A DNA stretch of 64,000 nucleotides. Origin: Escherichia phage vB_EcoM_01. The stretch lies in the sequence record PP129558; one strand, 5' to 3'. The translations under genes and the position numbers were made by a program. Below the pieces are notes generated by a model. That model made no database searches, was not told where the DNA came from, and saw only the letters and a list, made by a program, of their open reading frames with translations. Positions 1 to 64,000 of the stretch are shown here, piece after piece (the stretch's first letter is position 1; every line of letters starts with the position of its first letter).

Positions 1-187
1 GAAAGTGCATTCCTCGCAAAACACCGAAGTTTGATTTAGACATGTTATCTTGAACGAAAGTTTGTCTACCAATGATATCTTCGTATTTTTGTTCATTATA
101 TGTTTCTAAAAAGAAACCACGATCATCTTTATAAACATCTGGTTTGATAATTACCGCACCTTCAATTTTTGTTTTTTCTACTTTCAT
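1..187 (-). CDS. rmlC: dTDP-4-dehydrorhamnose 3,5-epimerase (RmlC), N-terminal 62 codons; gene runs off the window start
   Basis: Minus-strand translation from ATG at 187 gives [33 protein letters not shown]...[20 protein letters not shown], matching the RmlC N-terminal signature as recalled from memory (RGFF.ET, FVQDNxSKS, VLRGxHF). ATGA start/stop overlap with rmlA. Absent from the ORF track only because it is truncated by the window edge. Confidence 0.7.
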
Positions 188-1062
188 TTTCTCTCCGCTA
201 ATTTGAGTAGGTATTGCCCGTACTCTGTTTTCTTCAGTGAGTTTCCATGATATACCAAAGTCTCTAAAGAAATCCACCCTTTTTTGAAAGCAATTTCTTC
301 CAGGCACGCAATCTTCAATCCTTGACGGTTCTCAATAGTCTGCACGAATTGACCAGCTTCCATCAGACTGGCGTGTGTTCCTGTGTCAAGCCAAGTAAAT
401 CCTCGTCCGAGAACTTCCACTTGTAACTTCCTGTCTTCGAGGTAGCTGCGATTGATATCTGTGATCTCCAGTTCTCCACGCGCGGAAGGGGTTACTTCTA
501 ATGCACGTTGAACAACAGAGTTATCATAGAAATACAAACCTGTGACAGCATAATCTGATTTAGGATTTTCAGGTTTCTCTTCAATAGAAATAGCTTGACG
601 ATTACTCCCAAATTCAACCACACCAAATCGTTCAGGATCTTTCACCAAATACCCGAAGATACAAGCTCCGCCACAAACATCTACCATCTCACTGGCGTTA
701 ATCAGTAGTTTACCAAAGCTTTGTCCGAAGAATAGGTTGTCACCTAAAATAAGAGCAACAGAGTCTTCTCCGATAAAATCTTTACCGATGATGAAAGCGT
801 CCGCAAGACCTCGTGGCTCGGATTGGATTGCGTAAGTGAGTTTTATCCCAAACATAGACCCATCTCCGAGAAGATACTCAAAGTCTTCCTGATCGCCTGG
901 TGTGGTGATGATTAAGATATCCTTAATGTCAGCCAACATCAATACCGATAAAGGGTAGTAGATCATGGGTTTGTCATACACAGGGAGCAATTGCTTGCTC
1001 ACACTGCGTGTTACCGGATGAAGGCGGGTTCCACTTCCTCCCGCCAAAATAATACCTTTCAT
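184..1062 (-). CDS. rmlA: glucose-1-phosphate thymidylyltransferase (RmlA)
   Basis: 292 aa; N-terminal [18 protein letters not shown] nucleotidyltransferase motif, overall length and pattern typical of RmlA/RfbA. Confidence 0.9.
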
Positions 1063-1070
1063 AACCCTCC

Positions 1071-2063
1071 TTAAATCTTCTCACTCCACCATTGAGGGTT
1101 GTTTAAGTACCATTCAATCGTTGAGTAGAGATCTTGTTCAAATGTAGAGTTTGCACTCCAACCCAGTTCAGACTCTATTTTAGAAGGATTGATTTCATAA
1201 CGCAAGTCATGTCCTTTACGATCTTCAACAAAAGTTATCAAGTTGGAAGAAGGGTAGGTTCCTGCTTCTGGATGTACAGTATCCATGTAGTCACAAACCA
1301 TATAGATGATCTCCATATTGGTTTTGGGATTACGTGTTCCAACATTATACGTTTGACCTGGTTCTCCACCTGTTGCCACTTGAAGAATAGCTCGCGCATG
1401 ATCCTCAACAAAAAGCCAGTCTCGCACCTGATCGCCTTTACCATACACCGGAATCTCTTTATTCGTCAAGATACTTGTGATGATTTTTGGGATCAGCTTT
1501 TCTGGATGTTGATAAGGTCCAAAGTTATTGGAGCAGTTGGTTATCACAACAGGTAAACCGTAGGTACGGTACCAAGCTTTCACAAGATGGTCAGATGCTG
1601 CCTTAGACGCACTGTACGGGCTTGAAGGGGCATAAGCTGTCTCTTCGGTAAAGGGAACGCCAGAGTCTGCCATATCACCGTACACTTCGTCTGTGGAGAC
1701 GTGTACGAACATCTTCAGTTTATTTTTTGGGAGGAGCCTTGCAGCTTCCAATAAATTGTATGTACCAATAATATTGGAGTCGATGAAAACTCGTGGATTC
1801 TTGATAGAATTATCCACATGACTCTCTGCCGCTAAGTGAATGATGAAATCGGGATTGCACTCTACTACTAAACTTTTTACTTGGGCTTCGTTTGCCAAAT
1901 CTGTCATGCTTAGTTTAACGTGAGTGATATCGCCTACATTCTCAATATCTGCTGCATAGCTCATCTTATCAACGACAAAAACTTCGTTATTAGGATCTTG
2001 ACAAAGAGAGCGCACCACGGCACTCCCAATAAAACCAAGACCACCTGTTACCAGATAGCGCAT
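1071..2063 (-). CDS. rmlB: dTDP-glucose 4,6-dehydratase (RmlB)
   Basis: 330 aa; N-terminal GGLGFIGS Rossmann motif and YSASK catalytic YxxxK motif of short-chain dehydratases; AAGGAG RBS 6 nt upstream. Confidence 0.9.
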
Positions 2064-2072
2064 CAGTTCTCC

Positions 2073-2399
2073 TTACCAGACGTTTTGTGATACTAATGTT
2101 TCAGTTTCAATATTATACTTATTAAGCAGTTCAAAATAGATCTCATTCGCTTTTTTATTTAAGCTTGTGAGGTCTATGGCACAAGCACCACAGCCGCTAC
2201 ACAGCTTGACACCGAAGACACAATCTTCAGGATCTGCATCGTACCACGGGGAAATGTTGTCCAAGCCCAAACCTTCGCAGAGAAACCAATTAAAGTCCCC
2301 ATCGAACTGGTCTTCAACTTGTGGGTCGTCTCCAAATATTTCTTTCCATTTATCATATGGTGCACCCTGTAACATATGCCATTCGATATCAATACCCAT
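2073..2399 (-). CDS. hypothetical protein (Cys-rich, CSGCGAC motif)
   Basis: 108 aa ORF in the gene-dense minus-strand operon; start overlaps the stop of the upstream small ORF. Confidence 0.4.
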   Translation of the reverse strand: MGIDIEWHMLQGAPYDKWKEIFGDDPQVEDQFDGDFNWFLCEGLGLDNISPWYDADPEDCVFGVKLCSGCGACAIDLTSLNKKANEIYFELLNKYNIETETLVSQNVW

Positions 2400-2553
2400 T
2401 ATTCATCTCCTCCTCTTCTTGAGCAGCTTTAATAATTGCTTCATAAATATCGTAAGCAATACCTCCACAACATCTAGCTTCGAAAGCTATTGCTTCTGCA
2501 ATGTGATCTGTTAATTCTCGTGGAATGCGGACATACTCTTTTTCACTCTCCAT
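2389..2553 (-). CDS. hypothetical small protein (54 aa)
   Basis: ATG at 2553 to TGA at 2389-2391, found by manual translation; below the ORF-track length cutoff; overlaps neighbours at both ends. Confidence 0.25.
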   Translation of the reverse strand: MESEKEYVRIPRELTDHIAEAIAFEARCCGGIAYDIYEAIIKAAQEEEEMNNGY

Positions 2554-2695
2554 CTTCTACCTCCAACCCTTCTTTTTCAAAGACTACTACTCGTCCCTCA
2601 CCATGACAATTCAGGCAAGGAAATGTTACCATAATTTCCACTTCCATCTGTCCCGTCCCACCGCACACAGGACAAAAAATAAGTTTTTCAGCCAC
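2543..2695 (-). CDS. hypothetical zinc-ribbon protein (50 aa, CPVCGG...CLNCHG)
   Basis: GTG start at 2695 preceded by AAGGAGG; two CxxC pairs; stop overlaps the next start. Confidence 0.3.
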   Translation of the reverse strand: MAEKLIFCPVCGGTGQMEVEIMVTFPCLNCHGEGRVVVFEKEGLEVEDGE

Positions 2696-2904
2696 TATTC
2701 CTCCTTAATTATTTCAAACTTGGCAACACCATTTACAATAATATGACCACAAGACATAACTCCTAGCCAAGGATCGCCGTTTTTCTTCAGGCGTTTACCG
2801 AATACATCACAAAAACCATTCTTCATTTCAGAGGCTTCATAAGAAGCCCCTTTGTCAAAAACGTCTTTGAATGTGTCGATTATACCAACACATTTCAAAA
2901 TCAT
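2695..2904 (-). CDS. hypothetical protein
   Basis: 69 aa ORF; start overlaps the nrdB stop. Confidence 0.35.
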   Translation of the reverse strand: MILKCVGIIDTFKDVFDKGASYEASEMKNGFCDVFGKRLKKNGDPWLGVMSCGHIIVNGVAKFEIIKEE

Positions 2905-3989
2905 TCGAAGTCAAGCTCCTCATCATCAGAGAGATCTTTGTTAGCTGAATTCAATTTGTAGTTAGTTAACTGAATCTCTTGGGCTGCTGACTGAATCAAA
3001 TCAGGATTCAACCATTTTTCCATCCAAGCTAAAGGACTATGTTTAGGTGCTTTAAACTTGGCTTTCATTTTCAATCGACGATAAATAGGGGCAGCATTGA
3101 AATAAACCCACTGTTTAGACAATTCGGCGTTAAGACCTACAATAAAACGCCCTTCACTAAACAGGTAGTCACACCACTGTTCCTCTTGTTCAACAACAGT
3201 GTCGAGAATCAAAGTCAACTCTTCGATATTGTCTTCGTAAATTTTACGCCAAATTGGGTCATGCATCAATGCATCAATTACAGCATAATCCATCTTAACA
3301 TGCAAGATTTCATCTAGCATAATTTTCTGGATCAGTTTACAAGCCCCAACAAACAGTTGTTGTTCTGCCATAGCAAAAGTAGCAGAGAAGGAAGATATAA
3401 ACTGAATACCTTCTAATCCAATCAGGGCTACCATCCCTTTAAGAATCAGCAGTCGAAGTTCATCGTTAGCTTCAATCAATCCTAGAGCATACTTATGACC
3501 AGCTTCTTCCAACTGACCCATGATATCAGCAATGATACCCATACGATTGAAAATTTTATCATTAATCATAATCTGATTGATGACTTCGATTGGATCTGGA
3601 GTACATTGACGGATTATTTCAGAATACGTTAACGCATGGAGAACTTCCATTTCACTCTGCTTCATCATCATAGCACAGGCTTCATTGTTACTCAAGAATG
3701 GAGAGAACAAAGTGATGATTGATTTTGCAAGAGAATCATTTTCCCATTGGAACGATAAGTTTTTAATCATAACATCATAGTTGTTTTTAGAACAAGCTAC
3801 GAAATCTTTACGTGTCTGATCCAGATTGACTTCATTCTCATCCCAATCTTGTGCTTTTTGAAGTTTGTAGAGTTTGTGCATCTCTGGATAAGTTACGTTA
3901 ACAGAATCAAAGATCCCTAATTGTTCCCCTAAAAATACTGGATATTTTCCTGTTTTGTAAACTTCATTGTGTAAATTAATTGCTGCCAT
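2901..3989 (-). CDS. nrdB: ribonucleotide reductase class Ia beta subunit (NrdB)
   Basis: 362 aa; ferritin-like R2 pattern and acidic C-terminal tail (DLSDDEELDFE) typical of NrdB; lies next to nrdA once the N gap is discounted. Confidence 0.85.
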   Translation of the reverse strand: MAAINLHNEVYKTGKYPVFLGEQLGIFDSVNVTYPEMHKLYKLQKAQDWDENEVNLDQTRKDFVACSKNNYDVMIKNLSFQWENDSLAKSIITLFSPFLSNNEACAMMMKQSEMEVLHALTYSEIIRQCTPDPIEVINQIMINDKIFNRMGIIADIMGQLEEAGHKYALGLIEANDELRLLILKGMVALIGLEGIQFISSFSATFAMAEQQLFVGACKLIQKIMLDEILHVKMDYAVIDALMHDPIWRKIYEDNIEELTLILDTVVEQEEQWCDYLFSEGRFIVGLNAELSKQWVYFNAAPIYRRLKMKAKFKAPKHSPLAWMEKWLNPDLIQSAAQEIQLTNYKLNSANKDLSDDEELDFE

Positions 3990-5124
3990 TTAAAATTCTC
4001 CTCAATAAAAAGGGGCCGAAGCCCCTAGTTTCATCACATCTTGCAAGCTTCACAACCACCATCAGAATCTTCTTGTGCTAAAGAGTCTGCTGATTTTGTT
4101 CTACTATTAAGGTAATACAATGANNNNNNNNNNNNNNNNNNNNNNNNNNNNNNNNNNNNNNNNNNNNNNNNNNNNNNNNNNNNNNNNNNNNNNNNNNNNN
4201 NNNNNNNNNNNNNNNNNNNNNNNNNNNNNNNNNNNNNNNNNNNNNNNNNNNNNNNNNNNNNNNNNNNNNNNNNNNNNNNNNNNNNNNNNNNNNNNNNNNN
4301 NNNNNNNNNNNNNNNNNNNNNNNNNNNNNNNNNNNNNNNNNNNNNNNNNNNNNNNNNNNNNNNNNNNNNNNNNNNNNNNNNNNNNNNNNNNNNNNNNNNN
4401 NNNNNNNNNNNNNNNNNNNNNNNNNNNNNNNNNNNNNNNNNNNNNNNNNNNNNNNNNNNNNNNNNNNNNNNNNNNNNNNNNNNNNNNNNNNNNNNNNNNN
4501 NNNNNNNNNNNNNNNNNNNNNNNNNNNNNNNNNNNNNNNNNNNNNNNNNNNNNNNNNNNNNNNNNNNNNNNNNNNNNNNNNNNNNNNNNNNNNNNNNNNN
4601 NNNNNNNNNNNNNNNNNNNNNNNNNNNNNNNNNNNNNNNNNNNNNNNNNNNNNNNNNNNNNNNNNNNNNNNNNNNNNNNNNNNNNNNNNNNNNNNNNNNN
4701 NNNNNNNNNNNNNNNNNNNNNNNNNNNNNNNNNNNNNNNNNNNNNNNNNNNNNNNNNNNNNNNNNNNNNNNNNNNNNNNNNNNNNNNNNNNNNNNNNNNN
4801 NNNNNNNNNNNNNNNNNNNNNNNNNNNNNNNNNNNNNNNNNNNNNNNNNNNNNNNNNNNNNNNNNNNNNNNNNNNNNNNNNNNNNNNNNNNNNNNNNNNN
4901 NNNNNNNNNNNNNNNNNNNNNNNNNNNNNNNNNNNNNNNNNNNNNNNNNNNNNNNNNNNNNNNNNNNNNNNNNNNATTAATTGCTGCCATTTAAAATTCT
5001 CCTCAATAAAAAGGGGCCGAAGCCCCTAGTTTCATCACATCTTGCAAGCTTCACAACCACCATCAGAATCTTCTTGTGCTAAAGAGTCTGCTGATTTTGT
5101 TCTACTATTAAGGTAATACAATGA
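3973..5124. other. assembly gap: N run 4125-4975 flanked by identical ~150-bp sequence (3973-4124 = 4973-5124)
   Basis: Flanks are identical and each contains the nrdA stop, a terminator hairpin and the nrdB start; uncollapsed contig-end overlap. ORFs 4034..4990 and 4120..4980 are artefacts. Confidence 0.9.
5005..5027 (-). terminator. intrinsic terminator-like hairpin between nrdA and nrdB (duplicated at 4005-4027)
   Basis: Minus-strand RNA reads AGGGGCTTCGGCCCCT followed by TTTTTAT; GC stem with TTCG loop. Confidence 0.5.
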
Positions 5125-7275
5125 TTTGCCACCCAGTCTAGCAAAATTCAAAATAAACTGCATCTCAGCTTTCACGGATAAACGTCCACCTACCAATTTA
5201 GAATAATCTAGCCAAGAATCACAAGAAATTCCTTGGTCAGTAAACTTGGTAAAGATACCATACATTTCTGCAAGGTCTTTAGCCGGAGTATCCCAGGCAG
5301 ATTGGTAGAACATTTTCAGTTTTTCGTAGTCTGGAACAATAAATAATACACTACCTTTCTGACTTTGTTTATACATAATGGTATCACGAACAGGATACAG
5401 AGAGTTAGTAGTATTGCTTACCAAACTGCTGGACTCATTAGGTGCAATAGCAGCCAATACACTGTTACGGATACCACCTTGTTCAATGATTTCAGCACGT
5501 AAGCCTTCCCAGTCCATTTTAAGATCAAAATTACCGATACTATCTACTGTTTTAGCATAAGTGTCAATTGGTAGCCAACCTTGAGGCCATTTGGTCTTAT
5601 CGATCCATTCTGCATTACCTTTTTCCTTAGCCAGACGCAGAGAGGCTTTTGCCAACCAGAAGTAATGACGTTCTGCAAGTTCATGCATTAATTTTTTAGC
5701 ATAAGCATCTGAATAATTTACAAAATTACTTGCCAAGTAATGCGCTAAGTTTGTAATGCCTACACCAATAGATCTACGTGCTTTAGCAGTTATTTCGTTA
5801 TGTTTAAATGGATAATCCATTGTTTCAATAACGTTGTCAATTGTCAATACAGTGTAGTATGCAACATCTTCATATTCTTCAGGTAATACACGACCAGCAA
5901 CAATAGAAGATAAGAAGCATAAAGCCAATTCTTGATCTTCTGTATTCTCACCAGTAAAGAGATCCGGCATACTGTGGAAAGCTTTAGTTGGTAAGAAGAT
6001 CTCTTGACACAGGTTTGATTGATACACCGTATCCAGGAAAGGTGTATGGTTGTTAACGTTGTCAGCAAAGAACATGTAAATACGTCCTGTTTCTGCACGT
6101 TGAACAATAATCTCTGTCAGAAGATCACGAGCCTTAACAAATTTTTTCTTAATGCGACGACGGCTTACTTTGTCATAAACTGCATCAAACTCTTCTTCAC
6201 TTTTATACAAAGCTTCATAAAGTTCTGGAGCATCATCACAACTAACTAACATCCAATCTTCGTTTTTTGCTGCTCGACGCAAGAATGAACGGTTAACAAC
6301 AATAGAATAATCCAGTTTGTCTACTCGTTTATCTATAGGTGTTGTTGGATTCTTCAGTCGAATCAGATCGTCGAAGTCTGGTTCAAGTATGGTAAAGGTA
6401 ACTGTAGCACTACCTCCACGGCTTGCTTGCTTCGAAGCTCCAACACTATCTTCCATCCATTTCAGATATGGAAGAAGACCACCATGAATAATACGATTAT
6501 TCTTAACACCTTGACCTGTGGCACGAGTTTGAAGATTAACACCAATACCTGCGTTATTTAACGTATACTCATGAGCTAAGTAATTAGCAATGGCTAAAGA
6601 CTCTGCTGTATCGTCTGCGCGGAATAAACAACAAGACGCACTTCCTTTGATTGGAGTTCGTAGAGTTGTCAGATACGGCGATGGCAGATTAATCTTAAGA
6701 TCGCTAACATAAGTATAAAGTTTTTTAATATCTTCTATACGGCGTTCTTTTGGTTGGATCTCCATAACCTTCATTGCGATACCAATGAAAAGAAACTGTG
6801 GAGACTCATGCACAACATCGTTTACTGCATCTCGAATAAGATATTTATCTACCATCTGACGTAAAACAGAATAACCATAAGTTAGATTTTTATTATGCTT
6901 TACAATCTTACCGATTTCTTTGATCTCTTCATCAGTATAATCCATTTTAGCCCAATGTCCACGTTCTACCATATCATGATAAAAGGTATTCAGTGAAGGG
7001 ATACTGTGGTATCCCCCATGAGCCTGTTTGTAAATCATACCCAGAAGAAGTCTTCCTGCCATATCACTGTAAGCTTGTGTTTTCTTGTCAATACACGCTG
7101 CAATCATTGCTTTATGCAGATCACGTGTAGACACACCGTCATAACACCGCTTCACAGCTTCTAATTCAATTTCAGACCAGTTTAGTTTACCTGCTGCAAA
7201 TTCAGACCACTTGCGAAGTTTTTCTGGATTAAACTCCTCTGTCTTACCGTTAGATTTAGTTACAAAACGAATCAA
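5035..7275 (-). CDS. nrdA: ribonucleotide reductase class Ia alpha subunit (NrdA)
   Basis: 746 aa; N-terminal ATP-cone-like region and C-terminal Cys pair (CEACKM) typical of NrdA. Confidence 0.85.
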   Translation of the reverse strand: MIRFVTKSNGKTEEFNPEKLRKWSEFAAGKLNWSEIELEAVKRCYDGVSTRDLHKAMIAACIDKKTQAYSDMAGRLLLGMIYKQAHGGYHSIPSLNTFYHDMVERGHWAKMDYTDEEIKEIGKIVKHNKNLTYGYSVLRQMVDKYLIRDAVNDVVHESPQFLFIGIAMKVMEIQPKERRIEDIKKLYTYVSDLKINLPSPYLTTLRTPIKGSASCCLFRADDTAESLAIANYLAHEYTLNNAGIGVNLQTRATGQGVKNNRIIHGGLLPYLKWMEDSVGASKQASRGGSATVTFTILEPDFDDLIRLKNPTTPIDKRVDKLDYSIVVNRSFLRRAAKNEDWMLVSCDDAPELYEALYKSEEEFDAVYDKVSRRRIKKKFVKARDLLTEIIVQRAETGRIYMFFADNVNNHTPFLDTVYQSNLCQEIFLPTKAFHSMPDLFTGENTEDQELALCFLSSIVAGRVLPEEYEDVAYYTVLTIDNVIETMDYPFKHNEITAKARRSIGVGITNLAHYLASNFVNYSDAYAKKLMHELAERHYFWLAKASLRLAKEKGNAEWIDKTKWPQGWLPIDTYAKTVDSIGNFDLKMDWEGLRAEIIEQGGIRNSVLAAIAPNESSSLVSNTTNSLYPVRDTIMYKQSQKGSVLFIVPDYEKLKMFYQSAWDTPAKDLAEMYGIFTKFTDQGISCDSWLDYSKLVGGRLSVKAEMQFILNFARLGGKSLYYLNSRTKSADSLAQEDSDGGCEACKM

Positions 7276-7291
7276 CTTCTCCTCCCTATTA

Positions 7292-7546
7292 TTAATGCAT
7301 ATTCAAAACATCTACATCATAACCGAACTTCATTTCATTAAAAAGTCCATTAGCATATAGAAAACCTTCAAAATGAGTTATGTCATCAAACCCTTTTGCT
7401 TTTGCTCGACGGTCTGCTTCTTGTCTTTTAGGAGATAAACGTTTTGAAGTGTCTAGAATTACAGTTACATTACAACCAACAGTTTCATCAAAATAGACTT
7501 CGATTTCACAGCCTTCATATTTATTATCAGTCATTGTCCCTCTCAT
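7292..7546 (-). CDS. hypothetical protein
   Basis: 84 aa ORF; alternative start at 7534 (MTDNK) behind a GAGAGGG RBS. Confidence 0.35.
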   Translation of the reverse strand: MRGTMTDNKYEGCEIEVYFDETVGCNVTVILDTSKRLSPKRQEADRRAKAKGFDDITHFEGFLYANGLFNEMKFGYDVDVLNMH

Positions 7547-7953
7547 TGATTAGTATCATCTGCTTTCGCAGGATCATAAGAGTTACCGAAATCATCCATC
7601 TTAATATGTGACGCACCCCAACCTGTAAATTCTTCATCACCAAAATGAAAAATATCATTTTCTTGGTAGATTCGTTTAAAACCACAATTAGGTGAAACAG
7701 GGAAAGTGAAAAGCGTTGTATTTGCAAACACTACTCGCTTATCGTTATTGCTTCGGATATTCACATTACGCTCAACAGAATAGTGTGAATCTTCAGCCAT
7801 ACCCAGCATTACAAGCGACGCTCTAATAACAGCATTTTGTTTCTCGTGTGGGATATTGCCATTGTGTTTATTTGATTCTAGTTTCCAGATAGGGGTAGAC
7901 ATTACAGTAGACATGCTTACGGTAGCCCAAGTTGTAGTATTTACTAATGACAT
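7543..7953 (-). CDS. hypothetical protein
   Basis: ORF track gives 7543..7986; the ATG at 7953 (MSLVNTTTW) has an AAGGAGAA RBS and is the likelier start. Confidence 0.4.
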   Translation of the reverse strand: MSLVNTTTWATVSMSTVMSTPIWKLESNKHNGNIPHEKQNAVIRASLVMLGMAEDSHYSVERNVNIRSNNDKRVVFANTTLFTFPVSPNCGFKRIYQENDIFHFGDEEFTGWGASHIKMDDFGNSYDPAKADDTNQ

Positions 7954-8007
7954 ATTTTCTCCTTCATTTTGAATGGGAGGACTCACCTCCTCCCAGTATT
8001 GTGCTAT

Positions 8008-8035
8008 ATTATACTAAAACTAATACTAAAGTCAA
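8008..8035 (-). promoter_or_regulatory. sigma70-like promoter (TTGACT-N16-TATAAT) on the minus strand
   Basis: Minus strand reads TTGACT, 16-nt spacer, TATAAT; followed by a GGGAGGA/TCCTCCC hairpin in the 5-prime UTR of the 7543..7953 gene. Confidence 0.55.
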
Positions 8036-8051
8036 TAATTATTTAAACAGA

Positions 8052-9050
8052 TCACCATTTAGTATGATTTGTTAAAAGTTGACGATGTTGAATCCAGCCT
8101 TTGAAATTGCCAGACCAAAACTTACCATTACGATCTACATGGGTAATACCTGGTTCCCAAGAGTTAAAATCCCAAGGAGCATTGATAAACAAATCTTCAA
8201 AACAGTTCTCTCCATATTGTTCGCATGTTTCTTGCATTGGAGTCGCTTGATGTTCAAACGGAGAAGCATGAACCTTGCGCCCAGTCAGCAAACGACCATA
8301 GATATCTAAAGCTTTATCTTTAGTTGCATTTAAACGACGATAGCTAACCTGTGCACAACACGAAGCTGAAATAGCTTTGGCTTCTTCCAAAGTAAGCACA
8401 ACAACTTCTCCAGATTCATCTTGAACGTAGTATCCACCAAAAACAAAATGATCGTCACCTTCTGTGCCAATATTATCATAGAAATGGTCTACATAAGGTG
8501 TGTGCCATTGCCCTGGTTTCAGCACTTCTGGTGTAGATTCTTCATACTCTTTGTGCATCTCTTTAGCCAAAGCTTCGATAGTAGGATCGGCTTCTTTGTC
8601 ATCACGTAGCCACCAGAAATTTTCATATTCTGTTGCTGTCAGAACTGTTTTAATTCGTTGGAAAGGTTCCAGAAGACGGTTTGCAACTTGTTTGTGGTAC
8701 CCTGCCAAAGAGAATTCTTCTGCAAAACGTGCTGCACTAAGCGCGGCAAGATCCCACCACTCTTGAGCAGTATAACCTGCATCAATAAGAGCGTCATGAT
8801 CAACACCTTTATCCTGCATACCAGGTTGGTTAGCCCCAAAACGATAAGGACGAGCAGGTTGATTTCGCACCATTTCAATCAGTGTTTTAACAGGTATAGC
8901 ACGGCTAGAAGCAGCATTACGACTGAACAGGCGGTGAGTCATCAATTCTGAATGAATAATACGTGGATATTCTAGTTCAAAAGTTACAATCTCTTTTCCG
9001 TCTTCAGTGATGGAATGCGCAATAATACTAGCCGAAATCTGTTTTGTCAT
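8052..9050 (-). CDS. ThyX-like (flavin-dependent thymidylate synthase family) protein, divergent
   Basis: 332 aa; HRLFSRNAASSR resembles the ThyX RHRxxSxNxxSxR signature and HASPFEH resembles the ThyX HxSPFEH motif, but in non-canonical order and spacing, with a second weak HR motif (QHRQLLTNH) at the C-terminus. Confidence 0.45.
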   Translation of the reverse strand: MTKQISASIIAHSITEDGKEIVTFELEYPRIIHSELMTHRLFSRNAASSRAIPVKTLIEMVRNQPARPYRFGANQPGMQDKGVDHDALIDAGYTAQEWWDLAALSAARFAEEFSLAGYHKQVANRLLEPFQRIKTVLTATEYENFWWLRDDKEADPTIEALAKEMHKEYEESTPEVLKPGQWHTPYVDHFYDNIGTEGDDHFVFGGYYVQDESGEVVVLTLEEAKAISASCCAQVSYRRLNATKDKALDIYGRLLTGRKVHASPFEHQATPMQETCEQYGENCFEDLFINAPWDFNSWEPGITHVDRNGKFWSGNFKGWIQHRQLLTNHTKW

Positions 9051-9059
9051 TTTTTCTCC

Positions 9060-9668
9060 TTAGTTTTTAAAATTGTTCAAAGTGTTAAAAACATCCAAAC
9101 ATGTTAGCCACTGATCTTCTAAACCTGTGATCACAACATTTGGTTTTTTCTTTAGTTCTTCTAGATGGTTATCTTTATAAGGCGTATTAAAATATATTTT
9201 AACCACTTCATCTGGAAAATATAGTAGGTTATCAGCCCTGTCATCTATTGCTATATCACAAGGCAATAAATATTTTTCTTTCGTAGCAAAAAAGCCGTTG
9301 CCAGATCCTTTGCTAAAATCAATCGTATCTAATGTTCTTAAAACATGCTTATGTTTAGAACTTAAGTGACCACCTTTTGTCACACTTGCGATCAAAAGAT
9401 TGCTACCTTTTCTTGAAACATACTTTAAGAAATCTGGCATACCTGTAACAAAACCCATTGTATCATAGAGATGAGGATTATCCAGAAATCCGTAAGGATC
9501 TATGTTGAACTCTTCCCTGAAACCAGGAAAATAGTTGGTAAGATCGTAATCTGCATTTTTTGTGAATGTGTCGATTTTAACACCAAGTCCACTAATCTTA
9601 TTCAACCATTCTAACCAAGCAACATCTAATGGAGCCACAACTAAATCCCAATCACATACTATCTGCAT
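9060..9668 (-). CDS. HAD-superfamily phosphatase, possible 5-prime deoxynucleotidase
   Basis: 202 aa; N-terminal DxD motif (VCDWDLV) and a late hhhhDD motif (IAIDDRADN) typical of HAD hydrolases. Confidence 0.4.
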   Translation of the reverse strand: MQIVCDWDLVVAPLDVAWLEWLNKISGLGVKIDTFTKNADYDLTNYFPGFREEFNIDPYGFLDNPHLYDTMGFVTGMPDFLKYVSRKGSNLLIASVTKGGHLSSKHKHVLRTLDTIDFSKGSGNGFFATKEKYLLPCDIAIDDRADNLLYFPDEVVKIYFNTPYKDNHLEELKKKPNVVITGLEDQWLTCLDVFNTLNNFKN

Positions 9669-9704
9669 AAAACCTCCTCTCTCTTTTAGTATAGTTATCT
9701 TATA

Positions 9705-10280
9705 CTAACTTTCAATTTCCTGCAATAGGATTTTGACTATTTGTTTACGGCGTTTAGCTACTGTGCTTTCAGGTTCTATTTTACGCTTCTTCAACCAAGC
9801 TTTATCTTTCTTAGCTCTACACAAAGCTATCGCTTCTTTTTCAGCTTTTGCTTCTTCAAAAGATATGCCTTGCTTGTCTGCATAAGCAAGAATAGAGTTG
9901 CACAATTTACAAACCATGCGCAAATCTTCTTCTTTCACATAGATTAAACGGAAAACAAAAAGAGGAATATCATCAAAACATTGAAGTTGTTTTGCTGCGT
10001 GAATATGATCCACTTGGAAGTCTTTCATTCCTCCTCTATGTCCACATATTTCGCACTCACAATTCCAAACTTGTTTTGGTTTTCCAGTTTTCTTGTCTAT
10101 CATCACATTGCCGTCTTTATCTACGCGATCAACTTTAAAACGCCTTGCATTGATAACCTTAATTTTATTAGGGTGTCTCATCCATGCTTTTCTAAAACAT
10201 CCTCTAAGATAAGTATAAAATTCCGCTTGTGTTTTCCAGGGTGTTCCTTCACCCCACATTATTTTTGGTTCACCTGCCAA
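9705..10280 (-). CDS. HNH endonuclease
   Basis: 191 aa; CECEICGH...QVDHIHA...CKLCN matches a CxxC-HH-N-CxxC HNH zinc-finger nuclease layout. Confidence 0.55.
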   Translation of the reverse strand: MAGEPKIMWGEGTPWKTQAEFYTYLRGCFRKAWMRHPNKIKVINARRFKVDRVDKDGNVMIDKKTGKPKQVWNCECEICGHRGGMKDFQVDHIHAAKQLQCFDDIPLFVFRLIYVKEEDLRMVCKLCNSILAYADKQGISFEEAKAEKEAIALCRAKKDKAWLKKRKIEPESTVAKRRKQIVKILLQEIES

Positions 10281-10327
10281 TATTGCTCACCTTTTTAGCT
10301 GTATATTCCCCTGGTGGGATATTGTGT

Positions 10328-10359
10328 TTAAAAAACAAAAGGCGGTCTAACCCCGCCTT
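10328..10359 (-). terminator. intrinsic terminator (minus strand)
   Basis: Minus-strand hairpin AAGGCGG...CCGCCTT followed by TTTGTTTTTT, downstream of the 10448..10849 gene. Confidence 0.55.
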
Positions 10360-10447
10360 GCACATTGTTTCTGGAATAGTCAAAGTTAGTAAAAGTTTAT
10401 CACCTTTTCGGTTGAATATTTTATAAACTTCTCCTGCTCCATATTGT

Positions 10448-10849
10448 TTAGTATTGCTCGCCACTAATACGTTCCTTAAGTTGTTTAATAGCTTCAACTG
10501 CATCTACATAAGAAGAGTTATACATGTGTTTCAGTGCCACTCGGATTAAAGGATCTTTTGTGAAGAAATCAATAAGAAGCATAGCTTGATCATGTTTAGC
10601 TGCATTTGTCATAGATGGATAATTTTCACGAACCATATACGTGTTATTTTGCATAAGGGTTCTTTCTAGTTCGATACAATGAATAGCTTTATCTAGGTTA
10701 ATCTGACGTTCACCTTTAATACGTGTTGCGTATTTTGCCAATTTGCAAAAACAAGGTGTGCCACCAACCAAATAAGTTAGTTCGATAGGTTGCATTGCCA
10801 TTTTTGTGTAGTGATCACCGTCAACCTGATTATCAAAAGCATTAGACAT
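10448..10849 (-). CDS. hypothetical protein (GDHY motif; possibly DUF3310-like)
   Basis: 133 aa ORF in the operon; family assignment is from memory of a GGDHY-type motif only. Confidence 0.35.
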   Translation of the reverse strand: MSNAFDNQVDGDHYTKMAMQPIELTYLVGGTPCFCKLAKYATRIKGERQINLDKAIHCIELERTLMQNNTYMVRENYPSMTNAAKHDQAMLLIDFFTKDPLIRVALKHMYNSSYVDAVEAIKQLKERISGEQY

Positions 10850-11114
10850 AATTTTCCTCCTGAATTCCTACTGCGCCTTCTTCTGGGTAATCTGTATAAT
10901 AAGCTACCCTACCTTGATAGATAACATCACCATCATCATTGTAGATTGCTGTATCTTCTTGAATTGTTATTTTAACGTCAAGTAAATCGGGGTCTTTCTC
11001 GATGGTGTAGTTTAAACCTAACATTTCAAACAGTTCGAAAATTTCGTTACCTGTTAATGTAATGCTCATATTTCCTCCTTTTATTGTGGTTAGCAGAGTA
11101 TACACTAATATCAA
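10842..11114 (-). CDS. hypothetical protein
   Basis: 90 aa acidic ORF; ATGA-type overlap with the downstream gene. Confidence 0.35.
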   Translation of the reverse strand: MILVYTLLTTIKGGNMSITLTGNEIFELFEMLGLNYTIEKDPDLLDVKITIQEDTAIYNDDGDVIYQGRVAYYTDYPEEGAVGIQEENYV

Positions 11115-11155
11115 ATTTTTGTCAATAAAAAAGGGAGCAATAAGCTCCCTGATTA

Positions 11156-12115
11156 TTAGATTCCAATAATAGTTGCTGCTCGTTTATCTTTGGATCTGGT
11201 GTTTGCTCTACTACGTGACAAACCTCCACAAGATTCACAACGAATGATATCGAAAGAACTTACCGCAGTGTGGTATTGTTTACCAGTAACAACGTGAACG
11301 TGATCACTGCCACAACGAGAACAACGGACCTTCTCATCTGGGTAATAAGCGGATAAGTTAGGATGCTGTGGAATCCACGGAAGGATTTTCATATACAAAT
11401 CACGGAGCGAAACAACATCACCATCATTGTAAATCTGCATACGTTCAAAAGCATCACGATCACCTTCACAACATGCTTTCCATAAAGGGAACCCCTCGTT
11501 ATCCAGTTTTTCACTTTCTGTTTCGAAATATGCTCCCATTTCTTTAAGGGAATTGGAAGGAAGTGCAAATTGTTTCTTAGCTGCCTTCAATGTATCAACA
11601 ACTACATAATTAGAAGGAGGAGCCATATCGTGATATGCAAATCGTTGGTTAATGTATGCACGGTCAAACTTATATCCGTTGTGTGCCACAACTACATCTG
11701 CCTCATTCAGAAGGTTCCAAAGATCTTGGCAAAGCTCCCAATCATCTGTATGATCAATATCAAAAAGAGGATAAGAAGACAAGTTCTTACCTTCCACTTC
11801 ACCAGTATACAGGTCGGCAGAAGAGTAAGATAACAAATAACCCCTACGAATTACTTGATCTGGAGAAATGAAGGCTTTGAATCGACGGAAAGTATATGCA
11901 ATCTCTGGTGCAGTTTCAACATCAATAATTTTAATAACTGGTTGTTTCTTTTTAACTGGCTCTTGTTTACTTGCTCCGAATCGTGCAAGGAAATCGTTCA
12001 CTGTGCTTTTTCTTGTTGGACTACCTAAAACAATTGCTGCAATATTGCGAGAAGACATACCCTCTGCACTCATACTAAGGATATCTGCTTTCTGCTCTTC
12101 TGTTAATCTGCTCAC
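11156..12115 (-). CDS. DEDD-family 3-prime to 5-prime exonuclease with C-terminal zinc ribbon
   Basis: 319 aa; Exo I (IIDVETAPE), Exo II (HNGYKFD) and Exo III (YNDGDVVSLRDLY) motifs of DnaQ-like exonucleases; two CxxC pairs near the C-terminus. Confidence 0.55.
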   Translation of the reverse strand: MSRLTEEQKADILSMSAEGMSSRNIAAIVLGSPTRKSTVNDFLARFGASKQEPVKKKQPVIKIIDVETAPEIAYTFRRFKAFISPDQVIRRGYLLSYSSADLYTGEVEGKNLSSYPLFDIDHTDDWELCQDLWNLLNEADVVVAHNGYKFDRAYINQRFAYHDMAPPSNYVVVDTLKAAKKQFALPSNSLKEMGAYFETESEKLDNEGFPLWKACCEGDRDAFERMQIYNDGDVVSLRDLYMKILPWIPQHPNLSAYYPDEKVRCSRCGSDHVHVVTGKQYHTAVSSFDIIRCESCGGLSRSRANTRSKDKRAATIIGI

Positions 12116-12801
12116 TCTGCCTCCTGTTGCGAGATGTATGACTGAAGCATACTCTCAAATGTTGTATCGTCATTATCCCAGCGTTTCATGTATACCAACT
12201 GGAAAATTGTTTCTATCCATTCATCTGTTGTCATATGGACTTCTTCTCCATCCCAAGAAGTAAAATTAACACCATCTGGGAACCATGAGTAGTAAGTATC
12301 TTTAACTGTTTGGAAAAGTTCTGCTTGAGTTTTACAAGCTGAAAGAAGATTAAAACAAGTAATATCTCCGAACTTAATATCAAAATCTTGATAAGGTCGG
12401 ATACTATCTGTTTTATCTCCCATTAGCATCTGATATGCTAACCAGTAACTGCCCCAACCTTTAACTTCTTTCTTTTTACCTTTATCTACGATCCATATGT
12501 CGCCAATAGACTCGTCAATAAGAATTATATCTGGATTTTTAAATACTCCATCCTCTTTGTAGAAATTAAAAAGGATACTAGGAGTATGTAAACTATCTTT
12601 ATCTATAGATACAACGATATAAGAAAATTTACCCGTCCTTTTATAATCTTTATAACCTTGGAAACCATACTTCTCTAACTCATCATCAGCTTCTATTACA
12701 GTAACAACATCACCATTGTGGAACTCCACAAGATAATCTTTGGTTTCTGAAAGCTGGAGTGGTTTGATATCTAATCGTTCAGATTTATATTCTACAGGCA
12801 T
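12112..12801 (-). CDS. hypothetical protein; reading frame stays open upstream to 13239 without an ATG
   Basis: 229 aa from the first ATG; the same frame has no stop for another 146 codons upstream and no in-frame ATG/GTG/TTG, so the true start is unresolved. Confidence 0.4.
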   Translation of the reverse strand: MPVEYKSERLDIKPLQLSETKDYLVEFHNGDVVTVIEADDELEKYGFQGYKDYKRTGKFSYIVVSIDKDSLHTPSILFNFYKEDGVFKNPDIILIDESIGDIWIVDKGKKKEVKGWGSYWLAYQMLMGDKTDSIRPYQDFDIKFGDITCFNLLSACKTQAELFQTVKDTYYSWFPDGVNFTSWDGEEVHMTTDEWIETIFQLVYMKRWDNDDTTFESMLQSYISQQEAE

Positions 12802-13243
12802 TTTGAAGGCGTGTCTGAAAGTTTTTCCTACGCCAATAACTCCGCAATATTTTTCTAAACGTAGATGTTTTAGAATACCTAAGACTTTTGTTTTAGCTGC
12901 TTGGAAGGTGTGTCCGATATCTTCTGGCGGGTATTGCTTATCAATGATTTCGAACTCTTCCTTTGTGAAGGGACGTTTGTTTTTGGAGGCTCTTTCTGCA
13001 TTTGTATCTCCTAGCCAACCTCCAATTTTAGTCTTGCTTTTACCCCAAAACTCTGTCTTATTTTTAAATTCCTTTTGAGCACCTGAAGGGATGTGCTTCG
13101 CAATGATTGTTCTTTTCTCTAATGCAGACGCTGCTTGGAAAGCGATCTGATCGTAATCAATTGCAGCTATTGTTTCTTCGTTGACATATAAATGAAGATC
13201 TTCAGGTTTAATTAAAATATAACCGCTAATATTTCCCCCCTAA

Positions 13244-13453
13244 TTATTCATCGTCATCCTCTGTTGAGAATGTTTTAGTATACGGACATTGACGACTTTT
13301 CGGGATTGCTATAACTTCATCTTGGTTAGCGTTAGAATAGTAGCAATATTTTGTATTGCCATTAACTTCAGAATCAGACAAGATTAAAGTAATTTGACCT
13401 GCTGCTACTGTGAAACTAAAAGCTAAAAGAACGACTGTCAGAATCTTTTTCAT
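13244..13453 (-). CDS. small secreted protein (signal peptide)
   Basis: 69 aa; N-terminal MKKILTVVLLAFSFTVAAG hydrophobic signal-like segment; AGGAGG RBS immediately after the upstream terminator. Confidence 0.4.
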   Translation of the reverse strand: MKKILTVVLLAFSFTVAAGQITLILSDSEVNGNTKYCYYSNANQDEVIAIPKSRQCPYTKTFSTEDDDE

Positions 13454-13463
13454 AACGCCTCCT

Positions 13464-13492
13464 AAAAAGCCTACCTCATTAAGTAGGTAGGC
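13464..13492 (-). terminator. intrinsic terminator (minus strand)
   Basis: Perfect 8-bp stem GCCTACCT/AGGTAGGC followed by TTTTT on the minus strand, then the AGGAGG RBS of the next gene. Confidence 0.65.
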
Positions 13493-13525
13493 ATAATATC
13501 ATAACTAATCCCGCAAGTCAAGAAC

Positions 13526-14404
13526 TTATTTAAGGATTGTTGCTTTGGTTAAATCTTCCATCAGACCTCGAATCTCATTGAAGCACAGAAGGACCGAAGC
13601 TTCAATACTACCTTCTTCGTCTGCAAAATATTTCGGAAAACGTAGTTTAGAAAGTTTAAACTCTTTATCCACTACAAAATCTACAACACCGTCATATTCA
13701 AGACCGATTGCAACAACATCTTTACCATCTTCTTTTAGTTCGACAGCTTTAGACTCGTATAGGGATTCTTTACTCCAAACAACAACGCCCTCGCTATCCT
13801 CCATTTTGATATAATTTCCGAGAGTAATACGATCTGCTTCGTGATTCTCCAGCAATTCACCAAAACCTTTCACAATAGCTTCTTCATGCACACTAAAACC
13901 TACCGAAGGGAAAGTCCCCAGAACGGAACGGAGGAAAGAAGTAATCTCTTCTGCAACCTTTTTACTTCCATTAAGAACATAAAGAAGATTCGTAGTTTTA
14001 TCCAGAACCACATAATTGAAGAAATCTTCCGGTTCGGTTTCTGGGAGCAGACCAAATTCAATATCAGCTTTCAGGACTTTCATGTCTTCTTTAGCTACAA
14101 AGAATTCTTGGCCTTGGCTTTCCATATCTACTCGAATTTCTTCCAGGCGTTCATTAAGAAGACGTTTAACTTTCTTCTTGTCAACTTTCTTAACAGATTG
14201 ACCAACCTGGAGGAGTTCCAGATCGGAGAACTCTTTTACGTATTTCCCATCATCTTCAAAACGAACCAGACCAATAGTATGGGCTTGAGATCCTTCGGCA
14301 GGTACAAAGTCAATCGGAAATTCGTTGAACTCGTTCAGAGACGCTACAGAAGCATTATCACCAGCAACCATCGGAAGTGCAGATTTAAAAGATTTAACGA
14401 ACAT
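13526..14404 (-). CDS. RdgC-like recombination-associated protein (tentative)
   Basis: 292 aa; length and residue pattern (LLP..F, V.D..S.K.AE, LR.SLG..P) loosely resemble RdgC as recalled from memory; not searched. Confidence 0.35.
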   Translation of the reverse strand: MFVKSFKSALPMVAGDNASVASLNEFNEFPIDFVPAEGSQAHTIGLVRFEDDGKYVKEFSDLELLQVGQSVKKVDKKKVKRLLNERLEEIRVDMESQGQEFFVAKEDMKVLKADIEFGLLPETEPEDFFNYVVLDKTTNLLYVLNGSKKVAEEITSFLRSVLGTFPSVGFSVHEEAIVKGFGELLENHEADRITLGNYIKMEDSEGVVVWSKESLYESKAVELKEDGKDVVAIGLEYDGVVDFVVDKEFKLSKLRFPKYFADEEGSIEASVLLCFNEIRGLMEDLTKATILK

Positions 14405-14430
14405 ATATTTCCTCCTATTATTTAACTCTC

Positions 14431-14453
14431 ACAATAACCGCCCCGAAGGGCGG
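14431..14453 (-). terminator. terminator-like hairpin (minus strand)
   Basis: CCGCCC-CGAA-GGGCGG stem-loop downstream of the 14462..15190 gene; weak U tract. Confidence 0.4.
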
Positions 14454-14461
14454 CTTACAGA

Positions 14462-15190
14462 TTATTTCTTAGCAATGATTTTTGCAATATCAGGTTTAAC
14501 AAAGGTAGAAGGCTTCATGATCTTACCTTTATCATCAAAGAACACATACACTTTCTGTTTTTCATTATAAACAGCATGAACACCAGTGTATGCCCCTTCT
14601 GGACGATTGGCATTTCGTTCTTCAATTGCAGCGCATTCTTGTGCAATGGCTGAATCGATATCCGAAGTTTTCCAAGTTTTCAGCAACTGTTGTTTAGTTG
14701 GATACTTGGAATCATTACTTTTCAATACCTCTTTAATAACTTTCTTTTCTGGATATTTTGAACGGATTAGAGTGTCACGAGACATACGCATAATACCAGC
14801 AGCCATTAGTGCCATTTGAACTGGCTCTGTAAATGTTTGTTCCAAAGCATCAAAATCAGTATACACAGTTGGAGTAAAAACATCGCCTACAACATAGTCC
14901 AAGAAATTCATCGTATGTTCTTCACCAAAGAACATGTAAGTAAGATAACTGGATACTACAAAAATATCCGCTGCTGCATCCAAGAGTTCTACATGATCGT
15001 TTACTTTCGCGGCTGTTTCATACTCTTTAAGCTCTTCACGAACGAACCCGATTTGGGACATAAATAGCTCTTGAGTGAATTCAGGTTGTTCACCACCTCG
15101 TGCTTTGGCATTCCAATCAATTACGTGCTTTGCTGCATTTTTGAAAAATTCAGTATCGAATTTAATATCTTTAAAAAAATTCTCGATCAT
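14462..15190 (-). CDS. hypothetical protein, possible MazG-like NTP pyrophosphohydrolase
   Basis: 242 aa; REELKEYETAA...ELLDAAADIF resembles the EExxE...ExxD acidic motif of MazG-type enzymes; weak. Confidence 0.3.
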   Translation of the reverse strand: MIENFFKDIKFDTEFFKNAAKHVIDWNAKARGGEQPEFTQELFMSQIGFVREELKEYETAAKVNDHVELLDAAADIFVVSSYLTYMFFGEEHTMNFLDYVVGDVFTPTVYTDFDALEQTFTEPVQMALMAAGIMRMSRDTLIRSKYPEKKVIKEVLKSNDSKYPTKQQLLKTWKTSDIDSAIAQECAAIEERNANRPEGAYTGVHAVYNEKQKVYVFFDDKGKIMKPSTFVKPDIAKIIAKK

Positions 15191-15199
15191 TATAACTCC

Positions 15200-15382
15200 T
15201 TATTTAAAATAGCTTTCTAGAAAGTTGCTAATATTTACTACAGACTCACCCATGTAAATCCCTGCGAAACCGAAAACAAGCATACGTGGAATATTGAAAT
15301 ACCATTTATCTGCCGGAAAAGATGCCAGAATTACGATAGCAATTGCTATCAACATCATAAGAATTGTTGCTAAAATTATCAT
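15200..15382 (-). CDS. small membrane protein (60 aa, two hydrophobic segments)
   Basis: Start MIILATILMMLIAIAIV with GGAGG 6 nt upstream; the ORF-track version (15200..15487) extends into the duplicated segment. Confidence 0.4.
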   Translation of the reverse strand: MIILATILMMLIAIAIVILASFPADKWYFNIPRMLVFGFAGIYMGESVVNISNFLESYFK

Positions 15383-15626
15383 AAAAATGCCTCCAGGTAT
15401 TTTGCACAATGATAAGCTAAGAACATTTTTCCTCCTTATTCTGCTGGTTCCCAAGTGCCTGGGATCATTTCTCGAATACGATAGCAATTGCTATCAACAT
15501 CATAAGAATTGTTGCTAAAATTATCATAAAAATGCCTCCAGGTATTTTGCACAATGATAAGCTAAGAACATTTTTCCTCCTTATTCTGCTGGTTCCCAAG
15601 TGCCTGGGATCATTTCTCGAATACGA
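15332..15626. repeat. perfect tandem duplication of ~146 bp (15336-15480 = 15481-15625)
   Basis: Unit holds the ligase 3-prime end, an RBS and the start of the small membrane protein; same size class as the other duplications and the gap flanks. Confidence 0.85.
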
Positions 15627-16708
15627 ACACCAACAGGTTTTGTTGGAATACCTTCATCTGAAAATTCTTCATACTCTATTTCAACGAACTGATTAATCAA
15701 GGTAGAAGCATTCTCTGCTTTACGATAATTGATAGTCTCATGAGCATCTTTACGCATTAAGAATTCGACTACTTTACCATTTTCCATCTCACCTGTCAAC
15801 ACTCCATCACCATTTTTATCACTTTTTGAATTTGTTACTTTAACTTCAAGGGTGTGGCGAGGCTTACGTTTAATAACGTCATAAGAACGTTTATCAAATT
15901 CGTAAACTCCGTGAGCATTACGATATACTACACCTTCAGCTTTCTCAAGTAAAGCTTTTTCATAGAAAGCATCAAACTGTTCTTGGTTTTCAATATACTC
16001 TGTATGAACTACGCAAATAAGCTCGTCAAGACCATAATCTTCAACTACTGCCTTAAGAGCAGCAAGAACATCAACACGTTTTTCAAACGGTAGATCTGGA
16101 ACTGGAATATCGTATACGTAATAATTCAGCAAAGGTGTATTTGCATTATGCTTCTTCCAGGCACTGTTAATTTGTTGCAGACTAAGGACACCTAACCCAG
16201 CAAACACTTCACCATCAAGAGGATGACCAACAACTTCACTAATAAAGTTTGGAATACCTTTCCAATGAGGTGGCAGGTTATACACTTCTCCAGCTTTTGA
16301 TAAACACTCCCCTTTCATGTTAATCATAGAACGTAACCCGTTCAGTTTGTATTGTGCATAACCAGGGAACACAACCCTTTCAGGATAATCTTTATAATCC
16401 TGGCATTTCATTGGTGTGGAAGGAACATGGTTTTCAGCTTCTTCTTTTGTTTTATAATAGCCATTCTTTAACTGTTTTGTCCATTTGGCAAAAGCTTCAA
16501 GTTCAGCTTGTTCTTCTGGTGTTGTTTCATTGGAACGACCGATGTTTTTTGCTTCTGCTGTATAAGATTTTTCTGTGATTTTTCCACCTACCCTTCCATG
16601 AGCTACAGTAACAACTGCACCATCTGTATACACTGTCCACTGTTTAAGTTTTCCTTTTGAATCTTTACCATACAGCGTTTGATTTGTTTGTTGCATTAGT
16701 CCTCCCAT
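15581..16708 (-). CDS. ATP-dependent ligase (nucleotidyltransferase superfamily), probably DNA ligase
   Basis: 375 aa; motif I KLNGLR (KxNG variant of KxDG), motif III LDGEVF, motif IV EGVVYR, motif V DVIKRKP. Confidence 0.55.
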   Translation of the reverse strand: MGGLMQQTNQTLYGKDSKGKLKQWTVYTDGAVVTVAHGRVGGKITEKSYTAEAKNIGRSNETTPEEQAELEAFAKWTKQLKNGYYKTKEEAENHVPSTPMKCQDYKDYPERVVFPGYAQYKLNGLRSMINMKGECLSKAGEVYNLPPHWKGIPNFISEVVGHPLDGEVFAGLGVLSLQQINSAWKKHNANTPLLNYYVYDIPVPDLPFEKRVDVLAALKAVVEDYGLDELICVVHTEYIENQEQFDAFYEKALLEKAEGVVYRNAHGVYEFDKRSYDVIKRKPRHTLEVKVTNSKSDKNGDGVLTGEMENGKVVEFLMRKDAHETINYRKAENASTLINQFVEIEYEEFSDEGIPTKPVGVRIREMIPGTWEPAE

Positions 16709-16917
16709 TTAAAAACTGAAATTTTCAATCTGTTACACACTTCATCCAAATCTGCGTCGAGTAACGTTGTAGATGTTGCCAACATATAATCAATGCTTGT
16801 GAAACCTTGCCCTTTGGCATAGTCAAGCATATCTTCATACATATCTTCAAGATCACCGTCATCAAAAGTAGCTAGAAAATCCTCGTCCCCACTACGAACA
16901 TAAAATGCAGTACTCAT
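16696..16917 (-). CDS. hypothetical small, highly acidic protein
   Basis: 73 aa, very D/E-rich (SGDEDFLATFDDGDLEDMYEDMLDY). Confidence 0.3.
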   Translation of the reverse strand: MSTAFYVRSGDEDFLATFDDGDLEDMYEDMLDYAKGQGFTSIDYMLATSTTLLDADLDEVCNRLKISVFKWED

Positions 16918-17102
16918 TCATCTTCATCCCAAGATTCAAAAACGCAGCAATCATCGGTTTCTATAATACCAACACGTCCGCAGGTATTGCAAGTGATTTT
17001 ATCACCGTAGAATAAATAATTTTTATCACCCTCTGTGTTTACAGTTATGTCATTACTACCACAAGGGCAAGTCAGCCAACCAACAACGATATCTTTTTTC
17101 AT
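16914..17102 (-). CDS. hypothetical zinc-ribbon protein
   Basis: 62 aa; CPCG...CNTCG Cys pairs. Confidence 0.3.
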   Translation of the reverse strand: MKKDIVVGWLTCPCGSNDITVNTEGDKNYLFYGDKITCNTCGRVGIIETDDCCVFESWDEDE

Positions 17103-17111
17103 AATCCCTCC

Positions 17112-17438
17112 TTAAGCGTTCAGTTCGTTGTTGAGTTCGTAAATCTCTTCTTGAAGAGCATCAATCTCTTCCTCCAAACGGGAGATCTCTTCTTTTAGAT
17201 ATACCATTTCTGATTCTTTCTCTTCTAATTCATTTTCAAATTTTACTTTATTCGCCTCATTTTCATAATGCAGTTCAGCGTAATCATCACGCATTTGTTC
17301 AATAAGATGAATCAGAGATAAGATATAGTTATCCCCAGTTTCATCTCGCCACTCTTCCCCGTGGCGCAAGATTGTGATTCGTCCAGTATCTTCATCTAAA
17401 ATTGTCTCATATTTACGATCATCTGTATAAATCTGCAT
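17112..17438 (-). CDS. hypothetical coiled-coil protein
   Basis: 108 aa; C-terminal heptad-like E/L-rich region. Confidence 0.35.
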   Translation of the reverse strand: MQIYTDDRKYETILDEDTGRITILRHGEEWRDETGDNYILSLIHLIEQMRDDYAELHYENEANKVKFENELEEKESEMVYLKEEISRLEEEIDALQEEIYELNNELNA

Positions 17439-17447
17439 TATTTCTCC

Positions 17448-17852
17448 TTATTGAAGTTTAAGTGAACCACGAAGACGCTTCTCTTGCTGATCACGAATAT
17501 ATTGTGGAACCTCGTGAATTGAATCATTACCGTGCCTATTTTCAACAACTAAAGAGATAACTTGATAACCAAACTCTTCAGCAAGAGTTAGATAAGGTTT
17601 AAGTTCTTTCTCTGTGGTTGAAGTGTTAGAAACAATAATCTTGTTAAGATTAGATGCCATAGCATCACGAACAATACTCTGACACCATGCGTGTGCTTTA
17701 CCTACATTTTCTGGCTTCCAATCGTAAACACCACTTTCTGTGTAATGATATTGATCTGCCTCACAGATAGGCCAATAACCTTCAGAAATAATTTCTGCTA
17801 CTGTAGATTTACCAGCACCTGAAACGCCACGTAAAATGATAAGTTGTTTCAT
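17448..17852 (-). CDS. P-loop polynucleotide 5-prime kinase (T4 Pnk kinase-domain-like)
   Basis: 134 aa; Walker A GVSGAGKST; IIVSNTS and LAEEFGYQV segments resemble the T4 Pnk kinase domain as recalled from memory; no phosphatase domain. Confidence 0.5.
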   Translation of the reverse strand: MKQLIILRGVSGAGKSTVAEIISEGYWPICEADQYHYTESGVYDWKPENVGKAHAWCQSIVRDAMASNLNKIIVSNTSTTEKELKPYLTLAEEFGYQVISLVVENRHGNDSIHEVPQYIRDQQEKRLRGSLKLQ

Positions 17853-18785
17853 TTATCCTCCAAAGAAGTTTTCGATTTTTTCACGTCGCTCTTGCTGATT
17901 TAAAGCAGCCCATTGAGTCTTCGTAAAATTATTTCGAATCCATTCTAACAAAGCGTAATATTCTTCGTCAACAATTTGTTTGGCATTTTTTGGATTATCC
18001 CAAATCAGATCCCACTTTTTATCTCCACCGCGCATAAGAAACTTCTTAGTAAGATAGTGTGGTGATTTAATTTTTAAAAGTAAGTTGAACGGATAGTTTG
18101 TTTCACGAACTACAAACCCTTCGTGTTTACAATGCTTAGACATTTCAACAACATCTGAAAACTTAACCATTGGATGAACTTCAGGACGCTTAAATTTGGT
18201 GACAGAAGCAATCCCATCAAGAGCACCTTCAGGTAACATAAAACTTGTCCCATCAGGATTTTGAATTCTGGCACCAATTAAGTATGCACCTGGTTCTTCT
18301 TCGACAATATGTGGATCAGAAGGATCACAGATTTCAAAAAGGAAAGTTGCTTTTGCACTCTCTGTCCATTTGATGAAATGTTCTATGTCATCACACTCTG
18401 AAACAATACGATTCTTTGCAATACTTGCAAAATCTGATTCAAGGCTTCCTGTTGTCGATACAATAAGCTGACCTTTATATACACCTACAGAGGCCATAAA
18501 ACCATTTACTTTACGAACCACATCTACAAATTCATCCGCTGGTAGATCTGTGCCATTCTCAAAACGATTAAAAATCTTAGTGAAAGGCCAAATAACAACA
18601 TTGTCATCAGCGTCAACAACGATTCCGCGACATTCTAGAAGACGAGAATCAATGTTCCACAGGTTATCCCAGAAAACTTTGTTCTTATACTTAAGAACAG
18701 ATAGACCAGAATACTCTCCTTCTTTATATGTTTTCTTATGAACTAAACCTTTTTCAACCAAATCGTCGCAATTAAATTTAGTCAC
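17853..18785 (-). CDS. RNA ligase-like nucleotidyltransferase (Rnl-type)
   Basis: 310 aa; motif I KVNGFM, motif IV EGFVVR, motif V LLLKIK; sits between the kinase and the phosphoesterase. Confidence 0.45.
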   Translation of the reverse strand: MTKFNCDDLVEKGLVHKKTYKEGEYSGLSVLKYKNKVFWDNLWNIDSRLLECRGIVVDADDNVVIWPFTKIFNRFENGTDLPADEFVDVVRKVNGFMASVGVYKGQLIVSTTGSLESDFASIAKNRIVSECDDIEHFIKWTESAKATFLFEICDPSDPHIVEEEPGAYLIGARIQNPDGTSFMLPEGALDGIASVTKFKRPEVHPMVKFSDVVEMSKHCKHEGFVVRETNYPFNLLLKIKSPHYLTKKFLMRGGDKKWDLIWDNPKNAKQIVDEEYYALLEWIRNNFTKTQWAALNQQERREKIENFFGG

Positions 18786-18786
18786 A

Positions 18787-19338
18787 TTACTCTCCTTTGA
18801 TTATTTTGTGATGGTCTACAGTTACGATATCTCGTTTACTCATCATAGAAATTATCTCATCAAAATGTAAGATTTTTCCATGTGCATCCCAACCCACATC
18901 TAACATTTTACCATAAGCTTCATCAGGGAAAGATCCGTGGGAATGCCCATGTAGCATGATTGATCCACGACCTTGTTTATTCCAGGAGGCCATAGGGTAA
19001 TGGCTTAAGACGAAGAACAGCTTCTGATATTTCACTTCGTCATAATACACCACTTCTCCATACTCTGCAAGCACTTCTCGGTGTTTGCTGTAATCATGGT
19101 TCCCAACACAATAAGTGATATCCCCTTGGAGGCGGGAAGCAATCTTACGGGTATCTTCTTCAGTCCCGAAACAGAAGTCACCCAAATGCCACATCTTGAC
19201 ACCTGGACTCGTAGCGCATTTATTCCATGCTTCGATCAGTGCTTCTGTCATGTGGTCCATATCTTCCCACGGTCGATATTCAGGAGCAAACTCTCGTATA
19301 CGTTTGTGCATAAAATGCAAATCACTTGTAATAAACAT
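18787..19338 (-). CDS. calcineurin-like metallophosphoesterase
   Basis: 183 aa; DLHF, GDFCFG, GNHD and GHSH motifs of the metallophosphatase fold. Confidence 0.7.
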   Translation of the reverse strand: MFITSDLHFMHKRIREFAPEYRPWEDMDHMTEALIEAWNKCATSPGVKMWHLGDFCFGTEEDTRKIASRLQGDITYCVGNHDYSKHREVLAEYGEVVYYDEVKYQKLFFVLSHYPMASWNKQGRGSIMLHGHSHGSFPDEAYGKMLDVGWDAHGKILHFDEIISMMSKRDIVTVDHHKIIKGE

Positions 19339-19694
19339 TAGTATAATCCCTCGCTAAATAGGTCACGATCATGACCATTACGTTCGTAGTCAATCTGGTC
19401 TGCGTGTTTTGCAATAATGTATGCATCTTCACGACTCCACCAATTGTAGTATTGATCAATAAAACCTTGATTGTTTGGAAGACAATGCACTTTATCAAGC
19501 ACACCTGCTTCTTTCAATACATTCAATTGTGCTGATAATACAGGATTTGCATGTCGAACACAAGGAATAATTAACTCTTCACCATTATTCAAAATATATT
19601 TATTCGCAGCACAGACGATAACACGTTGCGCATAATGACCCTCACCAATCCAGGTAAGAGGTTGGTAACAAATGTTCTGATCAATACTACTCAT
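19338..19694 (-). CDS. hypothetical protein
   Basis: 118 aa; AAGGAGAA RBS; its 5-prime end lies in copy 1 of a tandem duplication. Confidence 0.4.
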   Translation of the reverse strand: MSSIDQNICYQPLTWIGEGHYAQRVIVCAANKYILNNGEELIIPCVRHANPVLSAQLNVLKEAGVLDKVHCLPNNQGFIDQYYNWWSREDAYIIAKHADQIDYERNGHDRDLFSEGLY

Positions 19695-19913
19695 TAAGTT
19701 TCTCCTTAATAGTGAACACGAATCATTTTAATACCATAACGCAGCATGGATTCTTTTGCAAGCATATAACACGTTGCGCATAATGACCCTCACCAATCCA
19801 GGTAAGAGGTTGGTAACAAATGTTCTGATCAATACTACTCATTAAGTTTCTCCTTAATAGTGAACACGAATCATTTTAATACCATAACGCAGCATGGATT
19901 CTTTTGCAAGCAT
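19617..19913. repeat. perfect tandem duplication of ~148 bp (19618-19765 = 19766-19913)
   Basis: Unit holds the last 18 codons of gene 19854..20210, the intergenic RBS and the first 26 codons of gene 19338..19694. Confidence 0.85.
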
Positions 19914-20210
19914 GAATTTATCCCCAGCGGCGGGGTTAGAAGTATGCACGAAAATGGTAGGTGAACCAAAGCAAGGTTTACCAAACGCCAGAAGTTCTTC
20001 CAGGTACAGGAAAACATCATACCCATCTTGGTCTGACTCCATACCCAAATCGTTGTCAAAATGCCACTCGTCTACAAAACGATAACCCTTCTGCACCTCA
20101 TTCATGTAACGAGAGGCAAGAAGTTCCTGTGAGGTTTTAAACCAGATTGCATCTGGACAACCATAATCTTTTGGATCACGTAAATCATCAAGCCAAATAA
20201 TAGTACCCAT
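19854..20210 (-). CDS. hypothetical protein
   Basis: 118 aa ORF in the operon. Confidence 0.4.
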   Translation of the reverse strand: MGTIIWLDDLRDPKDYGCPDAIWFKTSQELLASRYMNEVQKGYRFVDEWHFDNDLGMESDQDGYDVFLYLEELLAFGKPCFGSPTIFVHTSNPAAGDKFMLAKESMLRYGIKMIRVHY

Positions 20211-20220
20211 ATAACCTCCT

Positions 20221-20691
20221 CTAAGCTGGCATTATTAAAAAAGAACTCTCCACTTCAAAATGCCAATCATCCACAAGCCCTGATTCCCAATCCTTCTCTT
20301 CATGGAAAGAGCAAATCCAACGGTACATACCTGGCGGTGTATTCTCAACATCTTCTGGCAACCCGTAATCCAAAGCTGTCAAACCGTTCTCTGTAAAACT
20401 AGGATGGAGATTAGGAGCTTTCAATACAGAAACCATGCCTCCAACATCTACAGCCACAATCCACTCTGTCATGTATGGGCTGTCATATTGAGGCTCATCA
20501 GAACCTACCTCAACAGCCTCTGTGCGTAAGATGATAATAGCCTGCTCTGTGATTGGGGCTTTGACAATATAACCTTGGTCCTCAAAAAGATCGATAACCT
20601 CGAACTCATCGCCGTTTTCGACACCATAACTCTTATTCAAAGAGATAAACTTCGGGTTATCATCGTAAGCTTTAGTTACTTTAATTTTCAT
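20221..20691 (-). CDS. hypothetical acidic protein
   Basis: 156 aa, D/E-rich. Confidence 0.4.
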   Translation of the reverse strand: MKIKVTKAYDDNPKFISLNKSYGVENGDEFEVIDLFEDQGYIVKAPITEQAIIILRTEAVEVGSDEPQYDSPYMTEWIVAVDVGGMVSVLKAPNLHPSFTENGLTALDYGLPEDVENTPPGMYRWICSFHEEKDWESGLVDDWHFEVESSFLIMPA

Positions 20692-20912
20692 TTTTCCTCC
20701 TTCACTTTAACCTCAAATTCTACAGGCTTACCCTCAATGTAAAAACACTGATACTCTGCCTTATCATCCTCATCACGAGGCCAAGTTACCAAGGAGTTAT
20801 AGCAATCTTCTGGTGCTTTGAAGATGGTTTTAGTCTCCACAGTAACATTCCCATTAAGTGTTGCCAATACCACCCAACCAGCTACAGGGATCATAGTGTC
20901 TCCACTTTCCAC
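20688..20912 (-). CDS. hypothetical protein
   Basis: 74 aa; ATGA overlap with the downstream gene. Confidence 0.3.
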   Translation of the reverse strand: MESGDTMIPVAGWVVLATLNGNVTVETKTIFKAPEDCYNSLVTWPRDEDDKAEYQCFYIEGKPVEFEVKVKEEK

Positions 20913-21073
20913 GTTTTACCATTATCAACCAAGGTCTTTGCTACAGCATACTCCTTCCCATTAACAAGGAAATAATAAACTATAAAAGATTTCCCGATTG
21001 TTACTGTCTTAGTAACCTCTACACGTTTAACACCTTGCATGTATTTTGCCTTACCGGAATAGAGTAAAATCAT
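20891..21073 (-). CDS. hypothetical protein
   Basis: 60 aa ORF. Confidence 0.25.
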   Translation of the reverse strand: MILLYSGKAKYMQGVKRVEVTKTVTIGKSFIVYYFLVNGKEYAVAKTLVDNGKTWKVETL

Positions 21074-21351
21074 TTTGCATTCCTCTTGTTGTTGATAACA
21101 TCCATAGCAGTATATGGTTTATTAGTGCCATGATACTCCAGAATCATTGGAGAGCCTTCTTGCACTACTTCAAAGATACCATAAACAGAACTTTCAGCAA
21201 ATACCATTTGCTTCGTGCCTTCATCGTTTACAACGAGAGAAAACTTCTTGCCTGTCCCGTTGAGGATCTCGTATTTCTTGCCAGCAGTGAATAATCCAGA
21301 GTACCACTCATTATCTGTTGCTTTTACACACTTCAGGAAAGTCTTGATCAT
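21070..21351 (-). CDS. hypothetical protein
   Basis: 93 aa; its start region is duplicated on the far side of the N gap. Confidence 0.35.
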   Translation of the reverse strand: MIKTFLKCVKATDNEWYSGLFTAGKKYEILNGTGKKFSLVVNDEGTKQMVFAESSVYGIFEVVQEGSPMILEYHGTNKPYTAMDVINNKRNAK

Positions 21352-22003
21352 TTCTTTTTGCTCCTCTTTTTAGATTTCTCATACAAACCTAACACAGCCG
21401 CTTCTTTTGCACAAGTAGGAACTGAAGTCATTCCTCTTCTTTTTGCTTCTGGCAGTTGCAAAGTCCATATTCNGTCTCTTATNNNNNNNNNNNNNNNNNN
21501 NNNNNNNNNNNNNNNNNNNNNNNNNNNNNNNNNNNNNNNNNNNNNNNNNNNNNNNNNNNNNNNNNNNNNNNNNNNNNNNNNNNNNNNNNNNNNNNNNNNN
21601 NNNNNNNNNNNNNNNNNNNNNNNNNNNNNNNNNNNNNNNNNNNNNNNNNNNNNNNNNNNNNNNNNNNNNNNNNNNNNNNNNNNNNNNNNNNNNNNNNNNN
21701 NNNNNNNNNNNNNNNNNNNNNNNNNNNNNNNNNNNNNNNNNNNNNNNNNNNNNNNNNNNNNNNNNNNNNNNNNNNNNNNNNNNNNNNNNNNNNNNNNNNN
21801 NNNNNNNNNNNNNNNNNNNNNNNNNNNNNNNNNNNNNNNNNNNNAGAGACAGCTTTTACACACTTCAGGAAAGTCTTGATCATTTCTTTTTGCTCCTCTT
21901 TTTAGATTTCTCATACAAACCTAACACAGCCGCTTCTTTTGCACAAGTAGGAACTGAAGTCATTCCTCTTCTTTTTGCTTCTGGCAGTTGCAAAGTCCAT
22001 ATT
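21331..22003. other. assembly gap: N run 21481-21844 flanked by ~140-bp duplicated sequence
   Basis: Flanks near 21331-21473 and 21861-22003 are identical, with ambiguous bases beside the Ns; ORFs made of X codons are artefacts. Confidence 0.9.
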
Positions 22004-22233
22004 CCCCACCAATAGATTTGGTCTGCCGTGAGTGGTTCAGCCATTGGATCTGCCTCCTGCTCCTCAAGACGTTGCAACGCTTCTTCAATCTTCTCGATTG
22101 GTGTGTCAAAGACGAATGCCTCCGTATCAAACTTATCTTTCTTAGGAACTGATTTGGCTACTTTGAGAACCTCGTTTTTCGGTTTCTTAGTAACGTTCTT
22201 TGGCTTTGATAACTTCTTCGGTGTTTTCGCCAC
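21880..22233 (-). CDS. hypothetical lysine-rich protein, possibly DNA-binding
   Basis: 117 aa; KK-rich N- and C-termini; its 3-prime end lies in the gap-flanking duplicate. Confidence 0.35.
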   Translation of the reverse strand: MAKTPKKLSKPKNVTKKPKNEVLKVAKSVPKKDKFDTEAFVFDTPIEKIEEALQRLEEQEADPMAEPLTADQIYWWGIWTLQLPEAKRRGMTSVPTCAKEAAVLGLYEKSKKRSKKK

Positions 22234-22426
22234 TTACTACCTCCATACGATCTAAAAAGTCATTCACAAATCTCCAGTAACGTTGACCTGTTCTAAGATC
22301 TTCATAGATAACCACAGGATCAAACACTTTAGATATTCCGGCAGGTTTTGGAAATTCCACTACTGTATATAAACCACCTTTTGCTACACAAGAATAGGTT
22401 ACGCCTGTAATTGGATAGTTGCTCAT
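22187..22426 (-). CDS. hypothetical protein
   Basis: 79 aa ORF. Confidence 0.3.
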   Translation of the reverse strand: MSNYPITGVTYSCVAKGGLYTVVEFPKPAGISKVFDPVVIYEDLRTGQRYWRFVNDFLDRMEVVSGENTEEVIKAKERY

Positions 22427-22617
22427 TTCTTTACGTACTCCATGATTGGGGTATGGTCGCCAGTAAGCGTAACACGGCTGTAGGACACATCTTGTGTCTT
22501 CAATGTATCAATCCACTCTAAGAAGTGTTCTTTAGCTTCTGTGTAGTTCTGTGTGCCTTTAACAACGTGTATACCATCTAGCGTTACACGGAATACCATT
22601 TGAATAACGTCTTTCAT
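22423..22617 (-). CDS. hypothetical protein
   Basis: 64 aa ORF. Confidence 0.3.
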   Translation of the reverse strand: MKDVIQMVFRVTLDGIHVVKGTQNYTEAKEHFLEWIDTLKTQDVSYSRVTLTGDHTPIMEYVKK

Positions 22618-22730
22618 TTCTTACCTCCTTTGTTGTCAAAGTAGCTTACCAGAACATCGTGAACCACACACATGGCAAAAATCAGAACAATTGTTGCCAG
22701 GATTGGGTTCTCACTAATTAGTGCTATCAT
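22614..22730 (-). CDS. hypothetical small membrane peptide (38 aa)
   Basis: Internal ATG (MIALISENPILATIVLIFAMCVV) behind GGAGGTGG; the longer ORF-track version overlaps the upstream gene by ~100 nt. Confidence 0.25.
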   Translation of the reverse strand: MIALISENPILATIVLIFAMCVVHDVLVSYFDNKGGKK

Positions 22731-23037
22731 CTTTAACCACCTCCAATTGCCTTTCGAGTTTGACTCTGTTTGAGAACTGATAATGACACAACTTACATTG
22801 CATGTCAACAATCTGATCGTGATTTAACCCTACAATTTTAACTTCCTTTGCACCATCCCACTCCAAATACTCAAAGCCATCTAAATGATTACTCTTGTCC
22901 AACAGGAATGCTATCTGCTGCCATTCAATCTGAATATCATTTAAATGATATGCTGCACAGAAGATATCCTCATAGTAAAAGACGATCATTGTCATTGCTT
23001 CGTCTAGTACAACTACCTCTTGTCTTGTAAATCTCAT
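22714..23037 (-). CDS. hypothetical protein; first gene of the leftward transcription unit
   Basis: 107 aa; AGGAGG RBS; borders the divergent control region. Confidence 0.35.
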   Translation of the reverse strand: MRFTRQEVVVLDEAMTMIVFYYEDIFCAAYHLNDIQIEWQQIAFLLDKSNHLDGFEYLEWDGAKEVKIVGLNHDQIVDMQCKLCHYQFSNRVKLERQLEVVKDDSTN

Positions 23038-23039
23038 TC

Positions 23040-23517
23040 TAGCCTCCTAAACGCGTCTCTGACACACTTTTTATATATAAGATGATAAATCACCTTACCT
23101 AGTAAGTAAACTTGCTCTACGAGCCTCTTATGAAGCTTATGTTATAGGCTATACTATTACTACCTGTTTAAGCAAGGTTTTGCACACAGAAATAATTTTT
23201 TAATAAAACTCTTGACTTTTGTGTTCGAAGTATGCTACCCTAGAAATCTATTAACGAGCGCAGCGAGTTAAGGTTTTAGGTTGTTGATGTAGTACTCTGT
23301 ACTCAAGTACTGTACTCCGTACTAGATTAATAATTATTAAATATTAATAATAAATAATTATTAGATCTAACAAACAGGTACAGTGTATCAGAACTGGTAC
23401 GTACAGATCAACTTCTATCAATTAAAAATAAAATAATAAATTATTATAAATAATACTTGATCTATAGATCAGTATGAAGTACAGTACGTAACATCTTAAC
23501 AAGAATGGAGGTGTGCA
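23040..23517. promoter_or_regulatory. divergent intergenic control region; candidate replication origin or promoter hub
   Basis: 478 bp without ORFs between the leftward and rightward gene blocks; five closely spaced GTACT(C) direct repeats, two fully A/T tracts of ~40 bp, GTAC-containing motifs and a 12-bp palindrome GATCTATAGATC. Confidence 0.4.
23291..23325. repeat. iteron-like array of five GTACT(C) direct repeats
   Basis: AGTACTCTGTACTCAAGTACTGTACTCCGTACTAG read directly from the sequence. Confidence 0.6.
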
Positions 23518-23703
23518 ATGATTAGTGAGAATCCGTGCAAATGGCATCATGTGCCTATTAAAGATTGTATGTCTTGTAATCCACGTTCTATTTATAACAT
23601 TGCATCTTATGATGATGACAATGTGTTAGACGATGATGAAGGCTGGGAGGATTTAGATTGGACTGGTTATGAAACCAAAAGGGATAAAATTATTCCTAGT
23701 TGA
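23518..23703 (+). CDS. hypothetical protein
   Basis: 61 aa; GGAGG RBS; first rightward ORF. Confidence 0.3.
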   Translation: MISENPCKWHHVPIKDCMSCNPRSIYNIASYDDDNVLDDDEGWEDLDWTGYETKRDKIIPS

Positions 23704-23740
23704 CTTAAGATATCCTTCGTGCTAAACTAGAAGTGAGGAG

Positions 23741-23992
23741 ATGCCGATCACTCCCCATTTGGGGTTCGAAGGATATATGCAAAATAGCTTTTATTTTAGG
23801 TGCCGTGCTTGTAATAGGCATTTGACAAACCACTCCAGACGTGATAAAAATGGAGTCATCAAGGAATCAGACCTCTGTTCTATTTGCACAGGTTTGGCTT
23901 TTGATGATAGTCCCGAAAGGGTTTATCAGCATCAATATATAACAGACGTTCTCGTGTCAAACTTGGTAGAGGACGAACAACTAACAGATTAG
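23741..23992 (+). CDS. hypothetical Cys-rich protein
   Basis: 83 aa; CRACN...CSIC pairs. Confidence 0.3.
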   Translation: MPITPHLGFEGYMQNSFYFRCRACNRHLTNHSRRDKNGVIKESDLCSICTGLAFDDSPERVYQHQYITDVLVSNLVEDEQLTD

Positions 23993-24000
23993 GAGGAACA

Positions 24001-24249
24001 ATGTCTCTATTAGAAAAACACGTGTTTGAAGATGGTAACGGCAATGCAGTTTTTCTTTTCCATCCAGAAAAATACACATCTGAAAATAATGGTACAACTT
24101 CTATTGTAATCACTAAAGATGTTAAAGTTATTGATTTCTTGGCTCTGATGCGAGAGATGGATCTTGAAATTAATACTTTTAACGCAGAAGCTTTGGTTGT
24201 TGCTCTTCTGGAAAAGAAAGATAGTGAAGAAGTAGCAGAATATGCTTAA
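24001..24249 (+). CDS. hypothetical protein
   Basis: 82 aa; GGAGGAACA RBS. Confidence 0.3.
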   Translation: MSLLEKHVFEDGNGNAVFLFHPEKYTSENNGTTSIVITKDVKVIDFLALMREMDLEINTFNAEALVVALLEKKDSEEVAEYA

Positions 24250-24256
24250 ATAACTA

Positions 24257-24285
24257 TTGACAAACGTATCCTTCATATGTTAGGA
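24257..24285 (+). promoter_or_regulatory. candidate promoter (TTGACA-N17-TTAGGA) ahead of the tRNA array
   Basis: Consensus -35 hexamer; weak -10; shares the AACTATTGACAA context with the promoter at 24844. Confidence 0.35.
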
Positions 24286-24299
24286 TACGTTCATCAAGT

Positions 24300-24490
24300 G
24301 TGGTAACAGGGTCGTTGATTTTTGTTAAGAGGGGCTTGCACTGCGGTAGTGTTAGAGACTACTTCTTCAGAGGTTAGCTACCAAAGAGGAAAAGGAATAG
24401 TCTCGGCTCAAGAACTTTTACGCTGAAAGTTGGGCTTGGTCTTAGAGAATGTAGCGATTCTCTACAATCGTCAGCGTCTCTGTTACCACA
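24300..24490 (+). ncRNA. candidate structured RNA (~190 nt) closed by a 10-bp long-range stem
   Basis: GTGGTAACAG at 24300-24309 pairs with CTGTTACCAC at 24481-24490; internal hairpins such as TAGAGAAT/ATTCTCTA; no ORF or tRNA fold; sits between a promoter and the first tRNA. Confidence 0.3.
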
Positions 24491-24495
24491 TTTAT

Positions 24496-24570
24496 GGCCC
24501 TGTAGCTCAATGGGAGAGCTGTCGGCTCATAACCGATAGGTAGCTGGATCGAAACCAGCCAGGGCCACCA
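24496..24570 (+). tRNA. tRNA with CAT anticodon (Met or Ile2)
   Basis: Manual fold: acceptor GGCCCTG/CAGGGCC, D stem GCTC/GAGC, anticodon loop CTCATAA, T arm GCTGG-ATCGAAA-CCAGC, encoded CCA. Confidence 0.7.
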
Positions 24571-24572
24571 AC

Positions 24573-24647
24573 GTCTTTATGGTGTAATGGATAGCACAGG
24601 AGTCTTCTAAACTCTTAGTCAAGGTTCGATTCCTTGTAAAGACACCA
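24573..24647 (+). tRNA. tRNA-Arg (anticodon TCT)
   Basis: Acceptor GTCTTTA/TAAAGAC, anticodon loop CTTCTAA, T arm CAAGG-TTCGATT-CCTTG, encoded CCA. Confidence 0.75.
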
Positions 24648-24650
24648 GAA

Positions 24651-24831
24651 CATTTTAACATGAATTAGCTCAAGTGATTTGAACCCACTACTGATCATGG
24701 TGGCAGAGAATGAGGCAAGTATGTCAGACATTATAAACAAAGGCCACGGTTATATTAGAAGACATAAATGCTCGAAGAGCACCGTTCGTGGAGAGCGGGG
24801 GTTGGTGGAGTCACCATTCATGGTAAAATGT
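24651..24831 (+). ncRNA. candidate structured RNA (~180 nt) closed by a 17-bp long-range stem
   Basis: AACATTTTAACATGAAT (24651-24667) pairs with ATTCATGGTAAAATGTT (24815-24831) with one mismatch; between two tRNAs; the 63-aa ORF inside is probably not coding. Confidence 0.3.
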
Positions 24832-24843
24832 TTTAAAAAACTA

Positions 24844-24872
24844 TTGACAACTAACATTATTTTATGTTAGAT
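24844..24872 (+). promoter_or_regulatory. candidate promoter (TTGACA-N17-TTAGAT) ahead of tRNA-Ser
   Basis: Consensus -35 hexamer; the tRNA 5-prime end at 24882 is at a plausible distance from the -10. Confidence 0.4.
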
Positions 24873-24881
24873 TATAAGTAT

Positions 24882-24972
24882 GGAAGGGCAAATCGACGTG
24901 GCGACGAAAACGGTCTTGAAAACCGCCGAGCTTGAAAGAGCCTTGGGAGTTCGACTCTCCCTCCTTCCGCCA
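24882..24972 (+). tRNA. tRNA-Ser (anticodon TGA), type II
   Basis: Acceptor GGAAGGG/TCCTTCC, anticodon loop CTTGAAA, long variable arm, T arm GGGAG-TTCGACT-CTCCC, encoded CCA. Confidence 0.65.
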
Positions 24973-24977
24973 GATTA

Positions 24978-25063
24978 GGTAGATTGGTGAAATGGTAGCC
25001 ACGACAGTTTGCTAAACTGTAGTCGGAAACGGCGTGTAGGTTCGAGTCCTACATCTACCGCCA
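24978..25063 (+). tRNA. tRNA-Ser (anticodon GCT), type II
   Basis: Acceptor GGTAGAT/ATCTACC, anticodon stem ACAGT/ACTGT with loop TTGCTAA, long variable arm, T arm GTAGG-TTCGAGT-CCTAC, CCA. Confidence 0.65.
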
Positions 25064-25193
25064 AGTTCTTTTTAATGTAGCTTACTTTAGCAGAGTAAAT
25101 CTTCGGCAAGTGGCGGTAACCACTTTACCGATACCTCATAGTTAGTGGTGAGAACACTGGCTATTTTAAAAAGAATTTAAATATTAGTATTTA

Positions 25194-25281
25194 GGTGAGT
25201 TAATTCCGTAGGGGTAGCGGGGCAGACTGTAAATCTGTTATCATTGCGATTCGGGTGGTTCGACTCCATCACTCACCACCA
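25194..25281 (+). tRNA. tRNA-Tyr (anticodon GTA), type II
   Basis: Acceptor GGTGAGT/ACTCACC, anticodon loop CTGTAAA, long variable arm, T loop TTCGACT, CCA. Confidence 0.6.
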
Positions 25282-25287
25282 AATTAA

Positions 25288-25373
25288 GATGAGTTGGCTG
25301 AATGGTTTAAGCGGCGGACTGTTAATCCGTGTTCGAAAGAACAATATAGGTTCGAATCCTATACTCATCGCCA
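25288..25373 (+). tRNA. atypical type II tRNA whose anticodon loop parses as GTT
   Basis: Perfect acceptor GATGAGT/ACTCATC, T arm ATAGG-TTCGAAT-CCTAT, CCA; best anticodon arm GCGGA-CTGTTAA-TCCGT gives GTT, yet there is a 15-nt variable arm with its own GTTC-GAAA-GAAC hairpin. Confidence 0.4.
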
Positions 25374-25380
25374 GAATTAT

Positions 25381-25457
25381 GGACTTGTAGAGTTAAGGTA
25401 AACCCCCAGTCGCCAATAGGCTTCTGGAATTGCAGGTATCGAATCCTGCCGAGTCCC
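25381..25457 (+). ncRNA. tRNA-like element with aberrant anticodon arm (possible tRNA pseudogene)
   Basis: Acceptor GGACTTG/CGAGTCC and T arm GCAGG...CCTGC (8-nt loop) are present, but the anticodon region forms a bulged hairpin with an AATA tetraloop; no CCA. Confidence 0.3.
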
Positions 25458-25463
25458 AGCATT

Positions 25464-25538
25464 GCTCCTATAGTATAATGGCTATTACAACGGTTTTGTA
25501 ATCCGTGGATCTCTGTTCGATTCAGTGTGGGAGCACCA
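25464..25538 (+). tRNA. tRNA-Thr (anticodon TGT)
   Basis: Acceptor GCTCCTA/TGGGAGC, anticodon loop TTTGTAA, T loop TTCGATT, CCA. Confidence 0.6.
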
Positions 25539-25811
25539 ACACAACATTAAGAGCACTGTGATTGATCGTCGTATCCTGTGCACAAGGTCTGCTCGAAAGA
25601 CAGTGTTCTTAGTATTGTGTTGATCACAAAAAGAGTCACCCGAAACTTGACCGGAGTAGGGTTGGATGGGGCAAAATGAGAAGCGGCTCTCCCATCGACA
25701 GCAACGAAGAATAATATTTGACTTTGGTTTTGTATTATTTTAAGTTAGCTTACCGAACGTAGGGCTAGTCACCCAACGGGATACTCGTCACTGTCCCAAT
25801 CAATAAAAGTC

Positions 25812-25841
25812 TTGACAACAAATAGTAAAATGTAGTATAGT
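25812..25841 (+). promoter_or_regulatory. sigma70-like promoter (TTGACA-N18-TATAGT) ahead of tRNA-Gly
   Basis: Consensus -35 and near-consensus -10; the tRNA 5-prime end is 12 nt downstream. Confidence 0.55.
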
Positions 25842-25852
25842 AAATATATAGG

Positions 25853-25926
25853 GCGTTCTTGGTGTAGCGGTAGCATTCCGTCCTTCCAAGTCGGCGGCAC
25901 GAGTTCGATCCTCGTAGAACGCTCCA
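25853..25926 (+). tRNA. tRNA-Gly (anticodon TCC)
   Basis: Acceptor GCGTTCT/AGAACGC, anticodon loop CTTCCAA, T arm ACGAG-TTCGATC-CTCGT, CCA. Confidence 0.6.
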
Positions 25927-26024
25927 AATTATTTAATAAAGGGTTGCCAGAAAACTTTCTCTTTTACTCATGGTTTTCTCCTTCTCTCACACTTCTTCTG
26001 GTTGCCCTTCATTAAATGATTTAT

Positions 26025-26100
26025 TGGTTTGTAGTGTAGTCCGGTAGCACACGACACTTTGACTGTCGTAGGTTTGGTTCAAATCCAGACAGACCAGCCA
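26025..26100 (+). tRNA. tRNA-Gln (anticodon TTG)
   Basis: Acceptor TGGTTTG/CAGACCA, anticodon stem CGACA/TGTCG with loop CTTTGAC, T loop TTCAAAT, CCA. Confidence 0.7.
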
Positions 26101-26270
26101 TATAACGGAATTTAGCTCAGTTTGGTAGAGCGTACGCTTTGGGAGCGTAGGGTCGCAGGTTCGAATCCTGCAATNCNGACAGACCAGCCATATAACGGAA
26201 TTTAGCTCAGTTTGGTAGAGCGTACGCTTTGGGAGCGTAGGGTCGCAGGTTCGAATCCTGCAATTCCGAC
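26091..26270. repeat. 90-bp tandem duplication with ambiguous bases at the junction (26175, 26177), duplicating tRNA-Pro
   Basis: 26091-26180 equals 26181-26270 apart from ncn; copy 1 of tRNA-Pro (26106-26180) is 3-prime degraded by the ambiguous bases; probably a consensus artefact. Confidence 0.7.
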
Positions 26271-26272
26271 CA
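26196..26272 (+). tRNA. tRNA-Pro (anticodon TGG)
   Basis: Acceptor CGGAATT/AATTCCG, anticodon stem TACGC/GCGTA with loop TTTGGGA, T arm GCAGG-TTCGAAT-CCTGC, CCA. Confidence 0.7.
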
Positions 26273-26278
26273 ATTAAA

Positions 26279-26352
26279 TGTTTCGTAGTTCAATGGTAGA
26301 ACCCACGACTGATAATCGTGAGACACAAGTTCGATTCTTGTCGAAACAACCA
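26279..26352 (+). tRNA. tRNA-Ile (anticodon GAT)
   Basis: Acceptor TGTTTCG/CGAAACA, anticodon stem CACGA/TCGTG with loop CTGATAA, T arm ACAAG-TTCGATT-CTTGT, CCA. Confidence 0.75.
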
Positions 26353-26354
26353 GT

Positions 26355-26424
26355 TTCCCGTTAGACTTACAGGATAAGAGATCCACAATTTATTGTGACG
26401 CTGGTTCGAATCCAGCACGGGATA
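26355..26424 (+). ncRNA. tRNA-like element with tetraloop in place of an anticodon loop
   Basis: Perfect T arm GCTGG-TTCGAAT-CCAGC and a 6/7 acceptor pairing, but the central arm is CACAA-TTTA-TTGTG (4-nt loop); CC without A at the 3-prime end. Confidence 0.3.
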
Positions 26425-26430
26425 CCTAAT

Positions 26431-26509
26431 AGCGGGATAGAGGAGTCTGGTCGTCCTCGCCAGTTTCATATGCTGGAGATCATTGGTTCAAATCCAATTC
26501 CCGCCTCCA
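26431..26509 (+). tRNA. second tRNA with CAT anticodon (Met or Ile2); A1-C72 mismatch
   Basis: Acceptor AGCGGGA/TCCCGCC (position 1-72 unpaired), D stem GAGG/CCTC, anticodon stem CCAGT/GCTGG with loop TTCATAT, T arm ATTGG-TTCAAAT-CCAAT, CCA; lacks the three G-C pairs of an initiator anticodon stem. Confidence 0.6.
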
Positions 26510-26624
26510 AATATCGCTTGCCAGCGGTATCTTTGAAGACCTTGCCTGGTTCCTTCTAAGATGGAGGGGTGCGACTCCTTAACGCACAATTATAATAAAT
26601 CATTTCAAATTAACAGTATTTATT

Positions 26625-26648
26625 AGCCTCCTTATTGGAGGCTTTTTG
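26625..26648 (+). terminator. intrinsic terminator ending the tRNA transcription unit
   Basis: AGCCTCC-TTATT-GGAGGCT hairpin followed by TTTTT. Confidence 0.65.
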
Positions 26649-26666
26649 CTATCTATTGAATAAAAC

Positions 26667-26695
26667 TTGACTTATTATTTTTTATATGTTAAGAT
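26667..26695 (+). promoter_or_regulatory. candidate promoter (TTGACT-N17-TAAGAT)
   Basis: Near-consensus -35; TAAGAT -10-like element; about 20 nt upstream of the 26717 start. Confidence 0.4.
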
Positions 26696-26716
26696 AAAGT
26701 TTAGGAGGATTTTATT

Positions 26717-27013
26717 ATGCCTAAACTAAAACGTGGTCGTGGAAGACCAACAGCCGAAATGCAACAGATTTACGCAATGGATGCGGCGCAAGCAAGTGTA
26801 AAAGAATTATTTGCAGAGCATTATTTAGAAGCTATGCGGTATATTGTTGAACTTGTTAATGATAAGGATGCAGCAAAACCTCTCCGCTTCCAAGCAGCTA
26901 AAGCTATTAAAGAGCAAGTAGAAGAATGGTTAGAAGAACATTATGAAGCTATGGAAGAAGAAACCCCTGCCGTGCAGAATACAGATGACGTTCCTAAAAA
27001 GATCGTAATCTAA
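26717..27013 (+). CDS. hypothetical DNA-binding protein (AT-hook-like KRGRGRP)
   Basis: 98 aa; TAGGAGG RBS; GRGRP motif near the N-terminus; could be a small terminase candidate but unsupported. Confidence 0.35.
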   Translation: MPKLKRGRGRPTAEMQQIYAMDAAQASVKELFAEHYLEAMRYIVELVNDKDAAKPLRFQAAKAIKEQVEEWLEEHYEAMEEETPAVQNTDDVPKKIVI

Positions 27014-27062
27014 TCCCTCTCCTCTCTTGGGGCTTTGCCCCTCCTCCTTGTTATTTTTAACA

Positions 27063-27097
27063 CCCCTCTCCGAAAGGTTAGGGGCTTTTTTATTTTT
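27063..27097 (+). terminator. intrinsic terminator
   Basis: CCCCTCTCC-GAAA-GGTTAGGGG hairpin followed by CTTTTTTATTTTT; a second smaller hairpin GGGGC-TTT-GCCCC lies at 27029-27041. Confidence 0.6.
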
Positions 27098-27102
27098 AAT
27101 GC

Positions 27103-27132
27103 TTGCAATTGTATATCATTTTATGATAAGAT
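27103..27132 (+). promoter_or_regulatory. candidate promoter (TTGCAA-N18-TAAGAT)
   Basis: -35-like hexamer and the same TAAGAT element as at 26690. Confidence 0.35.
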
Positions 27133-27153
27133 CAGATATGAGGAGGATAAAAT

Positions 27154-27327
27154 ATGCGCAATTTTGTAGTTAAAAATGATTTTAACCGTTCTTCTTATCA
27201 TAAAGATAAAAAGAATGATTACACACGGGTTTGGAACTTGGAGGAAGAACTTTATGATGACAGAGAAGACTTGGGAAGAGATCCTAGCGGAGGCTCAACC
27301 AATGGAAGTGAAGAAGATAGTTAACAA
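27154..27327 (+). CDS. hypothetical small protein (57 aa); alternative to the ORF-track 27176..27391
   Basis: ATG at 27154 is preceded by GAGGAGG; the ORF-track alternative in another frame has no obvious RBS. Confidence 0.25.
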
Positions 27328-27374
27328 CGCCCCTTCTCTTCCTAAAATAAAATTTTATGAGGAAGTAGAAGATA

Positions 27375-27767
27375 ATGAATCTAAAGACTAAAACTGTATT
27401 AAGTTTTGTTTTAATTGTTGTTCTTATTCTTGCCGGAATGTTTGCTTATAACAAGATACGTGAGTCTGGCTACAAAGATGGTGTTGCCTATCAAACGCAA
27501 GTATATCAAGCAGCCCAAGCAAAAGCAAAACAAGATTTTGATGTTCTTCAAAAAAGAGCAGATGAAGAAAGAGCATTATTAAATACTCAAATAAACAACT
27601 TGTCTAAAAACAATGCACAATTAAAAGCAGATTTAGAGAAGAAGAAACAAACGATCAATGAGGATACAACGAATTATGCAAAAACTAATTCTGGCAGTAT
27701 GTCTTGCTTTGCCCCTAATGATGACGGGTTGTTCATCATCAACAAAAGTTTCCCCAGTTCTTATTGA
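27375..27767 (+). CDS. i-spanin-like protein (Rz-like)
   Basis: 130 aa; N-terminal transmembrane segment (VLSFVLIVVLILAGMFAY) then a coiled-coil-rich domain; GAGGAAG RBS; an embedded lipoprotein gene overlaps its 3-prime end. Confidence 0.45.
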   Translation: MNLKTKTVLSFVLIVVLILAGMFAYNKIRESGYKDGVAYQTQVYQAAQAKAKQDFDVLQKRADEERALLNTQINNLSKNNAQLKADLEKKKQTINEDTTNYAKTNSGSMSCFAPNDDGLFIINKSFPSSY

Positions 27768-28002
27768 TGAGTGTAAGGCTGTAGCCATAGAAAAGGTTAA
27801 AGGTCCAGATTCGGACTTGATGGATAAAGTATCGACACCTGTGCCATACACTAAAAATCAAATTGCAAAAGGGGTTAGTAGATCTGAAGTTGTTAACAAC
27901 CAAACTCAAAACAATGCTCTTTGGGAGCAAGATAGACGAAAGGTTCTAGGTTTACAAACATATATTAAAACACTGCAAGAAAAAGGTATTATTGCTGAAT
28001 AA
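27658..28002 (+). CDS. o-spanin-like lipoprotein (Rz1-like), embedded or overlapping
   Basis: Signal peptide with lipobox-like LMMTGC; starts in another frame inside the i-spanin gene (possible start 27676) and extends past it. Confidence 0.45.
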   Translation: MRIQRIMQKLILAVCLALPLMMTGCSSSTKVSPVLIDECKAVAIEKVKGPDSDLMDKVSTPVPYTKNQIAKGVSRSEVVNNQTQNNALWEQDRRKVLGLQTYIKTLQEKGIIAE

Positions 28003-28011
28003 GGAGGGAAT

Positions 28012-30087
28012 GTGGCAAAGAAAAAGGCAGCAGGTAGTTTAGCTGGAGTAGATATTGAAGTAAAGGCTCAACCAGGTAAACAGACTCTTGCAATGGATTT
28101 AATGCCAGAAGTTATGATTTATGGTGGTGCCGCTGGATGTGTTTCGGCTGAAACGGAATATCTTACAAAAGATGGTTGGAGGCAGATTAGTGAATATTCG
28201 GGAGAGGATATTTACCAATACAATCCTAAGAATAAGCGTTTAGAATTGGTAACACCTTATTTTGTAGAATATGATTTAAATGGAGATAACCTATACAGAA
28301 TAACAAATGGTGTAGGATTGTTCCAAGAACTTAGTATGGAACACCGTTTTGTATTCTATAAGAAAAAGAAATCAAAGAAACATTTCGAGATTCTTGTAGG
28401 AGATCTTATTGCATTACAGCAAATAGGAAAACCCCTGCAAGGTTATGTAGAAAATCCATTCGGTAAACGTGTTCCTTTTAACATACCTGGTAAAAAGAGC
28501 ACTTACTTAAAAATACACGAGGTTATTTCAACAGATGATAAGAAATATTGTTTTGAGACTCCAAGCAGCTATATTGTCTTTAGACGTGGCGATCACTGCT
28601 TCGTTACTGGGAATAGCGGCAAGTCTCGTCTGCTATTGCTGAAAGCTTTAAAATACGCCTACAAAGACCCTTTGTTTGGTGGAATACTTTTCCGTAAGAA
28701 CACCACTGCTCACCGTAAACCAGGTGGTCTGTTTACAGAAGCAAAACGTTTGTATCTTCCTTTACAACCACACGTAAAAGAAAGTACAATGGATATCATT
28801 TTTGAAGCCACTGGTGGTGGAACCCTCAAATTTGACCATTTGGAAAATGATAACGTAACAGCAGAAACAAACCATCAGGGTACACAGTATTCAATGGTAG
28901 GTTTTGACGAGTTAACCCACTTCACACAATATGAAATGCTCTATCTTCTGGGACGTATGCGTTCAGAGTCAGAAACAAGTTTCATGTTGTGCACATGTAA
29001 CCCTGACGCAGATAGTTGGGTTTTGAATTGGGTGTTACCTTATCTTGATGAGGGTGGTTATCCTAGAGAAGATATGTGTGGTAAACAAAAATATTTCATC
29101 ATTGTTAACGATGAACCTGTTTTTGCTGACACACCTGAAGAACTGAAAGAAAAATATCCAGAAAACTGTTTCATGGAAAACCCTAATACAGGGGAGACAG
29201 TTGTTATTGAACCACAAACTTTCGTATTTATTGGTGGGACAATATTTGATAACCCAGAACTCATTAGGCTTAACCCTAATTACCTAGCACAGCTTAAATC
29301 ACAAACAGCGATCAAAAGAGCACAGCTTCTGGACGGTTGTTGGTTTGCACGTATCCAGAAAGAATCTTTCTTTCAACGTGAATGGTTACATAAAATATCT
29401 TATAAAGATGTTCCTAACAATCTTAAACTAATGCGAGCATGGGATAAAGCTGTTTCAGTTCCTACAGAAACTTACCGTTATCCAGACTATACAACATCTG
29501 TCAAAATGGGTAAAGATCAAGATGGTAATATCTACATCTTTGGCGACTATGATTATGATGCTGTGGATGAGAAAAGTAAAATTTTCGGAAGGTTTCGAAG
29601 ACTACCTGGGGAAAGGGATAATTTGATTCTAAATCAATGTAAGATTGATGGACCAGAAGTTACAGTAGTGCTTCCTAAAGACCCATCTGGTGCTGGGACA
29701 ATAGAATACACAGAGTCTGCAAAGAAACTTATTCTAGAAGGTTTTGTTGTTAAACCAGATGCTATGCCAGGTAACAAGAAAAAGCTTCAGCGTTTTATGC
29801 CTTTTAGTAGTGCGTGTCAAAACGGCTTTGTTTATATTGTTGAAGATTCTTTCCCTAATGTGGAAACTTTAACCCACTTTTATAAAGAATTGGAATCTTT
29901 CAATGGTGAAAGATCTACAGCCACTATTAAAGATGACATTCCCGATGCTGCTGCCTCTTGTTTTAATACTCTGTCAAAAGAGAATACTTTCAAAGCAGTA
30001 GCAATCCCTACAACAACAAATGCTCCTACAGGATACAGTAGAATGAACAGCGGATTTCACCAACCGTATAGTGTCCGTAAAAGATAA
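28012..30087 (+). CDS. terL: terminase large subunit (TerL) with intein
   Basis: 691 aa; GTG start after AAGGAGGG; Walker B-like MVGFDELTHF and TCNPD motifs; the P-loop is split by an insertion and re-forms as GGAAG-SGKS once that insertion is removed. Confidence 0.85.
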   Translation: MAKKKAAGSLAGVDIEVKAQPGKQTLAMDLMPEVMIYGGAAGCVSAETEYLTKDGWRQISEYSGEDIYQYNPKNKRLELVTPYFVEYDLNGDNLYRITNGVGLFQELSMEHRFVFYKKKKSKKHFEILVGDLIALQQIGKPLQGYVENPFGKRVPFNIPGKKSTYLKIHEVISTDDKKYCFETPSSYIVFRRGDHCFVTGNSGKSRLLLLKALKYAYKDPLFGGILFRKNTTAHRKPGGLFTEAKRLYLPLQPHVKESTMDIIFEATGGGTLKFDHLENDNVTAETNHQGTQYSMVGFDELTHFTQYEMLYLLGRMRSESETSFMLCTCNPDADSWVLNWVLPYLDEGGYPREDMCGKQKYFIIVNDEPVFADTPEELKEKYPENCFMENPNTGETVVIEPQTFVFIGGTIFDNPELIRLNPNYLAQLKSQTAIKRAQLLDGCWFARIQKESFFQREWLHKISYKDVPNNLKLMRAWDKAVSVPTETYRYPDYTTSVKMGKDQDGNIYIFGDYDYDAVDEKSKIFGRFRRLPGERDNLILNQCKIDGPEVTVVLPKDPSGAGTIEYTESAKKLILEGFVVKPDAMPGNKKKLQRFMPFSSACQNGFVYIVEDSFPNVETLTHFYKELESFNGERSTATIKDDIPDAAASCFNTLSKENTFKAVAIPTTTNAPTGYSRMNSGFHQPYSVRKR
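28138..28614 (+). mobile_element. mini-intein (159 aa) in the TerL Walker A motif
   Basis: Begins with Cys (CVSAETEYLTKDGW, block A-like), has a block B-like LSMEHRF, ends in Asn followed by Ser; excision gives IYGGAAG-SGKSRLLL; too short for a homing endonuclease domain; penultimate residue is Gly, not the usual His. Confidence 0.6.
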
Positions 30088-30090
30088 TTG

Positions 30091-30119
30091 TTGACAAAAG
30101 TCACTTTAAAGTGTATTAT
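30091..30119 (+). promoter_or_regulatory. sigma70-like promoter (TTGACA-N17-TATTAT, with TG extension)
   Basis: Consensus -35, 17-nt spacer, TGTATTAT -10; upstream of the portal gene. Confidence 0.55.
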
Positions 30120-30188
30120 AACTAGATAGGTGAGGTTGTATATAATACAGCCTTGCCTTAACGATTTTATACCTGACTGGAGGAACAA

Positions 30189-31754
30189 GTGTCAACAGGA
30201 AAAAGAACGTACACTAAAAAGTCAGAATACTGGGACAAAGGTGCTGCAAATAAAGCTGCTCTCTCTCCAACAAAAGAGGCAGAGAAAGAGAAAACGTTAC
30301 TCCTGTCACCTGAAATAGGAACGATCGGATTAAACTCAATCAAAGCATTTACGAATTTCATGCAACCTTATGAGACTCGTTTCCCAGAATGTATTCGCAC
30401 TTTTAAAGAGATGGGTGAAGACCCTGATGTAGCTACTGCTCTTGATGCTACATATATCTTTGTAGATAGAGCATTCTTTGATTTCAAGATAAAATACAAT
30501 GTAAACTCGGCAAAGTCAAGAAAAGCTGCTAAGTTTATTGATTACATGTTACGCAATATGCAAGCCCCTCTACGTCAATATGTTAGATCACTTTTGACAT
30601 ATAAGCAATATGGTTTTGCATTTGCAGAGAAAGTTTATGAGTTGGATGAAGATCCTAAAAGTCCTTACTTTGGGTATTGGCGATTAACCAAACTGGCTTT
30701 TAGACCACAAGACACTCTTCACATGGCTCAACCTTTTACATATTCGGCAGACGGACGTTCTATTCTATCTGTTAACCAGAATATCACCAATACGATGTTA
30801 GCTCCAGGCAATACAACTTTAGAAACTGGTATTAAAGAAATTCCTTTCAGTAAAGTTTTATTTGTTGGTAGCAACATTACAGAGAATAACCCACTAGGAG
30901 TTAGTCCGCTTTTAGCTGTATATCGTAGCTGGCGTGAAAAATCTCTTATTCAGGAATTTGAGGTTATTGGGGTATCTAAAGATTTAGGTGGTATGCCAGT
31001 TCTTAAGGTTCCAAGTGACATTCTAAACAGGGCATCTTTAGATCCTGCTGGGGATGAAGCACAATCTCTTCGAGTTCTCCAAGCCAACATCGCTAACCTG
31101 CACTCTGGTGAGCAAGCCTACATGGTATTGCCTTCAGACGTTTATGAAGGCACAGTGATGCGTCAATACGATCTTGTATTCCAAGGTGTTGATGGCACAG
31201 GTAAACAGTTTGACACTCAAGCACTAATCAAACAACGCAAGCTAGATATTTATAACCGCTTTGGTGCGGGTGTGTTGATTATGGGTGATGGTGATGCAGG
31301 AAGTTTTGCGCTTTCTGACAACAAACAAACACTATTGTCTCATTTTATTGAGCGAGATGTAGATATTGTTGTAGAAGCTATAAACTCTCAACTGATCCCT
31401 CAAACACTACGACTAAACAATATCTTCCTTTCTGATGAAGATATGCCTAAGTTTGTCAGTGGTGAAATGGGTGATCCTGATATTGAAGTAAATGCTAAAG
31501 CTATTCAGCAGTTGGTAGCCTCTGGTGCAATACCTTTAACCCCAGAAGTTATTAACGAGTTCCTTGAAAAAATTGGTTTTGAATATCGCATCCCTGACGA
31601 TATTGTTGCCAATAAAGAGAAATTCTTTGAATTCATGGATAACTATATGCCTGACAAAACTTCACGATCAGGAGATGGTTTAGCTACAGCGGGAACTGGA
31701 ACATCTGATACTGTTTCTGCTTTAGATCCTTCAGCACAAAACCTGTCGAATTAA
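30189..31754 (+). CDS. portal protein (putative)
   Basis: 521 aa; GTG start after GGAGG; directly downstream of terL, with size and position typical of a portal; no motif check possible. Confidence 0.55.
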   Translation: MSTGKRTYTKKSEYWDKGAANKAALSPTKEAEKEKTLLLSPEIGTIGLNSIKAFTNFMQPYETRFPECIRTFKEMGEDPDVATALDATYIFVDRAFFDFKIKYNVNSAKSRKAAKFIDYMLRNMQAPLRQYVRSLLTYKQYGFAFAEKVYELDEDPKSPYFGYWRLTKLAFRPQDTLHMAQPFTYSADGRSILSVNQNITNTMLAPGNTTLETGIKEIPFSKVLFVGSNITENNPLGVSPLLAVYRSWREKSLIQEFEVIGVSKDLGGMPVLKVPSDILNRASLDPAGDEAQSLRVLQANIANLHSGEQAYMVLPSDVYEGTVMRQYDLVFQGVDGTGKQFDTQALIKQRKLDIYNRFGAGVLIMGDGDAGSFALSDNKQTLLSHFIERDVDIVVEAINSQLIPQTLRLNNIFLSDEDMPKFVSGEMGDPDIEVNAKAIQQLVASGAIPLTPEVINEFLEKIGFEYRIPDDIVANKEKFFEFMDNYMPDKTSRSGDGLATAGTGTSDTVSALDPSAQNLSN

Positions 31755-31782
31755 AAATATTTAATATTTTTTAATTTTTCTA

Positions 31783-31816
31783 TTGACAAAACAACAAATA
31801 TCCTGTAGACTAAGAT
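31783..31816 (+). promoter_or_regulatory. candidate promoter (TTGACA with TAGACT/TAAGAT -10-like elements)
   Basis: Consensus -35 in the CTATTGACAAA context shared with the tRNA promoters; -10 assignment ambiguous. Confidence 0.35.
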
Positions 31817-31847
31817 TTATGGGATATCTGTTTTTAAGAGGTTTCAA

Positions 31848-32327
31848 ATGGAACTCAATAAAGATACACTGTGGGAACTCTTCAAAACCTTCGCTGGTTT
31901 TAAAGAGAATTCTGAATCCCAACAAGATTCTATACCATCTCAAAAACCTGAAACTCTAGTCAAACAAAATAAATTTGATGAAGAAAAGATGCAGGTTATT
32001 GAGGTCTTGTATTGTCCACCTGAAGAAGACGATCTCCACGGAGAGCGCATGTCTGATTTGGAAATCAGGAAGATGGTTGACAACTTCAATGAGAATATTA
32101 CCAACATTAGTGGTAATCTTGGTCACATGAAGAACACCGATAAGTTTTCTCCAATTAAAGCTTGGGTAAATGAAGTCGATTGTTACATTGGTGACGAACT
32201 CGTTGTGGAAGGAACTCCCCTCGTTAAAATCCAATTCAACGACCCTGAATTATATCAAGCTCGTAAAGACGGCGTTCTTAAAGGTTTGAGTATAGGCGCA
32301 ATGGGCGTTAAAGTCAAGAAGGACTAA
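31848..32327 (+). CDS. prohead protease, XkdF-like (tentative)
   Basis: 159 aa; VIEVLYCPPEEDDLHGERMSDLEIRKMVDNF resembles the N-terminal pattern of XkdF-type phage proteases as recalled from memory; lies between portal and scaffold. Confidence 0.4.
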   Translation: MELNKDTLWELFKTFAGFKENSESQQDSIPSQKPETLVKQNKFDEEKMQVIEVLYCPPEEDDLHGERMSDLEIRKMVDNFNENITNISGNLGHMKNTDKFSPIKAWVNEVDCYIGDELVVEGTPLVKIQFNDPELYQARKDGVLKGLSIGAMGVKVKKD

Positions 32328-32329
32328 TC

Positions 32330-33445
32330 GTGGCAAATACATATTTAACTAACGTAGACTTTTCTGGAAAAGCTACGGAAGAGTCACTAGGTGCTCATAT
32401 TGCTTACACTTTTGATTTTCAAGGTGGAGCGGCATCTGGTTACAATACCCCCCTTTTATTTAAGTCAGACGGATCTCCAGACATAACTTTTGAAAAGTTA
32501 GAAGCTCTCACTAAAATGGGAGAAGATGTTACAGAGTTACGTAAAAGCTATATTCAACAAGTGATGGATCGCATTTCTGAAAAAGTGCGTGAAAAATTTG
32601 AAGCTGGTTGGGATTGGGTTTACGTTATTGATGCTGACTTCGATGCGAACGTTGCAATTTTCTGTTCAGATAACGGTATGTTCTCTGTTGGCTTTAAAGT
32701 TGACGGACTGAATGTTGAAGTTGAAGAGGTTGCTAAACCTGTTGTTCGTGTTACTGATTATCAAGTTGTTGATGGTGATGTAATGATCTCCATTGATTTC
32801 TTTGAGGACGTTTTAGACGATGCTTTGAGTAATCTCGTTAAGAGTTCCTTGAAACAAAGTCAAGTTAAAGATTATTTAGTGAAAGCTCACGCTAAAGCTA
32901 ATACAAACTCTGTGGATGCAGAGGCTAACCCCGCAGGTGATAAATCTGCAAACACAACTGGAATCAATAAAGGAGAAACCCCTTTGGAAAATATCAACAA
33001 AGAAGAATTCCTGAAATCTGCTGAATTCCAAGAACTGATGAAAGCACAGATCGCTGAAGCTGTAGAAAAAGCAGCAGCAGATGCACGTGCAGCCGCAGAA
33101 CTTGAAGCACAGGAAAAAATCGCTAAGGCAGAACAGGAAGCAGAAGAACTTCGTAAAGCTGAACAAGCTCGTATCGAAGAAGAATATACAACTGTTGTTA
33201 AATCCTATTCTTTCGTAGAAGAAGACAAAGTTGAAGCTCTCGTTAAATATCTGGTAGACAATAAAGATATCGCTGAAACTATCGTCAAAGCATTCGAAAA
33301 AGCACGTGCAGAAGTGGACGCAGTTAAGAAAGAATTTGGAACAGAACGTGGTGTTGATGTGATCAATACTCAACCTGTAGCTAAATCTTCTTCTGAACTG
33401 ATTAGTCAGAAAGCTGCTGAACTTAAAAAAGCCCAGAAACAATAA
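32330..33445 (+). CDS. scaffolding protein (putative)
   Basis: 371 aa; GTG start coupled to the upstream stop; long A/E/K-rich coiled-coil segment; directly upstream of the capsid genes. Confidence 0.45.
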   Translation: MANTYLTNVDFSGKATEESLGAHIAYTFDFQGGAASGYNTPLLFKSDGSPDITFEKLEALTKMGEDVTELRKSYIQQVMDRISEKVREKFEAGWDWVYVIDADFDANVAIFCSDNGMFSVGFKVDGLNVEVEEVAKPVVRVTDYQVVDGDVMISIDFFEDVLDDALSNLVKSSLKQSQVKDYLVKAHAKANTNSVDAEANPAGDKSANTTGINKGETPLENINKEEFLKSAEFQELMKAQIAEAVEKAAADARAAAELEAQEKIAKAEQEAEELRKAEQARIEEEYTTVVKSYSFVEEDKVEALVKYLVDNKDIAETIVKAFEKARAEVDAVKKEFGTERGVDVINTQPVAKSSSELISQKAAELKKAQKQ

Positions 33446-33464
33446 TCTTAGGAGATTAAATTAA

Positions 33465-33863
33465 ATGGCTAAAGGAATTACTTTATCTAACTCTCGCCAG
33501 GAATTCGGACACCTGGTTCTGGGTGGAGTGTTTAGCTCTGACCTTGGACACTGTGTACGTGAAGTTAACCTGGTTAAAACAGCAACCATGAAAATTGGTT
33601 CTATCCTGAAAGCTGACAACACTGAAGCTGCTAAAGCTGAAGCTGCCGATGCTGCTAAAGTTCTGATTTGGACTGATGCTCTGTTCGGTATTGACGATGT
33701 AGCAGTAGGTGACACTTTCACCGCAGTTGTTGGCGTACGTGATCTTACTCTGAACCGCTTTGCAGTATACTACAAAGATGGCTCCCTGGTAGATGACGCT
33801 GGCGTAGCAGCACTGGAAACACATGATCTGAAACTGACCGAAAAAGTCGTTTTCACTTCTTAA
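33465..33863 (+). CDS. head decoration protein (lambda gpD-like position, tentative)
   Basis: 132 aa; immediately upstream of the gpE-like major capsid gene; host-like codon usage. Confidence 0.35.
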   Translation: MAKGITLSNSRQEFGHLVLGGVFSSDLGHCVREVNLVKTATMKIGSILKADNTEAAKAEAADAAKVLIWTDALFGIDDVAVGDTFTAVVGVRDLTLNRFAVYYKDGSLVDDAGVAALETHDLKLTEKVVFTS

Positions 33864-33884
33864 TTTTAATAGGAGATTAATATA

Positions 33885-34886
33885 ATGCCAGCAGTAATTT
33901 TAGATCAGGTTGTAGATTTCAGCCCTATGATCGAACTTCAGGATTCCCCTGATACACTGATTGCCAGCCTGAATCTGTTCAGTGTTGACTATCATTCAAC
34001 TACCGCTATTGAAATCGGTAAAGAAAAAGCTGAAGATGCTCTGATCTCCGCTCGTGAGCGTGGTGGTGAGCGTAACTTCCTGACCATGAAAAATCCAGAA
34101 CTGAAAGCGTTCCGCATTCCGTTCTTCCCTCTGGATAAAAACATCAAAGCTCAAGATATTCAATCTTTCCGTAGCTTTGCAATGGCAGGAATCAATGACT
34201 CTCTGCGCACAGACGCTGAAGTTGTTAACCGCTATATGTCCCAGATTCTGCGTGACGTAGCAAAAACCAAAGAGAAAATCTTTGCAGAAGCAGTTATGGG
34301 TCGTGCCTATAACGGCGTAGGTGGTGCAGCTAACTCTGCATACAACTGGTATACCGAATGGGGTGCTACCCAGAAATCTGTTGCTGTAGACTTTGCTTCT
34401 ACCACTGTTTCTCCAGCAGCCACTATCGAACAAGAAGCTCGTGCTTACATCATCGATACTAAACAAGATGGCTCTACCGCTACCCGTATCGTAGCTCTGT
34501 GTTCTCGTGAGTTTTTCGCATCTCTGGTTAACTCTCCATTTGTTCGCCAGGCATATCAGTATTTCCAGGGAACTCCTAACCTTCTGCGTGACCGCCTTAG
34601 CGGTAACATGGATGTTCAGGTGTTCGAATGGAACGGTGTAACTTACATTGAAGATATCCACGGTAACATCCCTGCTGGTGAAGCATATGTTCTGCCTATG
34701 GGTATCGAAGGTATGTTCCAGGCGCACTACGCTCCTGCGGATACCCCAGAACTGGCTAACACCCAGGCTCGTGAACTGTATACCTTCATGATCAGCCAGC
34801 ACCGCACTATTCAGCTTCAGTCTGAATTCTCGCTGCTCGCAGTTAACACCCGTCCAGAACTGGTAGTTAAACTGACTACGGCTTAA
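33885..34886 (+). CDS. major capsid protein (lambda gpE-like)
   Basis: 333 aa; C-terminal NTQARELYTF resembles lambda gpE GNTQARGLRTY as recalled; length matches; strong host-like codon bias; terminator follows. Confidence 0.75.
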   Translation: MPAVILDQVVDFSPMIELQDSPDTLIASLNLFSVDYHSTTAIEIGKEKAEDALISARERGGERNFLTMKNPELKAFRIPFFPLDKNIKAQDIQSFRSFAMAGINDSLRTDAEVVNRYMSQILRDVAKTKEKIFAEAVMGRAYNGVGGAANSAYNWYTEWGATQKSVAVDFASTTVSPAATIEQEARAYIIDTKQDGSTATRIVALCSREFFASLVNSPFVRQAYQYFQGTPNLLRDRLSGNMDVQVFEWNGVTYIEDIHGNIPAGEAYVLPMGIEGMFQAHYAPADTPELANTQARELYTFMISQHRTIQLQSEFSLLAVNTRPELVVKLTTA

Positions 34887-34908
34887 TAGAACTCTGTTAA
34901 GATTAGAG

Positions 34909-34941
34909 GCTCGTCCGTGATGGGCGAGCCTTTTCTGTTTA
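34909..34941 (+). terminator. intrinsic terminator after the capsid gene
   Basis: GGCTCG...CGAGCC stem followed by TTTTCTGTTT. Confidence 0.6.
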
Positions 34942-34970
34942 CAATAAGAGTTTACAACGAGGAGATTGAT

Positions 34971-35315
34971 ATGTCAAACCCAGAATTGAAACGTTACTTT
35001 AGTTATCACGAAATGATTCGTGATTTCGAATCGCTTTCACCACTGATCGATGCTGATAAAACATTAGTATCTGCGCCACCAATGTCTTTCTATCTGAAAG
35101 ATGGTCGTATTGCATTAGGTGGAAACTTCATTCACTTCCTCACGCGTTTGAGAGAAGAAACAGGTATTCTTGTGCATCCTTTTGCAAGTGAAGAACACAT
35201 GGGTTACTATCTTGTAAGTTACGAAGACTATGCACCTGTAAAAATCAAAGAAGAAGTTTTAAAAGTAGAAGCGGTAGACACTCCAGCTAAAAAACGTTCC
35301 CTTCGTAAAAAATAA
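34971..35315 (+). CDS. hypothetical head-tail joining or completion protein
   Basis: Start at the ATG behind GAGGAG (MSNPELKRY); the ORF-track start at 34917 lies inside the terminator. Confidence 0.3.
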   Translation: MSNPELKRYFSYHEMIRDFESLSPLIDADKTLVSAPPMSFYLKDGRIALGGNFIHFLTRLREETGILVHPFASEEHMGYYLVSYEDYAPVKIKEEVLKVEAVDTPAKKRSLRKK

Positions 35316-35324
35316 GGTGGGCTT

Positions 35325-35873
35325 ATGCTGAATGCGGTAGAGTTGGCACCACTGATCCGAATTCTTGTTTATAACCCTTCTCAAGAAGTATTGCCAGATG
35401 CAATGCTGATTCAGATCATCCAAACTTGGATTGATATTATAGGGAATGAAGATAAGGATAAGTGTGCAGTATTGTGGAACAGCTTGATTTCTGTTTTAGA
35501 GTATTTATGGAACAACGATGTTCTTAACAACAGTACTCAAACAGGAGGAGCTATGTCCCGCAGAGAAAAGATGGGTGAAGTCGAAGTTGAAGTTAAATTT
35601 AACAACGGTCAAGTCACTTATAAATCTCCGTGGGAAGATATCTATCATAACTATTTAAATGGTCTTATGGTGATCCCTGGGTGCACGGCAGGACGAGGAG
35701 CAACCAGTAAAGTTCTTATTGGTGGTGTTGATGCTCGTGAGATTGATCGAGTAAACAGTGATCCTAACTCTGTAAATGGTCTTGGTAATGTTGCAAGTGT
35801 TGATCGGAATACACGCAACGTTAATTATTTACGAAATTACGGACCTGTTTCTTTTTATCGTAGGGACAAATAA
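35325..35873 (+). CDS. hypothetical virion protein
   Basis: 182 aa; AAGGTGG RBS; in the head-tail connector region. Confidence 0.3.
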   Translation: MLNAVELAPLIRILVYNPSQEVLPDAMLIQIIQTWIDIIGNEDKDKCAVLWNSLISVLEYLWNNDVLNNSTQTGGAMSRREKMGEVEVEVKFNNGQVTYKSPWEDIYHNYLNGLMVIPGCTAGRGATSKVLIGGVDAREIDRVNSDPNSVNGLGNVASVDRNTRNVNYLRNYGPVSFYRRDK

Positions 35874-36361
35874 TGGAAAGTGAGATCTTACCAGGTGACG
35901 ATACAGATTGGGAAACCATTATCAAAAAGATGATGGACCTTGAACAAGTTCAAATTGAAGCTGGTTTTTTAACAAACAAAAGGCATCCTGAATCAGATCT
36001 CACTATTCCTGCAATAGCAGCTATTCAACAATATGGTAATGAAACAAATAACATACCTGCTCGCCCTTTTATAACAGATGGTGCTGTTATCTCACAGAAC
36101 AATATCGCTAAAAAGATGAAGCAGGTTTTTGCAAATTACCTAATGAACAATGTTGGATTAGCTGTTTTTGAGCCTATAGCGAGAGCCTCTAGAGAAGGAA
36201 TAGCTCAAGCGATTGCAATGCAACGTTATCGTCCTTTATCTCCTGTGACAATTAAGATACGACAAGATAAAGGCAACTATTCTAATCATATCTTAATAGA
36301 TACGGCACACATGATAAATGCAATCGAAACAAAAATCACAAAAAGCAAGTCTAAAAAATAA
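35873..36361 (+). CDS. hypothetical virion protein
   Basis: 162 aa; ATGA-type coupling to the upstream gene. Confidence 0.3.
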   Translation: MESEILPGDDTDWETIIKKMMDLEQVQIEAGFLTNKRHPESDLTIPAIAAIQQYGNETNNIPARPFITDGAVISQNNIAKKMKQVFANYLMNNVGLAVFEPIARASREGIAQAIAMQRYRPLSPVTIKIRQDKGNYSNHILIDTAHMINAIETKITKSKSKK

Positions 36362-36362
36362 C

Positions 36363-36391
36363 TTGCATAAACTTTGTTTTTGATGTATACT
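36363..36391 (+). promoter_or_regulatory. sigma70-like promoter (TTGCAT-N17-TGnTATACT)
   Basis: Near-consensus -35, 17-nt spacer, extended -10; upstream of the tail genes. Confidence 0.5.
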
Positions 36392-36406
36392 AAAAAGGAG
36401 ATACAA

Positions 36407-36823
36407 GTGTTACTAGATCAATTTACTCTCCTTGATCTAACTGAATACCAAGGTCGTAGACGAGTCTACAAAGAGGCCGTTGGTTCAGTTATTGCTAACT
36501 TAGAAAGTAGTGTAGAATATGAACCATTTACTATTGAAGCTGCAAGCTTACAACCGATATCTGGTAAAACACTGAATGCACTACCTGAAGGTTACAGATC
36601 TAAGGCTCAATATAGTTTCTGGACTAAAACAGAAATGAAGGGGTTACAACAAGGAACAGAACAGTTATCAGATCAGATATTGATAGATGGTAAATGGTAT
36701 TCTGTTTATTCCCTTAAAGATTGGACCAGAACATCTTTCTTAGTCCATCATCACTGTGTTGCAATATTAGACGATCAAAACAACTCCTGGTCTTATGGAA
36801 CAGAAGGAGGAAATTTTGGCTAA
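36407..36823 (+). CDS. hypothetical tail-completion or neck protein
   Basis: GTG at 36407 behind AAAGGAGA is the likelier start than the ORF-track ATG at 36374. Confidence 0.3.
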   Translation: MLLDQFTLLDLTEYQGRRRVYKEAVGSVIANLESSVEYEPFTIEAASLQPISGKTLNALPEGYRSKAQYSFWTKTEMKGLQQGTEQLSDQILIDGKWYSVYSLKDWTRTSFLVHHHCVAILDDQNNSWSYGTEGGNFG

Positions 36824-37454
36824 TATTTACCAACAAATAGAAGCATACGAAAATGCCATCTACTTAAATATAGGTGGCTTCCTTCAAGAATTAGTGGGGT
36901 TGCCAGTCTATGTTATGGATAAGCCATTCATTAAACCGGATACTCCTTACCTAGCACTACGTATTATCACTTCCAGCGATTCTGGAGGTTGGTCTTACCG
37001 AAGCTCTATTCAAAATGATATGTATTCCTACGAGATGGATAATACCTACGAGATTGAACTTGTAGCCTATCGTGGAAGACCTACCACTTTGATGAGCTAT
37101 GTTCTGGCTGCTCTCCGTGGTGCAGAGGAATTAAAATACAAACATCTCTATTCTAAAGGTCTTGGTTTTTTAGGAGCCTCCAATATAGCTCAAGCCAATA
37201 CAATTGTAGACGGAGATAAGACTGAATTAAGAGCGCGTATGGTTATGACGTTCAACACTCGTATGAGTATTGAAGATATTGCTACTACACCAATAGAAGC
37301 AATCAACATGCACATCCGTTCATTCAGAGATAGTTACAATGATCCTATCCCTTTAGATTTAATTCTAAACAGGGTTTATGCAATTACTTTGGTTCCAGGC
37401 GAATACTCGTCAGTCAATCAAAATGGATCATTATTTAACAACCCTACCGAATAA
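36795..37454 (+). CDS. hypothetical virion protein
   Basis: 219 aa; alternative TTG start at 36816 behind GAAGGAGG. Confidence 0.3.
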   Translation: MEQKEEILANIYQQIEAYENAIYLNIGGFLQELVGLPVYVMDKPFIKPDTPYLALRIITSSDSGGWSYRSSIQNDMYSYEMDNTYEIELVAYRGRPTTLMSYVLAALRGAEELKYKHLYSKGLGFLGASNIAQANTIVDGDKTELRARMVMTFNTRMSIEDIATTPIEAINMHIRSFRDSYNDPIPLDLILNRVYAITLVPGEYSSVNQNGSLFNNPTE

Positions 37455-37488
37455 ACTCATTGGAATTAAGTTTCTAACAGGAGCATAA

Positions 37489-38862
37489 ATGGCAACTTTT
37501 CGTGAAAAGGTAGCAACCGTAACTTTACTGTATGGTGCTACATCAATTCGTGAAACCCAGTTTGATATTCCCCTGATCCTTACAGGTCAGAACGTAACTG
37601 GCGAAGCGATTCAATATTACTCTTCTTCCGATGCACTTTTGGAAGCAGGTTATGGATTAAATGATCCAGCGTATATTATGGCAGTCAAACTGTTTAACGG
37701 TTTGTTCCCACCAGATCAAGTCATGGTTGGTAAGCGTGAAGTTACAAACTTTACTCTAACTCCAATCGTAGAAGATAGTGCAACTTACACAATTACCATC
37801 AAAAATGGTACCAAGAAAAAAGAATTTAAATTCATTGCTGATGACACTGCAACTGCACAAGAGATTGTAGTTGGTCTGACTGAAATGATCAATGCAGATC
37901 TTGTTTATGGTCCACTGTTTACAGTAGCTAACAACGGCGCTGCAATGACTTTCACTCCAGTAGAAGGTAAGTTTGGTTCTATTGACAGCACAGGTTTCAC
38001 TCAAGAAACTGTCTATGCTAATGCTATTACGGAAGATATTGCTGCTCTGCATGATATTGATAGTAGCTGGTTCTGGACCCTTTCAGATTCCCATGAAACA
38101 GAAGATGTTCTAGCTTTGGCTGCATGGGTAGAAGAGAATGATAAAGTTTACTTCTTCTCTAGCTCTGAACCTGGAATTAAAACGAAAGCAGAAGATAACG
38201 TTCTGGAACGACTGAATGACCTCGGTTATAATAACACTTGCTTTGCTTTGTGGATGACCGATGCAGATTCTGTATTCCCAGAAGCGGCAGTTGTTGGTGC
38301 AATCTGTTCTCGTCAACCTGGTTTAACTACTCTTCACGGTAAAACACTGGTAGGTGTAGAGATCGAGAAACTGGATCAGACTTCGGAAAACAATATTGTT
38401 CAACAGAACGGTAACATCTATCGTAAAGAGCATGGAACTCTGTTCTATCGTGATGGATTGATGGTTAGCGGTTTCTTTGTTGACTATGTTGTTCATGCTT
38501 TGTGGTTTAAAGCTCGCACAGAAGAATCACTGTTTACACTGTTTAAACAACAATCTATGCTGGGTGGTGGCGTTCGTGCTACTTCAAACGGTCTGGCTTT
38601 GATTCGACAAGCTGTTCTGGCTAACCCGATCCAAGTAGGTATCCTCAACGGTTCCATCGCTAATGAAGTTGTTACTTCTGAAGAGACTGGTTTGCGTGTC
38701 GATCTGAAACCTATTGTTTATATTCCTTCTCGTGCCGATATGACTGATGCGCAAATCAATGCTCGTCTGGTCGATGGGATGAAGATTGAATATGTTTACG
38801 CTGGCTTCTTCCATTACGTTAAAGTTCAGGTCAACGTCCTGACTAACCGTACTGCAAACTAA
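37489..38862 (+). CDS. tail sheath protein (putative)
   Basis: 457 aa; strongly biased codon usage; sheath-tube-chaperone-tape measure gene order. Confidence 0.55.
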   Translation: MATFREKVATVTLLYGATSIRETQFDIPLILTGQNVTGEAIQYYSSSDALLEAGYGLNDPAYIMAVKLFNGLFPPDQVMVGKREVTNFTLTPIVEDSATYTITIKNGTKKKEFKFIADDTATAQEIVVGLTEMINADLVYGPLFTVANNGAAMTFTPVEGKFGSIDSTGFTQETVYANAITEDIAALHDIDSSWFWTLSDSHETEDVLALAAWVEENDKVYFFSSSEPGIKTKAEDNVLERLNDLGYNNTCFALWMTDADSVFPEAAVVGAICSRQPGLTTLHGKTLVGVEIEKLDQTSENNIVQQNGNIYRKEHGTLFYRDGLMVSGFFVDYVVHALWFKARTEESLFTLFKQQSMLGGGVRATSNGLALIRQAVLANPIQVGILNGSIANEVVTSEETGLRVDLKPIVYIPSRADMTDAQINARLVDGMKIEYVYAGFFHYVKVQVNVLTNRTAN

Positions 38863-38863
38863 T

Positions 38864-38888
38864 ACGGCGGGGGTTAAGCCCCCGTTAT
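38864..38888 (+). terminator. terminator-like hairpin after the sheath gene
   Basis: CGGGGG-TTAAG-CCCCCG stem-loop; poor U tract. Confidence 0.35.
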
Positions 38889-38908
38889 CAAAATAAAGAG
38901 GATTTATA

Positions 38909-39388
38909 ATGGATAAAATGCTTACTGGCGTAATGGCCTACGACCCATCTCAAGTTATCCTTTCATTAGGTGGTTGGGAACCGTGGGGTTTTGCGGCTGA
39001 TACTAAAATCGTTATTGCTAAATCTAACGATATTATCAACCCTTATTCAGGGACTGATGGCGACGTTTCACTAGCTTTGAGTCGTAACCGTTTGGGAACA
39101 CTCACCATGTCTTTGCAACGCACATCTCCAGCTAACGAAGTACTTGCAACATATGCACAAACAATGTATTCTACTCGTCAAGTAGCGTTCAGTGTTTACT
39201 TGGAAGACCCACGTGGCTATTACATTAGCACGATTGGATGGATTCAAAGTCAGCCTGAAGATACTATTGGCGAAATGATTACAGAGAACCAATGGGTTAT
39301 TGGTCTTAAAGATGCAAGCCTTCTGCGTAATGAAGTTGGTGTAGGTTTGAGCACCCTTAACTCAATCTCTGCTCTGACAATTCAATAA
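38909..39388 (+). CDS. tail tube protein (putative)
   Basis: 159 aa; immediately downstream of the sheath; terminator follows. Confidence 0.45.
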   Translation: MDKMLTGVMAYDPSQVILSLGGWEPWGFAADTKIVIAKSNDIINPYSGTDGDVSLALSRNRLGTLTMSLQRTSPANEVLATYAQTMYSTRQVAFSVYLEDPRGYYISTIGWIQSQPEDTIGEMITENQWVIGLKDASLLRNEVGVGLSTLNSISALTIQ

Positions 39389-39394
39389 TAAATA

Positions 39395-39416
39395 AAGGGC
39401 AGAAATGCCCTTTTTA
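39395..39416 (+). terminator. intrinsic terminator
   Basis: AAGGGCA-GAAA-TGCCCTT hairpin followed by TTTTTAT. Confidence 0.7.
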
Positions 39417-39433
39417 TCATTAGAGAGGAAAAT

Positions 39434-39916
39434 ATGTCACAAGAACAAGATAACACAATTCAAAAATATGCTCGACCAGAAGAAGTAGTTGAGATTCCGT
39501 TAGATGGAAACAGATCTGTTACTTTCCGTATTATGAAGTGGAGTCCATCTAAAGTGTTTGACAGGATTCCAGAATTGGGTAGTGTTCTGGTTGTTCCTAT
39601 GACTATGTATAGCACAGCAACAATGTCCGCAGACGAAGACCTTGAGTCACGTATTGCTATGGCACTGATCCAACTTTTTGCAGGTTTGGAAGAAAAGAAT
39701 TTAACTGTCTTTTTGCGTAAAATTTTAGATGAGGTTTATACTCAAGACGGTTATAACGTTGCAGAAAATTTTGATGAATTATTTATGGCTCACCCAGAAC
39801 TAGTGTTAGATCTTACGGCTAAAGTTCTGGAGGTAAACTACGGCCCTTTTTTCAAACGAGGTTTCGGAAAACTGTTCACACAGCTTCAGGCGATGACGAG
39901 TTTAGCAGCAAATTAA
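39434..39916 (+). CDS. tail assembly chaperone (G-like), zero-frame product
   Basis: 160 aa; sits between tube and tape measure; carries the slippery heptamer near its 3-prime end. Confidence 0.55.
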   Translation: MSQEQDNTIQKYARPEEVVEIPLDGNRSVTFRIMKWSPSKVFDRIPELGSVLVVPMTMYSTATMSADEDLESRIAMALIQLFAGLEEKNLTVFLRKILDEVYTQDGYNVAENFDELFMAHPELVLDLTAKVLEVNYGPFFKRGFGKLFTQLQAMTSLAAN

Positions 39917-40182
39917 CACCTGCGATTGAACATGCTATCGACACAGCAACGAAAACCCTTACTTTGAAGTGGTATGAGGTTATTCTTTGCAAAGTCGTTA
40001 AAGATACCTCGGAAACACTGAAAACATTGGATAACTACGGTGTAGATTATCTTTTAAAACTATATGAGTATTTAACATACGAAGAGTATGTTGAAGCCAT
40101 GTATGTTAAAGACACTTCAATAAAGAGAAAACATCAAAACCAGACAAATAAAATGTCAGATTTGTTTAAGAAACTTGTTTAA
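39434..40182 (+). CDS. tail assembly chaperone frameshift fusion (GT-like); -1 shift at 39847-39853
   Basis: The -1 frame from 39847 has no stop until 40182 and reads ...TLTLKWYEVILCKVV..., joining the downstream 72-aa ORF; predicted fusion about 250 aa. Confidence 0.5.
39847..39853 (+). other. programmed -1 ribosomal frameshift slippery heptamer T_TTT_TTC
   Basis: Heptamer is in the X_XXY_YYZ register of the zero frame (CCT TTT TTC); the -1 frame is open from here and runs in phase into ORF 39964..40182. Confidence 0.6.
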
Positions 40183-40202
40183 TCCAACACGAGGAACATA
40201 CT

Positions 40203-42191
40203 TTGTTAGAAATTAACGCCTCCAAAATTAGTAACGTGGTTACGTTTAAGGTGGACAAGAACAGTCTCAAGGAAGCAAAAGATGCCGTGTTGAGTGTTCA
40301 GAAGTTTGCAAATAAAATGCAACCCACTATGAACATGACCAAGTTTAGACAACAAATGAAAGAGATTGAGCGTGAACTTAAGAAAGCTCAAACTCAAAGT
40401 CAAAAACCTATGCGAGCACCTACTCCCGCTGGAGCGGGTGCTCCTGTAGGAGGATCTGGTAGACCTAGAACTCCTAAAACCCCGCAAGGAAGAGAAGAAG
40501 AAAAAGCTCGTAAAGCTGCTGAACGCGAAGCTAAAGCAGCAGCACGTAGGGAAGATTTAGGTAATCTTCGTTTGCAGAACTTTAACTACAGAGCAAGAGC
40601 ATTTAGTAAAGCCAGTCCTGGCGCTATGCAAGAAGCTAGAGACGTTATGGGTAAAGCTGTAGAGCAATACAAAAAGGGTGAAATAACTCTTCAACGTATG
40701 AACCAAGCTCTTGCTCACCAGTTAGATGCCTTACGCAGATCTCATCGTGAAAAGAATGCTGAAATAGAAGACGAGGTTCGCGGTCGTCGCCGTATTCGTA
40801 GAGAGCTAGAAGCAGAAGCTAAAATGCGTATACGTATGCGAAATCGTGAACTTAGAGATATAGAACGCAACCGTAAGCGTGAATTAGCTCAACAAAAACG
40901 TGATCGTGATCGTCGATATGGACAATTAAAAGAAGGTGCAGCAGGTCTTAATCCACGCATGATTGCATCCTCTTTAATAGGTGCTGGGCTGTTTGCAGGT
41001 GGTTCTGTAGTTGGTAACACGTTGATGAATACTAACGAAAGAATTAAACTTGTAAGTCGTGGTGCTGAAAACGTTCAGACAAACGCCAACGCTATTTTGG
41101 CAATGACAGCTTGGGGTGAACAGAACGGTGTAGACTCTGCAAATATTATTAAGTCAATAGATAATATTAAAGACGTTCGTGAACGTCTTGGTAATACAGT
41201 TTTAGCCTCAAAATGGAATGAGAAAGAAGGGAAGTGGAAAGGCGGTGATAATGGCATAAATGACATTATGAACTTGTTTGGATGGAATCCAGAACAGCTT
41301 AAACCTTTACAGAACGATCCTTTAGCTTTTATTCAGGCTACTGTTAATGAAGGTGAGCGTCGAGGTATGAACTCTGCTCAAATCGGGCGACTTCTTGAAA
41401 ACCTTGGTGATGACCTTATGCACTACCAACGTATGTTTAGTAAAAACGGCGAAGGGTATAATGAAGTATTGAAAATGCTTCAAAGAACAGGTGCAACATT
41501 AACTCAAGAACAAATAGATGCTTCTAAAGAGTTTACTCGTTTTGCTGCAACAGTTCAGCTTGTAGGTCAAGGTATGCAGAACCACTTCTTAGAGGGTTTT
41601 GTGAAAGCCTTACCTAAAGATGATTCTTGGTTGGATAACGTTAAAGTGCTAGATCAGTTTGCCAAAGATTTAGGTGAAGAACTCGGTAAGACAACAGTTC
41701 AATTAGGAGGTTTTGCTAAAGAATTGGGAGATGGTTTCGGATCTTTTACCAATTGGCTTAAAGAAACATTCCCAGATACATTCGGAGACAACACAGATCC
41801 TAATAAATCTATGGCACAAAAAGCATACGAGGCAACGCAAAGTGGAGACAGCAATCCTGTAGCAGATTGGTTGTACAATTTAACAGGTATTGATACACAA
41901 GATATTGGTCGTATGTGGAGAGGAGAACAAACAAGGACACGTGCTTTTGGATTTGGTAATCCTCTTGAAGATTTACGTGAATCAGCCTATACACCTAACG
42001 TAAGTTTGGCTCGTAATCAACCTGTTGTTGAGAATACGGTAGCAATACCAAGTGATCTTATCAAAGTTACGATCAGCCCTTCTTCCGAGTTTGGAAATAT
42101 TCTTGATGCAAGAATTCAAAATAGCGGAAATAGTATTTTCCAACGTTTGTCTCTTTCAACTCTAAGTGGACAATCTAACACTGGTGGTTAA
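40203..42191 (+). CDS. tail tape measure protein
   Basis: 662 aa; TTG start behind GAGGAA; long R/E/K/A-rich helical N-terminal region; follows the frameshifting chaperone. Confidence 0.7.
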   Translation: MLEINASKISNVVTFKVDKNSLKEAKDAVLSVQKFANKMQPTMNMTKFRQQMKEIERELKKAQTQSQKPMRAPTPAGAGAPVGGSGRPRTPKTPQGREEEKARKAAEREAKAAARREDLGNLRLQNFNYRARAFSKASPGAMQEARDVMGKAVEQYKKGEITLQRMNQALAHQLDALRRSHREKNAEIEDEVRGRRRIRRELEAEAKMRIRMRNRELRDIERNRKRELAQQKRDRDRRYGQLKEGAAGLNPRMIASSLIGAGLFAGGSVVGNTLMNTNERIKLVSRGAENVQTNANAILAMTAWGEQNGVDSANIIKSIDNIKDVRERLGNTVLASKWNEKEGKWKGGDNGINDIMNLFGWNPEQLKPLQNDPLAFIQATVNEGERRGMNSAQIGRLLENLGDDLMHYQRMFSKNGEGYNEVLKMLQRTGATLTQEQIDASKEFTRFAATVQLVGQGMQNHFLEGFVKALPKDDSWLDNVKVLDQFAKDLGEELGKTTVQLGGFAKELGDGFGSFTNWLKETFPDTFGDNTDPNKSMAQKAYEATQSGDSNPVADWLYNLTGIDTQDIGRMWRGEQTRTRAFGFGNPLEDLRESAYTPNVSLARNQPVVENTVAIPSDLIKVTISPSSEFGNILDARIQNSGNSIFQRLSLSTLSGQSNTGG

Positions 42192-42198
42192 TAAAATA

Positions 42199-42220
42199 CC
42201 TCGCTTCGGCGGGGTTTTTT
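42199..42220 (+). terminator. intrinsic terminator after the tape measure gene
   Basis: CCTCGC-TTCG-GCGGGG hairpin followed by TTTTTT. Confidence 0.7.
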
Positions 42221-42228
42221 CGTTTCCC

Positions 42229-42258
42229 TTGACACGAAGTTTCTATATGTGTTACAAT
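42229..42258 (+). promoter_or_regulatory. sigma70-like promoter (TTGACA-N18-TACAAT)
   Basis: Consensus -35 and near-consensus -10; followed by a GGAAGAT/ATCTTCC hairpin in the 5-prime UTR. Confidence 0.5.
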
Positions 42259-42317
42259 AATCAATATGGGAAGATCTTGCATCTTCCTTTTGGCATTATC
42301 ATTACTACGAGGTTATC

Positions 42318-43019
42318 ATGGCAGCAATGACTCCACAACAGTCGGTGAGAGCCGTCTATAAGGCAGAACAGGAAATCAACTCTACCGAGAATAAAAATAC
42401 CTCGGCATCTACTGTAAAGGGTGATAATGGTTTCTGCATTTTAGCAAGTGTTTATAATAGTTCAAGTGATCAATACATTCAAAACTTTAAAGCAATTACT
42501 TTCGATTCGGTCCCTGAAGTAGGTGTAACTCGTGAGGCAGATGTTACAAGTTTTCCAGTAGAATCAGGATCGGATGTAAGTGACCACGTTCAAATAAAAA
42601 ACAACAGATTTAAACTTTCAGGTATAATTACCGAAACACCAATTCGGCTTATGCGAGATCAATTATACAGTGCAGGTGTAAATGGGGCAAGGATTTCTCA
42701 AGCAATAGAATATCTAGATCAAATATTTGAGTCAAGACAACCAATAGTTCTTTTGACAGAACACAGGACTTTTGAAAATGTTATTCTCAAAGGCTACTCT
42801 TATGATTATAAATCTGAATTTGCTATGCAATTTGATTTAGAGTTTGAACAAATCCGTCTCGTTTCTAAGGCCACTACTAATGCTATTGCTGTAAAAACAG
42901 CACCAAATAAATCGACTGGTGGTGATGTGAAAGGTCAAGTTGCTTCGAATGGTCCTAAGTCAGATATTACAGTAAGAACTGCTGAAGCTACTAATACCCC
43001 AACAAACAACGGAGGTTAA
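42318..43019 (+). CDS. hypothetical tail or baseplate protein
   Basis: 233 aa; first gene after the tape measure. Confidence 0.3.
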   Translation: MAAMTPQQSVRAVYKAEQEINSTENKNTSASTVKGDNGFCILASVYNSSSDQYIQNFKAITFDSVPEVGVTREADVTSFPVESGSDVSDHVQIKNNRFKLSGIITETPIRLMRDQLYSAGVNGARISQAIEYLDQIFESRQPIVLLTEHRTFENVILKGYSYDYKSEFAMQFDLEFEQIRLVSKATTNAIAVKTAPNKSTGGDVKGQVASNGPKSDITVRTAEATNTPTNNGG

Positions 43020-43021
43020 TA

Positions 43022-43435
43022 GTGACAACTTATTCTAAAACAACAAGGTCTACAAGTAATACAGGCTACAGTGCAGTTTATCTAGAGGACCATTCTACTT
43101 ATTTTGCATGGTATCTGAAAACTGAAGAGTATCCTGATCAAACATATACAGTTACATTGGATGGAGTTGATTATGACATTCGTTTAAGGTGGAACACTAG
43201 GGACGAGTCTTGGCAATGTCAGATTGGATTATCTGGAGATGATCCAAGTATAAGTTTCAAAGTTACAAATGGTTTAGATCTTCTTAAACCTTATAAATAT
43301 CTTGAAAGTGTGCCAGATGGTCAATTGTATATAGTAGATACAGTTAAGATTAATGGTCGTCCTGGGTATACAACTACAGGTCGAGATAAACGTTTTGTAT
43401 TGGTTTATATTGATAACAAACCTAATCAGGCGTAA
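43022..43435 (+). CDS. hypothetical tail or baseplate protein
   Basis: 137 aa. Confidence 0.3.
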   Translation: MTTYSKTTRSTSNTGYSAVYLEDHSTYFAWYLKTEEYPDQTYTVTLDGVDYDIRLRWNTRDESWQCQIGLSGDDPSISFKVTNGLDLLKPYKYLESVPDGQLYIVDTVKINGRPGYTTTGRDKRFVLVYIDNKPNQA

Positions 43436-43444
43436 GGAGATAAT

Positions 43445-44455
43445 ATGGCAGAAAGAGAGTATACAAAAGCTCCTGCCCCTAATTTAAACAGGGCATACAA
43501 ATTATTAATTGGTTCTGCCACAAACACAATACAGAAGAGAACTAAGAACTCGGCATTTAAATCTACAGTAGATTTGGATACCAAGTTAGGGACAACAGAA
43601 AAATCCTCTTCTAATTTGTATTTGTTGCAAGACCATCAAATAACCTTCAGTATTAAGAAAGATAATAACAAAGATCCTAACCAAGCAGAGATTGTAGTTT
43701 ATAACCTTTCGGATGATACTGTTAACTATATAAACCGTGGTATCCGAAATAACTTGGCTGTTGCTTTAGCGGTAGGATACGAAGGTGAAGAGTTGGTTAT
43801 GATCTTCAAAGGAACTATCCAGTGGGTTAGTGATACTTTTGACTCGGTAGACAGGAAAACCACTTTACACTGTTTGGATGGCGGGATTAACATTGCAGAA
43901 GCAAGAACAAGTCGCAGTTATCCAAAAGGAACTAAAATCAAACGTGTTGTGACAGATTTGGTAAAGGATTTAGGAACTACAGAAGGTAATATACACGTAG
44001 ATAATGATCAAACCTTATCTTCAGCAACAGCTATGTGTGGAAACACTTCACATTACCTAGAACATATTTGTAAAAGTATTGATCACAATGTATCAATACA
44101 AGATGGATCTGTTTATGTCACTCCTCGTTCACAAATGTCTAGTGCACGTAGCGCCTATATTAGCCCTGAAACTGGTCTGATAGGAAGTCCAGAACCATTC
44201 CACAACGATATAAAACCTACTAAAAAAGTTACCAAGTCCTCTAAGAAGGCAAAGAAACCTACAGACGGTGTTAAATTCAAATGCCAAATGAATGGTGCAA
44301 TATTACCAGAAAAAACAATCTGGTTAAAAAGCCGAGATTATGATGGTCCGTTTAAAGTTGTTTCTGTGTCTCACAATGGTGATAAAGAGGGTAAAGAGTG
44401 GGTTACTGAAGTGGAGTGTGTATCCGTGTCTGAAATAATGACTAAGGAGAAATAA
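43445..44455 (+). CDS. baseplate hub-like protein (tentative)
   Basis: 336 aa; positioned between tape measure and the spike-like gene. Confidence 0.3.
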   Translation: MAEREYTKAPAPNLNRAYKLLIGSATNTIQKRTKNSAFKSTVDLDTKLGTTEKSSSNLYLLQDHQITFSIKKDNNKDPNQAEIVVYNLSDDTVNYINRGIRNNLAVALAVGYEGEELVMIFKGTIQWVSDTFDSVDRKTTLHCLDGGINIAEARTSRSYPKGTKIKRVVTDLVKDLGTTEGNIHVDNDQTLSSATAMCGNTSHYLEHICKSIDHNVSIQDGSVYVTPRSQMSSARSAYISPETGLIGSPEPFHNDIKPTKKVTKSSKKAKKPTDGVKFKCQMNGAILPEKTIWLKSRDYDGPFKVVSVSHNGDKEGKEWVTEVECVSVSEIMTKEK

Positions 44456-45189
44456 TGGATGCATTAAATTTTGTCACAGCAATGCGTGGCTTAATGACAG
44501 AACAATTAGCAGAAGTCCATACAGCCCTGCCAGTCCGTGTGACTGGCGTTAATTATGGTGCTAAAACTGTCACTTTAGAATCTATTGTTAAAAACACACG
44601 ATCTAGTGAAGATGAAATAGATTACCCTACTTTTGAAGATGTTCCTTTTATGGTTAATGGGGGTGGGACAGGAAGAATCTCATTCCCTATTAAAGCTGGC
44701 GATTTAGGAACTGTTATATTTTCTGAAAGAGATCCTTCTAATGCACTGCAAACTAGTGGAGAAACCTCTTCATCATCCACTTTTATGCAGCCTTGTGGAT
44801 TATACCCTATTTGTTTTATTCCCAAAATAGCTACAGGAACAGATTCAACAGAAGCTGTAGATTCTGAAAAGGTAGTTATTTCTAATAACAAAAACACGTA
44901 CGCTTCTTTCGACCCTACAGGTAATATTTCAATATGGAATAGTCAAGGGATGAAAATAGATATTACTACCTCCGGTATTACTATTACAGATGGCACAGGG
45001 ACTTTGGATCTAAAAGGTGGTAATTTAACTTTCAAAGGCGGCGTGGCAGATATCAATGGTCTTAAAATAGACCAGAACGGTTTGATGACAGATGGTAATG
45101 GCATCGGATTCCATACTCACACGCACACGGTTCGTAACATTCAGAGCGGTAACTCAAGTGCCGAGTCCTTAAAACCAACAGGAGCCTAA
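44455..45189 (+). CDS. baseplate spike protein (gpV-like, tentative)
   Basis: 244 aa; ATGA coupling; Gly-rich C-terminal region with GxxG repeats. Confidence 0.35.
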   Translation: MDALNFVTAMRGLMTEQLAEVHTALPVRVTGVNYGAKTVTLESIVKNTRSSEDEIDYPTFEDVPFMVNGGGTGRISFPIKAGDLGTVIFSERDPSNALQTSGETSSSSTFMQPCGLYPICFIPKIATGTDSTEAVDSEKVVISNNKNTYASFDPTGNISIWNSQGMKIDITTSGITITDGTGTLDLKGGNLTFKGGVADINGLKIDQNGLMTDGNGIGFHTHTHTVRNIQSGNSSAESLKPTGA

Positions 45190-45190
45190 C

Positions 45191-45817
45191 ATGGGAATCC
45201 CTTTTGACTTAAAACTTGGGCCAAACAACGACCTCATCATGGATGATGGGGATTTGGTCCTCACTACAACCAGAACAGAAATTGCAGCACAAACTCTTGG
45301 GATAACTCTGAACACGTATCGTGGGGAGTGGTTTTTAAATACTAACTTCGGTGTTCCTTACTTACAAGAGATTATTGGTGTTGCCAGAAAGAAAGATATT
45401 GTAGACAGAATATTTTTAGCAGAGATTGCCAAAAACGTTTACATAGATACAATAAACAGTTATAAATCTGCTTATGATATGGATCAACGTTATTACTCAA
45501 TGACAGTTATGGTCACAGTTGGAGCAGATACAGTAACATCTATATTCAATACTCAACCTTCTGAAGAGTTTATTTACCCTGAAGCTGGTGAAGACAATGC
45601 AGCGATCATTTGTGAAGCTTACAGTATTGTTGAGAATTCGAATAGACTTTATCGCTTTATCAACTTTGTTGGTTTGCCACGTGATACCTACTCTACTTGG
45701 TGGAATGAATGGTCTACAGAGTCAGCAGTGGAAAGAATCATGGTTAACGAAAAAGGTGATGCATTAGCTACAAACAATAATTTCGGTATAACAGCTATGA
45801 CAGGAGTAGAAGAGTAA
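45191..45817 (+). CDS. baseplate protein (tentative)
   Basis: 208 aa; N-terminal NDLIMDDGDLVL pattern reminiscent of small baseplate proteins. Confidence 0.3.
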   Translation: MGIPFDLKLGPNNDLIMDDGDLVLTTTRTEIAAQTLGITLNTYRGEWFLNTNFGVPYLQEIIGVARKKDIVDRIFLAEIAKNVYIDTINSYKSAYDMDQRYYSMTVMVTVGADTVTSIFNTQPSEEFIYPEAGEDNAAIICEAYSIVENSNRLYRFINFVGLPRDTYSTWWNEWSTESAVERIMVNEKGDALATNNNFGITAMTGVEE

Positions 45818-46290
45818 TGGCAGATTTAACTACGATCAAAATTTCTGATCTTACACAAACAACCTCTGTGTCTGATACAGATTTCTTTGTAACAGATCAG
45901 GCTGGAATAACAAAGAAAACTTCTTTGAAAGTGCTGTTGAGTGGTGCAGGGGTAACTAGAAACCGTCTGAATGCACGGGGAACAGTAACTAGCACCTTGG
46001 CATTAGATATTAGTTCGGCAGAATATTTTTCAGCAACTTTATCTTCTGCAACGTGCACAATTAGTTTTACTAATATTCCAGTAGCAACAAATGCAGTTTT
46101 AAACTTTACTTTAGCTTTGCGTCAAGGAAGTGGTGCAAATAAAGTCGTATGGCCTTCTTCTGTAAAATGGAGTTTTGGTCGTTCCCCAGTTTTGAGTTAT
46201 CGTCAAGGTGCAACAGACACTTTTGAGTTTATCAGTTATGATAATGGAGCAACTTGGACAGGTAGCTTAGTTTTAGCAGGAGTTATTTAA
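45817..46290 (+). CDS. hypothetical tail protein
   Basis: 157 aa; ATGA coupling. Confidence 0.3.
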   Translation: MADLTTIKISDLTQTTSVSDTDFFVTDQAGITKKTSLKVLLSGAGVTRNRLNARGTVTSTLALDISSAEYFSATLSSATCTISFTNIPVATNAVLNFTLALRQGSGANKVVWPSSVKWSFGRSPVLSYRQGATDTFEFISYDNGATWTGSLVLAGVI

Positions 46291-49166
46291 TGTCAAGAGT
46301 TAAGCACAATATTGACAACACGTTTCAGTTGATTGAAGGGTTGGTTCAGTTTTTGGAAAGAAATACTGGGCTTACCATAGATCCTACGGTTCAGCATTAC
46401 ATTATCAACCCACAAAACGTATTGGCGAACAACAGACACTTTATTAACTGGACAGCGCAGGAAGGGCAACCAAACGGTGACGCTACTACCGAAGGTCAAT
46501 CTGTGCTTATCACTGGTTTTGCTTATGCATATTTGGCTACAGGGGATAAAAAATATCTTGAATCTGCCGAGAAGTATTGGCAAGCCTATATAGATCACTT
46601 CTTCGGGGGCCAACCTATTCCTGATCCTCCGGCTAAGTATCGTCCCAACTGGATCATCAATGGTAAAGAACCACGTTTAGCACATTACCCTCTCACAGAT
46701 GATGGGTATCCTACGCACGGCGGGTTCAAAGGTAGCATGATGACTTGGATTAACGGAAGGACTGTTATTCCTAAAGGTGCACCGCATTGGGGGGAATACT
46801 TAGATAAAGCTTGGTTTGCTTTCAATGGCAATCTTGGTTGGAACTCCGTTAACGCAACAGTTTATGCAACTAACCCAGATGGTTCAACCAACTGGAAAGA
46901 ATATGGAGATCAGTGGGACGTTGAATGGATTATAGACCGTCTAGGACGTAAAGTTGATTGGGATGGTAACATTTTATCTACTGGTCATAGCTTTGCAGAA
47001 TATGGAACAGTGCAACTTAAAAATGCTTCTGTGAACGGGGACTATAAATTCAACTACGCTACATGCAATCCTGTAGAACACGGTGGATATCTGCTTAAGC
47101 GTAATGAGATGTGGCATAACCGTCCTGTAAACGTTCCGGTAGAGTTAGGCTATCAAGATAATGCTTCCGATGCTGAAACGTGGTGGTGTGATGCAAACTA
47201 CTTGATGTATCAGATCACAGGAGAGAGAAAATACTGGCTTTGCTGGCAATCTTCTTTATTGTTGTGTCAAGACTACTCAAACATCGATATGTTTGATAAA
47301 TTCTTCCGTAGATCTACGACAGCAATAATTCCTTTTACAGATGGTATCTCGTATGATTACTCATACCCATCTACAGCAATACCTAAATATTCTCGTGACG
47401 AATTAGGATACACAGTAATTCGCCAAGATGTTTCAGCACAAACAACTCTAGAACAACAGGCAGTTTGGTTCAGAGTAGATCAGAATTCAAAACTGCGTAT
47501 TGAGTTTCAAGGTGTAGATGATGCAGGGGAAGGTGTTCTTTTCCGTCCAGAGCTAGAATTAAGCAAAACTAAGAGTGAAACAGACACAGTGACATATCGT
47601 TGTGGCTTACCTCTTGGTGCAGCTAATATGACTAAGATGGATATACCTTTATCTAGTTTTATGCGCACCGAACCTCCTGGAGGTGGTGTATATATTATTG
47701 CTGAACCCAGAATTATTGTTGACTGGGGAAGCAATACTGTGATACAATATAAATATGCAACTGGTATTGCTGGGACAAATAGTGATCAGATAGTTTCTGC
47801 TAATATGGATTCAGATGGTGGTTTTACTGTTGGGTTTTGGTTAACACCAACTAAAACAGCCAATTTAAAATCTATTACATATCGTTCATACGCAGATGAT
47901 TTTAACATCACTATTACGGATTCAGCAGGTTGGAGATGGTGGGCCATGTTAGAAAAAACAAATTCTGCATGGGTTACTAAAGCTTTAAGTCCTGCTGATT
48001 TCAAATTAAGTACTTGGCAACCTAATCACAATGACACAGAGACAAAACCTTCGTCAATAAACTTGACTACTGTTGATCAGATCAACATTGCATTGGATTC
48101 TGAACCTGCAAATGGCTTGACAGGGGCAATCGACTTTTATTGCGTTAACGATATCCCATCTTTGTATTCTTCAGCCGCTGGCGATGATTACACAATGTAT
48201 TTCAGGGTTACAGTTTCATCTGAAAATCCTTATACAGCAAAACTTGGAGATTGTACAATACTGGACTACAAACTTGACAGTTTGAATTATACTCCAGGAA
48301 TCATTCCATTTTCCAATATTAGTGATCCTAACACAGCATTATATGACGGTTGGCGTGGTATTCCTTACCCAGGTTATCAATACCCATCCTTATATTGTTT
48401 TAAAGGGAGAGATATTGACTGGGTTCGTATGAACAACAGTATAGACTTTTTATATGATTCACAAATGTGGTTTTATAATAAGTTTGCCCCTGTGATGCCT
48501 GGGCCAATGGCACAAGCTTATGTTTGGGATCGTTGGGATGCTCATAAATATGGAAACAAGAATGAGTTCACAATGTATCATTGGAACGATAAAGCTTGGG
48601 ATGGTTATGAAGCACGAGCATTCTTCTGTGCGTGTCATACAGTATACGAACTGAAACAACGAGGAGCAGAAGTTCCTGAAAAACTTTTAACAGTTTGTAA
48701 AAACTGGATCAACTATCTGAAGTGGTTCCAAGACAACAACGAAGGAAGAACACCAACAATATTTTATCCCGATGGAGAAGTGGCTGCGCCTGTAGATGAC
48801 TTTACAAGTCACATGTCTGCGCTCTTTATGGCGGGATGTGCTATAATGGGGATGGCTGGATATGATTCAGAAATTCCTAACATTAAAATAGTAGCAGATC
48901 GCTGTTTTGAACTTATTCAGGAAAATTATATTGTTCTTGGTCCTAATCACGTTATGAATGGTTGTTGGAGTGCTGCCCCTAGACCAGACAGTGATAACGG
49001 AGTCTTCTTTGGCTTCCACGCCGGAGAGTTGTTACGTGGTTTTGGGTTGTATGCCTTATACAAAAAACTTAATCCCCAAAATGCATTACCTGTTTTGGAT
49101 TCGAGCAATATTCCTGCACTTACTGTTTTGACAATGGCAAACATTAGTGTGGACGTTACCGAGTAA
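46290..49166 (+). CDS. large tail fibre or tailspike-like protein
   Basis: 958 aa; W/Y/N/G-rich; size and position in the tail module; no domain assignable by eye. Confidence 0.4.
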   Translation: MSRVKHNIDNTFQLIEGLVQFLERNTGLTIDPTVQHYIINPQNVLANNRHFINWTAQEGQPNGDATTEGQSVLITGFAYAYLATGDKKYLESAEKYWQAYIDHFFGGQPIPDPPAKYRPNWIINGKEPRLAHYPLTDDGYPTHGGFKGSMMTWINGRTVIPKGAPHWGEYLDKAWFAFNGNLGWNSVNATVYATNPDGSTNWKEYGDQWDVEWIIDRLGRKVDWDGNILSTGHSFAEYGTVQLKNASVNGDYKFNYATCNPVEHGGYLLKRNEMWHNRPVNVPVELGYQDNASDAETWWCDANYLMYQITGERKYWLCWQSSLLLCQDYSNIDMFDKFFRRSTTAIIPFTDGISYDYSYPSTAIPKYSRDELGYTVIRQDVSAQTTLEQQAVWFRVDQNSKLRIEFQGVDDAGEGVLFRPELELSKTKSETDTVTYRCGLPLGAANMTKMDIPLSSFMRTEPPGGGVYIIAEPRIIVDWGSNTVIQYKYATGIAGTNSDQIVSANMDSDGGFTVGFWLTPTKTANLKSITYRSYADDFNITITDSAGWRWWAMLEKTNSAWVTKALSPADFKLSTWQPNHNDTETKPSSINLTTVDQINIALDSEPANGLTGAIDFYCVNDIPSLYSSAAGDDYTMYFRVTVSSENPYTAKLGDCTILDYKLDSLNYTPGIIPFSNISDPNTALYDGWRGIPYPGYQYPSLYCFKGRDIDWVRMNNSIDFLYDSQMWFYNKFAPVMPGPMAQAYVWDRWDAHKYGNKNEFTMYHWNDKAWDGYEARAFFCACHTVYELKQRGAEVPEKLLTVCKNWINYLKWFQDNNEGRTPTIFYPDGEVAAPVDDFTSHMSALFMAGCAIMGMAGYDSEIPNIKIVADRCFELIQENYIVLGPNHVMNGCWSAAPRPDSDNGVFFGFHAGELLRGFGLYALYKKLNPQNALPVLDSSNIPALTVLTMANISVDVTE

Positions 49167-49174
49167 GGGGTAAA

Positions 49175-51328
49175 ATGAAACAAGCTATATTTACTGTCAC
49201 GCGAGACAAGAGAGTAAATGCGAGTTCATTTAACTACACGACTGTTGATGGAACAGCAGTCGCTGGTAGAGATTATATTGCAAAATCGGGAACACTTGTG
49301 TTCCCTGATGATGCTGATTCTGCTACCATTGTGGTTGAAGTATTTGAACGACCAAAGAACTCAATAGATCTTAACTTCTCCCTCCAAGTTTCAGGGATTA
49401 GTCAAAATAACATGATGGTTGAAACGACCATCAATTGTATTATAACTACTATCCAAGAAAATACTACTCCAATAACTTGGACTACAAAAGACGTTAAAAT
49501 GTTCTCTCCTATGTATTGGACAATAGACTCTCAAGCAACGGAAAGTTGTTCTATTGTATCTCATGGAGACTCTTTTACTGCAAGATTTGTAAACAGAACA
49601 ACAGCAGGTTTGGCAGGGGTTATCTGGAGCACAGTTGACAAATATGATCACAAAGGTGTTGGGTATTTACCCCACACAGATTTAAGTTCAGAGAAACTTT
49701 GGTTTAAAATGGAAATTAGTCAAAACATGCCAGGTTTTAAAGAAGAACCTTTGGTGCCGACTTTGACTGTAACTCTCCTGGATAAAAGTGTTCATTATAT
49801 CAGTTTAGGATTCTACGCTTCAGATATTTCAGAAGATGGTAAAACAGCTACAATCAAGTTAGATTTTGGTAATATCTTTTCTGGCCCTAATAATGATATT
49901 CCTTTGGATATGAGTGCTGTAGATAATATTTTCTTCTCTTTGATTACAGCAAGGTATGAAGAAATAGAAGAGGTTGTACCTATTGACAGTCAAGAGGCTT
50001 GGTTTACTTTCACTCTTCTTGAACCTACCTCTGGTTATAGTATGATGAAAGTCAGCAATCTTGTCCAGCCTGAACATGATATTCGCATGTGCACATCTTA
50101 TGATGATATGTATAACCTGACTCCAGAGAGAGTTATTTATAATACGTATGCACTAGGTTATCGTGGAATGATTAACCATTACAACGGAATGTCTCACTAT
50201 TATGAGTTCTCATGGAACGGAACATCTTGGGCTTTAAATAGATCTGTTTTCCTGAATCCGGCTACAGAAGCTTGGCTTAACAGTTTCCATTCTATAGCTA
50301 ATGAAAATGGCTACACAATAATGAACTCTTTGAGTTTTGAGTTGATGAGCACAGTTTGTCCTGTTGAATGGGTCCAGCATGATTGGAACGATGCTCTTGC
50401 AGCAACAGGGTATAAGCCTCCTAGTTACGTGTTGTCTCCAACTATTGACGAAGGCATGGAATATTTGCAAAATGTTATTAACAAAATAGCATCTATTTCT
50501 CAAGCTAATAACATTCCAGTCGTCATTCAAATTGGTGAACCTTGGTGGTGGTATAATACAGCAAGTAAAATGCCTTGCATATACGATTACACTACCAAAC
50601 TGGCATTCAACACAGAAACTGGCTTATTTGCACAAGATGCAGGAACAATAGATAATTATAAAACAGGAACGCCGTTTGACGAATACTATGCGTTTTTGTC
50701 TCGTAAACTAGGATTAAGAGTTACAAAGTTTGCAACAGATACTAGAGCAACTTACCCAGGAGCTAAAGTAACATTGCTTCCGTTCTTACCATCGATTATC
50801 GGCAACGGTTTGATGGAGAAAGTTAACTTTCCGTCTGATTACTACATTCCTGAAGCTTTTGATTTTTACTGTTCAGAGTGTTACGACTGGCTTCTGGAAG
50901 GTAAGATGATGAAAGCATTTGATGCAATTACCATACCACATGAAAAATTAGGTTTTGAATATTCTGATATTCACTATCTTTCAGGTTTTGTTCCAGATGC
51001 TACTCTTGCGCCTTTGTATGGCTTCGATCCTGAATCAAACTACCGCACGTATCTTTGGAAAATGATTATAGGTAATATAGTGTTGAACGCCAATAAGTTC
51101 AATGGGCTTACACAATATATATGGGCCTACCCTCAAATAATGCATGATTCCATCACGGTAGTTAATTCTCAATCCCAAGTTTTCTATATGGGTAATGTGC
51201 CTTTGAATTGTTATTTGCAAGATATCACTCTTAAACAAGCAAATGTTGAGATTGCTACCATAAGTGGAATTACATTAGCTACTAAATCTGGAGAAGATTT
51301 AGTAACAACACAAAAATTTTATATATAG
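49175..51328 (+). CDS. large tail-associated protein
   Basis: 717 aa; in the tail fibre module. Confidence 0.35.
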   Translation: MKQAIFTVTRDKRVNASSFNYTTVDGTAVAGRDYIAKSGTLVFPDDADSATIVVEVFERPKNSIDLNFSLQVSGISQNNMMVETTINCIITTIQENTTPITWTTKDVKMFSPMYWTIDSQATESCSIVSHGDSFTARFVNRTTAGLAGVIWSTVDKYDHKGVGYLPHTDLSSEKLWFKMEISQNMPGFKEEPLVPTLTVTLLDKSVHYISLGFYASDISEDGKTATIKLDFGNIFSGPNNDIPLDMSAVDNIFFSLITARYEEIEEVVPIDSQEAWFTFTLLEPTSGYSMMKVSNLVQPEHDIRMCTSYDDMYNLTPERVIYNTYALGYRGMINHYNGMSHYYEFSWNGTSWALNRSVFLNPATEAWLNSFHSIANENGYTIMNSLSFELMSTVCPVEWVQHDWNDALAATGYKPPSYVLSPTIDEGMEYLQNVINKIASISQANNIPVVIQIGEPWWWYNTASKMPCIYDYTTKLAFNTETGLFAQDAGTIDNYKTGTPFDEYYAFLSRKLGLRVTKFATDTRATYPGAKVTLLPFLPSIIGNGLMEKVNFPSDYYIPEAFDFYCSECYDWLLEGKMMKAFDAITIPHEKLGFEYSDIHYLSGFVPDATLAPLYGFDPESNYRTYLWKMIIGNIVLNANKFNGLTQYIWAYPQIMHDSITVVNSQSQVFYMGNVPLNCYLQDITLKQANVEIATISGITLATKSGEDLVTTQKFYI

Positions 51329-51336
51329 GAGTAAAA

Positions 51337-54174
51337 ATGTCAACTACAATTACTAATTTACCCGAAACATCAAAAGTTAATGATTCTGATTACCTGGTTT
51401 TAGACCAACCTGATAAGACTGTTAAAAGCACAGTTTCCAACTTTCTTACTGACACTGGGGTGGTTTTAGCCACCCAGTTGAAAGNNNNANNNGGGNCTGA
51501 GTTAATAGGACACAGAAACGCTACGGTTGGTGCCACTCTGGATTCAATTGCAGTCCGCTCAGATCAATTTTCTACTATTCAGGAATGGGCATCATACCCG
51601 GCAAAGAATAAAATTTTAGCGGAGGGTACTTATACTCTTGACTCAACTCNTNNNNGTGTTGAATGTGAATCACTAACCACTGAGGGTGTAGTTANNNNNN
51701 NNNNNNNNNNNNNNNNNNNNNNNNNNNNNNNNNNNNNNNNNNNNNNNNNNNNNNNNNNNNNNNNNNNNNNNNNNNNNNNNNNNNNNNNNNNNNNNNNNNN
51801 NNNNNNNNNNNNNNNNNNNNNNNNNNNNNNNNNNNNNNNNNNNNNNNNNNNNNNNNNNNNNNNNNNNNNNNNNNNNNNNNNNNNNNNNNNNNNNNNNNNN
51901 NNNNNNNNNNNNNNNNNNNNNNNNNNNNNNNNNNNNNNNNNNNNNNNNNNNNNNNNNNNNNNNNNNNNNNNNNNNNNNNNNNNNNNNNNNNNNNNNNNNN
52001 NNNNNNNNNNNNNNNNNNNNNNNNNNNNNNNNNNNNNNNNNNNNNNNNNNNNNNNNNNNNNNNNNNNNNNNNNNNNNNNNNNNNNNNNNNNNNNNNNNNN
52101 NNNNNNNNNNNNNNNNNNNNNNNNNNNNNNNNNNNNNNNNNNNNNNNNNNNNNNNNNNNNNNNNNNNNNNNNNNNNNNNNNNNNNNNNNNNNNNNNNNNN
52201 NNNNNNNNNNNNNNNNNNNNNNNNNNNNNNNNNNNNNNNNNNNNNNNNNNNNNNNNNNNNNNNNNNNNNNNNNNNNNNNNNNNNNNNNNNNNNNNNNNNN
52301 NNNNNNNNNNNNNNNNNNNNNNNNNNNNNNNNNNNNNNNNNNNNNNNNNNNNNNNNNNNNNNNNNNNNNNNNNNNNNNNNNNNNNNNNNNNNNNNNNNNN
52401 NNNNNNNNNNNNNNNNNNNNNNNNNNNNNNNNNNNNNNNNNNNNNNNNNNNNNNNNNNNNNNNNNNNNNNNNNNNNNNNNNNNNNNNNNNNNNNNNNNNN
52501 NNNNNNNNNNNNNNNNNNNNNNNNNNNNNNNNNNNNNNNNNNNNNNNNNNNNNNNNNNNNNNNNNNNNNNNNNNNNNNNNNNNNNNNNNNNNNNNNNNNN
52601 NNNNNNNNNNNNNNNNNNNNNNNNNNNNNNNNNNNNNNNNNNNNNNNNNNNNNNNNNNNNNNNNNNNNNNNNNNNNNNNNNNNNNNNNNNNNNNNNNNNN
52701 NNNNNNNNNNNNNNNNNNNNNNNNNNNNNNNNNNNNNNNNNNNNNNNNNNNNNNNNNNNNNNNNNNNNNNNNNNNNNNNNNNNNNNNNNNNNNNNNNNNN
52801 NNNNNNNNNNNNNNNNNNNNNNNNNNNNNNNNNNNNNNNNNNNNNNNNNNNNNNNNNNNNNNNNNNNNNNNNNNNNNNNNNNNNNNNNNNNNNNNNNNNN
52901 NNNNNNNNNNNNNNNNNNNNNNNNNNNNNNNNNNNNNNNNNNNNNNNNNNNNNNNNNNNNNNNNNNNNNNNNNNNNNNNNNNNNNNNNNNNNNNNNNNNN
53001 NNNNNNNNNNNNNNNNNNNNNNNNNNNNNNNNNNNNNNNNNNNNNNNNNNNNNNNNNNNNNNNNNNNNNNNNNNNNNNNNNNNNNNNNNNNNNNNNNNNN
53101 NNNNNNNNNNNNNNNNNNNNNNNNNNNNNNNNNNNNNNNNNNNNNNNNNNNNNNNNNNNNNNNNNNNNNNNNNNNNNNNNNNNNNNNNNNNNNNNNNNNN
53201 NNNNNNNNNNNNNNNNNNNNNNNNNNNNNNNNNNNNNNNNNNNNNNNNNNNNNNNNNNNNNNNNNNNNNNNNNNNNNNNNNNNNNNNNNNNNNNNNNNNN
53301 NNNNNNNNNNNNNNNNNNNNNNNNNNNNNNNNNNNNNNNNNNNNNNNNNNNNNNNNNNNNNNNNNNNNNNNNNNNNNNNNNNNNNNNNNNNNNNNNNNNN
53401 NNNNNNNNNNNNNNNNNNNNNNNNNNNNNNNNNNNNNNNNNNNNNNNNNNNNNNNNNNNNNNNNNNNNNNNNNNNNNNNNNNNNNNNNNNNNNNNNNNNN
53501 NNNNNNNNNNNNNNNNNNNNNNNNNNNNNNNNNNNNNNNNNNNNNNNNNNNNNNNNNNNNNNNNNNNNNNNNNNNNNNNNNNNNNNNNNNNNNNNNNNNN
53601 NNNNNNNNNNNNNNNNNNNNNNNNNNNNNNNNNNNNNNNNNNNNNNNNNNNNNNNNNNNNNNNNNNNNNNNNNNNNNNNNNNNNNNNNNNNNNNNNNNNN
53701 NNNNNNNNNNNNNNNNNNNNNNNNNNNNNNNNNNNNNNNNNNNNNNNNNNNNNNNNNNNNNNNNNNNNNNNNNNNNNNNNNNNNNNNNNNNNNNNNNNNN
53801 NNNNNNNNNNNNNNNNNNNNNNNNNNNNNNNNNNNNNNNNNNNNNNNNNNNNNNNNNNNNNNNNNNNNNNNNNNNNNNNNNNNNNNNNNNNNNNNNNNNN
53901 NNNNNNNNNNNNNNNNNNNNNNNNNNNNNNNNNNNNNNNNNNNNNNNNNNNNNNNNNNNNNNNNNNNNNNNNNNNNNNNNNNNNNNNNNNNNNNNNNNNN
54001 NNGGTTATCTATGATAAGGAGACGCAAAGGGCGTATTCCCTACCTGCTGATATTGCCCCAGGTACTACTGCCATTAGTCTTAGTGCTGCTGTACTTGTGC
54101 ATTCGGCGGGTTCTGTAGACCTTGGGGAATTAGCTGTATCTTGTGATTTAAAAAGTAATGAGAACACACTATGA
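51337..54174 (+). CDS. tail fibre protein interrupted by an assembly gap
   Basis: N-terminus MSTTITNLPETSKVNDSDYLVLD is fibre-like; the interior is an N run, so length and frame continuity are unknown. Confidence 0.35.
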   Translation: MSTTITNLPETSKVNDSDYLVLDQPDKTVKSTVSNFLTDTGVVLATQLKXXXGXELIGHRNATVGATLDSIAVRSDQFSTIQEWASYPAKNKILAEGTYTLDSTXXXVECESLTTEGVVXXXXXXXXXXXXXXXXXXXXXXXXXXXXXXXXXXXXXXXXXXXXXXXXXXXXXXXXXXXXXXXXXXXXXXXXXXXXXXXXXXXXXXXXXXXXXXXXXXXXXXXXXXXXXXXXXXXXXXXXXXXXXXXXXXXXXXXXXXXXXXXXXXXXXXXXXXXXXXXXXXXXXXXXXXXXXXXXXXXXXXXXXXXXXXXXXXXXXXXXXXXXXXXXXXXXXXXXXXXXXXXXXXXXXXXXXXXXXXXXXXXXXXXXXXXXXXXXXXXXXXXXXXXXXXXXXXXXXXXXXXXXXXXXXXXXXXXXXXXXXXXXXXXXXXXXXXXXXXXXXXXXXXXXXXXXXXXXXXXXXXXXXXXXXXXXXXXXXXXXXXXXXXXXXXXXXXXXXXXXXXXXXXXXXXXXXXXXXXXXXXXXXXXXXXXXXXXXXXXXXXXXXXXXXXXXXXXXXXXXXXXXXXXXXXXXXXXXXXXXXXXXXXXXXXXXXXXXXXXXXXXXXXXXXXXXXXXXXXXXXXXXXXXXXXXXXXXXXXXXXXXXXXXXXXXXXXXXXXXXXXXXXXXXXXXXXXXXXXXXXXXXXXXXXXXXXXXXXXXXXXXXXXXXXXXXXXXXXXXXXXXXXXXXXXXXXXXXXXXXXXXXXXXXXXXXXXXXXXXXXXXXXXXXXXXXXXXXXXXXXXXXXXXXXXXXXXXXXXXXXXXXXXXXXXXXXXXXXXXXXXXXXXXXXXXXXXXXXXXXXXXXXXXXXXXXXXXXXXXXXXXXXXXXXXXXXXXXXXXXXXXXXXXXXXVIYDKETQRAYSLPADIAPGTTAISLSAAVLVHSAGSVDLGELAVSCDLKSNENTL
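51485..54002. other. assembly gap: scattered ambiguous bases (51485-51655) and N run 51695-54002
   Basis: Runs of n in the sequence; the ORFs across it on both strands are artefacts. Confidence 0.95.
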
Positions 54175-54413
54175 GAAAATTTTTAATAGGTATGTTCTGT
54201 ACATATCCTGATAATAAAGTCAGTTCTACGAAAGTCTGGAACGCTGTAGGCATGTCGGTTATGACAGGCATGTTTATCTTTTTAGGAATAGAAAAAGAAA
54301 TTCCTGAATGGATGGGTTGGGCTTTTGTTTTCATGATAACTCCTTCTCGCCTCATGAAAAATCTTATTGATTTACGCTGGGGCAGATCACAATCTACCAA
54401 AGAGGATGACTAA
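54171..54413 (+). CDS. small membrane protein (possible holin-like, two hydrophobic segments)
   Basis: 80 aa; two hydrophobic stretches and a charged C-terminus; overlaps neighbours by ATGA. Confidence 0.3.
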   Translation: MRKFLIGMFCTYPDNKVSSTKVWNAVGMSVMTGMFIFLGIEKEIPEWMGWAFVFMITPSRLMKNLIDLRWGRSQSTKEDD

Positions 54414-55900
54414 TGGACGAATATGGTTTGACAGATGCGGGATTTGTAATCCCGACTTTTGACGATGTTTTAAACAACTACATGACAGCAGTAAAAAACA
54501 CATTTGGTGCAGATGCAGCCACTTCGGAAGATACTGTGATCGGACAACTGTTTAGAATAATTGCATACACAGATTACACATTGTGGGAAGGTATGCAAGG
54601 TGTTTATAATACTCAAACACTGGATGGTGCAGAAGGTATTTATCTTGATGAAATCTTTTCTAAACGCGGTTTCTATCGAGCAGGTGCAGCAGCAAGTACA
54701 GGTTATGCATATGTTAAGAGTAATAACAAAGCAGCTTGGACTTATGAGCTAGGCACGGATATTTACTTCAACTCTGATAGTGATATGAACTACTATGTTA
54801 GCACACCAACTATGTTGAATGCTAAGATTGCAGCTTATCAAATCTCTCGTGCTAATGCAACTGCTACAGGTGTTCCAAATATTACTTTTTATGCACAAAG
54901 TGCGGTCGATGGAGGACTAAACAGTAAAACACTTGCACCTGGTTCTTCTACATTTATAACCGATCTTGAAACTTTTATCAAGGCAAATTTAACAGAAGCT
55001 GATCGTAGTCTTGTATTTTCTGATTCAGGTAACTTATCAATTGGTTTTACTTCTTTAACCAGTGATACTCCAGTGGGTCTGGTAACTCCTATTAAATTTT
55101 ATGCTAGTGTTCCGGTTGGAACCAAATGGAGTGAGATTCCGGTAGTTGCAGCAGAGAAAGGATACAATCCTGTTGGTGTGGAGTCTATTACAGGGATATC
55201 TTCTACCTTTACAGGTTATCTTGACAGTGGTAACTTCTATTCATTTTCTCCTGGTCGAGATGTTGAGACAGACGCAGAATTCCGCTCTCGTTTCAATGAC
55301 AACGTTGATGAAGCTAACGCAGGGACACGAGCAGCTATTGTGAAAGCTCTGTTGCTTACAGATGGTGTTACTAAGGTGAAGATTTATGATAACCCTACGT
55401 TACATGATCAAGAACACGCTCCAGCTATGACTTTCCAGACTATAGTTTATGGTGGCAGTGCAGAAGAAATTGCAAATGTTATCTATAAAACCAAACCAAT
55501 TAACACTTTGACACACGGAACAACTAACATAACAGTTACAACAGAAGATGGAGGACAAGAAATTATTCGCTTCTCCCCTGGTGCTTCTGCTATGTATTCT
55601 GTAAAACTTGTTTATCAAACTGTCAACGGAACAACTTTAAGTGGAACAGAAAAACAAAACATCGTAGAAGCTTTACAAAACCTGCAAGCTTACTTTGAGT
55701 TAGGTTCTTCAGTAACAAACGATCAAATCAAAGGTGTTATTTATGCAGCACTTGCTTTTGGACGCTTGACTTCTCTTCGTGTTTATGTTAAACTTAATAC
55801 TGAGGATGACAGTAAATATACAGAGAATAATATAGTTCCTGCTTATAATGTTGTCCCTTCTTTTGACCTTGATAACATTTCTTACGAGTATGGAGTGTAA
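54413..55900 (+). CDS. baseplate J-like protein (tentative)
   Basis: 495 aa; size and position beside the gpI-like protein and tail fibre genes. Confidence 0.4.
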   Translation: MDEYGLTDAGFVIPTFDDVLNNYMTAVKNTFGADAATSEDTVIGQLFRIIAYTDYTLWEGMQGVYNTQTLDGAEGIYLDEIFSKRGFYRAGAAASTGYAYVKSNNKAAWTYELGTDIYFNSDSDMNYYVSTPTMLNAKIAAYQISRANATATGVPNITFYAQSAVDGGLNSKTLAPGSSTFITDLETFIKANLTEADRSLVFSDSGNLSIGFTSLTSDTPVGLVTPIKFYASVPVGTKWSEIPVVAAEKGYNPVGVESITGISSTFTGYLDSGNFYSFSPGRDVETDAEFRSRFNDNVDEANAGTRAAIVKALLLTDGVTKVKIYDNPTLHDQEHAPAMTFQTIVYGGSAEEIANVIYKTKPINTLTHGTTNITVTTEDGGQEIIRFSPGASAMYSVKLVYQTVNGTTLSGTEKQNIVEALQNLQAYFELGSSVTNDQIKGVIYAALAFGRLTSLRVYVKLNTEDDSKYTENNIVPAYNVVPSFDLDNISYEYGV

Positions 55901-55902
55901 AA

Positions 55903-56532
55903 ATGGCAGTGAGTGTTGACCATGTAACAACTTGGGCCAGTATCAATGAAGACGTTAAAAACCTTCTGATTGAAGATTTTAAATCTTCTCCTAACATTGT
56001 CAAGCTCCTCTACATCGTATCCAGTGAAAAGCAAAAGATAGATCAGGCAATGATCTATCTTGCTAAACACCGCTTGATCTCCACAGCCACAGGCAAATAC
56101 CTAGATATCTTAGGAGAAGAAATGGGGATCGAACGTAATGGCTCTGATGATGAAGAGTATAGAACAATATTAAAAATCAGGGCTTACCGCGTAGCCTCAT
56201 CGGGGACTCGTGGTGACATAATTGATATCTTCGCCCGTTTCACAGGAACAGAGCGTGAAACGCTTAATACTTACGTAGGTTTGAATAAAACCTTTGATGT
56301 GTTTTTCTACAACCTGTGTCTTCAATCTGATCAAGCTTTAGAGCAGTTGCTAAGTGTTTTCCCTATTATTAGTAGCTACCGTCTTGGAGCAAAAGCAGGA
56401 TCAGCTTTTGGTTTTAGTTCTTATTATGCTACCAAACCACCTCATGGTATTGGTGGTTTAGGTTCCCTGTACATGGAATCTACTGGGGATGAAACAGGAC
56501 GCATGTGTACGCTTCTCAAGCAAATAGATTAA
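55903..56532 (+). CDS. baseplate or tail protein (gpI-like position)
   Basis: 209 aa; between the J-like protein and a tail fibre. Confidence 0.3.
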   Translation: MAVSVDHVTTWASINEDVKNLLIEDFKSSPNIVKLLYIVSSEKQKIDQAMIYLAKHRLISTATGKYLDILGEEMGIERNGSDDEEYRTILKIRAYRVASSGTRGDIIDIFARFTGTERETLNTYVGLNKTFDVFFYNLCLQSDQALEQLLSVFPIISSYRLGAKAGSAFGFSSYYATKPPHGIGGLGSLYMESTGDETGRMCTLLKQID

Positions 56533-56541
56533 GGAGTTTAA

Positions 56542-57603
56542 ATGGCGAAGCCAATATATTATCCTGACTGGGCTACACAAACTGTAACGCTCCCAGGAAC
56601 TTTAAACACAAACAAAATTAGACCTAAAGAAACCATCCGCACAGTTGGTATGGATTATGGTCAAATCATGACTTGCGAAGAAATGAACTGGATTCTTAAT
56701 AATATCGGTTTATGGATTCGTTATTTGGTGGATGACTTTATTCCAACTTTACCTAATACTTACTTGCCTTTAGTTGGAACTAAGATTACAATGGCAGGTG
56801 ATGCTACTGGTGAGGCTACTTGGAACGGTGATAAAGAAGTTATTTTATCTGTCCAAGTTCAAGATAACAGTCATAATCACTTATCGGCAAACATTACAGA
56901 TGCTACTAGTTCAATAGTAACACCAAATGTGTTGGTAAAACGTGATGCAGGTGGTGCTATTTATGGTGGTGATGTTTATGTTAATGGTACTTCCACAACA
57001 GATCCTGCAACCCTGTTTTTCAAGAACTTTGCAGGACAGACTAATGGTGAGATTTCTGCCGAATACCAAAGTGGAGGTCAGCTTTATATTTATCGTAGAA
57101 ATCCTAGTACAGGTAGTGTAGCCGCAGGTGTTCGTTTATATGATGCAGGTTATGTTCTAATAGACAATCCAAGATCAAACAATGGACAAGACACTTCTAA
57201 CGGAAATGCCTTGGTTCGCTTAGATTATCTGAATTCTCGTTTGACTTCTCTTCAGAACACATTGCAAACGAATATTAATACTGTTCAAAACAACCTGAAT
57301 AGTGTTAACAACAACCTCTCTTCCCGTATAAACAATGTAGAAAGTAATCATCAAAGTCAGATTACAAATAACTACAACTATGCTAATGGAACCTTTGTAA
57401 GAGATATTCGTTACACTAGCCAAGGTGTGTATTATCCGCCAGGGAACGAAGTTTCTTGGACTTATATCTGTTCTTCTGGTTATGTTCTTTCTGGTATTAT
57501 TGTTCAGGAAACAGGTCGTAGTTCTGCGGATAACATTGGTGGGGTTTACTTCAAACGCCTCCAGCGCAACGTTAACGGAAACTGGTACGATATTGGAGGC
57601 TAA
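56542..57603 (+). CDS. tail fibre protein
   Basis: 353 aa; N/Q/S/T-rich repeats (NTLQTNINTVQNNLNSVNNNLSS); followed by an assembly chaperone. Confidence 0.45.
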   Translation: MAKPIYYPDWATQTVTLPGTLNTNKIRPKETIRTVGMDYGQIMTCEEMNWILNNIGLWIRYLVDDFIPTLPNTYLPLVGTKITMAGDATGEATWNGDKEVILSVQVQDNSHNHLSANITDATSSIVTPNVLVKRDAGGAIYGGDVYVNGTSTTDPATLFFKNFAGQTNGEISAEYQSGGQLYIYRRNPSTGSVAAGVRLYDAGYVLIDNPRSNNGQDTSNGNALVRLDYLNSRLTSLQNTLQTNINTVQNNLNSVNNNLSSRINNVESNHQSQITNNYNYANGTFVRDIRYTSQGVYYPPGNEVSWTYICSSGYVLSGIIVQETGRSSADNIGGVYFKRLQRNVNGNWYDIGG

Positions 57604-58149
57604 ATGATATTTACAAATTTTAAAAAGTATATTCCTGAAGATCCTGAACTAAAAGAATTGGTAGAAGCAGAGAACATTCTTTTCCTTCGTTGTGATCAAG
57701 GTTACGATTGGTATGATTTACGTAGCACAGAATTCAATAACGATAAAATGAAAGTCGTTTTTGATGATCAAAATCGTATTGTGTTTTGGAATACTGATCC
57801 TACACTACTTTGCCCTGAAGATCTTTCTATAGCACAAGTAGACTTTAATATAGATACTTTTGAGGATATTAGGAACAAGGTTTTGGATTTAGAAACCTTA
57901 ACTCTTAAGGATAAAGAGTATTCCCGTGAAGAGTTGATGACGCAAGCTAGTGCAAAGATTCGCTCTTTACAAGAGACAGCGGTAGCACTTATAACACCTT
58001 TACAATATGCTAAAGATTTAGAAATGGCTACTGAAGATGAATTAGCTTATCTTAAAAATCTTCAAGTTTATGTGGTTAAACTAAACCGTGTTCCGCTTCA
58101 AAAAAACTATCCTTACACTATAGATTGGCCTACATTACCGACGGAATAA
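57604..58149 (+). CDS. tail fibre assembly protein (Tfa-like)
   Basis: 181 aa; C-terminal YPYTIDWPTLP resembles the conserved Tfa C-terminus; directly downstream of a fibre gene. Confidence 0.5.
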   Translation: MIFTNFKKYIPEDPELKELVEAENILFLRCDQGYDWYDLRSTEFNNDKMKVVFDDQNRIVFWNTDPTLLCPEDLSIAQVDFNIDTFEDIRNKVLDLETLTLKDKEYSREELMTQASAKIRSLQETAVALITPLQYAKDLEMATEDELAYLKNLQVYVVKLNRVPLQKNYPYTIDWPTLPTE

Positions 58150-58158
58150 GGGATCACT

Positions 58159-58494
58159 ATGGAATTTCAAGAAGCATGGGGACTTGCAAAGGATGCAATC
58201 ATCCCTTTAATCGGAGTCATCTGGTTCTTTTTCAAACAAAAAATGGATAAATTCGGCTCTGATCTTGAGGAAATGGAGGAGAAAAGTCGAGAGCTAGAGA
58301 AGAAGTTGGTCTTTGTTGAATCAACTTATGCAACTAAAGCCGAACTTACCCAGATGCTAAATCAAATTAACTCTACATTAATGGCAAATAATAACACTCT
58401 TGAGCAAAAGATTGAAAAGATTATGGACCTCAAGAATGCTACTATTCAAATGATGCTAGATGACATAGTTAAACGTACACAGAATAAGGGGTAA
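58159..58494 (+). CDS. hypothetical membrane-anchored coiled-coil protein
   Basis: 111 aa; N-terminal hydrophobic segment (AIIPLIGVIWFFF) then coiled coil. Confidence 0.3.
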   Translation: MEFQEAWGLAKDAIIPLIGVIWFFFKQKMDKFGSDLEEMEEKSRELEKKLVFVESTYATKAELTQMLNQINSTLMANNNTLEQKIEKIMDLKNATIQMMLDDIVKRTQNKG

Positions 58495-58497
58495 TTA

Positions 58498-61400
58498 ATG
58501 GCAACATTCCCAACATATCCAGCAACGTCTCTTGAACAGGGCGTAGATCTGGTTATTTTCTCGTCTAACCAACTCCATGATGTTATTAATGGAAGTGCTA
58601 CAGAGAGTATTGAAACAGAATCAGGGTTGATACCAACCCTGAGAAAAGCCCTTGTTGACAACTTTTTCTTTAAAAGTCCATTAGATTGGGCGCAAGGCAC
58701 AAACGAAACAGTTTTTAACCAACTTCGTTATTTCCAGAACGGAGTGTTGAGTGGTTATTACTATGCGCCTAATGCTACGCTGGTAAACCCAATTCCTATG
58801 CAAGGGACTCCAGTAGGAGATAACAACTGGGTATTGTGGGGACTGAAGACAGAACAACTAGCAACAGAAGTCACCCCTTGGGTATATTCTGGTGCAACTG
58901 GTTATGAAACAGTAATCAGTCCTCCCTACATCTTTGATAGTGCTATTGTTACAATCAATGGTGTTATTCAGGTTCTGGGAGAAGCTTTCCGCATAGAAGA
59001 TAGTAAAATCATTTTATCTGAACCTTTGGGACATGATCCTGCAACAGGACTGCCAAACAAGCTTTTTGCCTATATTGGTAAAATCGTAGCTTCCGCAGAT
59101 ACAGATCCTAACTTAGAAAACCGTCTTGTCAGTTTAGAAACAAAAACTGAAGAACTGACAGAAAGCATGGATAAAGTACCTTTACAAACTATTGCTCGTA
59201 AATACGGTTTGTTGGATGATGAAGTAGCTTACGCAACAGCGGGTCAATCATTAACAGGGATTAAAGCTCTGTATGATCCGGTAGCACAATCTTCCTACAC
59301 ATTGCCTCCTAACATCACAGGGACTTTAACATCTTTGTCTGTTTCTGGAGTAATGACTTATTCTGGCGGATCTGTAGACCTTTCTGCATTAGCTGTTGAA
59401 CGTGGACAGTTTGTTCATTTGCCTACAAGCTTTGGTAATAACGTAACTCTGACAGCTAAAAATCAGACGATTGGGCGTGGCGCTGGTCGCTATCGTTGGG
59501 CGGGGAGTTTACCAAAAAGTATTTTAGCTTCTGATACATTGGAAACAAGTGGTGGATTAGGTCCAAATGCATGGGTTCTAACTAATACAGAAGGACTGTT
59601 AACCCCTCGTGGTGGAACATACAACGATTTATTCGATGTTGTCTACTTGTCAGAATTTGCTAACAATACAACTACCTATGCCACACCAGAAGCAGCTTTC
59701 CAGGCGGCACTGTTAGCAGCAAAAGCTTCGAAAAGTAAGATTCTCGACGCTTACGGTTGTGATATGACTTTCACGACAAGCTCTTTTGATATTCAAGATA
59801 TCACTTTGCGTGGGGGTGTGTTCCGTGGTCAACGCGACTATCGTGTGCAAAATGCTACAGTAGAAGGCACAACTTTCCGTAACTCTCGTGTTATGTATTG
59901 GGGTGGTGCTGTGCGCATGTTCGATTGTTTGTGGGACGGTGCTCCTCGCGCAGGTCAAGTTGGTAGCTTGGTATTCCAAGGCAACCCAATATCAGGTACT
60001 TTTGAAATTGATAATTGTACTTTTAAAAATGGGTTATATGGCATCCTTCAACAAGGAACAGGGGAACCAGTAACACGTGGTGTCTTCCGTAACCTTACCT
60101 TCATGGACATGCAAGGTGATGCAATAGAACTGAACGTCATCAATAAACATTATGACGATGGTTGTGTGATTGAGAATATTTACCTGTCTAATATCGATGG
60201 GACTAACGCTCCTATTCCTCTGTCCAACTGGGGTATCGGTATCGGTGTAGCTGGTAAAGGACCATATGGTTACGGAATCCCTGATGATCAATATTGCAAG
60301 AATATTACAATTCGTAACGTTTTTGCAAAACGTTGTCGTCAGATTGTCCACGTAGAAGTTGGTCGTAATATCTCTATCGAAAACATTCATGGCGATCCAG
60401 ATCAAACCGTATCTGTTGGGACAGGTTTGGCAACAGGCGCAGTTGTAATGTATGGAAGTAAAGATTTTACGATTGACGGTGTTTACGGAGAGCCTAAAAC
60501 AGACGGTAGCACACTTGCAAGTAATATCCGTATGATTTATTTGGAGTGGGGAACTAACGCAGTTCTGGACGAAGAGGGTAATCCGGTAGTTCCGGCACAG
60601 GGTAGACCTTCAAACCCATGCTTTAACTATTCTGTTCGTAACATTCACACCAAAACTGGGCGTGTTTTTGCGGGAGTTTCCGCTGGGCCAGGTTATGAAA
60701 ACAGAGTTAGCTTTGAAAATATTCGTTGCGCTGCATTGCAGTTGTTCGGTATAGCTTCTTGGCTTTCAATGTCTAACATCACCTGTAATATCTTCGATTG
60801 TGTTGGTCAACCTGAATCTGGTCCAGGGACATTTTATGATGGATTCTTCCGTAGAGAAAAATCTGTTCTTGAAATGGTTAACGTAAACTGTTACCCAGAT
60901 GGCAAGACGATGGTTACTGGTCGTCCACAGTGGAGCCGTTGCCGTTACTCGGATATTCATCGTGTCAACTGTAATGTTGAAGCTAATATGTATACCAATA
61001 TCGCAGGTGGTATTGGAGCTATTGTAGGGACAACGGGCAAAGTTTATTACTTAGAGCCTAATCCTAGTCGAAACATTGATGGAATGCATTTCCCAACAGG
61101 GAAAGAGTTTGACAAAGGTGATATGATAGTCAAGGCGGATAATACGTTCTTCCTTGTAACAACAAGTGGGGCATATATTCCAGATATCCCAGCTTTCGGT
61201 ATTCGAGCTACACAAGCAGGAGATACCTTCCTGACACAGAACTTGACTCCTAACGGGACAGCAACAAATGCTTCTTGGTTGTATCATTACCCTCTGTCAG
61301 CAGGGACACGTATCCGTATTCCTGGTGCTGGCGTAGGTGGAGCAGATTTGGACACAGTTATTACTCGTGCACCTTATCAAGATAATGATACGTGGACTAA

Positions 61401-61551
61401 CCCAGTTAAAATAGACATTGCAGATCCAATTGTAACGCCTACAAGTGCTGGAGTTAGAATTAAAACCATACCTAATGATTCCAGTAATGTTTCTGTAGGT
61501 AATACTGCGGTTATTCGCCCAACGCCAGTAGTAGATGTGCCAACAACCTAA
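58498..61551 (+). CDS. tailspike or tail fibre with beta-helix-like repeats (possible depolymerase)
   Basis: 1017 aa; central region with recurring N-I-x-I/V-x-N motifs (NITIRNVF, ISIENIHG, YSVRNIHT, SFENIRC) suggestive of a parallel beta-helix. Confidence 0.45.
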   Translation: MATFPTYPATSLEQGVDLVIFSSNQLHDVINGSATESIETESGLIPTLRKALVDNFFFKSPLDWAQGTNETVFNQLRYFQNGVLSGYYYAPNATLVNPIPMQGTPVGDNNWVLWGLKTEQLATEVTPWVYSGATGYETVISPPYIFDSAIVTINGVIQVLGEAFRIEDSKIILSEPLGHDPATGLPNKLFAYIGKIVASADTDPNLENRLVSLETKTEELTESMDKVPLQTIARKYGLLDDEVAYATAGQSLTGIKALYDPVAQSSYTLPPNITGTLTSLSVSGVMTYSGGSVDLSALAVERGQFVHLPTSFGNNVTLTAKNQTIGRGAGRYRWAGSLPKSILASDTLETSGGLGPNAWVLTNTEGLLTPRGGTYNDLFDVVYLSEFANNTTTYATPEAAFQAALLAAKASKSKILDAYGCDMTFTTSSFDIQDITLRGGVFRGQRDYRVQNATVEGTTFRNSRVMYWGGAVRMFDCLWDGAPRAGQVGSLVFQGNPISGTFEIDNCTFKNGLYGILQQGTGEPVTRGVFRNLTFMDMQGDAIELNVINKHYDDGCVIENIYLSNIDGTNAPIPLSNWGIGIGVAGKGPYGYGIPDDQYCKNITIRNVFAKRCRQIVHVEVGRNISIENIHGDPDQTVSVGTGLATGAVVMYGSKDFTIDGVYGEPKTDGSTLASNIRMIYLEWGTNAVLDEEGNPVVPAQGRPSNPCFNYSVRNIHTKTGRVFAGVSAGPGYENRVSFENIRCAALQLFGIASWLSMSNITCNIFDCVGQPESGPGTFYDGFFRREKSVLEMVNVNCYPDGKTMVTGRPQWSRCRYSDIHRVNCNVEANMYTNIAGGIGAIVGTTGKVYYLEPNPSRNIDGMHFPTGKEFDKGDMIVKADNTFFLVTTSGAYIPDIPAFGIRATQAGDTFLTQNLTPNGTATNASWLYHYPLSAGTRIRIPGAGVGGADLDTVITRAPYQDNDTWTNPVKIDIADPIVTPTSAGVRIKTIPNDSSNVSVGNTAVIRPTPVVDVPTT

Positions 61552-61557
61552 TGGAAT

Positions 61558-61583
61558 AGAGGGGGAATCCCCCCTCTTCTTCC
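61558..61583 (+). terminator. terminator-like hairpin
   Basis: AGAGGGGG-AATC-CCCCCTCT stem; weak U tract. Confidence 0.35.
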
Positions 61584-61613
61584 AATAGAATGGTCTAATG
61601 ATAGGAGAGATAA

Positions 61614-63638
61614 ATGAATTTAACAAGACCTAATAGTGCGATAGCCGATCTGGTAGAAGCTACTTATCGAAAACGTCGCAGCTTTGAGGCAGGTTTTACA
61701 TTACGTAATTCCCGTGAAGTTTTGCTGTTAGCAGCAGAAGGGAATTATTACCAATGGAAAGGAACTTTTCCTAAAGTAGTTCCAGCAAACTCTACGCCAG
61801 CCACCACAGGTGGTATTTCTTCCCTTGCATGGCAAAGTGTTGGGACCGCTGATGATATAGCAATTATCAATGCCAAGTTTACGGCAGTGCAACAACAGAT
61901 CGATGATTTGTCAGAAGCAATACCTGAAGCTGGTAAATCGGCTTATCAGATCGCACTTGATAATGGTTTTGTTGGAACAGAAGCACAATGGCTTGCTTCT
62001 TTGAAAGGGGATACTGGTGCTCAACTTAATATTAAAGGATCATTAGCAAGCACTAGTGAACTACCATCTACAGGTAACGTTGCAGGGGATGGTTATATCG
62101 TAGGTGATGTTATTTACGCTTGGGACGGTTCTGTTTGGAAACTTATTTCTTCTCTTGGACCAGAAGGGAAATCAGCTTACGAGGTATGGTTGGCAGATGG
62201 TAATACAGGATCTGTTTATGACTTTCTTGCCTCTATAAAAGGTGATAAAGGAGACGTTGGTCCTACAGGTCCACAGGGTGCACCTGGTGTCAACGCTAAT
62301 GGTTTTGATTATCGTGGGGATTTGCCTTCTACAAGTAACTTACCACAACCTAACTCTGAAAACGTAAGCCAAGCTTATTCTATCAGTGGTAATCTTTATG
62401 TCTCCAATGGGACAGCTTGGGTCAACATGGGTAATATTGTTGGTCCTCAAGGTCCACAAGGTGAGGCAGGTAAAGACGGTCTAGATGGAACAGATGGAGA
62501 TGAAGGGAAATCTGCATATCAAAGTTGGCTGGATGCTGGTAATGAAGGGACAGAAGTAGATTTTATTGCCTCGCTTAAAGGTCCAAAAGGAGACAAGGGA
62601 GAGCAAGGAGAACGAGGACCACAAGGCGAATTAGGTCCACAAGGACCAGTGGGTGCAACAGGATCAGGTTTAGAGATTATCGGGGTTCTGAACAGCGAAG
62701 CTGAACTTCCTCCGACTGGAGAAGTAGGTGACGCATATAAAATTAATAATGATTTGTATGTTTGGGTTCAAGATGCTACGGAATGGATGAATGTTGGTAG
62801 TCTTGGAGGAACATCAATTACAGCTAAAGGTCATGTTCCGAACAGTGAAGCTCTACCTGTTTACAATAACTATGGTGATGCTTACTTAACTGAAGACACT
62901 AGTAATCTTTACATCTATACCTACGATCAAGACACCAATTCCGCATCTTTTGTTGACATGGGAAGTATTAAAGGCGACAAAGGTGAAAAAGGGGATAAAG
63001 GAGATAAGGGTGATCCTGGAACAAACGGAACCAACGGTACTGATGGGACCAACGGTAAGGACGGCGCACAGTGGTTTGTAGCAACAACTAATCCAGTCAC
63101 AGGAGACGGTGTTATCAATGATTACGCCTTCAATACTACTACTGGAGCAGTATTTAAGAAAACAGATTCTTCTACGTGGACACTTATAGGAACTCTTCCT
63201 AGTATACCAGAAGCCCCTCAAGACGGCTTGACGTATGGTCGTTCTGATGGAAACTGGATCGAAATATCAGGATCAGATCCTACGGAAGCTATAACACCAA
63301 CTAAAGTTACAGCAGGTTTCATGGAACTTGAAACAACTACTGCCAACTCTGGAGCATCTTGGACTCCTTCTGGAACTTCCAATATGTATGTTGTTACAGT
63401 AACTGACGCTCTGACAGTTGGAGCATGGCCTGGTGTCACTGGCTCTACAAAACCTAAAGCGTTTTCAGCAATGATTTATTTGATTCAAGATACAACGGGA
63501 CACACGGTTACACTAGATGCGTCTTATGGAGCACTAAATGATACAGAAATAGCAACTACTGCTAACGCAGTAACAATTTTGCAATTAACGTATCCTGGTG
63601 TGGGTGATATCGTGGACATGGTTGTTGTAACACGATAA
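61614..63638 (+). CDS. tail fibre with collagen-like Gly-X-Y repeats and three phage-tail-fibre-repeat motifs
   Basis: 674 aa; Gly-X-Y runs (GPQGPQGEAGKDGLDG, GPKGDKGEQGERGPQGELGPQGPVGATG, GDKGEKGDKGDKGDPGTNGTNGTDG) and three GKSAYxxWLxxGxxGxxxxFxASLKG repeats. Confidence 0.6.
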   Translation: MNLTRPNSAIADLVEATYRKRRSFEAGFTLRNSREVLLLAAEGNYYQWKGTFPKVVPANSTPATTGGISSLAWQSVGTADDIAIINAKFTAVQQQIDDLSEAIPEAGKSAYQIALDNGFVGTEAQWLASLKGDTGAQLNIKGSLASTSELPSTGNVAGDGYIVGDVIYAWDGSVWKLISSLGPEGKSAYEVWLADGNTGSVYDFLASIKGDKGDVGPTGPQGAPGVNANGFDYRGDLPSTSNLPQPNSENVSQAYSISGNLYVSNGTAWVNMGNIVGPQGPQGEAGKDGLDGTDGDEGKSAYQSWLDAGNEGTEVDFIASLKGPKGDKGEQGERGPQGELGPQGPVGATGSGLEIIGVLNSEAELPPTGEVGDAYKINNDLYVWVQDATEWMNVGSLGGTSITAKGHVPNSEALPVYNNYGDAYLTEDTSNLYIYTYDQDTNSASFVDMGSIKGDKGEKGDKGDKGDPGTNGTNGTDGTNGKDGAQWFVATTNPVTGDGVINDYAFNTTTGAVFKKTDSSTWTLIGTLPSIPEAPQDGLTYGRSDGNWIEISGSDPTEAITPTKVTAGFMELETTTANSGASWTPSGTSNMYVVTVTDALTVGAWPGVTGSTKPKAFSAMIYLIQDTTGHTVTLDASYGALNDTEIATTANAVTILQLTYPGVGDIVDMVVVTR

Positions 63639-63641
63639 CAG

Positions 63642-63666
63642 AAGCCCCGAAAGGGGCTTTCTTTTT
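63642..63666 (+). terminator. intrinsic terminator
   Basis: AAGCCCC-GAAA-GGGGCTT hairpin followed by TCTTTTT. Confidence 0.7.
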
Positions 63667-63679
63667 ATGGAGGGTTTAA

Positions 63680-64000
63680 ATGTTTCCAATTCCAATATTT
63701 ACTATTATGACCAGCACTGGTGTCGTTCCTCTGCCAGCAGGTATTGTTAAAAAAGTAATCACTTTAGATTACCCAGATAATGCTGGCAATTCTAATAGCA
63801 GTTTAGCAATTTTGCTTAATGATGGTAGATTGTTTACTCAAGGCGCAAACCTTTTTGGTGAGATTGCAGATGGAACTCGTAGTGCACGATTCAATAATTT
63901 CCACTTAGCTTCTACTGTAGTAGCGGATGTGTTTACCGCAGATCGTTGTTTTGTTATTAAAACTAACAGTGGAGGATGGCAATATTCAGGATTGACAGCA
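63680..64000 (+). CDS. hypothetical tail-associated protein, 5-prime partial at window end
   Basis: ATG at 63680 behind GGAGGG; open to the last base of the window (107 codons). Confidence 0.35.
   Translation, partial: MFPIPIFTIMTSTGVVPLPAGIVKKVITLDYPDNAGNSNSSLAILLNDGRLFTQGANLFGEIADGTRSARFNNFHLASTVVADVFTADRCFVIKTNSGGWQYSGLTA

Follow-up and report, generated by a model that had tools for sequence, protein, structure and literature searches.

The KxNG form of nucleotidyltransferase motif I, in which Asn replaces the Asp of KxDG, has been described in several active enzymes, namely fungal Trl1 (PMC6379707), MthRnl (PMC4797309) and the ASFV DNA ligase, AsfvLIG (PMC6344480). Asn99 is non-essential in MthRnl, Trl1 can dispense with its Asn in vivo (PMC4797309), and AsfvLIG is active with Asn at position 153 (PMC6344480). 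Accordingly, Asn at this position is compatible with activity. AsfvLIG (PDB 6imj, 6imk, 6iml, 6imn) has a three-domain layout that includes an N-terminal mixed alpha/beta DNA-binding domain, described as unique to this enzyme. Its motif I is KRNGVR and its catalytic lysine is K151. The enzyme functions in base-excision repair, and low fidelity has been reported for it.

Among RNA ligases, T4 Rnl1 (374 aa; PDB 2c5u, 5tt6, 9do4) has Asp101 in motif I and is paired with end-healing enzymes; in T4, healing is by a Pnkp that is bifunctional and has a phosphatase of the DxDxT type (PMC3592404). The Trl1 ligase domain (Trl1-LIG; Rnl6 clade; PDB 6n67, 6n0t, 8rbj, 9qw7) combines KxNG with an all-helical C-terminal domain, and it acts alongside a kinase and an enzyme that opens cyclic phosphates. 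The whole of Trl1 is a single trifunctional polypeptide, and its cyclic phosphodiesterase is of the 2H type, unrelated to metallophosphoesterases or to cREC (cyclic-phosphate-processing receiver-like) proteins. In Trl1-LIG a sulfate that mimics a 2'-PO4 is bound by Asn150 of motif I, by His227 (motif III Glu +9) and by Arg334/Arg337 (motif V Lys +9/+12), and mutants of the His-Arg-Arg triad are slowed 60- to 580-fold in step 2 (PMC6379707, PMC11404444). A further arrangement is that of Clostridium thermocellum Pnkp (CthPnkp) and of the bacterial Pnkp1-Rnl-Hen1 systems for RNA repair, with a P-loop kinase, a binuclear metallophosphoesterase and an ATP-dependent ligase. At the level of gene neighbourhoods, Iyer et al. 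2022 (PMC9503650) list a sirtuin, a tRNA ligase like that of T4, a protein of the cREC family, a nucleotide kinase and MazG, plus a calcineurin-like phosphoesterase in some cases, and include the same neighbourhood from rV5/Mydo-type phages. The cREC family is a predicted opener of 2',3'-cyclic phosphates and is tied to phage tRNA ligases (PMC7824862, PMC9503650).

The locus considered here lies in a 64,000-nucleotide stretch of Escherichia phage vB_EcoM_01 (sequence record PP129558), termed the window. The window is 96.7% identical to Klebsiella phage ZCKP1, in which both ligase genes are already annotated as ligases. Its source is a Phapecoctavirus-like phage, and 11 phage tRNA genes are found within it. 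Features of the locus are listed in Table 1. About 1.1 kb separates the two ligase genes, which share an operon-like block, and this linkage is kept in relatives. Assignment to families, the position of the motifs, sequence conservation, synteny and fusions of genes point to two unrelated ATP-dependent ligases, a DNA ligase and an RNA ligase that is the sealer of a heal-and-seal repair cassette (probability roughly 85%). It is part of this joint explanation, with the same confidence, that the motif I Asn is a conserved and tolerated replacement of Asp, fixed independently in each ligase family. KxNG is thus in each ligase an independent and already documented family trait, not a chemistry specific to this genome.

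Table 1. Predicted features of the ligase locus (window positions)
Feature	Positions	Strand	Length or residues	Remarks
MazG-like nucleotide pyrophosphohydrolase	14462..15190	(-)	242 aa	downstream of DNA ligase
ATP-dependent DNA ligase	15581..16696	(-)	371 aa	longest ORF extends to 16708 (375 aa)
DNA ligase motif I, KLNGLR	16331..16348	(-)	aa 121-126 of ORF 15581-16708	
DNA ligase N-terminal domain	16412..16696	(-)	~95 aa	homologue of ASFV ligase N-terminal domain; WGR-like look
P-loop polynucleotide 5'-kinase-like protein	17448..17852	(-)	134 aa	start codon abuts RNA ligase stop
ATP-dependent RNA ligase	17853..18785	(-)	310 aa	GTG start; T4 Rnl1-like nucleotidyltransferase domain and short helical C-terminal domain
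RNA ligase motif I, KVNGFM	18495..18512	(-)	aa 92-97	
Binuclear metallophosphoesterase	18787..19338	(-)	183 aa	candidate 2',3'-end-healing enzyme
Protein of no known function	19338..19694	(-)	118 aa	between cREC and phosphoesterase
cREC domain protein	19854..20210	(-)	118 aa	

The initial annotation described two open reading frames, of 375 aa with KLNGLR and 310 aa with KVNGFM. It took both strings to be motif I of nucleotidyltransferase ligases and used only size and neighbours to tell the DNA ligase from the RNA ligase. Both reading frames are as described. Pfam, PHROG, PDB-profile and fold evidence places both proteins among the covalent nucleotidyltransferase ligases and agrees with the DNA/RNA assignment. 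Profile alignments to solved structures (4d05 and 6imj; T4 Rnl1) position both KxNG strings at motif I, and each protein has exactly one K-x-[N/D]-G string.

The start of the DNA ligase is most likely the ATG at 16696, since a GGGAGGA Shine-Dalgarno sequence is found just upstream and database homologues are 371 aa in length. The protein matches PF01068 (38.1 bits, cutoff 26.2) at aa 99-282, covering the whole profile length, and phrog_114 (E 1.9e-74). Its profile aligns co-linearly with AsfvLIG across residues 74-411 (E 5e-24), and the two have in common a layout of N-terminal DNA-binding, nucleotidyltransferase and C-terminal OB domains. The N-terminal domain described as unique to AsfvLIG is also present in the phage protein. 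Identity is only ~21-23%, and the N-terminus of the phage protein is shorter by ~50 aa. The motif I lysine and motifs III, IV and V are found where expected for an ATP-dependent DNA ligase, with Asn for the KxDG Asp. In the alignments KLNGLR falls on KLDGIR of Lig E (4d05) and on KRNGVR of AsfvLIG (6imj; K151/N153), and the residue predicted to accept AMP is K121 of the open reading frame, or K117 in the 371-aa numbering. Among 34 homologues, the K, G and R of motif I (K117, G120, R122) are invariant, as are D161/E163 (motif III), E254/G255 (motif IV) and K276/K278 (motif V). The Asn is found in 107 of 120 homologues and is replaced by Asp in the other 13. The protein is the predicted ATP-dependent DNA ligase of the phage, with the architecture of the ASFV enzyme. 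It would form Lys117-AMP, transfer the AMP to a 5'-phosphate and seal the nick by attack of the 3'-OH. Its role is presumably replicative, in contrast to that of AsfvLIG.

The 310-aa protein is predicted to be an RNA ligase with a catalytic domain like that of T4 Rnl1. It matches PF09511 (E 5.2e-15; 56.3 bits, cutoff 28.3) and phrog_562 (E 1.9e-70), and its family profiles match the T4 Rnl1 structure 2c5u at E 1.2e-10 and 2.9e-17. R53, K70, K92, E151, E222/G223 and K238/K240 align with R54, K75, K99, E159, E227/G228 and K240/K242 of T4 Rnl1, and these equivalents of the T4 catalytic residues are invariant in a 102-sequence alignment. KVNGFM falls on TKEDGSL of T4 Rnl1 (catalytic lysine K99). 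The residue predicted to accept AMP is K92, sealing would proceed via Lys92-AMP, and Asn94 stands for Asp101. N94 and G95 are as invariant as K92 in the same alignment. Of 120 close homologues, 118 have Asn in motif I and the remaining two have no motif in the scanned interval; Asn is also present in all 150 aligned representatives, each from a different cluster at 50% identity. Asp was found in no homologue with a readable motif I. The RNA ligase is part of a large phage clade in which the Asn does not vary.

An AF2 model of the RNA ligase has a pLDDT of 91, and its best Foldseek matches are Trl1-LIG and T4 Rnl1 (E ~1e-13 to 1e-12). Profile alignments end just past motif V (T4 ~250), with no alignment to the C-terminal tRNA-specificity domain of T4 Rnl1. 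The phage C-terminal region is ~70 aa long (aa ~242-310), compared with ~120 aa in T4 Rnl1, and consists of short helices, six of them at aa 242-307 in the AF2 model. The protein shares with the Rnl6 clade a KxNG motif I (KVNGFM) and an all-helical C-terminal domain.

The proposed cassette has the order cREC, the 118-aa protein of no known function, metallophosphoesterase, ligase and polynucleotide kinase. As in T4, a phage-encoded ligase is accompanied by end-healing enzymes, but kinase, metallophosphoesterase and cREC are separate proteins here. The kinase-like protein matches AAA_33 (E 4e-10) and the polynucleotide kinase family phrog_505 (E 1.7e-8), and the best PDB matches of its family profile are Pnkp1 (4.6e-7), T4 Pnk (2.9e-6) and CthPnk (1.3e-5). 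It has a P-loop, GVSGAGKST, and an invariant Asp33 that aligns on T4 Pnk Asp35, and it shares 30-45% identity with the kinase domains found in fusions with members of the RNA ligase clade. The metallophosphoesterase, whose stop is one base from the ligase start, matches Metallophos (25.4 bits, cutoff 21.5) and phrog_547 (E 8.7e-56) and has all metal-binding motifs (DxH, GD, GNHD, H, GHxH). A phosphoesterase of 41-52% identity is directly upstream of the ligase in three distant loci (L002–L004) as well. A BLAST comparison of the phage phosphoesterase with the Metallophos domains in such fusions detected no similarity, so its proposed role follows from conserved adjacency.

The cREC protein matches PF20274 (E 7.1e-14; 52.7 bits, cutoff 27) and is encoded two genes upstream of the phosphoesterase; in L002–L004 no cREC was detected up to 4 kb from the ligase. 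The stop of the intervening 118-aa protein gene overlaps the phosphoesterase start by one base (position 19338). This protein belongs to phrog_839 (E 5e-47), a family without known function, and gave no match in a Pfam search; its position makes it a putative cassette member. The MazG-like protein matches PRA-PH (E 2.7e-6) and phrog_671 (E 2e-29). The region 14462-20210 contains the ligase, cREC, kinase, MazG-like protein and phosphoesterase of the neighbourhood given in PMC9503650, without the sirtuin.

Cassette components are linked by conserved adjacency and by fusion. The gene order phosphoesterase, ligase, kinase is kept in L002–L004, and the same order followed by the DNA ligase is conserved at ~50% identity. 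Single-polypeptide fusions include kinase-metallophosphoesterase-ligase proteins of 700-810 aa, as well as kinase-ligase and ligase-kinase forms. The predicted set of three activities is that of CthPnkp, and the three-part fusions have its domain order (PMC3675462). In the phage, the three are separate genes in an order that differs from the kinase-phosphoesterase-ligase order of CthPnkp, the CthPnkp ligase module is of a different family with Met at the motif I position (PMC4797309), and no Hen1 methyltransferase was seen near the phage cassette.

The enzymatic activities of all these proteins, and the biological target of the cassette, are predictions from sequence. The metallophosphoesterase and cREC are candidates for processing of 2',3'-cyclic or 3'-phosphate ends, and either or both may handle the 2',3'-cyclic phosphate. 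Phosphorylation of the 5'-OH before sealing would fall to the kinase. Most likely, the cassette would restore tRNAs cleaved by host anticodon nucleases. The C-terminal domain of the RNA ligase gave no alignment to the T4 Rnl1 domain for tRNA recognition, which makes tRNA a presumed substrate.

The initial annotation proposed that two KxNG motifs in one genome might reflect shared ancestry or a lineage-specific chemistry. Neither proposal is supported by comparison of the two families. Common recent ancestry, or a special chemistry acting on both ligases, might be suggested by the close and conserved linkage of the two genes, but is scarcely credible: no similarity could be detected between the DNA and RNA ligase families (hhalign probability 0.1%, BLASTP E 0.49), and the solved structures nearest to each protein come from different ligase families. 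In each family Asn extends far beyond the phage lineage, and KxNG is also found in fungi, archaea and ASFV. The Asn states are uncoupled across genomes, since L002 and L003 have an RNA ligase with KVNGFM beside a DNA ligase with KLDGVR, and Asp is confined to the DNA ligase side in the homologue counts given above. A tentative suggestion, possible though short of probable, is that the DNA ligase Asn is one half of a coupled nick-site change, with looser nick binding and perhaps low fidelity. In human LIG1 the motif I Asp570 is salt-bridged to Arg871 of the OB domain, and the ASFV and phage ligases replace both partners. ASFV N153, L211, L402 and Q403 correspond to human D570, F635, R871 and F872, and swapping the ASFV nick-site residues reduces activity (PMC6344480). 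At these positions the phage ligase has Asn, Leu (SLQQ) as in AsfvLIG, and Thr-Lys (PTKP) where AsfvLIG has Leu402-Gln403. Asn is paired with PTKP in 97 of 107 homologues and Asp with PLKP in 10 of 13. Yet the Asp-bearing relatives also have no Arg, and the coupling is therefore not a simple loss of the salt bridge; the correlation may only mirror phylogeny, and error-prone sealing would not be expected of a replicative ligase.

For the RNA ligase, Asn94, His159, Lys248 and Arg252 might form a pocket for a terminal 2'-phosphate, so that 3'-OH,2'-PO4 ends would be sealed as by fungal and plant tRNA ligases. Asn, unlike Asp, would not clash in charge with the 2'-phosphate, and a phage sirtuin or host KptA would later strip the junction phosphate. 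The four residues are invariant in 102 sequences 34-49% identical to the query, a conservation equal to that of the catalytic residues, and Trl1-LIG is the top Foldseek match (E 2.4e-13). Trl1 likewise has a His soon after motif III and two basic residues soon after motif V. ZCKP1 encodes a Sir2 homologue, and in L002 NAD-salvage genes and a Macro-domain gene adjoin the cassette. Iyer et al. propose a 2'-phosphate route with a sirtuin for the same neighbourhood, and the passages considered here discuss neither the motif I Asn nor the invariant His, Lys and Arg (PMC9503650). This route is nonetheless unlikely. Sequence resemblance is to T4 Rnl1 (E 2.9e-17), which does not join 2'-phosphate ends (PMC12440814), and no Trl1 chain was matched at E up to 10 by the 28- and 102-sequence profiles. 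The phage spacings (His159 +8, Lys248 +8, Arg252 +12) differ from those of Trl1 by one residue for the His and the first basic residue, one Arg is Lys, and basic residues past motif V could merely bind the RNA backbone. The cassette metallophosphoesterase suits complete phosphate removal, as in CthPnkp. A Sir2 gene is absent from the window, that of ZCKP1 being at 3249-4049, ~14 kb before the start of the window's similarity to ZCKP1. It is very improbable that the 310-aa protein is mainly a tail-fibre attachment factor rather than an RNA repair enzyme, as its name in PHROG and those of many homologues in GenBank would have it. Database records label it 'tail fiber attachment catalyst', a name presumably inherited from the dual-function T4 gene 63 product. 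However, its C-terminal domain is unlike that of T4 gp63, its catalytic ligase residues are all invariant, and its gene lies among those of nucleic-acid enzymes, while other genomes have it in fusions with kinase and phosphoesterase domains.

The KxNG sequences of the two ligases are independent, family-wide variants that have been documented before, and they reside in genes that are already annotated; in this sense the finding is an ordinary one. Both open reading frames are present in the window as the initial annotation described (Table), and each protein, DNA and RNA ligase alike, displays one K-x-[N/D]-G string. The 13500-19700 region of the window shows 96.7% identity to Klebsiella phage ZCKP1 (Phapecoctavirus, Stephanstirmvirinae), and 59 phage records have at least 95% identity to it. 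The names 'ATP-dependent DNA ligase' and 'RNA ligase' are already found in these records, and both genes carry annotation in over 100 genomes of related phages.

Table. Ligase genes, neighbouring open reading frames and tRNA cluster in the window.
Feature	Coordinates	Strand	Properties
MazG-like gene	14462-15190	-	
DNA ligase ORF	15581-16708	-	375 aa; KLNGLR at aa 121-126 (nt 16331-16348)
62-aa Cys-rich protein (CxC...CxxC)	within 16696-17438	-	phrog_4446; between kinase and DNA ligase
73-aa acidic protein	within 16696-17438	-	phrog_16431; between kinase and DNA ligase
108-aa coiled-coil protein	within 16696-17438	-	phrog_18076; between kinase and DNA ligase
P-loop kinase	17448-17852	-	134 aa; downstream of RNA ligase
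RNA ligase ORF	17853-18785	-	310 aa, GTG start; KVNGFM at aa 92-97 (nt 18495-18512)
Metallophosphoesterase	18787-19338	-	183 aa; upstream of RNA ligase
cREC domain protein	19854-20210	-	118 aa; PF20274 E 7e-14; two genes upstream of phosphoesterase
tRNA cluster	24496-26509	+	n=11: Met x2, Arg, Ser, Asn, Thr, Gly, Gln, Pro x2, Ile

Profile classification agrees with the initial annotation as to which ligase is which. With 38.1 bits, the 375-aa product exceeds the Pfam threshold of PF01068, the ATP-dependent DNA ligase domain (26.2), and it matches phrog_114 (E 1.9e-74). The 310-aa product, with 56.3 bits, exceeds the threshold of PF09511, the T4 Rnl1-type RNA ligase (28.3), and it matches phrog_562 (E 1.9e-70). 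Thus the assignment, originally drawn from size and neighbours, is correct independently of both. In PHROG and in many database records, the product of the RNA ligase gene is termed 'RNA ligase and tail fiber protein attachment catalyst', a name that presumably derives from T4 gp63. The tail-fibre half of this name is probably an over-annotation, as the C-terminal domain of the RNA ligase cannot be aligned with that of T4 Rnl1. For the DNA ligase, the most probable start codon is the ATG at 16696, four codons inside the longest open reading frame, since a GGGAGGA Shine-Dalgarno sequence precedes this codon and database homologues are 371 aa in length.

KxNG is a known, functional variant of motif I, and alignments to solved structures place it at motif I in both ligases, with the catalytic lysine not seen elsewhere. 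By phmmer and a 34-sequence family profile, KLNGLR of the DNA ligase aligns on KLDGIR of Lig E (4d05) and on KRNGVR of the ASFV ligase. Residue counting in the ASFV alignment gives K151/N153, which matches the numbering in the ASFV paper, where N153 stands at the position of D570 in human LIG1 (PMC6344480). The RNA ligase has zero matches to PDB sequences as a single sequence, and its relation to them is detectable by family profiles only. Profiles of 28 and 102 homologues match T4 Rnl1 with E values of 1.2e-10 and 2.9e-17, respectively. They place K-V-N-G-F-M on K99-E-D-G-S-L of T4 Rnl1, R53, K70 and E151 on R54, K75 and E159, and E222/G223 and K238/K240 on E227/G228 and K240/K242. For the ligase domain of the fungal tRNA ligase Trl1 (Trl1-LIG), the literature has the wording 'Motif I (KxNG in Trl1-LIG)', and Asn150 of this domain makes water-mediated contacts with the catalytic Mn and a hydrogen bond to sulfate (PMC6379707). 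The motif I Asn of Trl1 is dispensable in vivo, and the equivalent position is Asp, His, Met or Ser in other ligases (PMC4797309). A literature search for mutational data on Asp101 of T4 Rnl1 gave nothing useful.

The sequence K-x-N-G-[F/Y]-[M/L] is present in the scanned interval of 118 of 120 close homologues of the RNA ligase, the remaining two being without the motif there. Asn is also found in all 150 sequences aligned from the best cluster representatives at 50% identity; these come from a library of 1.8 billion proteins, in which 7,286 representatives match the RNA ligase at E<=0.001. The clade is therefore very large, and it is biochemically uncharacterised; it encompasses 731 phage records, with Escherichia, Pseudomonas, Streptomyces, Vibrio, Klebsiella and Acinetobacter among the hosts. 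Among 120 homologues of the DNA ligase, 107 display KLNGxR and 13 display KLDGxR. No similarity is detectable between the two families (hhalign probability 0.1%; BLASTP E 0.49). The double occurrence of KxNG had been proposed to signify either shared ancestry or lineage-specific chemistry. Shared ancestry is rejected on these null profile-profile and BLASTP comparisons. Lineage-specific chemistry is not upheld either, as the variants are independent, family-wide and previously documented, and in L002 and L003, loci of a related phage with the same gene block, an RNA ligase with KVNGFM lies beside a DNA ligase with KLDGVR. There is no evidence for a connection between the two Asn residues. Two useful leads emerge: a link between the ASFV ligase and the phage ligase family, WGR-like domain included, and, for the clade of the RNA ligase, a possible pocket for a 2'-phosphate.

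The top PDB match of the DNA ligase family profile is the ASFV ligase (E 5e-24). The match is co-linear with ASFV residues 74-411, and on this basis the phage enzyme has an ASFV-type N-terminal DNA-binding domain. It likewise has Leu at the position of ASFV L211, but Thr-Lys (PTKP) in place of Leu402-Gln403. In human LIG1 the corresponding pair is presumably that of the canonical PRFP motif. These human residues are Arg871-Phe872 (PMC6344480). The ASFV N-terminal domain has been called a unique or novel fold by the ASFV paper (PMC6344480) and by a later review, and no literature was found that ties it to phage ligases or to WGR. The ASFV ligase had earlier been grouped with ligases of bacteria and phages by Yutin and Koonin (PMC2806865). 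A WGR-NT-OB_2 layout is known in bacterial ligases (PMC7470946), and the review that describes it still terms the ASFV domain unique. With moderate confidence, the phage/ASFV-type N-terminal domain can be considered a divergent WGR. The supposedly unique ASFV features, i.e. the N-terminal domain, Asn153 and Leu211, are common to a large phage ligase family. The ASFV enzyme thereby sits inside a wider phage/bacterial family, and this bears on claims of ASFV-specific drug targets.

Motif I tracks a residue of the OB domain in the 120 DNA ligase homologues: Asn is found with PTKP in 97 of 107, and Asp with PLKP in 10 of 13. The equivalent sites in the window are 16331-16348 for motif I and near 15620 for the PTKP codons. 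The two residues could be physically coupled at the nick site, or their pairing could reflect mere shared descent. The DNA ligase, which has exonucleases and an RdgC-like protein among its neighbours, would seal nicks in replication, recombination and repair. In L004, a locus of a distant relative, the position of the DNA ligase is occupied by a gene for only 154 aa (6551-7015, + strand). Its product has the WGR-like N-terminal domain fused straight to the OB-domain end (PF14743), without the nucleotidyltransferase domain, and the preceding 222-aa open reading frame shows no ligase motifs. The 154-aa gene may be a ligase gene that has decayed or taken on another role.

The RNA ligase gene is separated from the flanking phosphoesterase and kinase genes by zero to one base. 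The order phosphoesterase, RNA ligase, kinase and then DNA ligase is kept in loci whose ligase is only ~50% identical, and in L002-L004 genes of similar size occupy the place of the three small open reading frames of 16696-17438. The cassette most likely mends tRNAs that anticodon nucleases of the host have cleaved. The cyclic phosphate would be processed by the phosphoesterase, the cREC protein or both; the kinase would then supply the 5'-phosphate at the 5'-OH end, and the RNA ligase would seal via Lys92-AMP. By these predicted activities, the cassette neatly exemplifies how phages counter host immunity that acts by cleaving RNA.

As a single sequence, the kinase gives P-loop noise only against the PDB. 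The first PDB matches of its nine-sequence profile are Pnkp1 (4.6e-7), T4 Pnk (2.9e-6) and CthPnk (1.3e-5), and its invariant Asp33 aligns on T4 Pnk Asp35. There are 35 ligase-clade representatives longer than 400 aa, and the ten sampled include kinase-metallophosphoesterase-ligase (700-810 aa), kinase-ligase and ligase-kinase fusions; in the latter two, the kinase domain shares 30-45% identity with the window kinase. The 183-aa phosphoesterase has no BLASTP match in the fused kinase-phosphoesterase-ligase proteins, and its sole match in a single-sequence PDB search is the uncharacterised Aq_1665. A role in opening 2',3'-cyclic phosphates is predicted for the cREC family (PMC7824862). The ZCKP1 counterpart of this gene is labelled only 'hypothetical', and no cREC was found within 4 kb of the ligase in L002-L004.

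It has also to be asked whether the clade of the RNA ligase, with KxNG[F/Y] and invariant His159, Lys248 and Arg252 as its defining features, represents a viral equivalent of the fungal/plant tRNA ligases that recognises and seals 3'-OH,2'-PO4 ends. We consider this unlikely. The cREC protein or the phosphoesterase would generate such ends, sealing would leave a 2'-phosphate junction, and a phage sirtuin or host KptA/Tpt1 would clear the junction phosphate using NAD+. Over 102 diverse members, Asn94, His159, Lys248 and Arg252 equal the catalytic residues in their invariance. In Trl1-LIG, the motif I Asn, together with a His at motif III Glu +9 and two Arg at +9/+12 from the second motif V Lys, binds a sulfate that stands in for the 2'-phosphate, and mutation of the His-Arg-Arg triad slows step 2 by 60- to 580-fold (PMC6379707, PMC11404444). 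The phage spacings differ slightly, +8/+8/+12 as against +9/+9/+12. Trl1-LIG is the top Foldseek match of the RNA ligase, just marginally above T4 Rnl1; in sequence, however, the enzyme is related to T4 Rnl1 and not to Trl1, and T4 Rnl1 rejects 2'-phosphate ends (PMC12440814). The metallophosphoesterase could, moreover, strip the phosphate entirely.

A role for a sirtuin in stripping the 2'-phosphate, in KptA-like fashion, has been proposed for this gene neighbourhood by Iyer et al. (PMC9503650). In combination with that proposal, the invariant residues and the Foldseek match suggest that the phage enzyme might recognise a 2'-phosphate end. A search of the window for a Sir2 homologue was negative, and the Sir2 gene of ZCKP1 falls outside the window. 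In L002/L003, positions 1-3195, before the cassette, contain genes for PRPP-synthetase-like, NAPRTase-family and Macro domain proteins. These genes, as NAD salvage/ADP-ribose processing functions, would fit either NAD-consuming 2'-phosphate removal or counter-defence against NAD depletion. If 2'-phosphate ends were indeed the substrate, there would be a functional reason for the motif I Asn, as well as the missing natural substrate for bacterial 2'-phosphotransferases. The invariant Asn/His/Lys/Arg set makes 2'-phosphate recognition a concrete, testable hypothesis.

A perfect tandem duplication of 145 bp (15332-15476 and 15477-15621, copies 100% identical) covers the end of the DNA ligase gene, with its final ~13 codons and stop, and the beginning of a small membrane-protein open reading frame that lies downstream. 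The unit is single-copy in ZCKP1, and the duplication leaves the DNA ligase protein unaltered. It could be a recent event or an assembly artefact. Masked or unresolved sequence is present as three N runs, at 4124-4975 (852 bases), 21483-21844 (362) and 51695-54002 (2308), and these account for the GC dips in the composition profile of the window. The tRNA cluster at 24496-26509 sits at a change in sign of the GC skew and at a switch of the transcribed strand.

Follow-up and report, generated by a model that had tools for sequence, protein, structure and literature searches.

A metallophosphoesterase, Rnl1-type ligase and kinase cassette in a phAPEC8-like phage as a probable RNA heal-and-seal module

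Defences that cut tRNAs or other RNAs are now considered common and include PrrC, RloC, PARIS, retrons, Cas13 and toxin-antitoxin RNases. To our knowledge, T4 is the only phage with a demonstrated repair pathway. It encodes two proteins, Pnkp (pseT), in which a HAD (DxDxT) phosphatase is fused to a kinase, and the RNA ligase Rnl1 (rnlA/gp63), and the two genes are clustered, 1.4 kb apart. In bacterial Pnkp systems (Clostridium thermocellum; Capnocytophaga Pnkp1-Rnl-Hen1), a P-loop 5' kinase, a calcineurin-type 3'-end metallophosphoesterase (MPE) and a lysyl-AMP ligase are domains of one polypeptide or of a complex with the methyltransferase Hen1. Fungal and plant Trl1 is one trifunctional protein with an Rnl1-clade ligase domain, a P-loop kinase and a 2H phosphodiesterase, and it requires a 2'-phosphate and a separate Tpt1. 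A sirtuin-centred RNA-repair neighbourhood, with a T4-like tRNA ligase, cREC, a nucleotide kinase, MazG and a calcineurin-like phosphoesterase, was predicted in phage rV5 and Proteus phage Mydo (Iyer et al. 2022, PMC9503650, section 3.7.3), and a 2025 Pakpunavirus paper (PMC12846349) made a similar RNA-repair prediction for related phages.

The DNA analysed here, referred to as the window, is a 64-kb stretch of Escherichia phage vB_EcoM_01 (PP129558), a Phapecoctavirus (phAPEC8-like) with 98% identity to Klebsiella phage ZCKP1. It carries adjacent genes for an MPE, an Rnl1-family ATP-dependent RNA ligase and a P-loop kinase. We give a probability of roughly 0.7 to the reading that this trio is a phage RNA heal-and-seal module, functionally equal to T4 Pnkp plus Rnl1. 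The reading draws on the conserved linkage of the trio, on fusions of MPE homologues to RNA-repair domains and on distant ligases paired with Pnkp. The targets are most likely RNAs, for example tRNAs, that defence nucleases of the host have cut, in line with the purpose presumed for the T4 pair, undoing anticodon-nuclease damage. The idea of RNA repair is not new: PMC9503650, PMC12846349 and the GenBank annotation of close relatives say much the same, and in ZCKP1 the trio carries the labels RNA ligase, phosphoesterase, and ATPase or polynucleotide kinase. Since the prediction already stands in annotation and literature, the discovery is incremental. In the literature, we found no biochemical or genetic experiments on any member of this cassette clade, and the passages retrieved from the HIDEN-SEQ preprint on an rV5-like phage do not mention the cassette genes.

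Gene order and junctions at the locus

The three genes lie on the minus strand in the order MPE (18787-19338; 183 aa; ORF list, Pfam and phrog_547), ligase (17853-18785; 310 aa, GTG start; Pfam, profile and predicted fold) and a kinase-only protein homologous to the kinase domain of T4 Pnk (17448-17852; 134 aa; Pfam, phrog_505 and hhalign). The original prediction had described three adjacent, translationally coupled genes, and we recovered them at exactly the same coordinates, with junctions that overlap or leave 0-1 nt. Between MPE and ligase, a TAA stop is followed by 1 nt and the GTG start, with AAAGGAGAG a short distance 5' of the GTG. Between ligase and kinase, the TAA directly abuts the kinase ATG, and GGAGGA is found 5' of the ATG.

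The cassette extends beyond three genes. Upstream of the MPE gene, and translationally coupled to it by a TAATG stop/start overlap, is a gene encoding an Arn.3/Y16D-family protein (19338-19694, minus strand; 118 aa; PF26092 by Pfam, phrog_839). A gene for a cREC (cyclic-phosphate-processing receiver-like) domain protein is located further upstream (19854-20210, minus strand; 118 aa; Pfam PF20274). On the other side, an ATP-dependent DNA ligase gene (15581-16708) lies 1.1 kb downstream, and a MazG-like nucleotide pyrophosphohydrolase (Pfam PRA-PH, 2.7e-6; phrog_671) is encoded at 14462-15190 on the minus strand. Promoter and terminator scans gave no useful signal (41 promoter-like sites observed versus 31 expected). 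The Arn.3/Y16D-family gene and the cREC gene had both been missed in the first reading of this DNA.

The activities expected for RNA repair were correctly described as split over three polypeptides rather than two as in T4: the kinase and a binuclear MPE are encoded by separate genes, in contrast to the fused kinase and HAD phosphatase of T4. The window shares its three kinds of component with bacterial Pnkp, but encodes them in three small ORFs, and no Hen1-like methyltransferase is annotated beside the cassette in close relatives.

Families and catalytic residues of the three proteins

The ligase matched Pfam RNA_lig_T4_1 with 56.3 bits (curated cut-off 28.3; E 5e-15). A profile was required to reach a solved structure, since a single-sequence PDB search gave no match; the profile search found T4 Rnl1 (2c5u, E 1e-10; hhalign E 4e-10). 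Motifs I (K92-V-N-G95), IV (E222-G223) and V (K238-x-K240), which the original prediction had named, are present and do not vary among 27 homologues; the same holds for motif III (E151). R53, K70 and F72, also invariant in the 27, correspond to the T4 Rnl1-specific residues R54, K75 and F77. In total, ten residues align with essential ones of T4 (R53, K70, F72, K92, G95, E151, E222, G223, K238 and K240). Two T4 Rnl1 positions that we take to be essential, D101 and K119, are changed to N94 and T112. In a Foldseek search with the AF2 model (pLDDT 90.6), fungal Trl1 ligase and T4 Rnl1 came out on top (E 5e-14 to 2e-12, TM 0.61-0.65), the best match being the Trl1 ligase domain 9qw7 (E 5e-14), while Rnl2 and DNA ligases scored far lower. 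Profile and structure comparison (Pfam, hhalign and AF2/Foldseek), which had been proposed as a check, thus assign the protein to the Rnl1 clade of RNA ligases and not to the DNA ligases.

The window ligase is 64 aa shorter than T4 Rnl1. Most of the T4 C-terminal helical domain, which is associated with tRNA specificity, is either lacking or cannot be aligned: motif V is followed by only about 70 helical residues, compared to about 130 in T4, and the hhalign alignment ends at residue 266. As this region is short and mostly unalignable, tRNA specificity of the ligase cannot be assumed.

The kinase matched Pfam AAA_33 (40.5 bits, cut-off 27; E 4e-10) and phrog_505, 'polynucleotide kinase' (2e-8). 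A profile was again needed, as a single-sequence PDB search returned P-loop noise only. The profile matched Pnkp1 (4xrp, 5e-9), PSTK (3e-8), T4 Pnk (1ly1, 1.3e-7) and the Clostridium Pnkp kinase (4gp6, 4e-7), so that by profile similarity the closest solved relatives are RNA-repair (RNA-end) kinases, those of bacterial Pnkp among them. The described resemblance to T4 Pnk extends over the whole domain, with residues 1-134 aligned by hhalign to PseT residues 1-150 at 97.7% probability. The P-loop G9-x-x-G-x-G-K15-S-T and D33 are invariant; the alignment sets D33 one residue off T4 D35, and their exact equivalence is presumed. The protein stops at 134 aa and no HAD (DxDxT) 3'-phosphatase domain was found in its ORF, making it a kinase-only relative rather than a Pnkp.

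The MPE, predicted earlier to be a calcineurin-like phosphoesterase, scored above the cut-off for Pfam Metallophos (25.4 bits versus 21.5) and matched phrog_547 (9e-56). All signature motifs are present (D6xH8, G53D54, G79N80H81, H113 and G131H132xH134) and show little or no variation among 22 homologues, indicating an intact binuclear-metal motif set. Among solved structures, the functionally unassigned Aquifex protein aq_1665 (1xm7; profile E 4e-21) comes nearest. The window differs from bacterial Pnkp in that its ligase belongs to the Rnl1 clade and in that a profile search with its MPE, up to E 1, gave no specific match to the phosphatase of Clostridium Pnkp. One MPE homologue, with 53% identity, forms a single protein with an RNA ligase of the PF09414 family, unrelated to the ligase of the cassette, and in further homologues the fusion partner is the RNA-repair domain HAD_SAK_2. 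We consider the MPE a putative healer of 2',3'-cyclic or 3'-phosphate RNA ends. A candidate fusion of MPE and ligase in one related locus (L014, a 504-aa ORF) was rejected, since an in-frame stop separates the two genes.

Linkage across phages and the proposed pathway

We sampled 42 loci, representing 17 ligase clusters at 70% identity, and found the partner genes by profile search. The MPE gene was beside the ligase gene in 42/42 loci and the kinase gene in 41/42, with the whole trio in 41/42. The linkage was kept where gene order or strand had changed, rV5 and RSP15 being examples, and the trio behaves as a single module in distant phages. The carriers include phAPEC8-like, rV5-like, Pakpunavirus, Aeromonas, Vibrio and Ralstonia phages. 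Phage therapy makes use of several of them. The ligase clade is essentially phage-only: a search of 185,579 bacterial and archaeal species genomes gave one match, on a MAG contig, leaving no cellular counterpart for comparison.

Many GenBank labels for these genes read just 'ATPase', 'phosphoesterase' or 'tail fiber attachment catalyst', and small MJ0936/YfcE-type MPEs are generic phosphodiesterases. These points would fit three unrelated jobs brought together by mere synteny, with the MPE as a protein phosphatase or signal phosphodiesterase, the kinase acting on small molecules and the ligase serving as a gp63-like tail-fibre attachment factor. We give this very little probability, because the linkage outlasts rearrangement across 17 lineages, neighbouring genes are joined by coupled stop and start codons, RNA-repair domains are found fused to MPE homologues, and the ligase has invariant catalytic residues that a protein with a purely structural part could do without.

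The DNA ligase downstream of the trio raises another explanation, in which the kinase and MPE heal damaged DNA ends (5'-OH and 3'-phosphate) for that enzyme and the Rnl1-like protein is incidental or acts on DNA/RNA hybrids. T4 Pnkp acts on DNA too, which is in keeping with this, as is a weak match of the MPE to NCBIfam PdeM, a ligase-associated DNA damage response endonuclease (E 0.004, well short of the cut-off). An ATP-dependent DNA ligase gene was present within 8 kb in 27/42 loci. However, it was missing from the other 15, and its distance and side varied, whereas the Rnl1-type RNA ligase is the partner that is invariant and tightly coupled. The domains fused to MPE homologues are those of RNA repair, and the closest relatives of the kinase are RNA-end kinases. 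DNA-end healing is therefore highly unlikely in our assessment.

The pairing of related ligases with known end-healing enzymes points in the same direction as the fusions. Streptomyces phage PinkiePie encodes an Rnl1-like ligase 0.7 kb from a T4-type kinase-HAD Pnkp with 34% identity to PseT. This suggests a non-homologous replacement, in which a kinase-only protein plus the MPE would fill, in the clade of the window, the role of the PinkiePie Pnkp. Trio linkage, catalytic motifs and MPE fusions together support reading the genes as an RNA-repair cassette, as originally predicted.

To the families, motifs, coupling, trio conservation and fusions computed here, we add substrates, an order of steps and an anti-defence role that we infer. 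Cleavage by a metal-independent ribonuclease of the host, for instance an anticodon nuclease, would leave 2',3'-cyclic-phosphate and 5'-OH ends. The MPE would open and remove the cyclic phosphate or 3'-phosphate, producing a 3'-OH, possibly with the upstream cREC protein assisting in cyclic-phosphate opening. The P-loop kinase, judged by its close homology to Pnk kinases, would then phosphorylate the 5'-OH, and the Rnl1-type ligase, given its intact catalytic residues, would join the ends via Lys92-AMP. The trio would represent a compact, widely distributed alternative to the T4 pathway, with a metallophosphoesterase in place of the HAD phosphatase. If it were shown to work, this would account for some of the breadth of their host range, indicate defences that these phages withstand, and provide small stand-alone RNA end-healing enzymes usable as tools.

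Neighbouring genes and the tRNA array

All five components named for the rV5-type neighbourhood besides the sirtuin (ligase, cREC, kinase, MazG and phosphoesterase; 5/5) have homologues in the window. The ligases are 48% identical, the cREC proteins 51% and the MazG-like proteins 31%. The arrangement differs, since the rV5 genes are divergent while those of the window are collinear on one strand. rV5 has a sirtuin, whereas a tblastn search of the 64-kb window with rV5 SIR2 gave nothing at E < 1, and the MPE gene of the window is instead coupled to the Arn.3/Y16D-family gene. A sirtuin was likewise found in 0/5 Phapecoctavirus/Justusliebigvirus loci. The MazG-like gene is a possible accessory of the cassette, although simple synteny between related phages may account for its linkage.

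The cREC protein matched Pfam cREC_REC (PF20274) with 52.7 bits (cut-off 27; 7e-14) and keeps the acidic motifs WLDDLRD and FDNDLG. It is probably an accessory end-processing enzyme. Its position beside the cassette in the window and related enterobacterial phages allows a different route, similar to that of Trl1 in yeast and plants. Here, cREC would open the cyclic phosphate to a 3'-OH/2'-phosphate, the kinase would phosphorylate the 5' end, and the ligase would leave a 2'-phosphate at the junction, which the MPE (a sirtuin in rV5-like phages) would remove, unless it clears by-products. Trl1 likewise pairs its Rnl1-clade ligase domain with a P-loop kinase and with an activity that opens cyclic phosphates, the ligase model fits fungal Trl1 ligase domains as well as T4 Rnl1, and Iyer et al. 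(PMC9503650) proposed the same logic for rV5-type neighbourhoods, with the sirtuin as a KptA/Tpt1-like enzyme. However, in the 42-locus sample cREC was beside the ligase in enterobacterial lineages of ~145-kb phages only. Most lineages that keep the trio have neither cREC nor sirtuin, and the trio core therefore cannot depend on them. With the window itself devoid of a sirtuin by tblastn, and the role of cREC in cyclic-phosphate processing a prediction (PMC7824862, PMC9503650), we regard the Trl1-like route as unlikely.

The heal-and-seal reading leaves room for a contribution of the Arn.3/Y16D-family protein. It has 45% identity to T4-like arn.3 products, and the family occurs in 1569 phage records, scattered over T4-like, Ackermannviridae and other phages in unrelated contexts. 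The stop/start overlap, a confidently predicted fold and invariant polar residues (R47, H48, Q76, D80, R88, S114 and Y118) are pointers to its acting with the MPE. The fold has no solved relative, and a single-sequence PDB search gave no match. Membership in the system is uncertain, as the gene adjoins the trio in just 5/42 loci. In these 42 loci, the Arn.3-like gene occurred alone in 5, a sirtuin alone in 11, and both together in 0. Replacement of the sirtuin by the Arn.3-like gene was considered and kept at low probability, since the positions differ and the family is found in unrelated contexts. We think it quite improbable that the protein is an undescribed enzyme or specificity factor that aids the MPE on RNA ends and might replace the sirtuin step of rV5-like phages. 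If true, this would be the first function for a family of more than 1,500 phage genomes, T4 included. In one T5-like contig, a gene of this family also adjoins an MPE gene.

The original prediction placed a 12-tRNA array alongside the cassette. In that prediction the array is one of two arms of a proposed counter-defence against host nucleases. The count was borne out, with 12 Rfam matches above gathering (24496-26506) plus one below threshold (11 by ARAGORN). The array (24496-26509, plus strand; ARAGORN and Rfam) is nonetheless 5.7 kb from the ligase gene and on the opposite strand, making the link to the cassette loose. tRNA genes were found within 8 kb of the ligase in 23/42 related loci. 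By ARAGORN, close relatives have 10 tRNAs, and one tRNA-Pro copy in the window is part of a perfect 90-bp tandem duplication.

Layout and families of the three genes

The window comes from a Phapecoctavirus (a phAPEC8-like myovirus, Stephanstirmvirinae), and its interval 17000-20300 shares 98% identity with Klebsiella phage ZCKP1 and with many E. coli phages. The original prediction described three adjacent, translationally coupled genes, and minus-strand open reading frames were found exactly where it placed them, encoding a metallophosphoesterase (MPE; 19338-18787, 183 aa), a ligase (18785-17853, 310 aa, GTG start), and a kinase (17852-17448, 134 aa). All three exceeded the curated cut-offs in a family scan (Metallophos, 25.4 bits against 21.5; RNA_lig_T4_1, 56.3 against 28.3; AAA_33, 40.5 against 27) and matched the PHROG annotations phosphoesterase, RNA ligase, and ATPase/polynucleotide kinase, respectively. 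Relatives are named in GenBank as "metallophosphatase", "putative RNA ligase", and "putative ATPase" or "putative polynucleotide kinase". The MPE stop codon is followed by one base and the ligase start (TAA-n-GTG), with the Shine-Dalgarno sequence inside the upstream gene, and the ligase TAA abuts the kinase ATG. Both junctions have the form of a translationally coupled unit, as had been proposed.

A profile of the ligase built from 27 homologues matched T4 Rnl1 structures at 1e-10, and residues 48-266 aligned with the T4 rnlA product at 4e-10 (hhalign). Ten residues invariant in the family (R53, K70, F72, K92 of motif I, G95, E151, E222, G223, K238, and K240) pair with T4 R54, K75, F77, K99, G102, E159, E227, G228, K240, and K242, the essential set from mutational work. 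The anticipated motifs I, IV, and V are thus kept, aligned to T4 Rnl1, and invariant across the 27 homologues, whereas T4 D101 and K119 are replaced by N94 and T112. The best solved matches of the AlphaFold model (pLDDT 90.6) were fungal Trl1 ligase domains and T4 Rnl1 (E 5e-14 to 2e-12, TM 0.61-0.65), then archaeal Rnl3; Rnl2, Rnl5, and DNA ligases ranked far lower. Profile comparison and structure prediction therefore both indicate an Rnl1/Trl1-type enzyme. Only ~70 helical residues follow motif V, compared with ~130 in T4, so a T4-like tRNA preference should not be assumed.

The resemblance of the kinase to the T4 Pnk kinase domain was borne out across the whole protein, which aligned with T4 PseT residues 1-150 (probability 97.7%, hhalign). 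A profile from 23 homologues, in which the P-loop and Asp33 are invariant, gave full-length matches to Capnocytophaga Pnkp1 (5e-9, the best solved match), seryl-tRNA(Sec) kinase (3e-8), T4 Pnk (1.3e-7), and the Clostridium thermocellum Pnkp kinase domain (4e-7). The 134-aa protein has no HAD phosphatase domain, making it a kinase-only relative of Pnkp.

The MPE conserves the complete set of signature motifs. Among solved proteins, only Aquifex aq_1665, which is uncharacterised, matched it strongly (4e-21); the weaker matches are small phosphodiesterases, including GpdQ, MJ0936, and YfcE. Comparison with solved structures found no specific link to the Clostridium Pnkp phosphatase, and its predicted substrate therefore rests on context. 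When the MPE was searched against 1.8 billion representative proteins, one 524-aa match proved to be a fusion of an MPE (53% identical to that of the window) with an RNA ligase from another family, PF09414; this ligase domain has a lysine and motifs IV and V of its own. Two further matches combine the MPE with the "Swiss army knife" RNA-repair domain HAD_SAK_2.

Linkage and predicted function of the trio

We sampled 42 loci containing relatives of the ligase (41-100% identity, 17 clusters at 70% identity). Profile searches found the MPE in all 42 and the kinase in 41. The commonest order is MPE-ligase-kinase; the genes are divergent in rV5, the order is kinase-ligase-MPE in Ralstonia phage RSP15 and others, and the number of intervening small genes varies. 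Linkage that persists through such rearrangements argues for a shared function, and we regard unrelated functions of the three proteins as the least probable reading. Streptomyces phages carry a more distantly related Rnl1-like ligase and, 0.7 kb away among tRNA genes, encode a genuine kinase-HAD Pnkp of the T4 type with 34% identity to PseT. In the window's clade, the kinase-only protein and the MPE would together fill the functional slot of this Pnkp. Outside phages the ligase clade is nearly absent: 185,579 species genomes yielded a single MAG contig.

These results support, in silico, the proposed RNA heal-and-seal role, and we assign a probability of roughly 0.7 to the trio being such a module against host RNA or tRNA nucleases. 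The MPE would heal 3' ends, the kinase 5' ends, and the ligase would seal via Lys92-AMP; the trio could act against host nucleases in the way that T4 Pnkp and Rnl1 act against PrrC. Healing of DNA ends for a neighbouring ATP-dependent DNA ligase, encoded within 8 kb in 27 of the 42 loci, is very unlikely in our judgement; the trio's own ligase is of the Rnl1/Trl1 type.

Upstream genes and published neighbourhoods

The cassette appears to extend beyond the three genes originally described. Immediately upstream of the MPE, and overlapping its start (TAATG), is a T4 Arn.3/Y16D-family gene (PF26092, 118 aa), preceded by a cREC gene (PF20274, 7e-14). The Arn.3/Y16D protein has invariant polar residues and a confident model (pLDDT 92.7), for which a fold search found no solved relative. 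Within the 42-locus sample its pairing with the trio is confined to Phapecoctavirus and Justusliebigvirus; elsewhere the family is scattered among phages, and in one T5-like contig it also adjoins an MPE gene. The cREC family was predicted by Aravind's group to be an opener of cyclic phosphates (PMC7824862, PMC9503650). A Trl1-like route to the same function, with cREC opening the cyclic phosphate, is the main alternative, though an unlikely one; Trl1 ligase domains are among the best fold matches of the ligase.

For phage rV5 and Proteus phage Mydo, Iyer et al. 2022 (PMC9503650) interpreted as RNA repair a gene neighbourhood comprising a sirtuin, a T4-like tRNA ligase, cREC, a nucleotide kinase, MazG, and sometimes a calcineurin-like phosphoesterase. 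The window has homologues of every member except the sirtuin, for which none was found. In a 2025 paper on a Pakpunavirus, the kinase, RNA ligases, and tRNA cluster were similarly interpreted as evading tRNA nucleases; the kinase was noted to lack a phosphatase domain, and the nearby MPE was left unconnected (PMC12846349). Because existing annotation and these two papers already make the call, the prediction for the trio is not new, and the window's cassette joins a kind already known and predicted. Its make-up, without a sirtuin and with a coupled Arn.3/Y16D gene, is lineage-specific.

Two flanking features were also observed. A 108-aa coiled-coil protein (phrog_18076; 17112-17438) starts 9 nt past the stop codon of the kinase gene, behind a Shine-Dalgarno sequence of its own, and is found 3' of the trio exclusively in loci of Phapecoctavirus and Justusliebigvirus; its labels ("hol-like chemotaxis", in some records even "DNA polymerase I") look like annotation carry-over. 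In Pseudomonas phage JG004 (Pakpunavirus; locus L050, 6328-9163), genes with the annotations ribose-phosphate pyrophosphokinase and nicotinate phosphoribosyltransferase, apparently an NAD-salvage pair, directly follow the kinase, placing NAD metabolism beside the repair module in a sirtuin-less lineage.

The tRNA array and exact duplications

The count in the proposed 12-tRNA array was recovered by Rfam (12 matches above the gathering score and one below), with 11 tRNAs called by ARAGORN. Its position "alongside" the trio holds only loosely: the array is on the opposite strand, and 5.7 kb with a block of small early genes separate its start from the ligase. In 23 of the 42 loci, tRNA genes occur no more than 8 kb from the ligase (counts uncorrected for phylogeny), and a loose association is plausible. 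Two tRNA-like elements missed by ARAGORN (24882-24968 and 25194-25278), one a tRNA match above the gathering score (39 bits) and the other a long-arm tRNA-Sec-like match below it (37 bits), may represent phage tRNAs that are atypical or degenerate.

A perfect 148-bp tandem duplication (19618-19913; 2.0 copies, 100% identity) covers the cREC gene end and codons 1-26 of the Arn.3/Y16D gene, and accounts for the 160-nt "gap" between these genes and a short chimeric ORF. It is absent from ZCKP1, and in PNJ1809-36 this site is instead occupied by a genuine additional ORF of 144 nt; the duplication is probably an assembly artefact or very recent. Perfect two-copy tandem duplications also occur at 15332-15626 (145 bp; the DNA ligase gene 3' end and the small ORF after it) and at 26088-26264 (90 bp), the latter doubling tRNA-Pro(UGG) and thus giving one tRNA more than in close relatives. 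The presence of three exact duplications of this size (90-148 bp) in a stretch of 11 kb points to a possible assembly problem. In the region ~21480-21880, a run of N is flanked on both sides by the same C-terminal (...LPEAKRRGMTSVPTCAKEAAVLGLYEKSKKRSKKK) and N-terminal (MIKTFLKCVKA) peptides, and, lying between duplicated ORF ends, looks like a scaffold gap whose overlapping ends were left unmerged.

Follow-up and report, generated by a model that had tools for sequence, protein, structure and literature searches.

What does a phage do with a long, gene-free, A/T-rich stretch that lies between two divergent gene blocks and carries short repeats of its own: does it start replication there, or transcription? 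We addressed this question for a head-to-head gene junction in a 64,000-nt stretch of phage DNA, referred to below as the window. The window belongs to a Phapecoctavirus of the phAPEC8-like type, and it is 99% identical to sequenced phapecoctaviruses. These are common phages of Escherichia coli, and several papers present isolates as possible agents of phage therapy or biocontrol. The original prediction was that the junction is an origin of replication in which iterons lie next to an A/T-rich unwinding element. As shown below, comparison with related phages points elsewhere. We consider, with moderate confidence, that the region is a conserved divergent early transcription-control region of phAPEC8-like phages, and we provide coordinates for three candidate promoters, a conserved leader box and tracts that resemble UP elements.

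Genomic context of the divergent region

The region spans positions 23038–23517 of the window (480 bp), as delimited by the head-to-head junction in the list of open reading frames. To its left lies the first leftward gene (22714–23037, minus strand, 107 aa, phrog_14390) and to its right the first rightward gene (23518–23703, plus strand, 61 aa, phrog_26411), both assigned to PHROGs of unknown function. The rightward gene has a Shine-Dalgarno sequence, GGAGG, at 23507–23511 ahead of its ATG at 23518 (23507–23520, plus strand), and its ribosome-binding site is annotated in phage ESCO13. On the minus strand, TAGGAGG at approximately 23041–23048 precedes the ATG of the leftward gene. One spurious ORF of 42 aa is the only ORF inside the region. 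The region had been described as the only sizeable ORF-free stretch, which holds within the window but not genome-wide. The complete relative AV126 (149 kb) has larger ORF-free stretches at 79.4–80.25 kb and 90.97–92.53 kb, and its full genome contains a second divergent junction at 73.1 kb.

A homolog search with the 107-aa protein returned six close relatives and its AlphaFold model was unusable (pLDDT 41). Pfam gave no significant matches to the neighbouring proteins, PHROGs and Pfam together pointed to unknown functions only, and no DNA-binding domain was detected with them in the seven to ten neighbouring proteins. An Rfam scan at E ≤ 1 gave nothing within 23038–23517, its matches being a downstream tRNA and one sub-threshold hit on the opposite strand. 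No intrinsic terminators were found in the region, and our search for literature on the origin or the transcriptome of this phage group returned nothing.

Candidate promoters and a leader box are conserved in five lineages

The region is present at full length, with 95–99% identity, in 61 phapecoctavirus records, and the homologous position is also intergenic in Justusliebigvirus PHB05, Citrobacter phage Tr1 and Klebsiella phage phi1_175008. Scans of IMG/VR with the leader box and both flanking proteins yielded one phiWec179-like contig only. The expectation that the region holds divergent early promoters is supported by this comparison, as the sites of three predicted promoters, P_L, P1 and P2, occupy conserved positions in five lineages of the Stephanstirmvirinae. 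All five share the order P_L block, P1, leader box, variable spacer, one A/T tract abutting the P2 −35 hexamer, and gene. Bidirectional promoters have also been described at the corresponding junction of rV5, from a related subfamily, where an early Srd-like gene lies beside them (PMC3606486).

The candidate promoter P_L (23082–23110, minus strand; TTTACT, 17-nt spacer, TATCAT) was found by a consensus scan with 9 of 12 matches, and its block ATCACCTTACCT...GTAAA is kept in PHB05 and Tr1. It would drive the leftward block that begins with the 107-aa gene, whereas P1 and P2, in tandem, would drive the small rightward genes and the tRNA block. The candidate P1 (23212–23241, plus strand) emerged from the comparison of lineages and consists of TTGACT at 23212–23217, an 18-nt spacer and the extended −10 element TGcTACCCT at 23233–23241; TTGAC and TATGCTACCCTA are invariant in the five lineages. 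When scored with a matrix derived from the phage's own early promoters, P1 reaches 6.1 bits. This places it in the top 0.1% of genome positions and well under the canonical early promoters; the 99.99th percentile of the genome is 12 bits, the range expected of strong consensus promoters.

A leader box, TTAAC-GAGCGCAGCGAG-TTAA (23251–23271, plus strand), follows some 10–30 nt downstream of the predicted P1 start. Its core, CGAGCG[C/A]AGCGAG, is invariant in six sequences and forms a weak consensus hairpin in which two pairs show compensatory changes. In the AV126 genome, GAGCGNAGCGAG is unique to the leader box, but a variant with a 2-nt spacer accompanies a second promoter of the P1 type at 71,420 on the minus strand. 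This second promoter and its box copy precede an ordinary gene, with a leader of 130 nt and without an A/T tract. As the P1 architecture also fronts an ordinary gene that has no A/T tract, P1 appears to represent a promoter class rather than part of an origin. The combination of TTGACT, an 18-nt spacer and TGcTACCCT, followed by the invariant box, may define a special class of promoters in these phages.

The candidate P2 (23457–23485, plus strand) lies about 245 bp downstream of P1 and is proposed by homology. It comprises TTGATC at 23457–23462, a 17-nt spacer and TACAGT at 23480–23485. The consensus scan missed it because it has only 8 of 12 matches. Its homologues are TTGACT-18-TAGAGT in phiWec179, TTGACT-17-TAGAGT in PHB05 and TTGACC-17-TACACT in the Klebsiella phage. 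In the window, GATC occurs both in the P2 −35 hexamer and in the spacer. The number of promoter-like sequences in the region as a whole is 10, which does not exceed the number in shuffled sequences (6.9 ± 2.5).

A/T-only tracts adjoin the −35 hexamers

Two fully A/T tracts of about 40 bp had been noted in the region, and they measure 38 bp (tract 1, 23326–23363; 23323–23369 with its TAGAT/ATCTA flanks) and 36 bp (tract 2, 23420–23455). They are the longest and second-longest A/T-only runs genome-wide; composition predicts about 4e-4 runs of at least 38 bp. The region is the second most A/T-rich window of 200–400 bp in the genome. A single nucleotide separates the end of tract 2 from the P2 −35 hexamer. 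A third A/T-only tract, of 19 bp (23190–23208), is the fifth-longest A/T run of the AV126 genome; it is directly followed by CTC-TTGACT, so that 3 nt lie between it and the P1 −35 hexamer.

Strong sigma-70 promoters of phages and of rRNA operons, such as the T5 early promoters and rrnB P1, carry A/T-rich UP elements at approximately −38 to −60, directly upstream of the −35 hexamer. The A/T-only tracts occupy this position and may act as such promoter-upstream elements, tract 2 for P2 and the 19-bp tract for P1. In all five lineages, the P2 −35 hexamer is adjoined by an A/T tract of 35–55 bp whose sequence is not conserved. Beyond P1, P2 and the P2 sites of the four other lineages, an A/T tract abuts a −35 hexamer at two further long genomic tracts. 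Four of the seven longest A/T runs of AV126 end 1–3 nt before TTGAC or TTGAT hexamers, one of them being the third-longest A/T tract of the window (31749–31779), which is followed by TTGACA-17-TAGACT. Similar to UP elements, the tracts at P1, at P2, at the promoter at 31784 and at P2 in the four other lineages thus end 1–3 nt before the −35 hexamer, with composition kept and sequence not. Unlike the classical UP element of about 20 bp, these tracts are 36–55 bp long, the core hexamers are weak, and tract 1 has no functional promoter behind it. The canonical early promoters of the phage (TTGACA-16-TAAGAT) have no long A/T tracts.

Tract 1 may have a different history from tract 2. Compared to the other lineages, the insertion in the phAPEC8-type clade consists of exactly the GTACT array described below and tract 1. 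The two tracts are 72% identical in register (repeat family D1), and tract 1 leads into what looks like a decayed copy of the P2 core (P2', 23361–23384, plus strand; repeat families D1 and D7). In P2', TTAGATCTA...GGTACAGT parallels CTTGATCTA...AGTACAGT of P2, with hexamers that are just about 12 nt apart. The left flanks of the tracts are alike as well: GGTACGTACAGATC (23397–23409), which holds two GTAC in overlapping register and one GATC, stands at the left flank of tract 2 and parallels CCGTACTAGATT at that of tract 1. We infer that a partial tandem duplication of the unit formed by the A/T tract and P2 could have given rise to tract 1 and P2' in the phAPEC8-type clade.

Tract 1 is kept in all 64 full-length relatives and missing from the sister lineages. 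With its flanks, it forms a near-perfect palindrome with arms of 21 bp that could extrude as a cruciform. The corresponding DNA hairpin has a predicted energy of −7.6 kcal/mol (z = −4.0), and none of 200 shuffled sequences was equally stable. No usable promoter lies behind tract 1, yet the tract has been retained. Tract 2 has largely been lost in one relative, phage nieznany, where a deletion of 66 bp (approximately 23382–23447) removes most of it together with GGTACGTACAGATC.

An island of an otherwise avoided tetramer

The five tandem GTACT(C) repeats are located where they had been reported. The array reads AGTACTCT GTACTCAA GTACT GTACTCC GTACT (23291–23323), with GTACT starting at 23292, 23299, 23307, 23312 and 23319, at spacings of 7, 8, 5 and 7 bp, and with the GTACTC form in three of the five copies. 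The further GTAC motifs that had been mentioned are also present, starting at 23378, 23397, 23401, 23479 and 23484. Tandem Repeats Finder reported no array with a score of at least 30 at this site.

GTAC is rare in the rest of the genome. The window contains 62 copies where 186 are expected, the lowest proportion among palindromic 4-mers, and AV126 contains 145 where 442 are expected (0.33), which makes GTAC the most depleted of all 256 tetramers. The ten GTAC copies of the region lie within 200 bp (Poisson P = 9e-15), and this is the sole cluster of such density in the 149 kb of AV126. GTACT, counted on both strands, occurs 36 times versus 102 ± 11 in shuffled sequences, and nine of the 36 copies are found in the region. 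That ten copies of the tetramer avoided most strongly by the phage should form an island speaks for a sequence-specific function.

The array itself is confined to the phAPEC8-type clade, with one copy mutated in phAPEC8, and is absent from phiWec179/PsgM04F, PHB05, Tr1 and the Klebsiella phage. It may have arisen by local amplification in the P1 leader. Most plausibly, the GTACT copies are lineage-specific short repeats that would bind a protein, serving as an operator or a roadblock on P1 read-through or on P2, or else they are a by-product of the duplication. Operators built from tandem short repeats include the 8-bp met-boxes of MetJ, the 7-bp heptads of the omega repressor and the 8-bp GNACT units of TrpR. 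The array is similar to these in that several units of 5–8 bp, each with a palindromic core, are arranged head to tail in the interval from a promoter to a gene. Unlike in the MetJ, omega and TrpR operators, the spacing here is irregular, and the search for a repressor in the vicinity, of the ribbon-helix-helix or any other type, identified none.

Possible replication from the region

The resemblance to an iteron origin with an unwinding element is one of sequence appearance, and the repeats, the relatives (among them nieznany with its loss in tract 2), the search for an initiator and the position of tract 2 and other long A/T tracts next to −35 hexamers go against it. Nothing in the sequence shows that replication starts in the region. 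Cumulative GC skew, which had been suggested as a check, does have its global minimum in the region, yet it turns at all four boundaries between transcription blocks: the turning points at 37, 73, 109 and 144 kb are all block junctions. The coding-strand skew of the four blocks (0.076, 0.149, 0.134 and 0.159) has no replichore component. As the skew flips at all four junctions and is no greater in the co-directional blocks than in the other two (0.076 and 0.159 versus 0.149 and 0.134), transcription explains the minimum. GC skew cannot place the origin in this phage group. The authors of the rV5 study likewise tied skew to the direction of transcription (PMC3606486).

Transcription could still prime replication in such a region. 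The primary origin of T7 consists of promoters 1.1A and 1.1B with an A/T-rich segment, and oriF and oriG of T4 consist of a middle promoter with a downstream unwinding element. By analogy, transcription from P1 into tracts 1 and 2, which would be the DNA of the genome that melts most readily, would open the duplex or form an RNA-DNA hybrid on which a T7-like primase-helicase loads, a role that may coexist with that of a promoter region. The conserved P1 does point into both tracts, which are longer than any other A/T-only run of the genome, and tract 1 is a palindrome capable of cruciform extrusion. The skew minimum falls in the region as well, but transcription accounts for it. Moreover, the second promoter of the P1 class lacks an unwinding element, most of tract 2 is gone in nieznany, the sister lineages are without tract 1, and larger non-coding regions that are equally A/T-rich occur elsewhere in the genome. 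The transcription-activated origins of T7 and T4 are similar in that promoters read into an easily melted A/T-rich segment; they differ in that they use a phage RNA polymerase or MotA-dependent promoters, whereas the candidate promoters here are of the host type and the segment to be unwound lies 80–175 nt from the start. The enzymes would fit, as the related rV5-like phages possess a polymerase of family A together with a primase-helicase resembling gp4, and no initiator has been recognised in them (PMC3606486). On balance, we regard an origin of this kind as unlikely.

A classical iteron origin, in which a phage or host initiator would bind the GTACT repeats and melt the adjoining A/T tract, seems a still poorer fit and is in our view improbable. 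Such origins have three or more helix-phased direct repeats of about 17–22 bp. Like the origins of lambda-like phages and of plasmids P1, F and R6K, the region has direct repeats beside an A/T-rich tract at a unique non-coding site: the 38-bp tract, which is 100% A/T, begins 2 bp after the last GTACT, and the GTAC island has no counterpart elsewhere in the genome and is far from random. Unlike the phased 17–22-bp iterons of those replicons, the repeats here have cores of 5 bp at irregular spacings of 5–8 bp, without helical phasing. The array is also missing from the phiWec179-type phages and from three other lineages, none of which has a substitute array. A distant relative, Seunavirus KE23, offers a parallel, as its analogous junction combines an A/T-rich stretch with two direct repeats of 19 bp that adjoin the gene of a winged-helix 'replication initiation protein' (phrog_8102, E = 9e-36). 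A tblastn search with this Rep-like protein against the full AV126 genome found no homolog (best E = 1.6), and the proteins neighbouring the region yielded no DNA-binding domains. More generally, PHROGs, Pfam and tblastn revealed no initiator of the Rep/O type, either close to the region or elsewhere in the genome, among genes that are mostly unannotated. Finally, the allele of the 107-aa gene does not co-vary with the presence of the array: in phiWec188, the window-type allele (92.5%) is combined with a region that lacks the array.

A possible GTAC-directed activity and other explanations

GTAC is otherwise purged from the genome, and the array and the palindromic 38-bp tract might together form a lineage-specific cis element for a putative GTAC-specific phage protein (an initiator, nickase or repressor), and the virion DNA may carry a GTAC-targeted modification. 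We give this idea a low probability, similar to that of the iteron origin. If true, the element would be an origin of a new kind or an early switch under epigenetic control. Another reading, which we consider very unlikely, is that a modification- or restriction-type protein of phage or host that is specific for GTAC reads the island, which would switch P2 in a modification-sensitive manner. The GTAC copies at 23479 and 23484 extend into the −10 hexamer of P2, whereas half of the copies are distant from promoter elements. The depletion of GTAC is specific to the phage, with an observed/expected ratio of 0.33 versus 0.90 in a 50-kb sample of E. coli. One protein encoded by the phage resembles a DNA methyltransferase (phrog_799), but it has no Pfam match. 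In the nanopore-only record of phage BI-EHEC, 57–60% of the GTAC sites appear 'changed', in most cases to ATAC, compared to a mean of 6–7% for other 4-mers and to 14% for GTAC in two other genomes. This looks like a systematic base-calling error at a modified motif, but as the anomaly occurs in one record, it may also reflect methylation by that particular host or a real purge of sites. If the island were confirmed as an origin or as a modification-sensitive switch, the subfamily Stephanstirmvirinae would gain its first defined cis-acting element for replication or regulation.

The GTACT units also resemble half-sites of the E. coli trp repressor, and the array could in principle be a host TrpR operator. 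Identical units occur in the MG1655 operators of mtr (TGTACTCGTGTACTGGTACAGTG), trpR (CGTACTCTTTAGCGAGTAC) and trp (GAACTAGTTAACTAGTAC), positions 23299–23312 of the window (GTACTCAAGTACTG) share 12 of 14 letters with the mtr operator, and all five GTACT copies agree with the GNACT half-site. We rejected this explanation, which is extremely improbable, on the register GNACT-N8-AGTNC as seen in the real MG1655 operators. When the 18-bp palindromic register is applied, 7–8 of 8 core positions fit in each of the four primary operator sites and 4 in a second, shifted mtr register, whereas the best 18-mers of the region reach 6 of 8, as do more than 400 genome positions, and the gaps between half-sites measure 9, 7 and 6 bp rather than 8. 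Least credible of all is a genome terminus or packaging site: the nieznany record begins 28 bp inside the adjacent gene and the terminase gene follows some 4.5 kb downstream, but other records of the same study begin elsewhere, and the 342-bp direct terminal repeats of the sister-genus phage BME3 lie in a different non-coding region (PMC12210895) that is homologous to AV126 90,971–92,529, outside the window.

Minor motifs

A perfect 12-bp palindrome, GATCTATAGATC, is present as reported (23459–23470, within the P2 −35 hexamer and spacer), but its occurrence is at chance level, as the window contains 22 such palindromes. It is broken in five of 12 relatives (tuntematon, nieznany, UP17, Schickermooser and phAPEC8). 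Within the region, the IHF consensus had no match, and the one relaxed match to a DnaA box, TTTTGCACA at 23179–23187, was dismissed as a chance occurrence, as there are 16 in the genome. A T4-type late promoter motif, TATAAATA, within tract 2 was set aside; the motif has only 14 copies, dispersed along the genome. Four GATC copies fall within 150 bp, a density that is equalled at several other loci. A 10-bp long-range repeat (23307–23316 and 23478–23487) shows no compensatory change in phAPEC8. Folding of the 274-nt P1 leader gives z = −3.5, but we discarded a role as structured RNA, as this value is owed to pairings between the palindromic GTAC copies and to the A/U hairpin.

Genomic context of the divergent region

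This E. coli myophage is phAPEC8-like and belongs to the genus Phapecoctavirus (subfamily Stephanstirmvirinae), with a genome of ~150 kb. At least 80% of a 3-kb query around the divergent region (23038-23517) was covered in 62 records, with 99.3% identity to PNJ1809-36, and at least 80% of the region itself is carried in 64 records at 93-99% identity. On its left the region adjoins the 5' end of a leftward 107-aa gene (22714..23037, - strand), whose 3' end overlaps the next small ORF, and on its right a rightward 61-aa gene (23518..23703, + strand), which is followed by two further small genes and then an 11-gene tRNA block. The two proteins encoded on either side fall into PHROG families without an assigned function, and no Pfam domain was found in either. 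Among homologs with just 55% overall identity, the last 40 residues of the 107-aa protein (gene part 22714-22840, pattern IVGLNHDQ.VD..CKLC.YQFSN..KLERQLEVVKDDS) are near-invariant.

As a whole-genome reference we used the complete phage AV126 (OR352956.1). Its genome has four transcription blocks and therefore two divergent junctions, at 73.1 kb and at 144.0-144.5 kb (the region studied here), and two convergent junctions, at 37.4 and 108.65 kb. The region had been described as the only sizeable ORF-free stretch, which holds within the window but not for the whole genome, as AV126 contains larger ones at 79.45-80.25 kb and 90.97-92.53 kb. The latter (90,971-92,529, 1.56 kb, outside the window) corresponds by homology to non-coding DNA of the sister-genus phage BME3 in which a 342-bp direct terminal repeat lies (PMC12210895). 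Because of this homology, the genome ends are probably located there and not in the divergent region.

Conserved order of promoter-like sites

Homologous junctions in Justusliebigvirus PHB05, Citrobacter phage Tr1 and Klebsiella phage phi1_175008 were located with the 107-aa protein as an anchor. The order of elements was the same in all five lineages compared: a leftward promoter-like block, the candidate rightward promoter P1, a leader box, a variable spacer, an A/T tract, a second candidate rightward promoter (P2), a ribosome-binding site and the gene. The divergent promoters that the original prediction had placed here are thus matched by conserved promoter-like sites. P1 consists of TTGAC and an invariant TATGCTACCCTA (in the window TTGACT at 23212-23217 and TGcTACCCT at 23233-23241, + strand). 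The box, CGAGCG[C/A]AGCGAG (23255-23267), lies ~15 nt past TATGCTACCCTA and is likewise invariant in the five lineages. In each of these, a single A/T tract of 35-55 bp ends 0-3 nt ahead of the P2 -35 hexamer. P2 in the window is TTGATC (23457-23462), a 17-nt spacer and TACAGT (23480-23485) on the + strand, and its -35 hexamer is TTGACT or TTGACC in relatives. We consider it somewhat probable that the region is a transcription-control region.

Scored with a matrix derived from 17 early promoters of the phage itself (TTGACA-16-TAAGAT, with a GGGCGGGAA...TTCCCGCC stem-loop behind each), P1 ranks in the top 0.1% of genome positions, yet far under the canonical set. The P1-class promoter with its box occurs in only two copies in the genome. 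The second is at ~71,420 in AV126 on the - strand (TTGACT...TATGCTACCCTAA, leader box GAGCGATAGCGAG), upstream of an ordinary small gene, with a leader of 130 nt and no A/T tract. A weak consensus hairpin with two compensatory pairs (six sequences) surrounds the box. Given this second copy and the hairpin, P1 seems to represent a small class of promoters that share a conserved leader element. Elsewhere, at 80.9-90.5 kb in AV126 (outside the window), ~17 near-identical intergenic modules each precede a small early gene and comprise a consensus promoter (TTGACA-16-TAAGAT/TAAACT), the conserved stem-loop and a ribosome-binding site.

A/T tracts upstream of promoter-like sites

The two A/T-only runs of the region, tract 1 (23326-23363, 38 bp) and tract 2 (23420-23455, 36 bp), are the longest genome-wide. 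Four of the seven longest such runs in AV126 are followed after 1-3 nt by a TTGAC/TTGAT hexamer: tract 2 (P2), the 19-bp tract at 23190-23208 (P1), a tract at 31749-31779 and one at 79.8 kb. The third of these (31 bp, the third-longest in the window) lies directly upstream of a good promoter sequence, TTGACA-17-TAGACT (locus 31749-31813), and repeats the tract 2-P2 arrangement elsewhere in the window. These hexamer-abutting tracts hold the position of an UP element, and as their composition is kept across genera while their sequence is not, a UP-like role would fit. Tract 1 is the exception among the long tracts. The sequences bordering it correspond to those around tract 2, both on the left (CCGTACTAGATTAA and GGTACGTACAGATCAA, respectively) and on the right (TTAGATCTA...GGTACAGTG and CTTGATCTA...AGTACAGTAC), and the hexamer-like elements behind it are separated by only ~12 nt. 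Judged by these flanks, tract 1 may be read as a tandem copy of the P2 module that has since decayed and is confined to the phAPEC8-type clade. Together, tract 1 and its flanks make up a palindrome with 21-bp arms (DNA hairpin z = -4.0).

Replication origin or transcription control

The original prediction read the region as an origin with iterons next to an A/T-rich unwinding element. The elements themselves were all found where it had put them: five GTACT copies (starts 23292, 23299, 23307, 23312 and 23319), five other GTAC copies (23378, 23397, 23401, 23479 and 23484), both tracts and the 12-bp palindrome GATCTATAGATC (23459-23470). The palindrome is unremarkable, as the window contains 22 perfect 12-bp palindromes and 5 of 12 relatives break this one.

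An alignment of twelve genomes contained three kinds of variants. In nieznany, a 66-bp deletion (~23382-23447) eliminates the greater part of tract 2 along with two GTAC copies; in phAPEC8 one GTACT copy is mutated; and in UP17 and anhysbys TTAAGGTTT units have slipped. In the phiWec179/PsgM04F clade the match is confined to the left 240 bp of the region. This clade has an additional 70-aa gene and lacks the GTACT array and tract 1, but retains one A/T tract and several GATC/AGATCT sites. No repeat arrays were found in the homologous regions of sister lineages. Nor does the 107-aa allele co-vary with the array, as phiWec188 combines the window-type allele with an array-less region.

Cumulative GC skew, proposed as a check, was non-diagnostic: its global minimum in AV126 falls at 144 kb, yet the curve turns at all block junctions (37, 73, 109 and 144 kb). 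Coding-strand skew was 0.076 in block A (rightward from the region), 0.149 in B, 0.134 in C and 0.159 in D (leftward from the region). The pattern expected of a bidirectional origin here, with A and D co-directional and B and C head-on, was absent. The authors of the rV5 study reached the same conclusion on skew for a related phage (PMC3606486).

Several points favour an origin here: the site is unique in the genome, the most meltable DNA is adjoined by repeats and has a candidate promoter pointing into it, and the phage group has a T7-like replisome (PMC3606486). A further point in favour is the analogous divergent junction in the Salmonella phage KE23 (Seunavirus; analysed segment 300-904), which has ~90 bp of A/T-rich DNA and two direct repeats of 19 bp (TATCAATTTGAGNNTAGGC, 23 bp apart), followed by a gene for a 105-aa winged-helix, Rep-like 'replication initiation protein' (phrog_8102, E = 9e-36). 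This junction is a better origin candidate than the region in the window, and no homolog of its initiation protein was found in AV126. Against an origin, every specific test (repeat phasing and length, initiator presence, conservation and skew) failed, the position of the promoter accounts for tract 2, nieznany lacks most of this tract, and other non-coding regions offer equally good candidates. We regard a transcription-primed origin, which could coexist with transcription control, as unlikely, and a classical iteron origin as more doubtful still.

Possible roles of the GTACT array

The array (23291-23323) lies ~45-77 nt downstream of the inferred P1 start site. In its 5-8-bp periodicity and palindromic core it is closer to tandem short-repeat operators than to iterons. 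Its units are identical to half-sites of the TrpR operators mtr, trpR and trp, which we retrieved from MG1655. A TrpR operator array was rejected: the 18-bp register fails, and the best core match in the region is 6/8 (a score reached at >400 genome positions) versus 7-8/8 in four primary operator sites. PHROGs, Pfam and visual reading of neighbouring translations yielded no repressor or initiator candidate, and AlphaFold gave no usable model for the 107-aa protein (pLDDT 41). Part of the GTAC island may be a by-product of duplication. The P2 -10 region (GTACAGTAC) holds two GTAC copies and the decayed P2 copy holds one, and repeat family D7 joins the array (AAGTACTGTAC) to AAGTACAGTAC at P2.

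GTAC depletion and possible modification

No palindromic tetramer in the window is as depleted as GTAC (62 observed versus 186 expected), and in AV126 it ranks lowest of all 256 tetramers relative to expectation (145 versus 442, obs/exp 0.33), followed by GGCC (0.39) and CCGG (0.42). A 50-kb E. coli K-12 sample showed no such depletion (0.90). The depletion resembles restriction-site avoidance specific to the phage. Ten copies nevertheless fall within a 200-bp stretch of the region (Poisson P = 9e-15), and no other 250-bp window across 149 kb has more than five. GTACT occurs 36 times on both strands versus 102 +/- 11 in shuffles, with 9 of the 36 in the region.

We compared the nanopore-only BI-EHEC record (OL505078.1, 31501-81500; Guppy 4.0.11, Flye and Medaka; PMC8686590) with window positions 1-49618. 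GTAC was altered at 27 of 45 aligned sites, and at 25 of 44 relative to AV126 (57-60%). Other 4-mers differed from the window at a mean of 6.4% (6-7% overall; next-worst 25%), and GTAC alteration between the window and either AV126 or DIJ07P1 was 14%. Most changes were to ATAC, with some indel forms such as GTATAC, and they include both tRNA-Pro copies (26132 and 26222). Judging from the strand asymmetry and the indel forms, GTAC may be a modified motif in that virion DNA preparation that was misread during base calling. Modified GTAC, if real, would fit with selection against the motif by restriction systems. Relevant here is a putative methyltransferase of 169 aa (AV126 118.1-118.6 kb, - strand, ~2.4 kb ahead of the window start), whose annotation reads N6-adenine methyltransferase. 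It matched phrog_799 (DNA methyltransferase, E = 3e-59) and no Pfam family.

Other sequence features

Tandem Repeats Finder reports three two-copy duplications with 100% matching, at 15332-15626, 19618-19913 and 26088-26264 (units of 145, 148 and 90 bp). The first two are exact, whereas direct comparison showed the 90-bp copies to be non-identical; the latter duplication creates a second tRNA-Pro, which AV126 has only once. All three could be real or assembly artefacts. Masked or unresolved N runs occupy 4124-4975, 21483-21844 and 51695-54002, the second of which breaks genes ~1.2 kb left of the region. Outside the window, AV126 90,971-92,529 contains several Fur-box-like repeats (e.g., ATGATAATTATTCTCATT). 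The ORF-poor stretch at 79.4-80.25 kb, which includes the most A/T-rich 200-400 bp of the genome, contains AAATTTAAAGTTTA repeats as well as AATGATAATGATTCGCATT and AATGATAATCATTCTCATT, both of which resemble Fur boxes.
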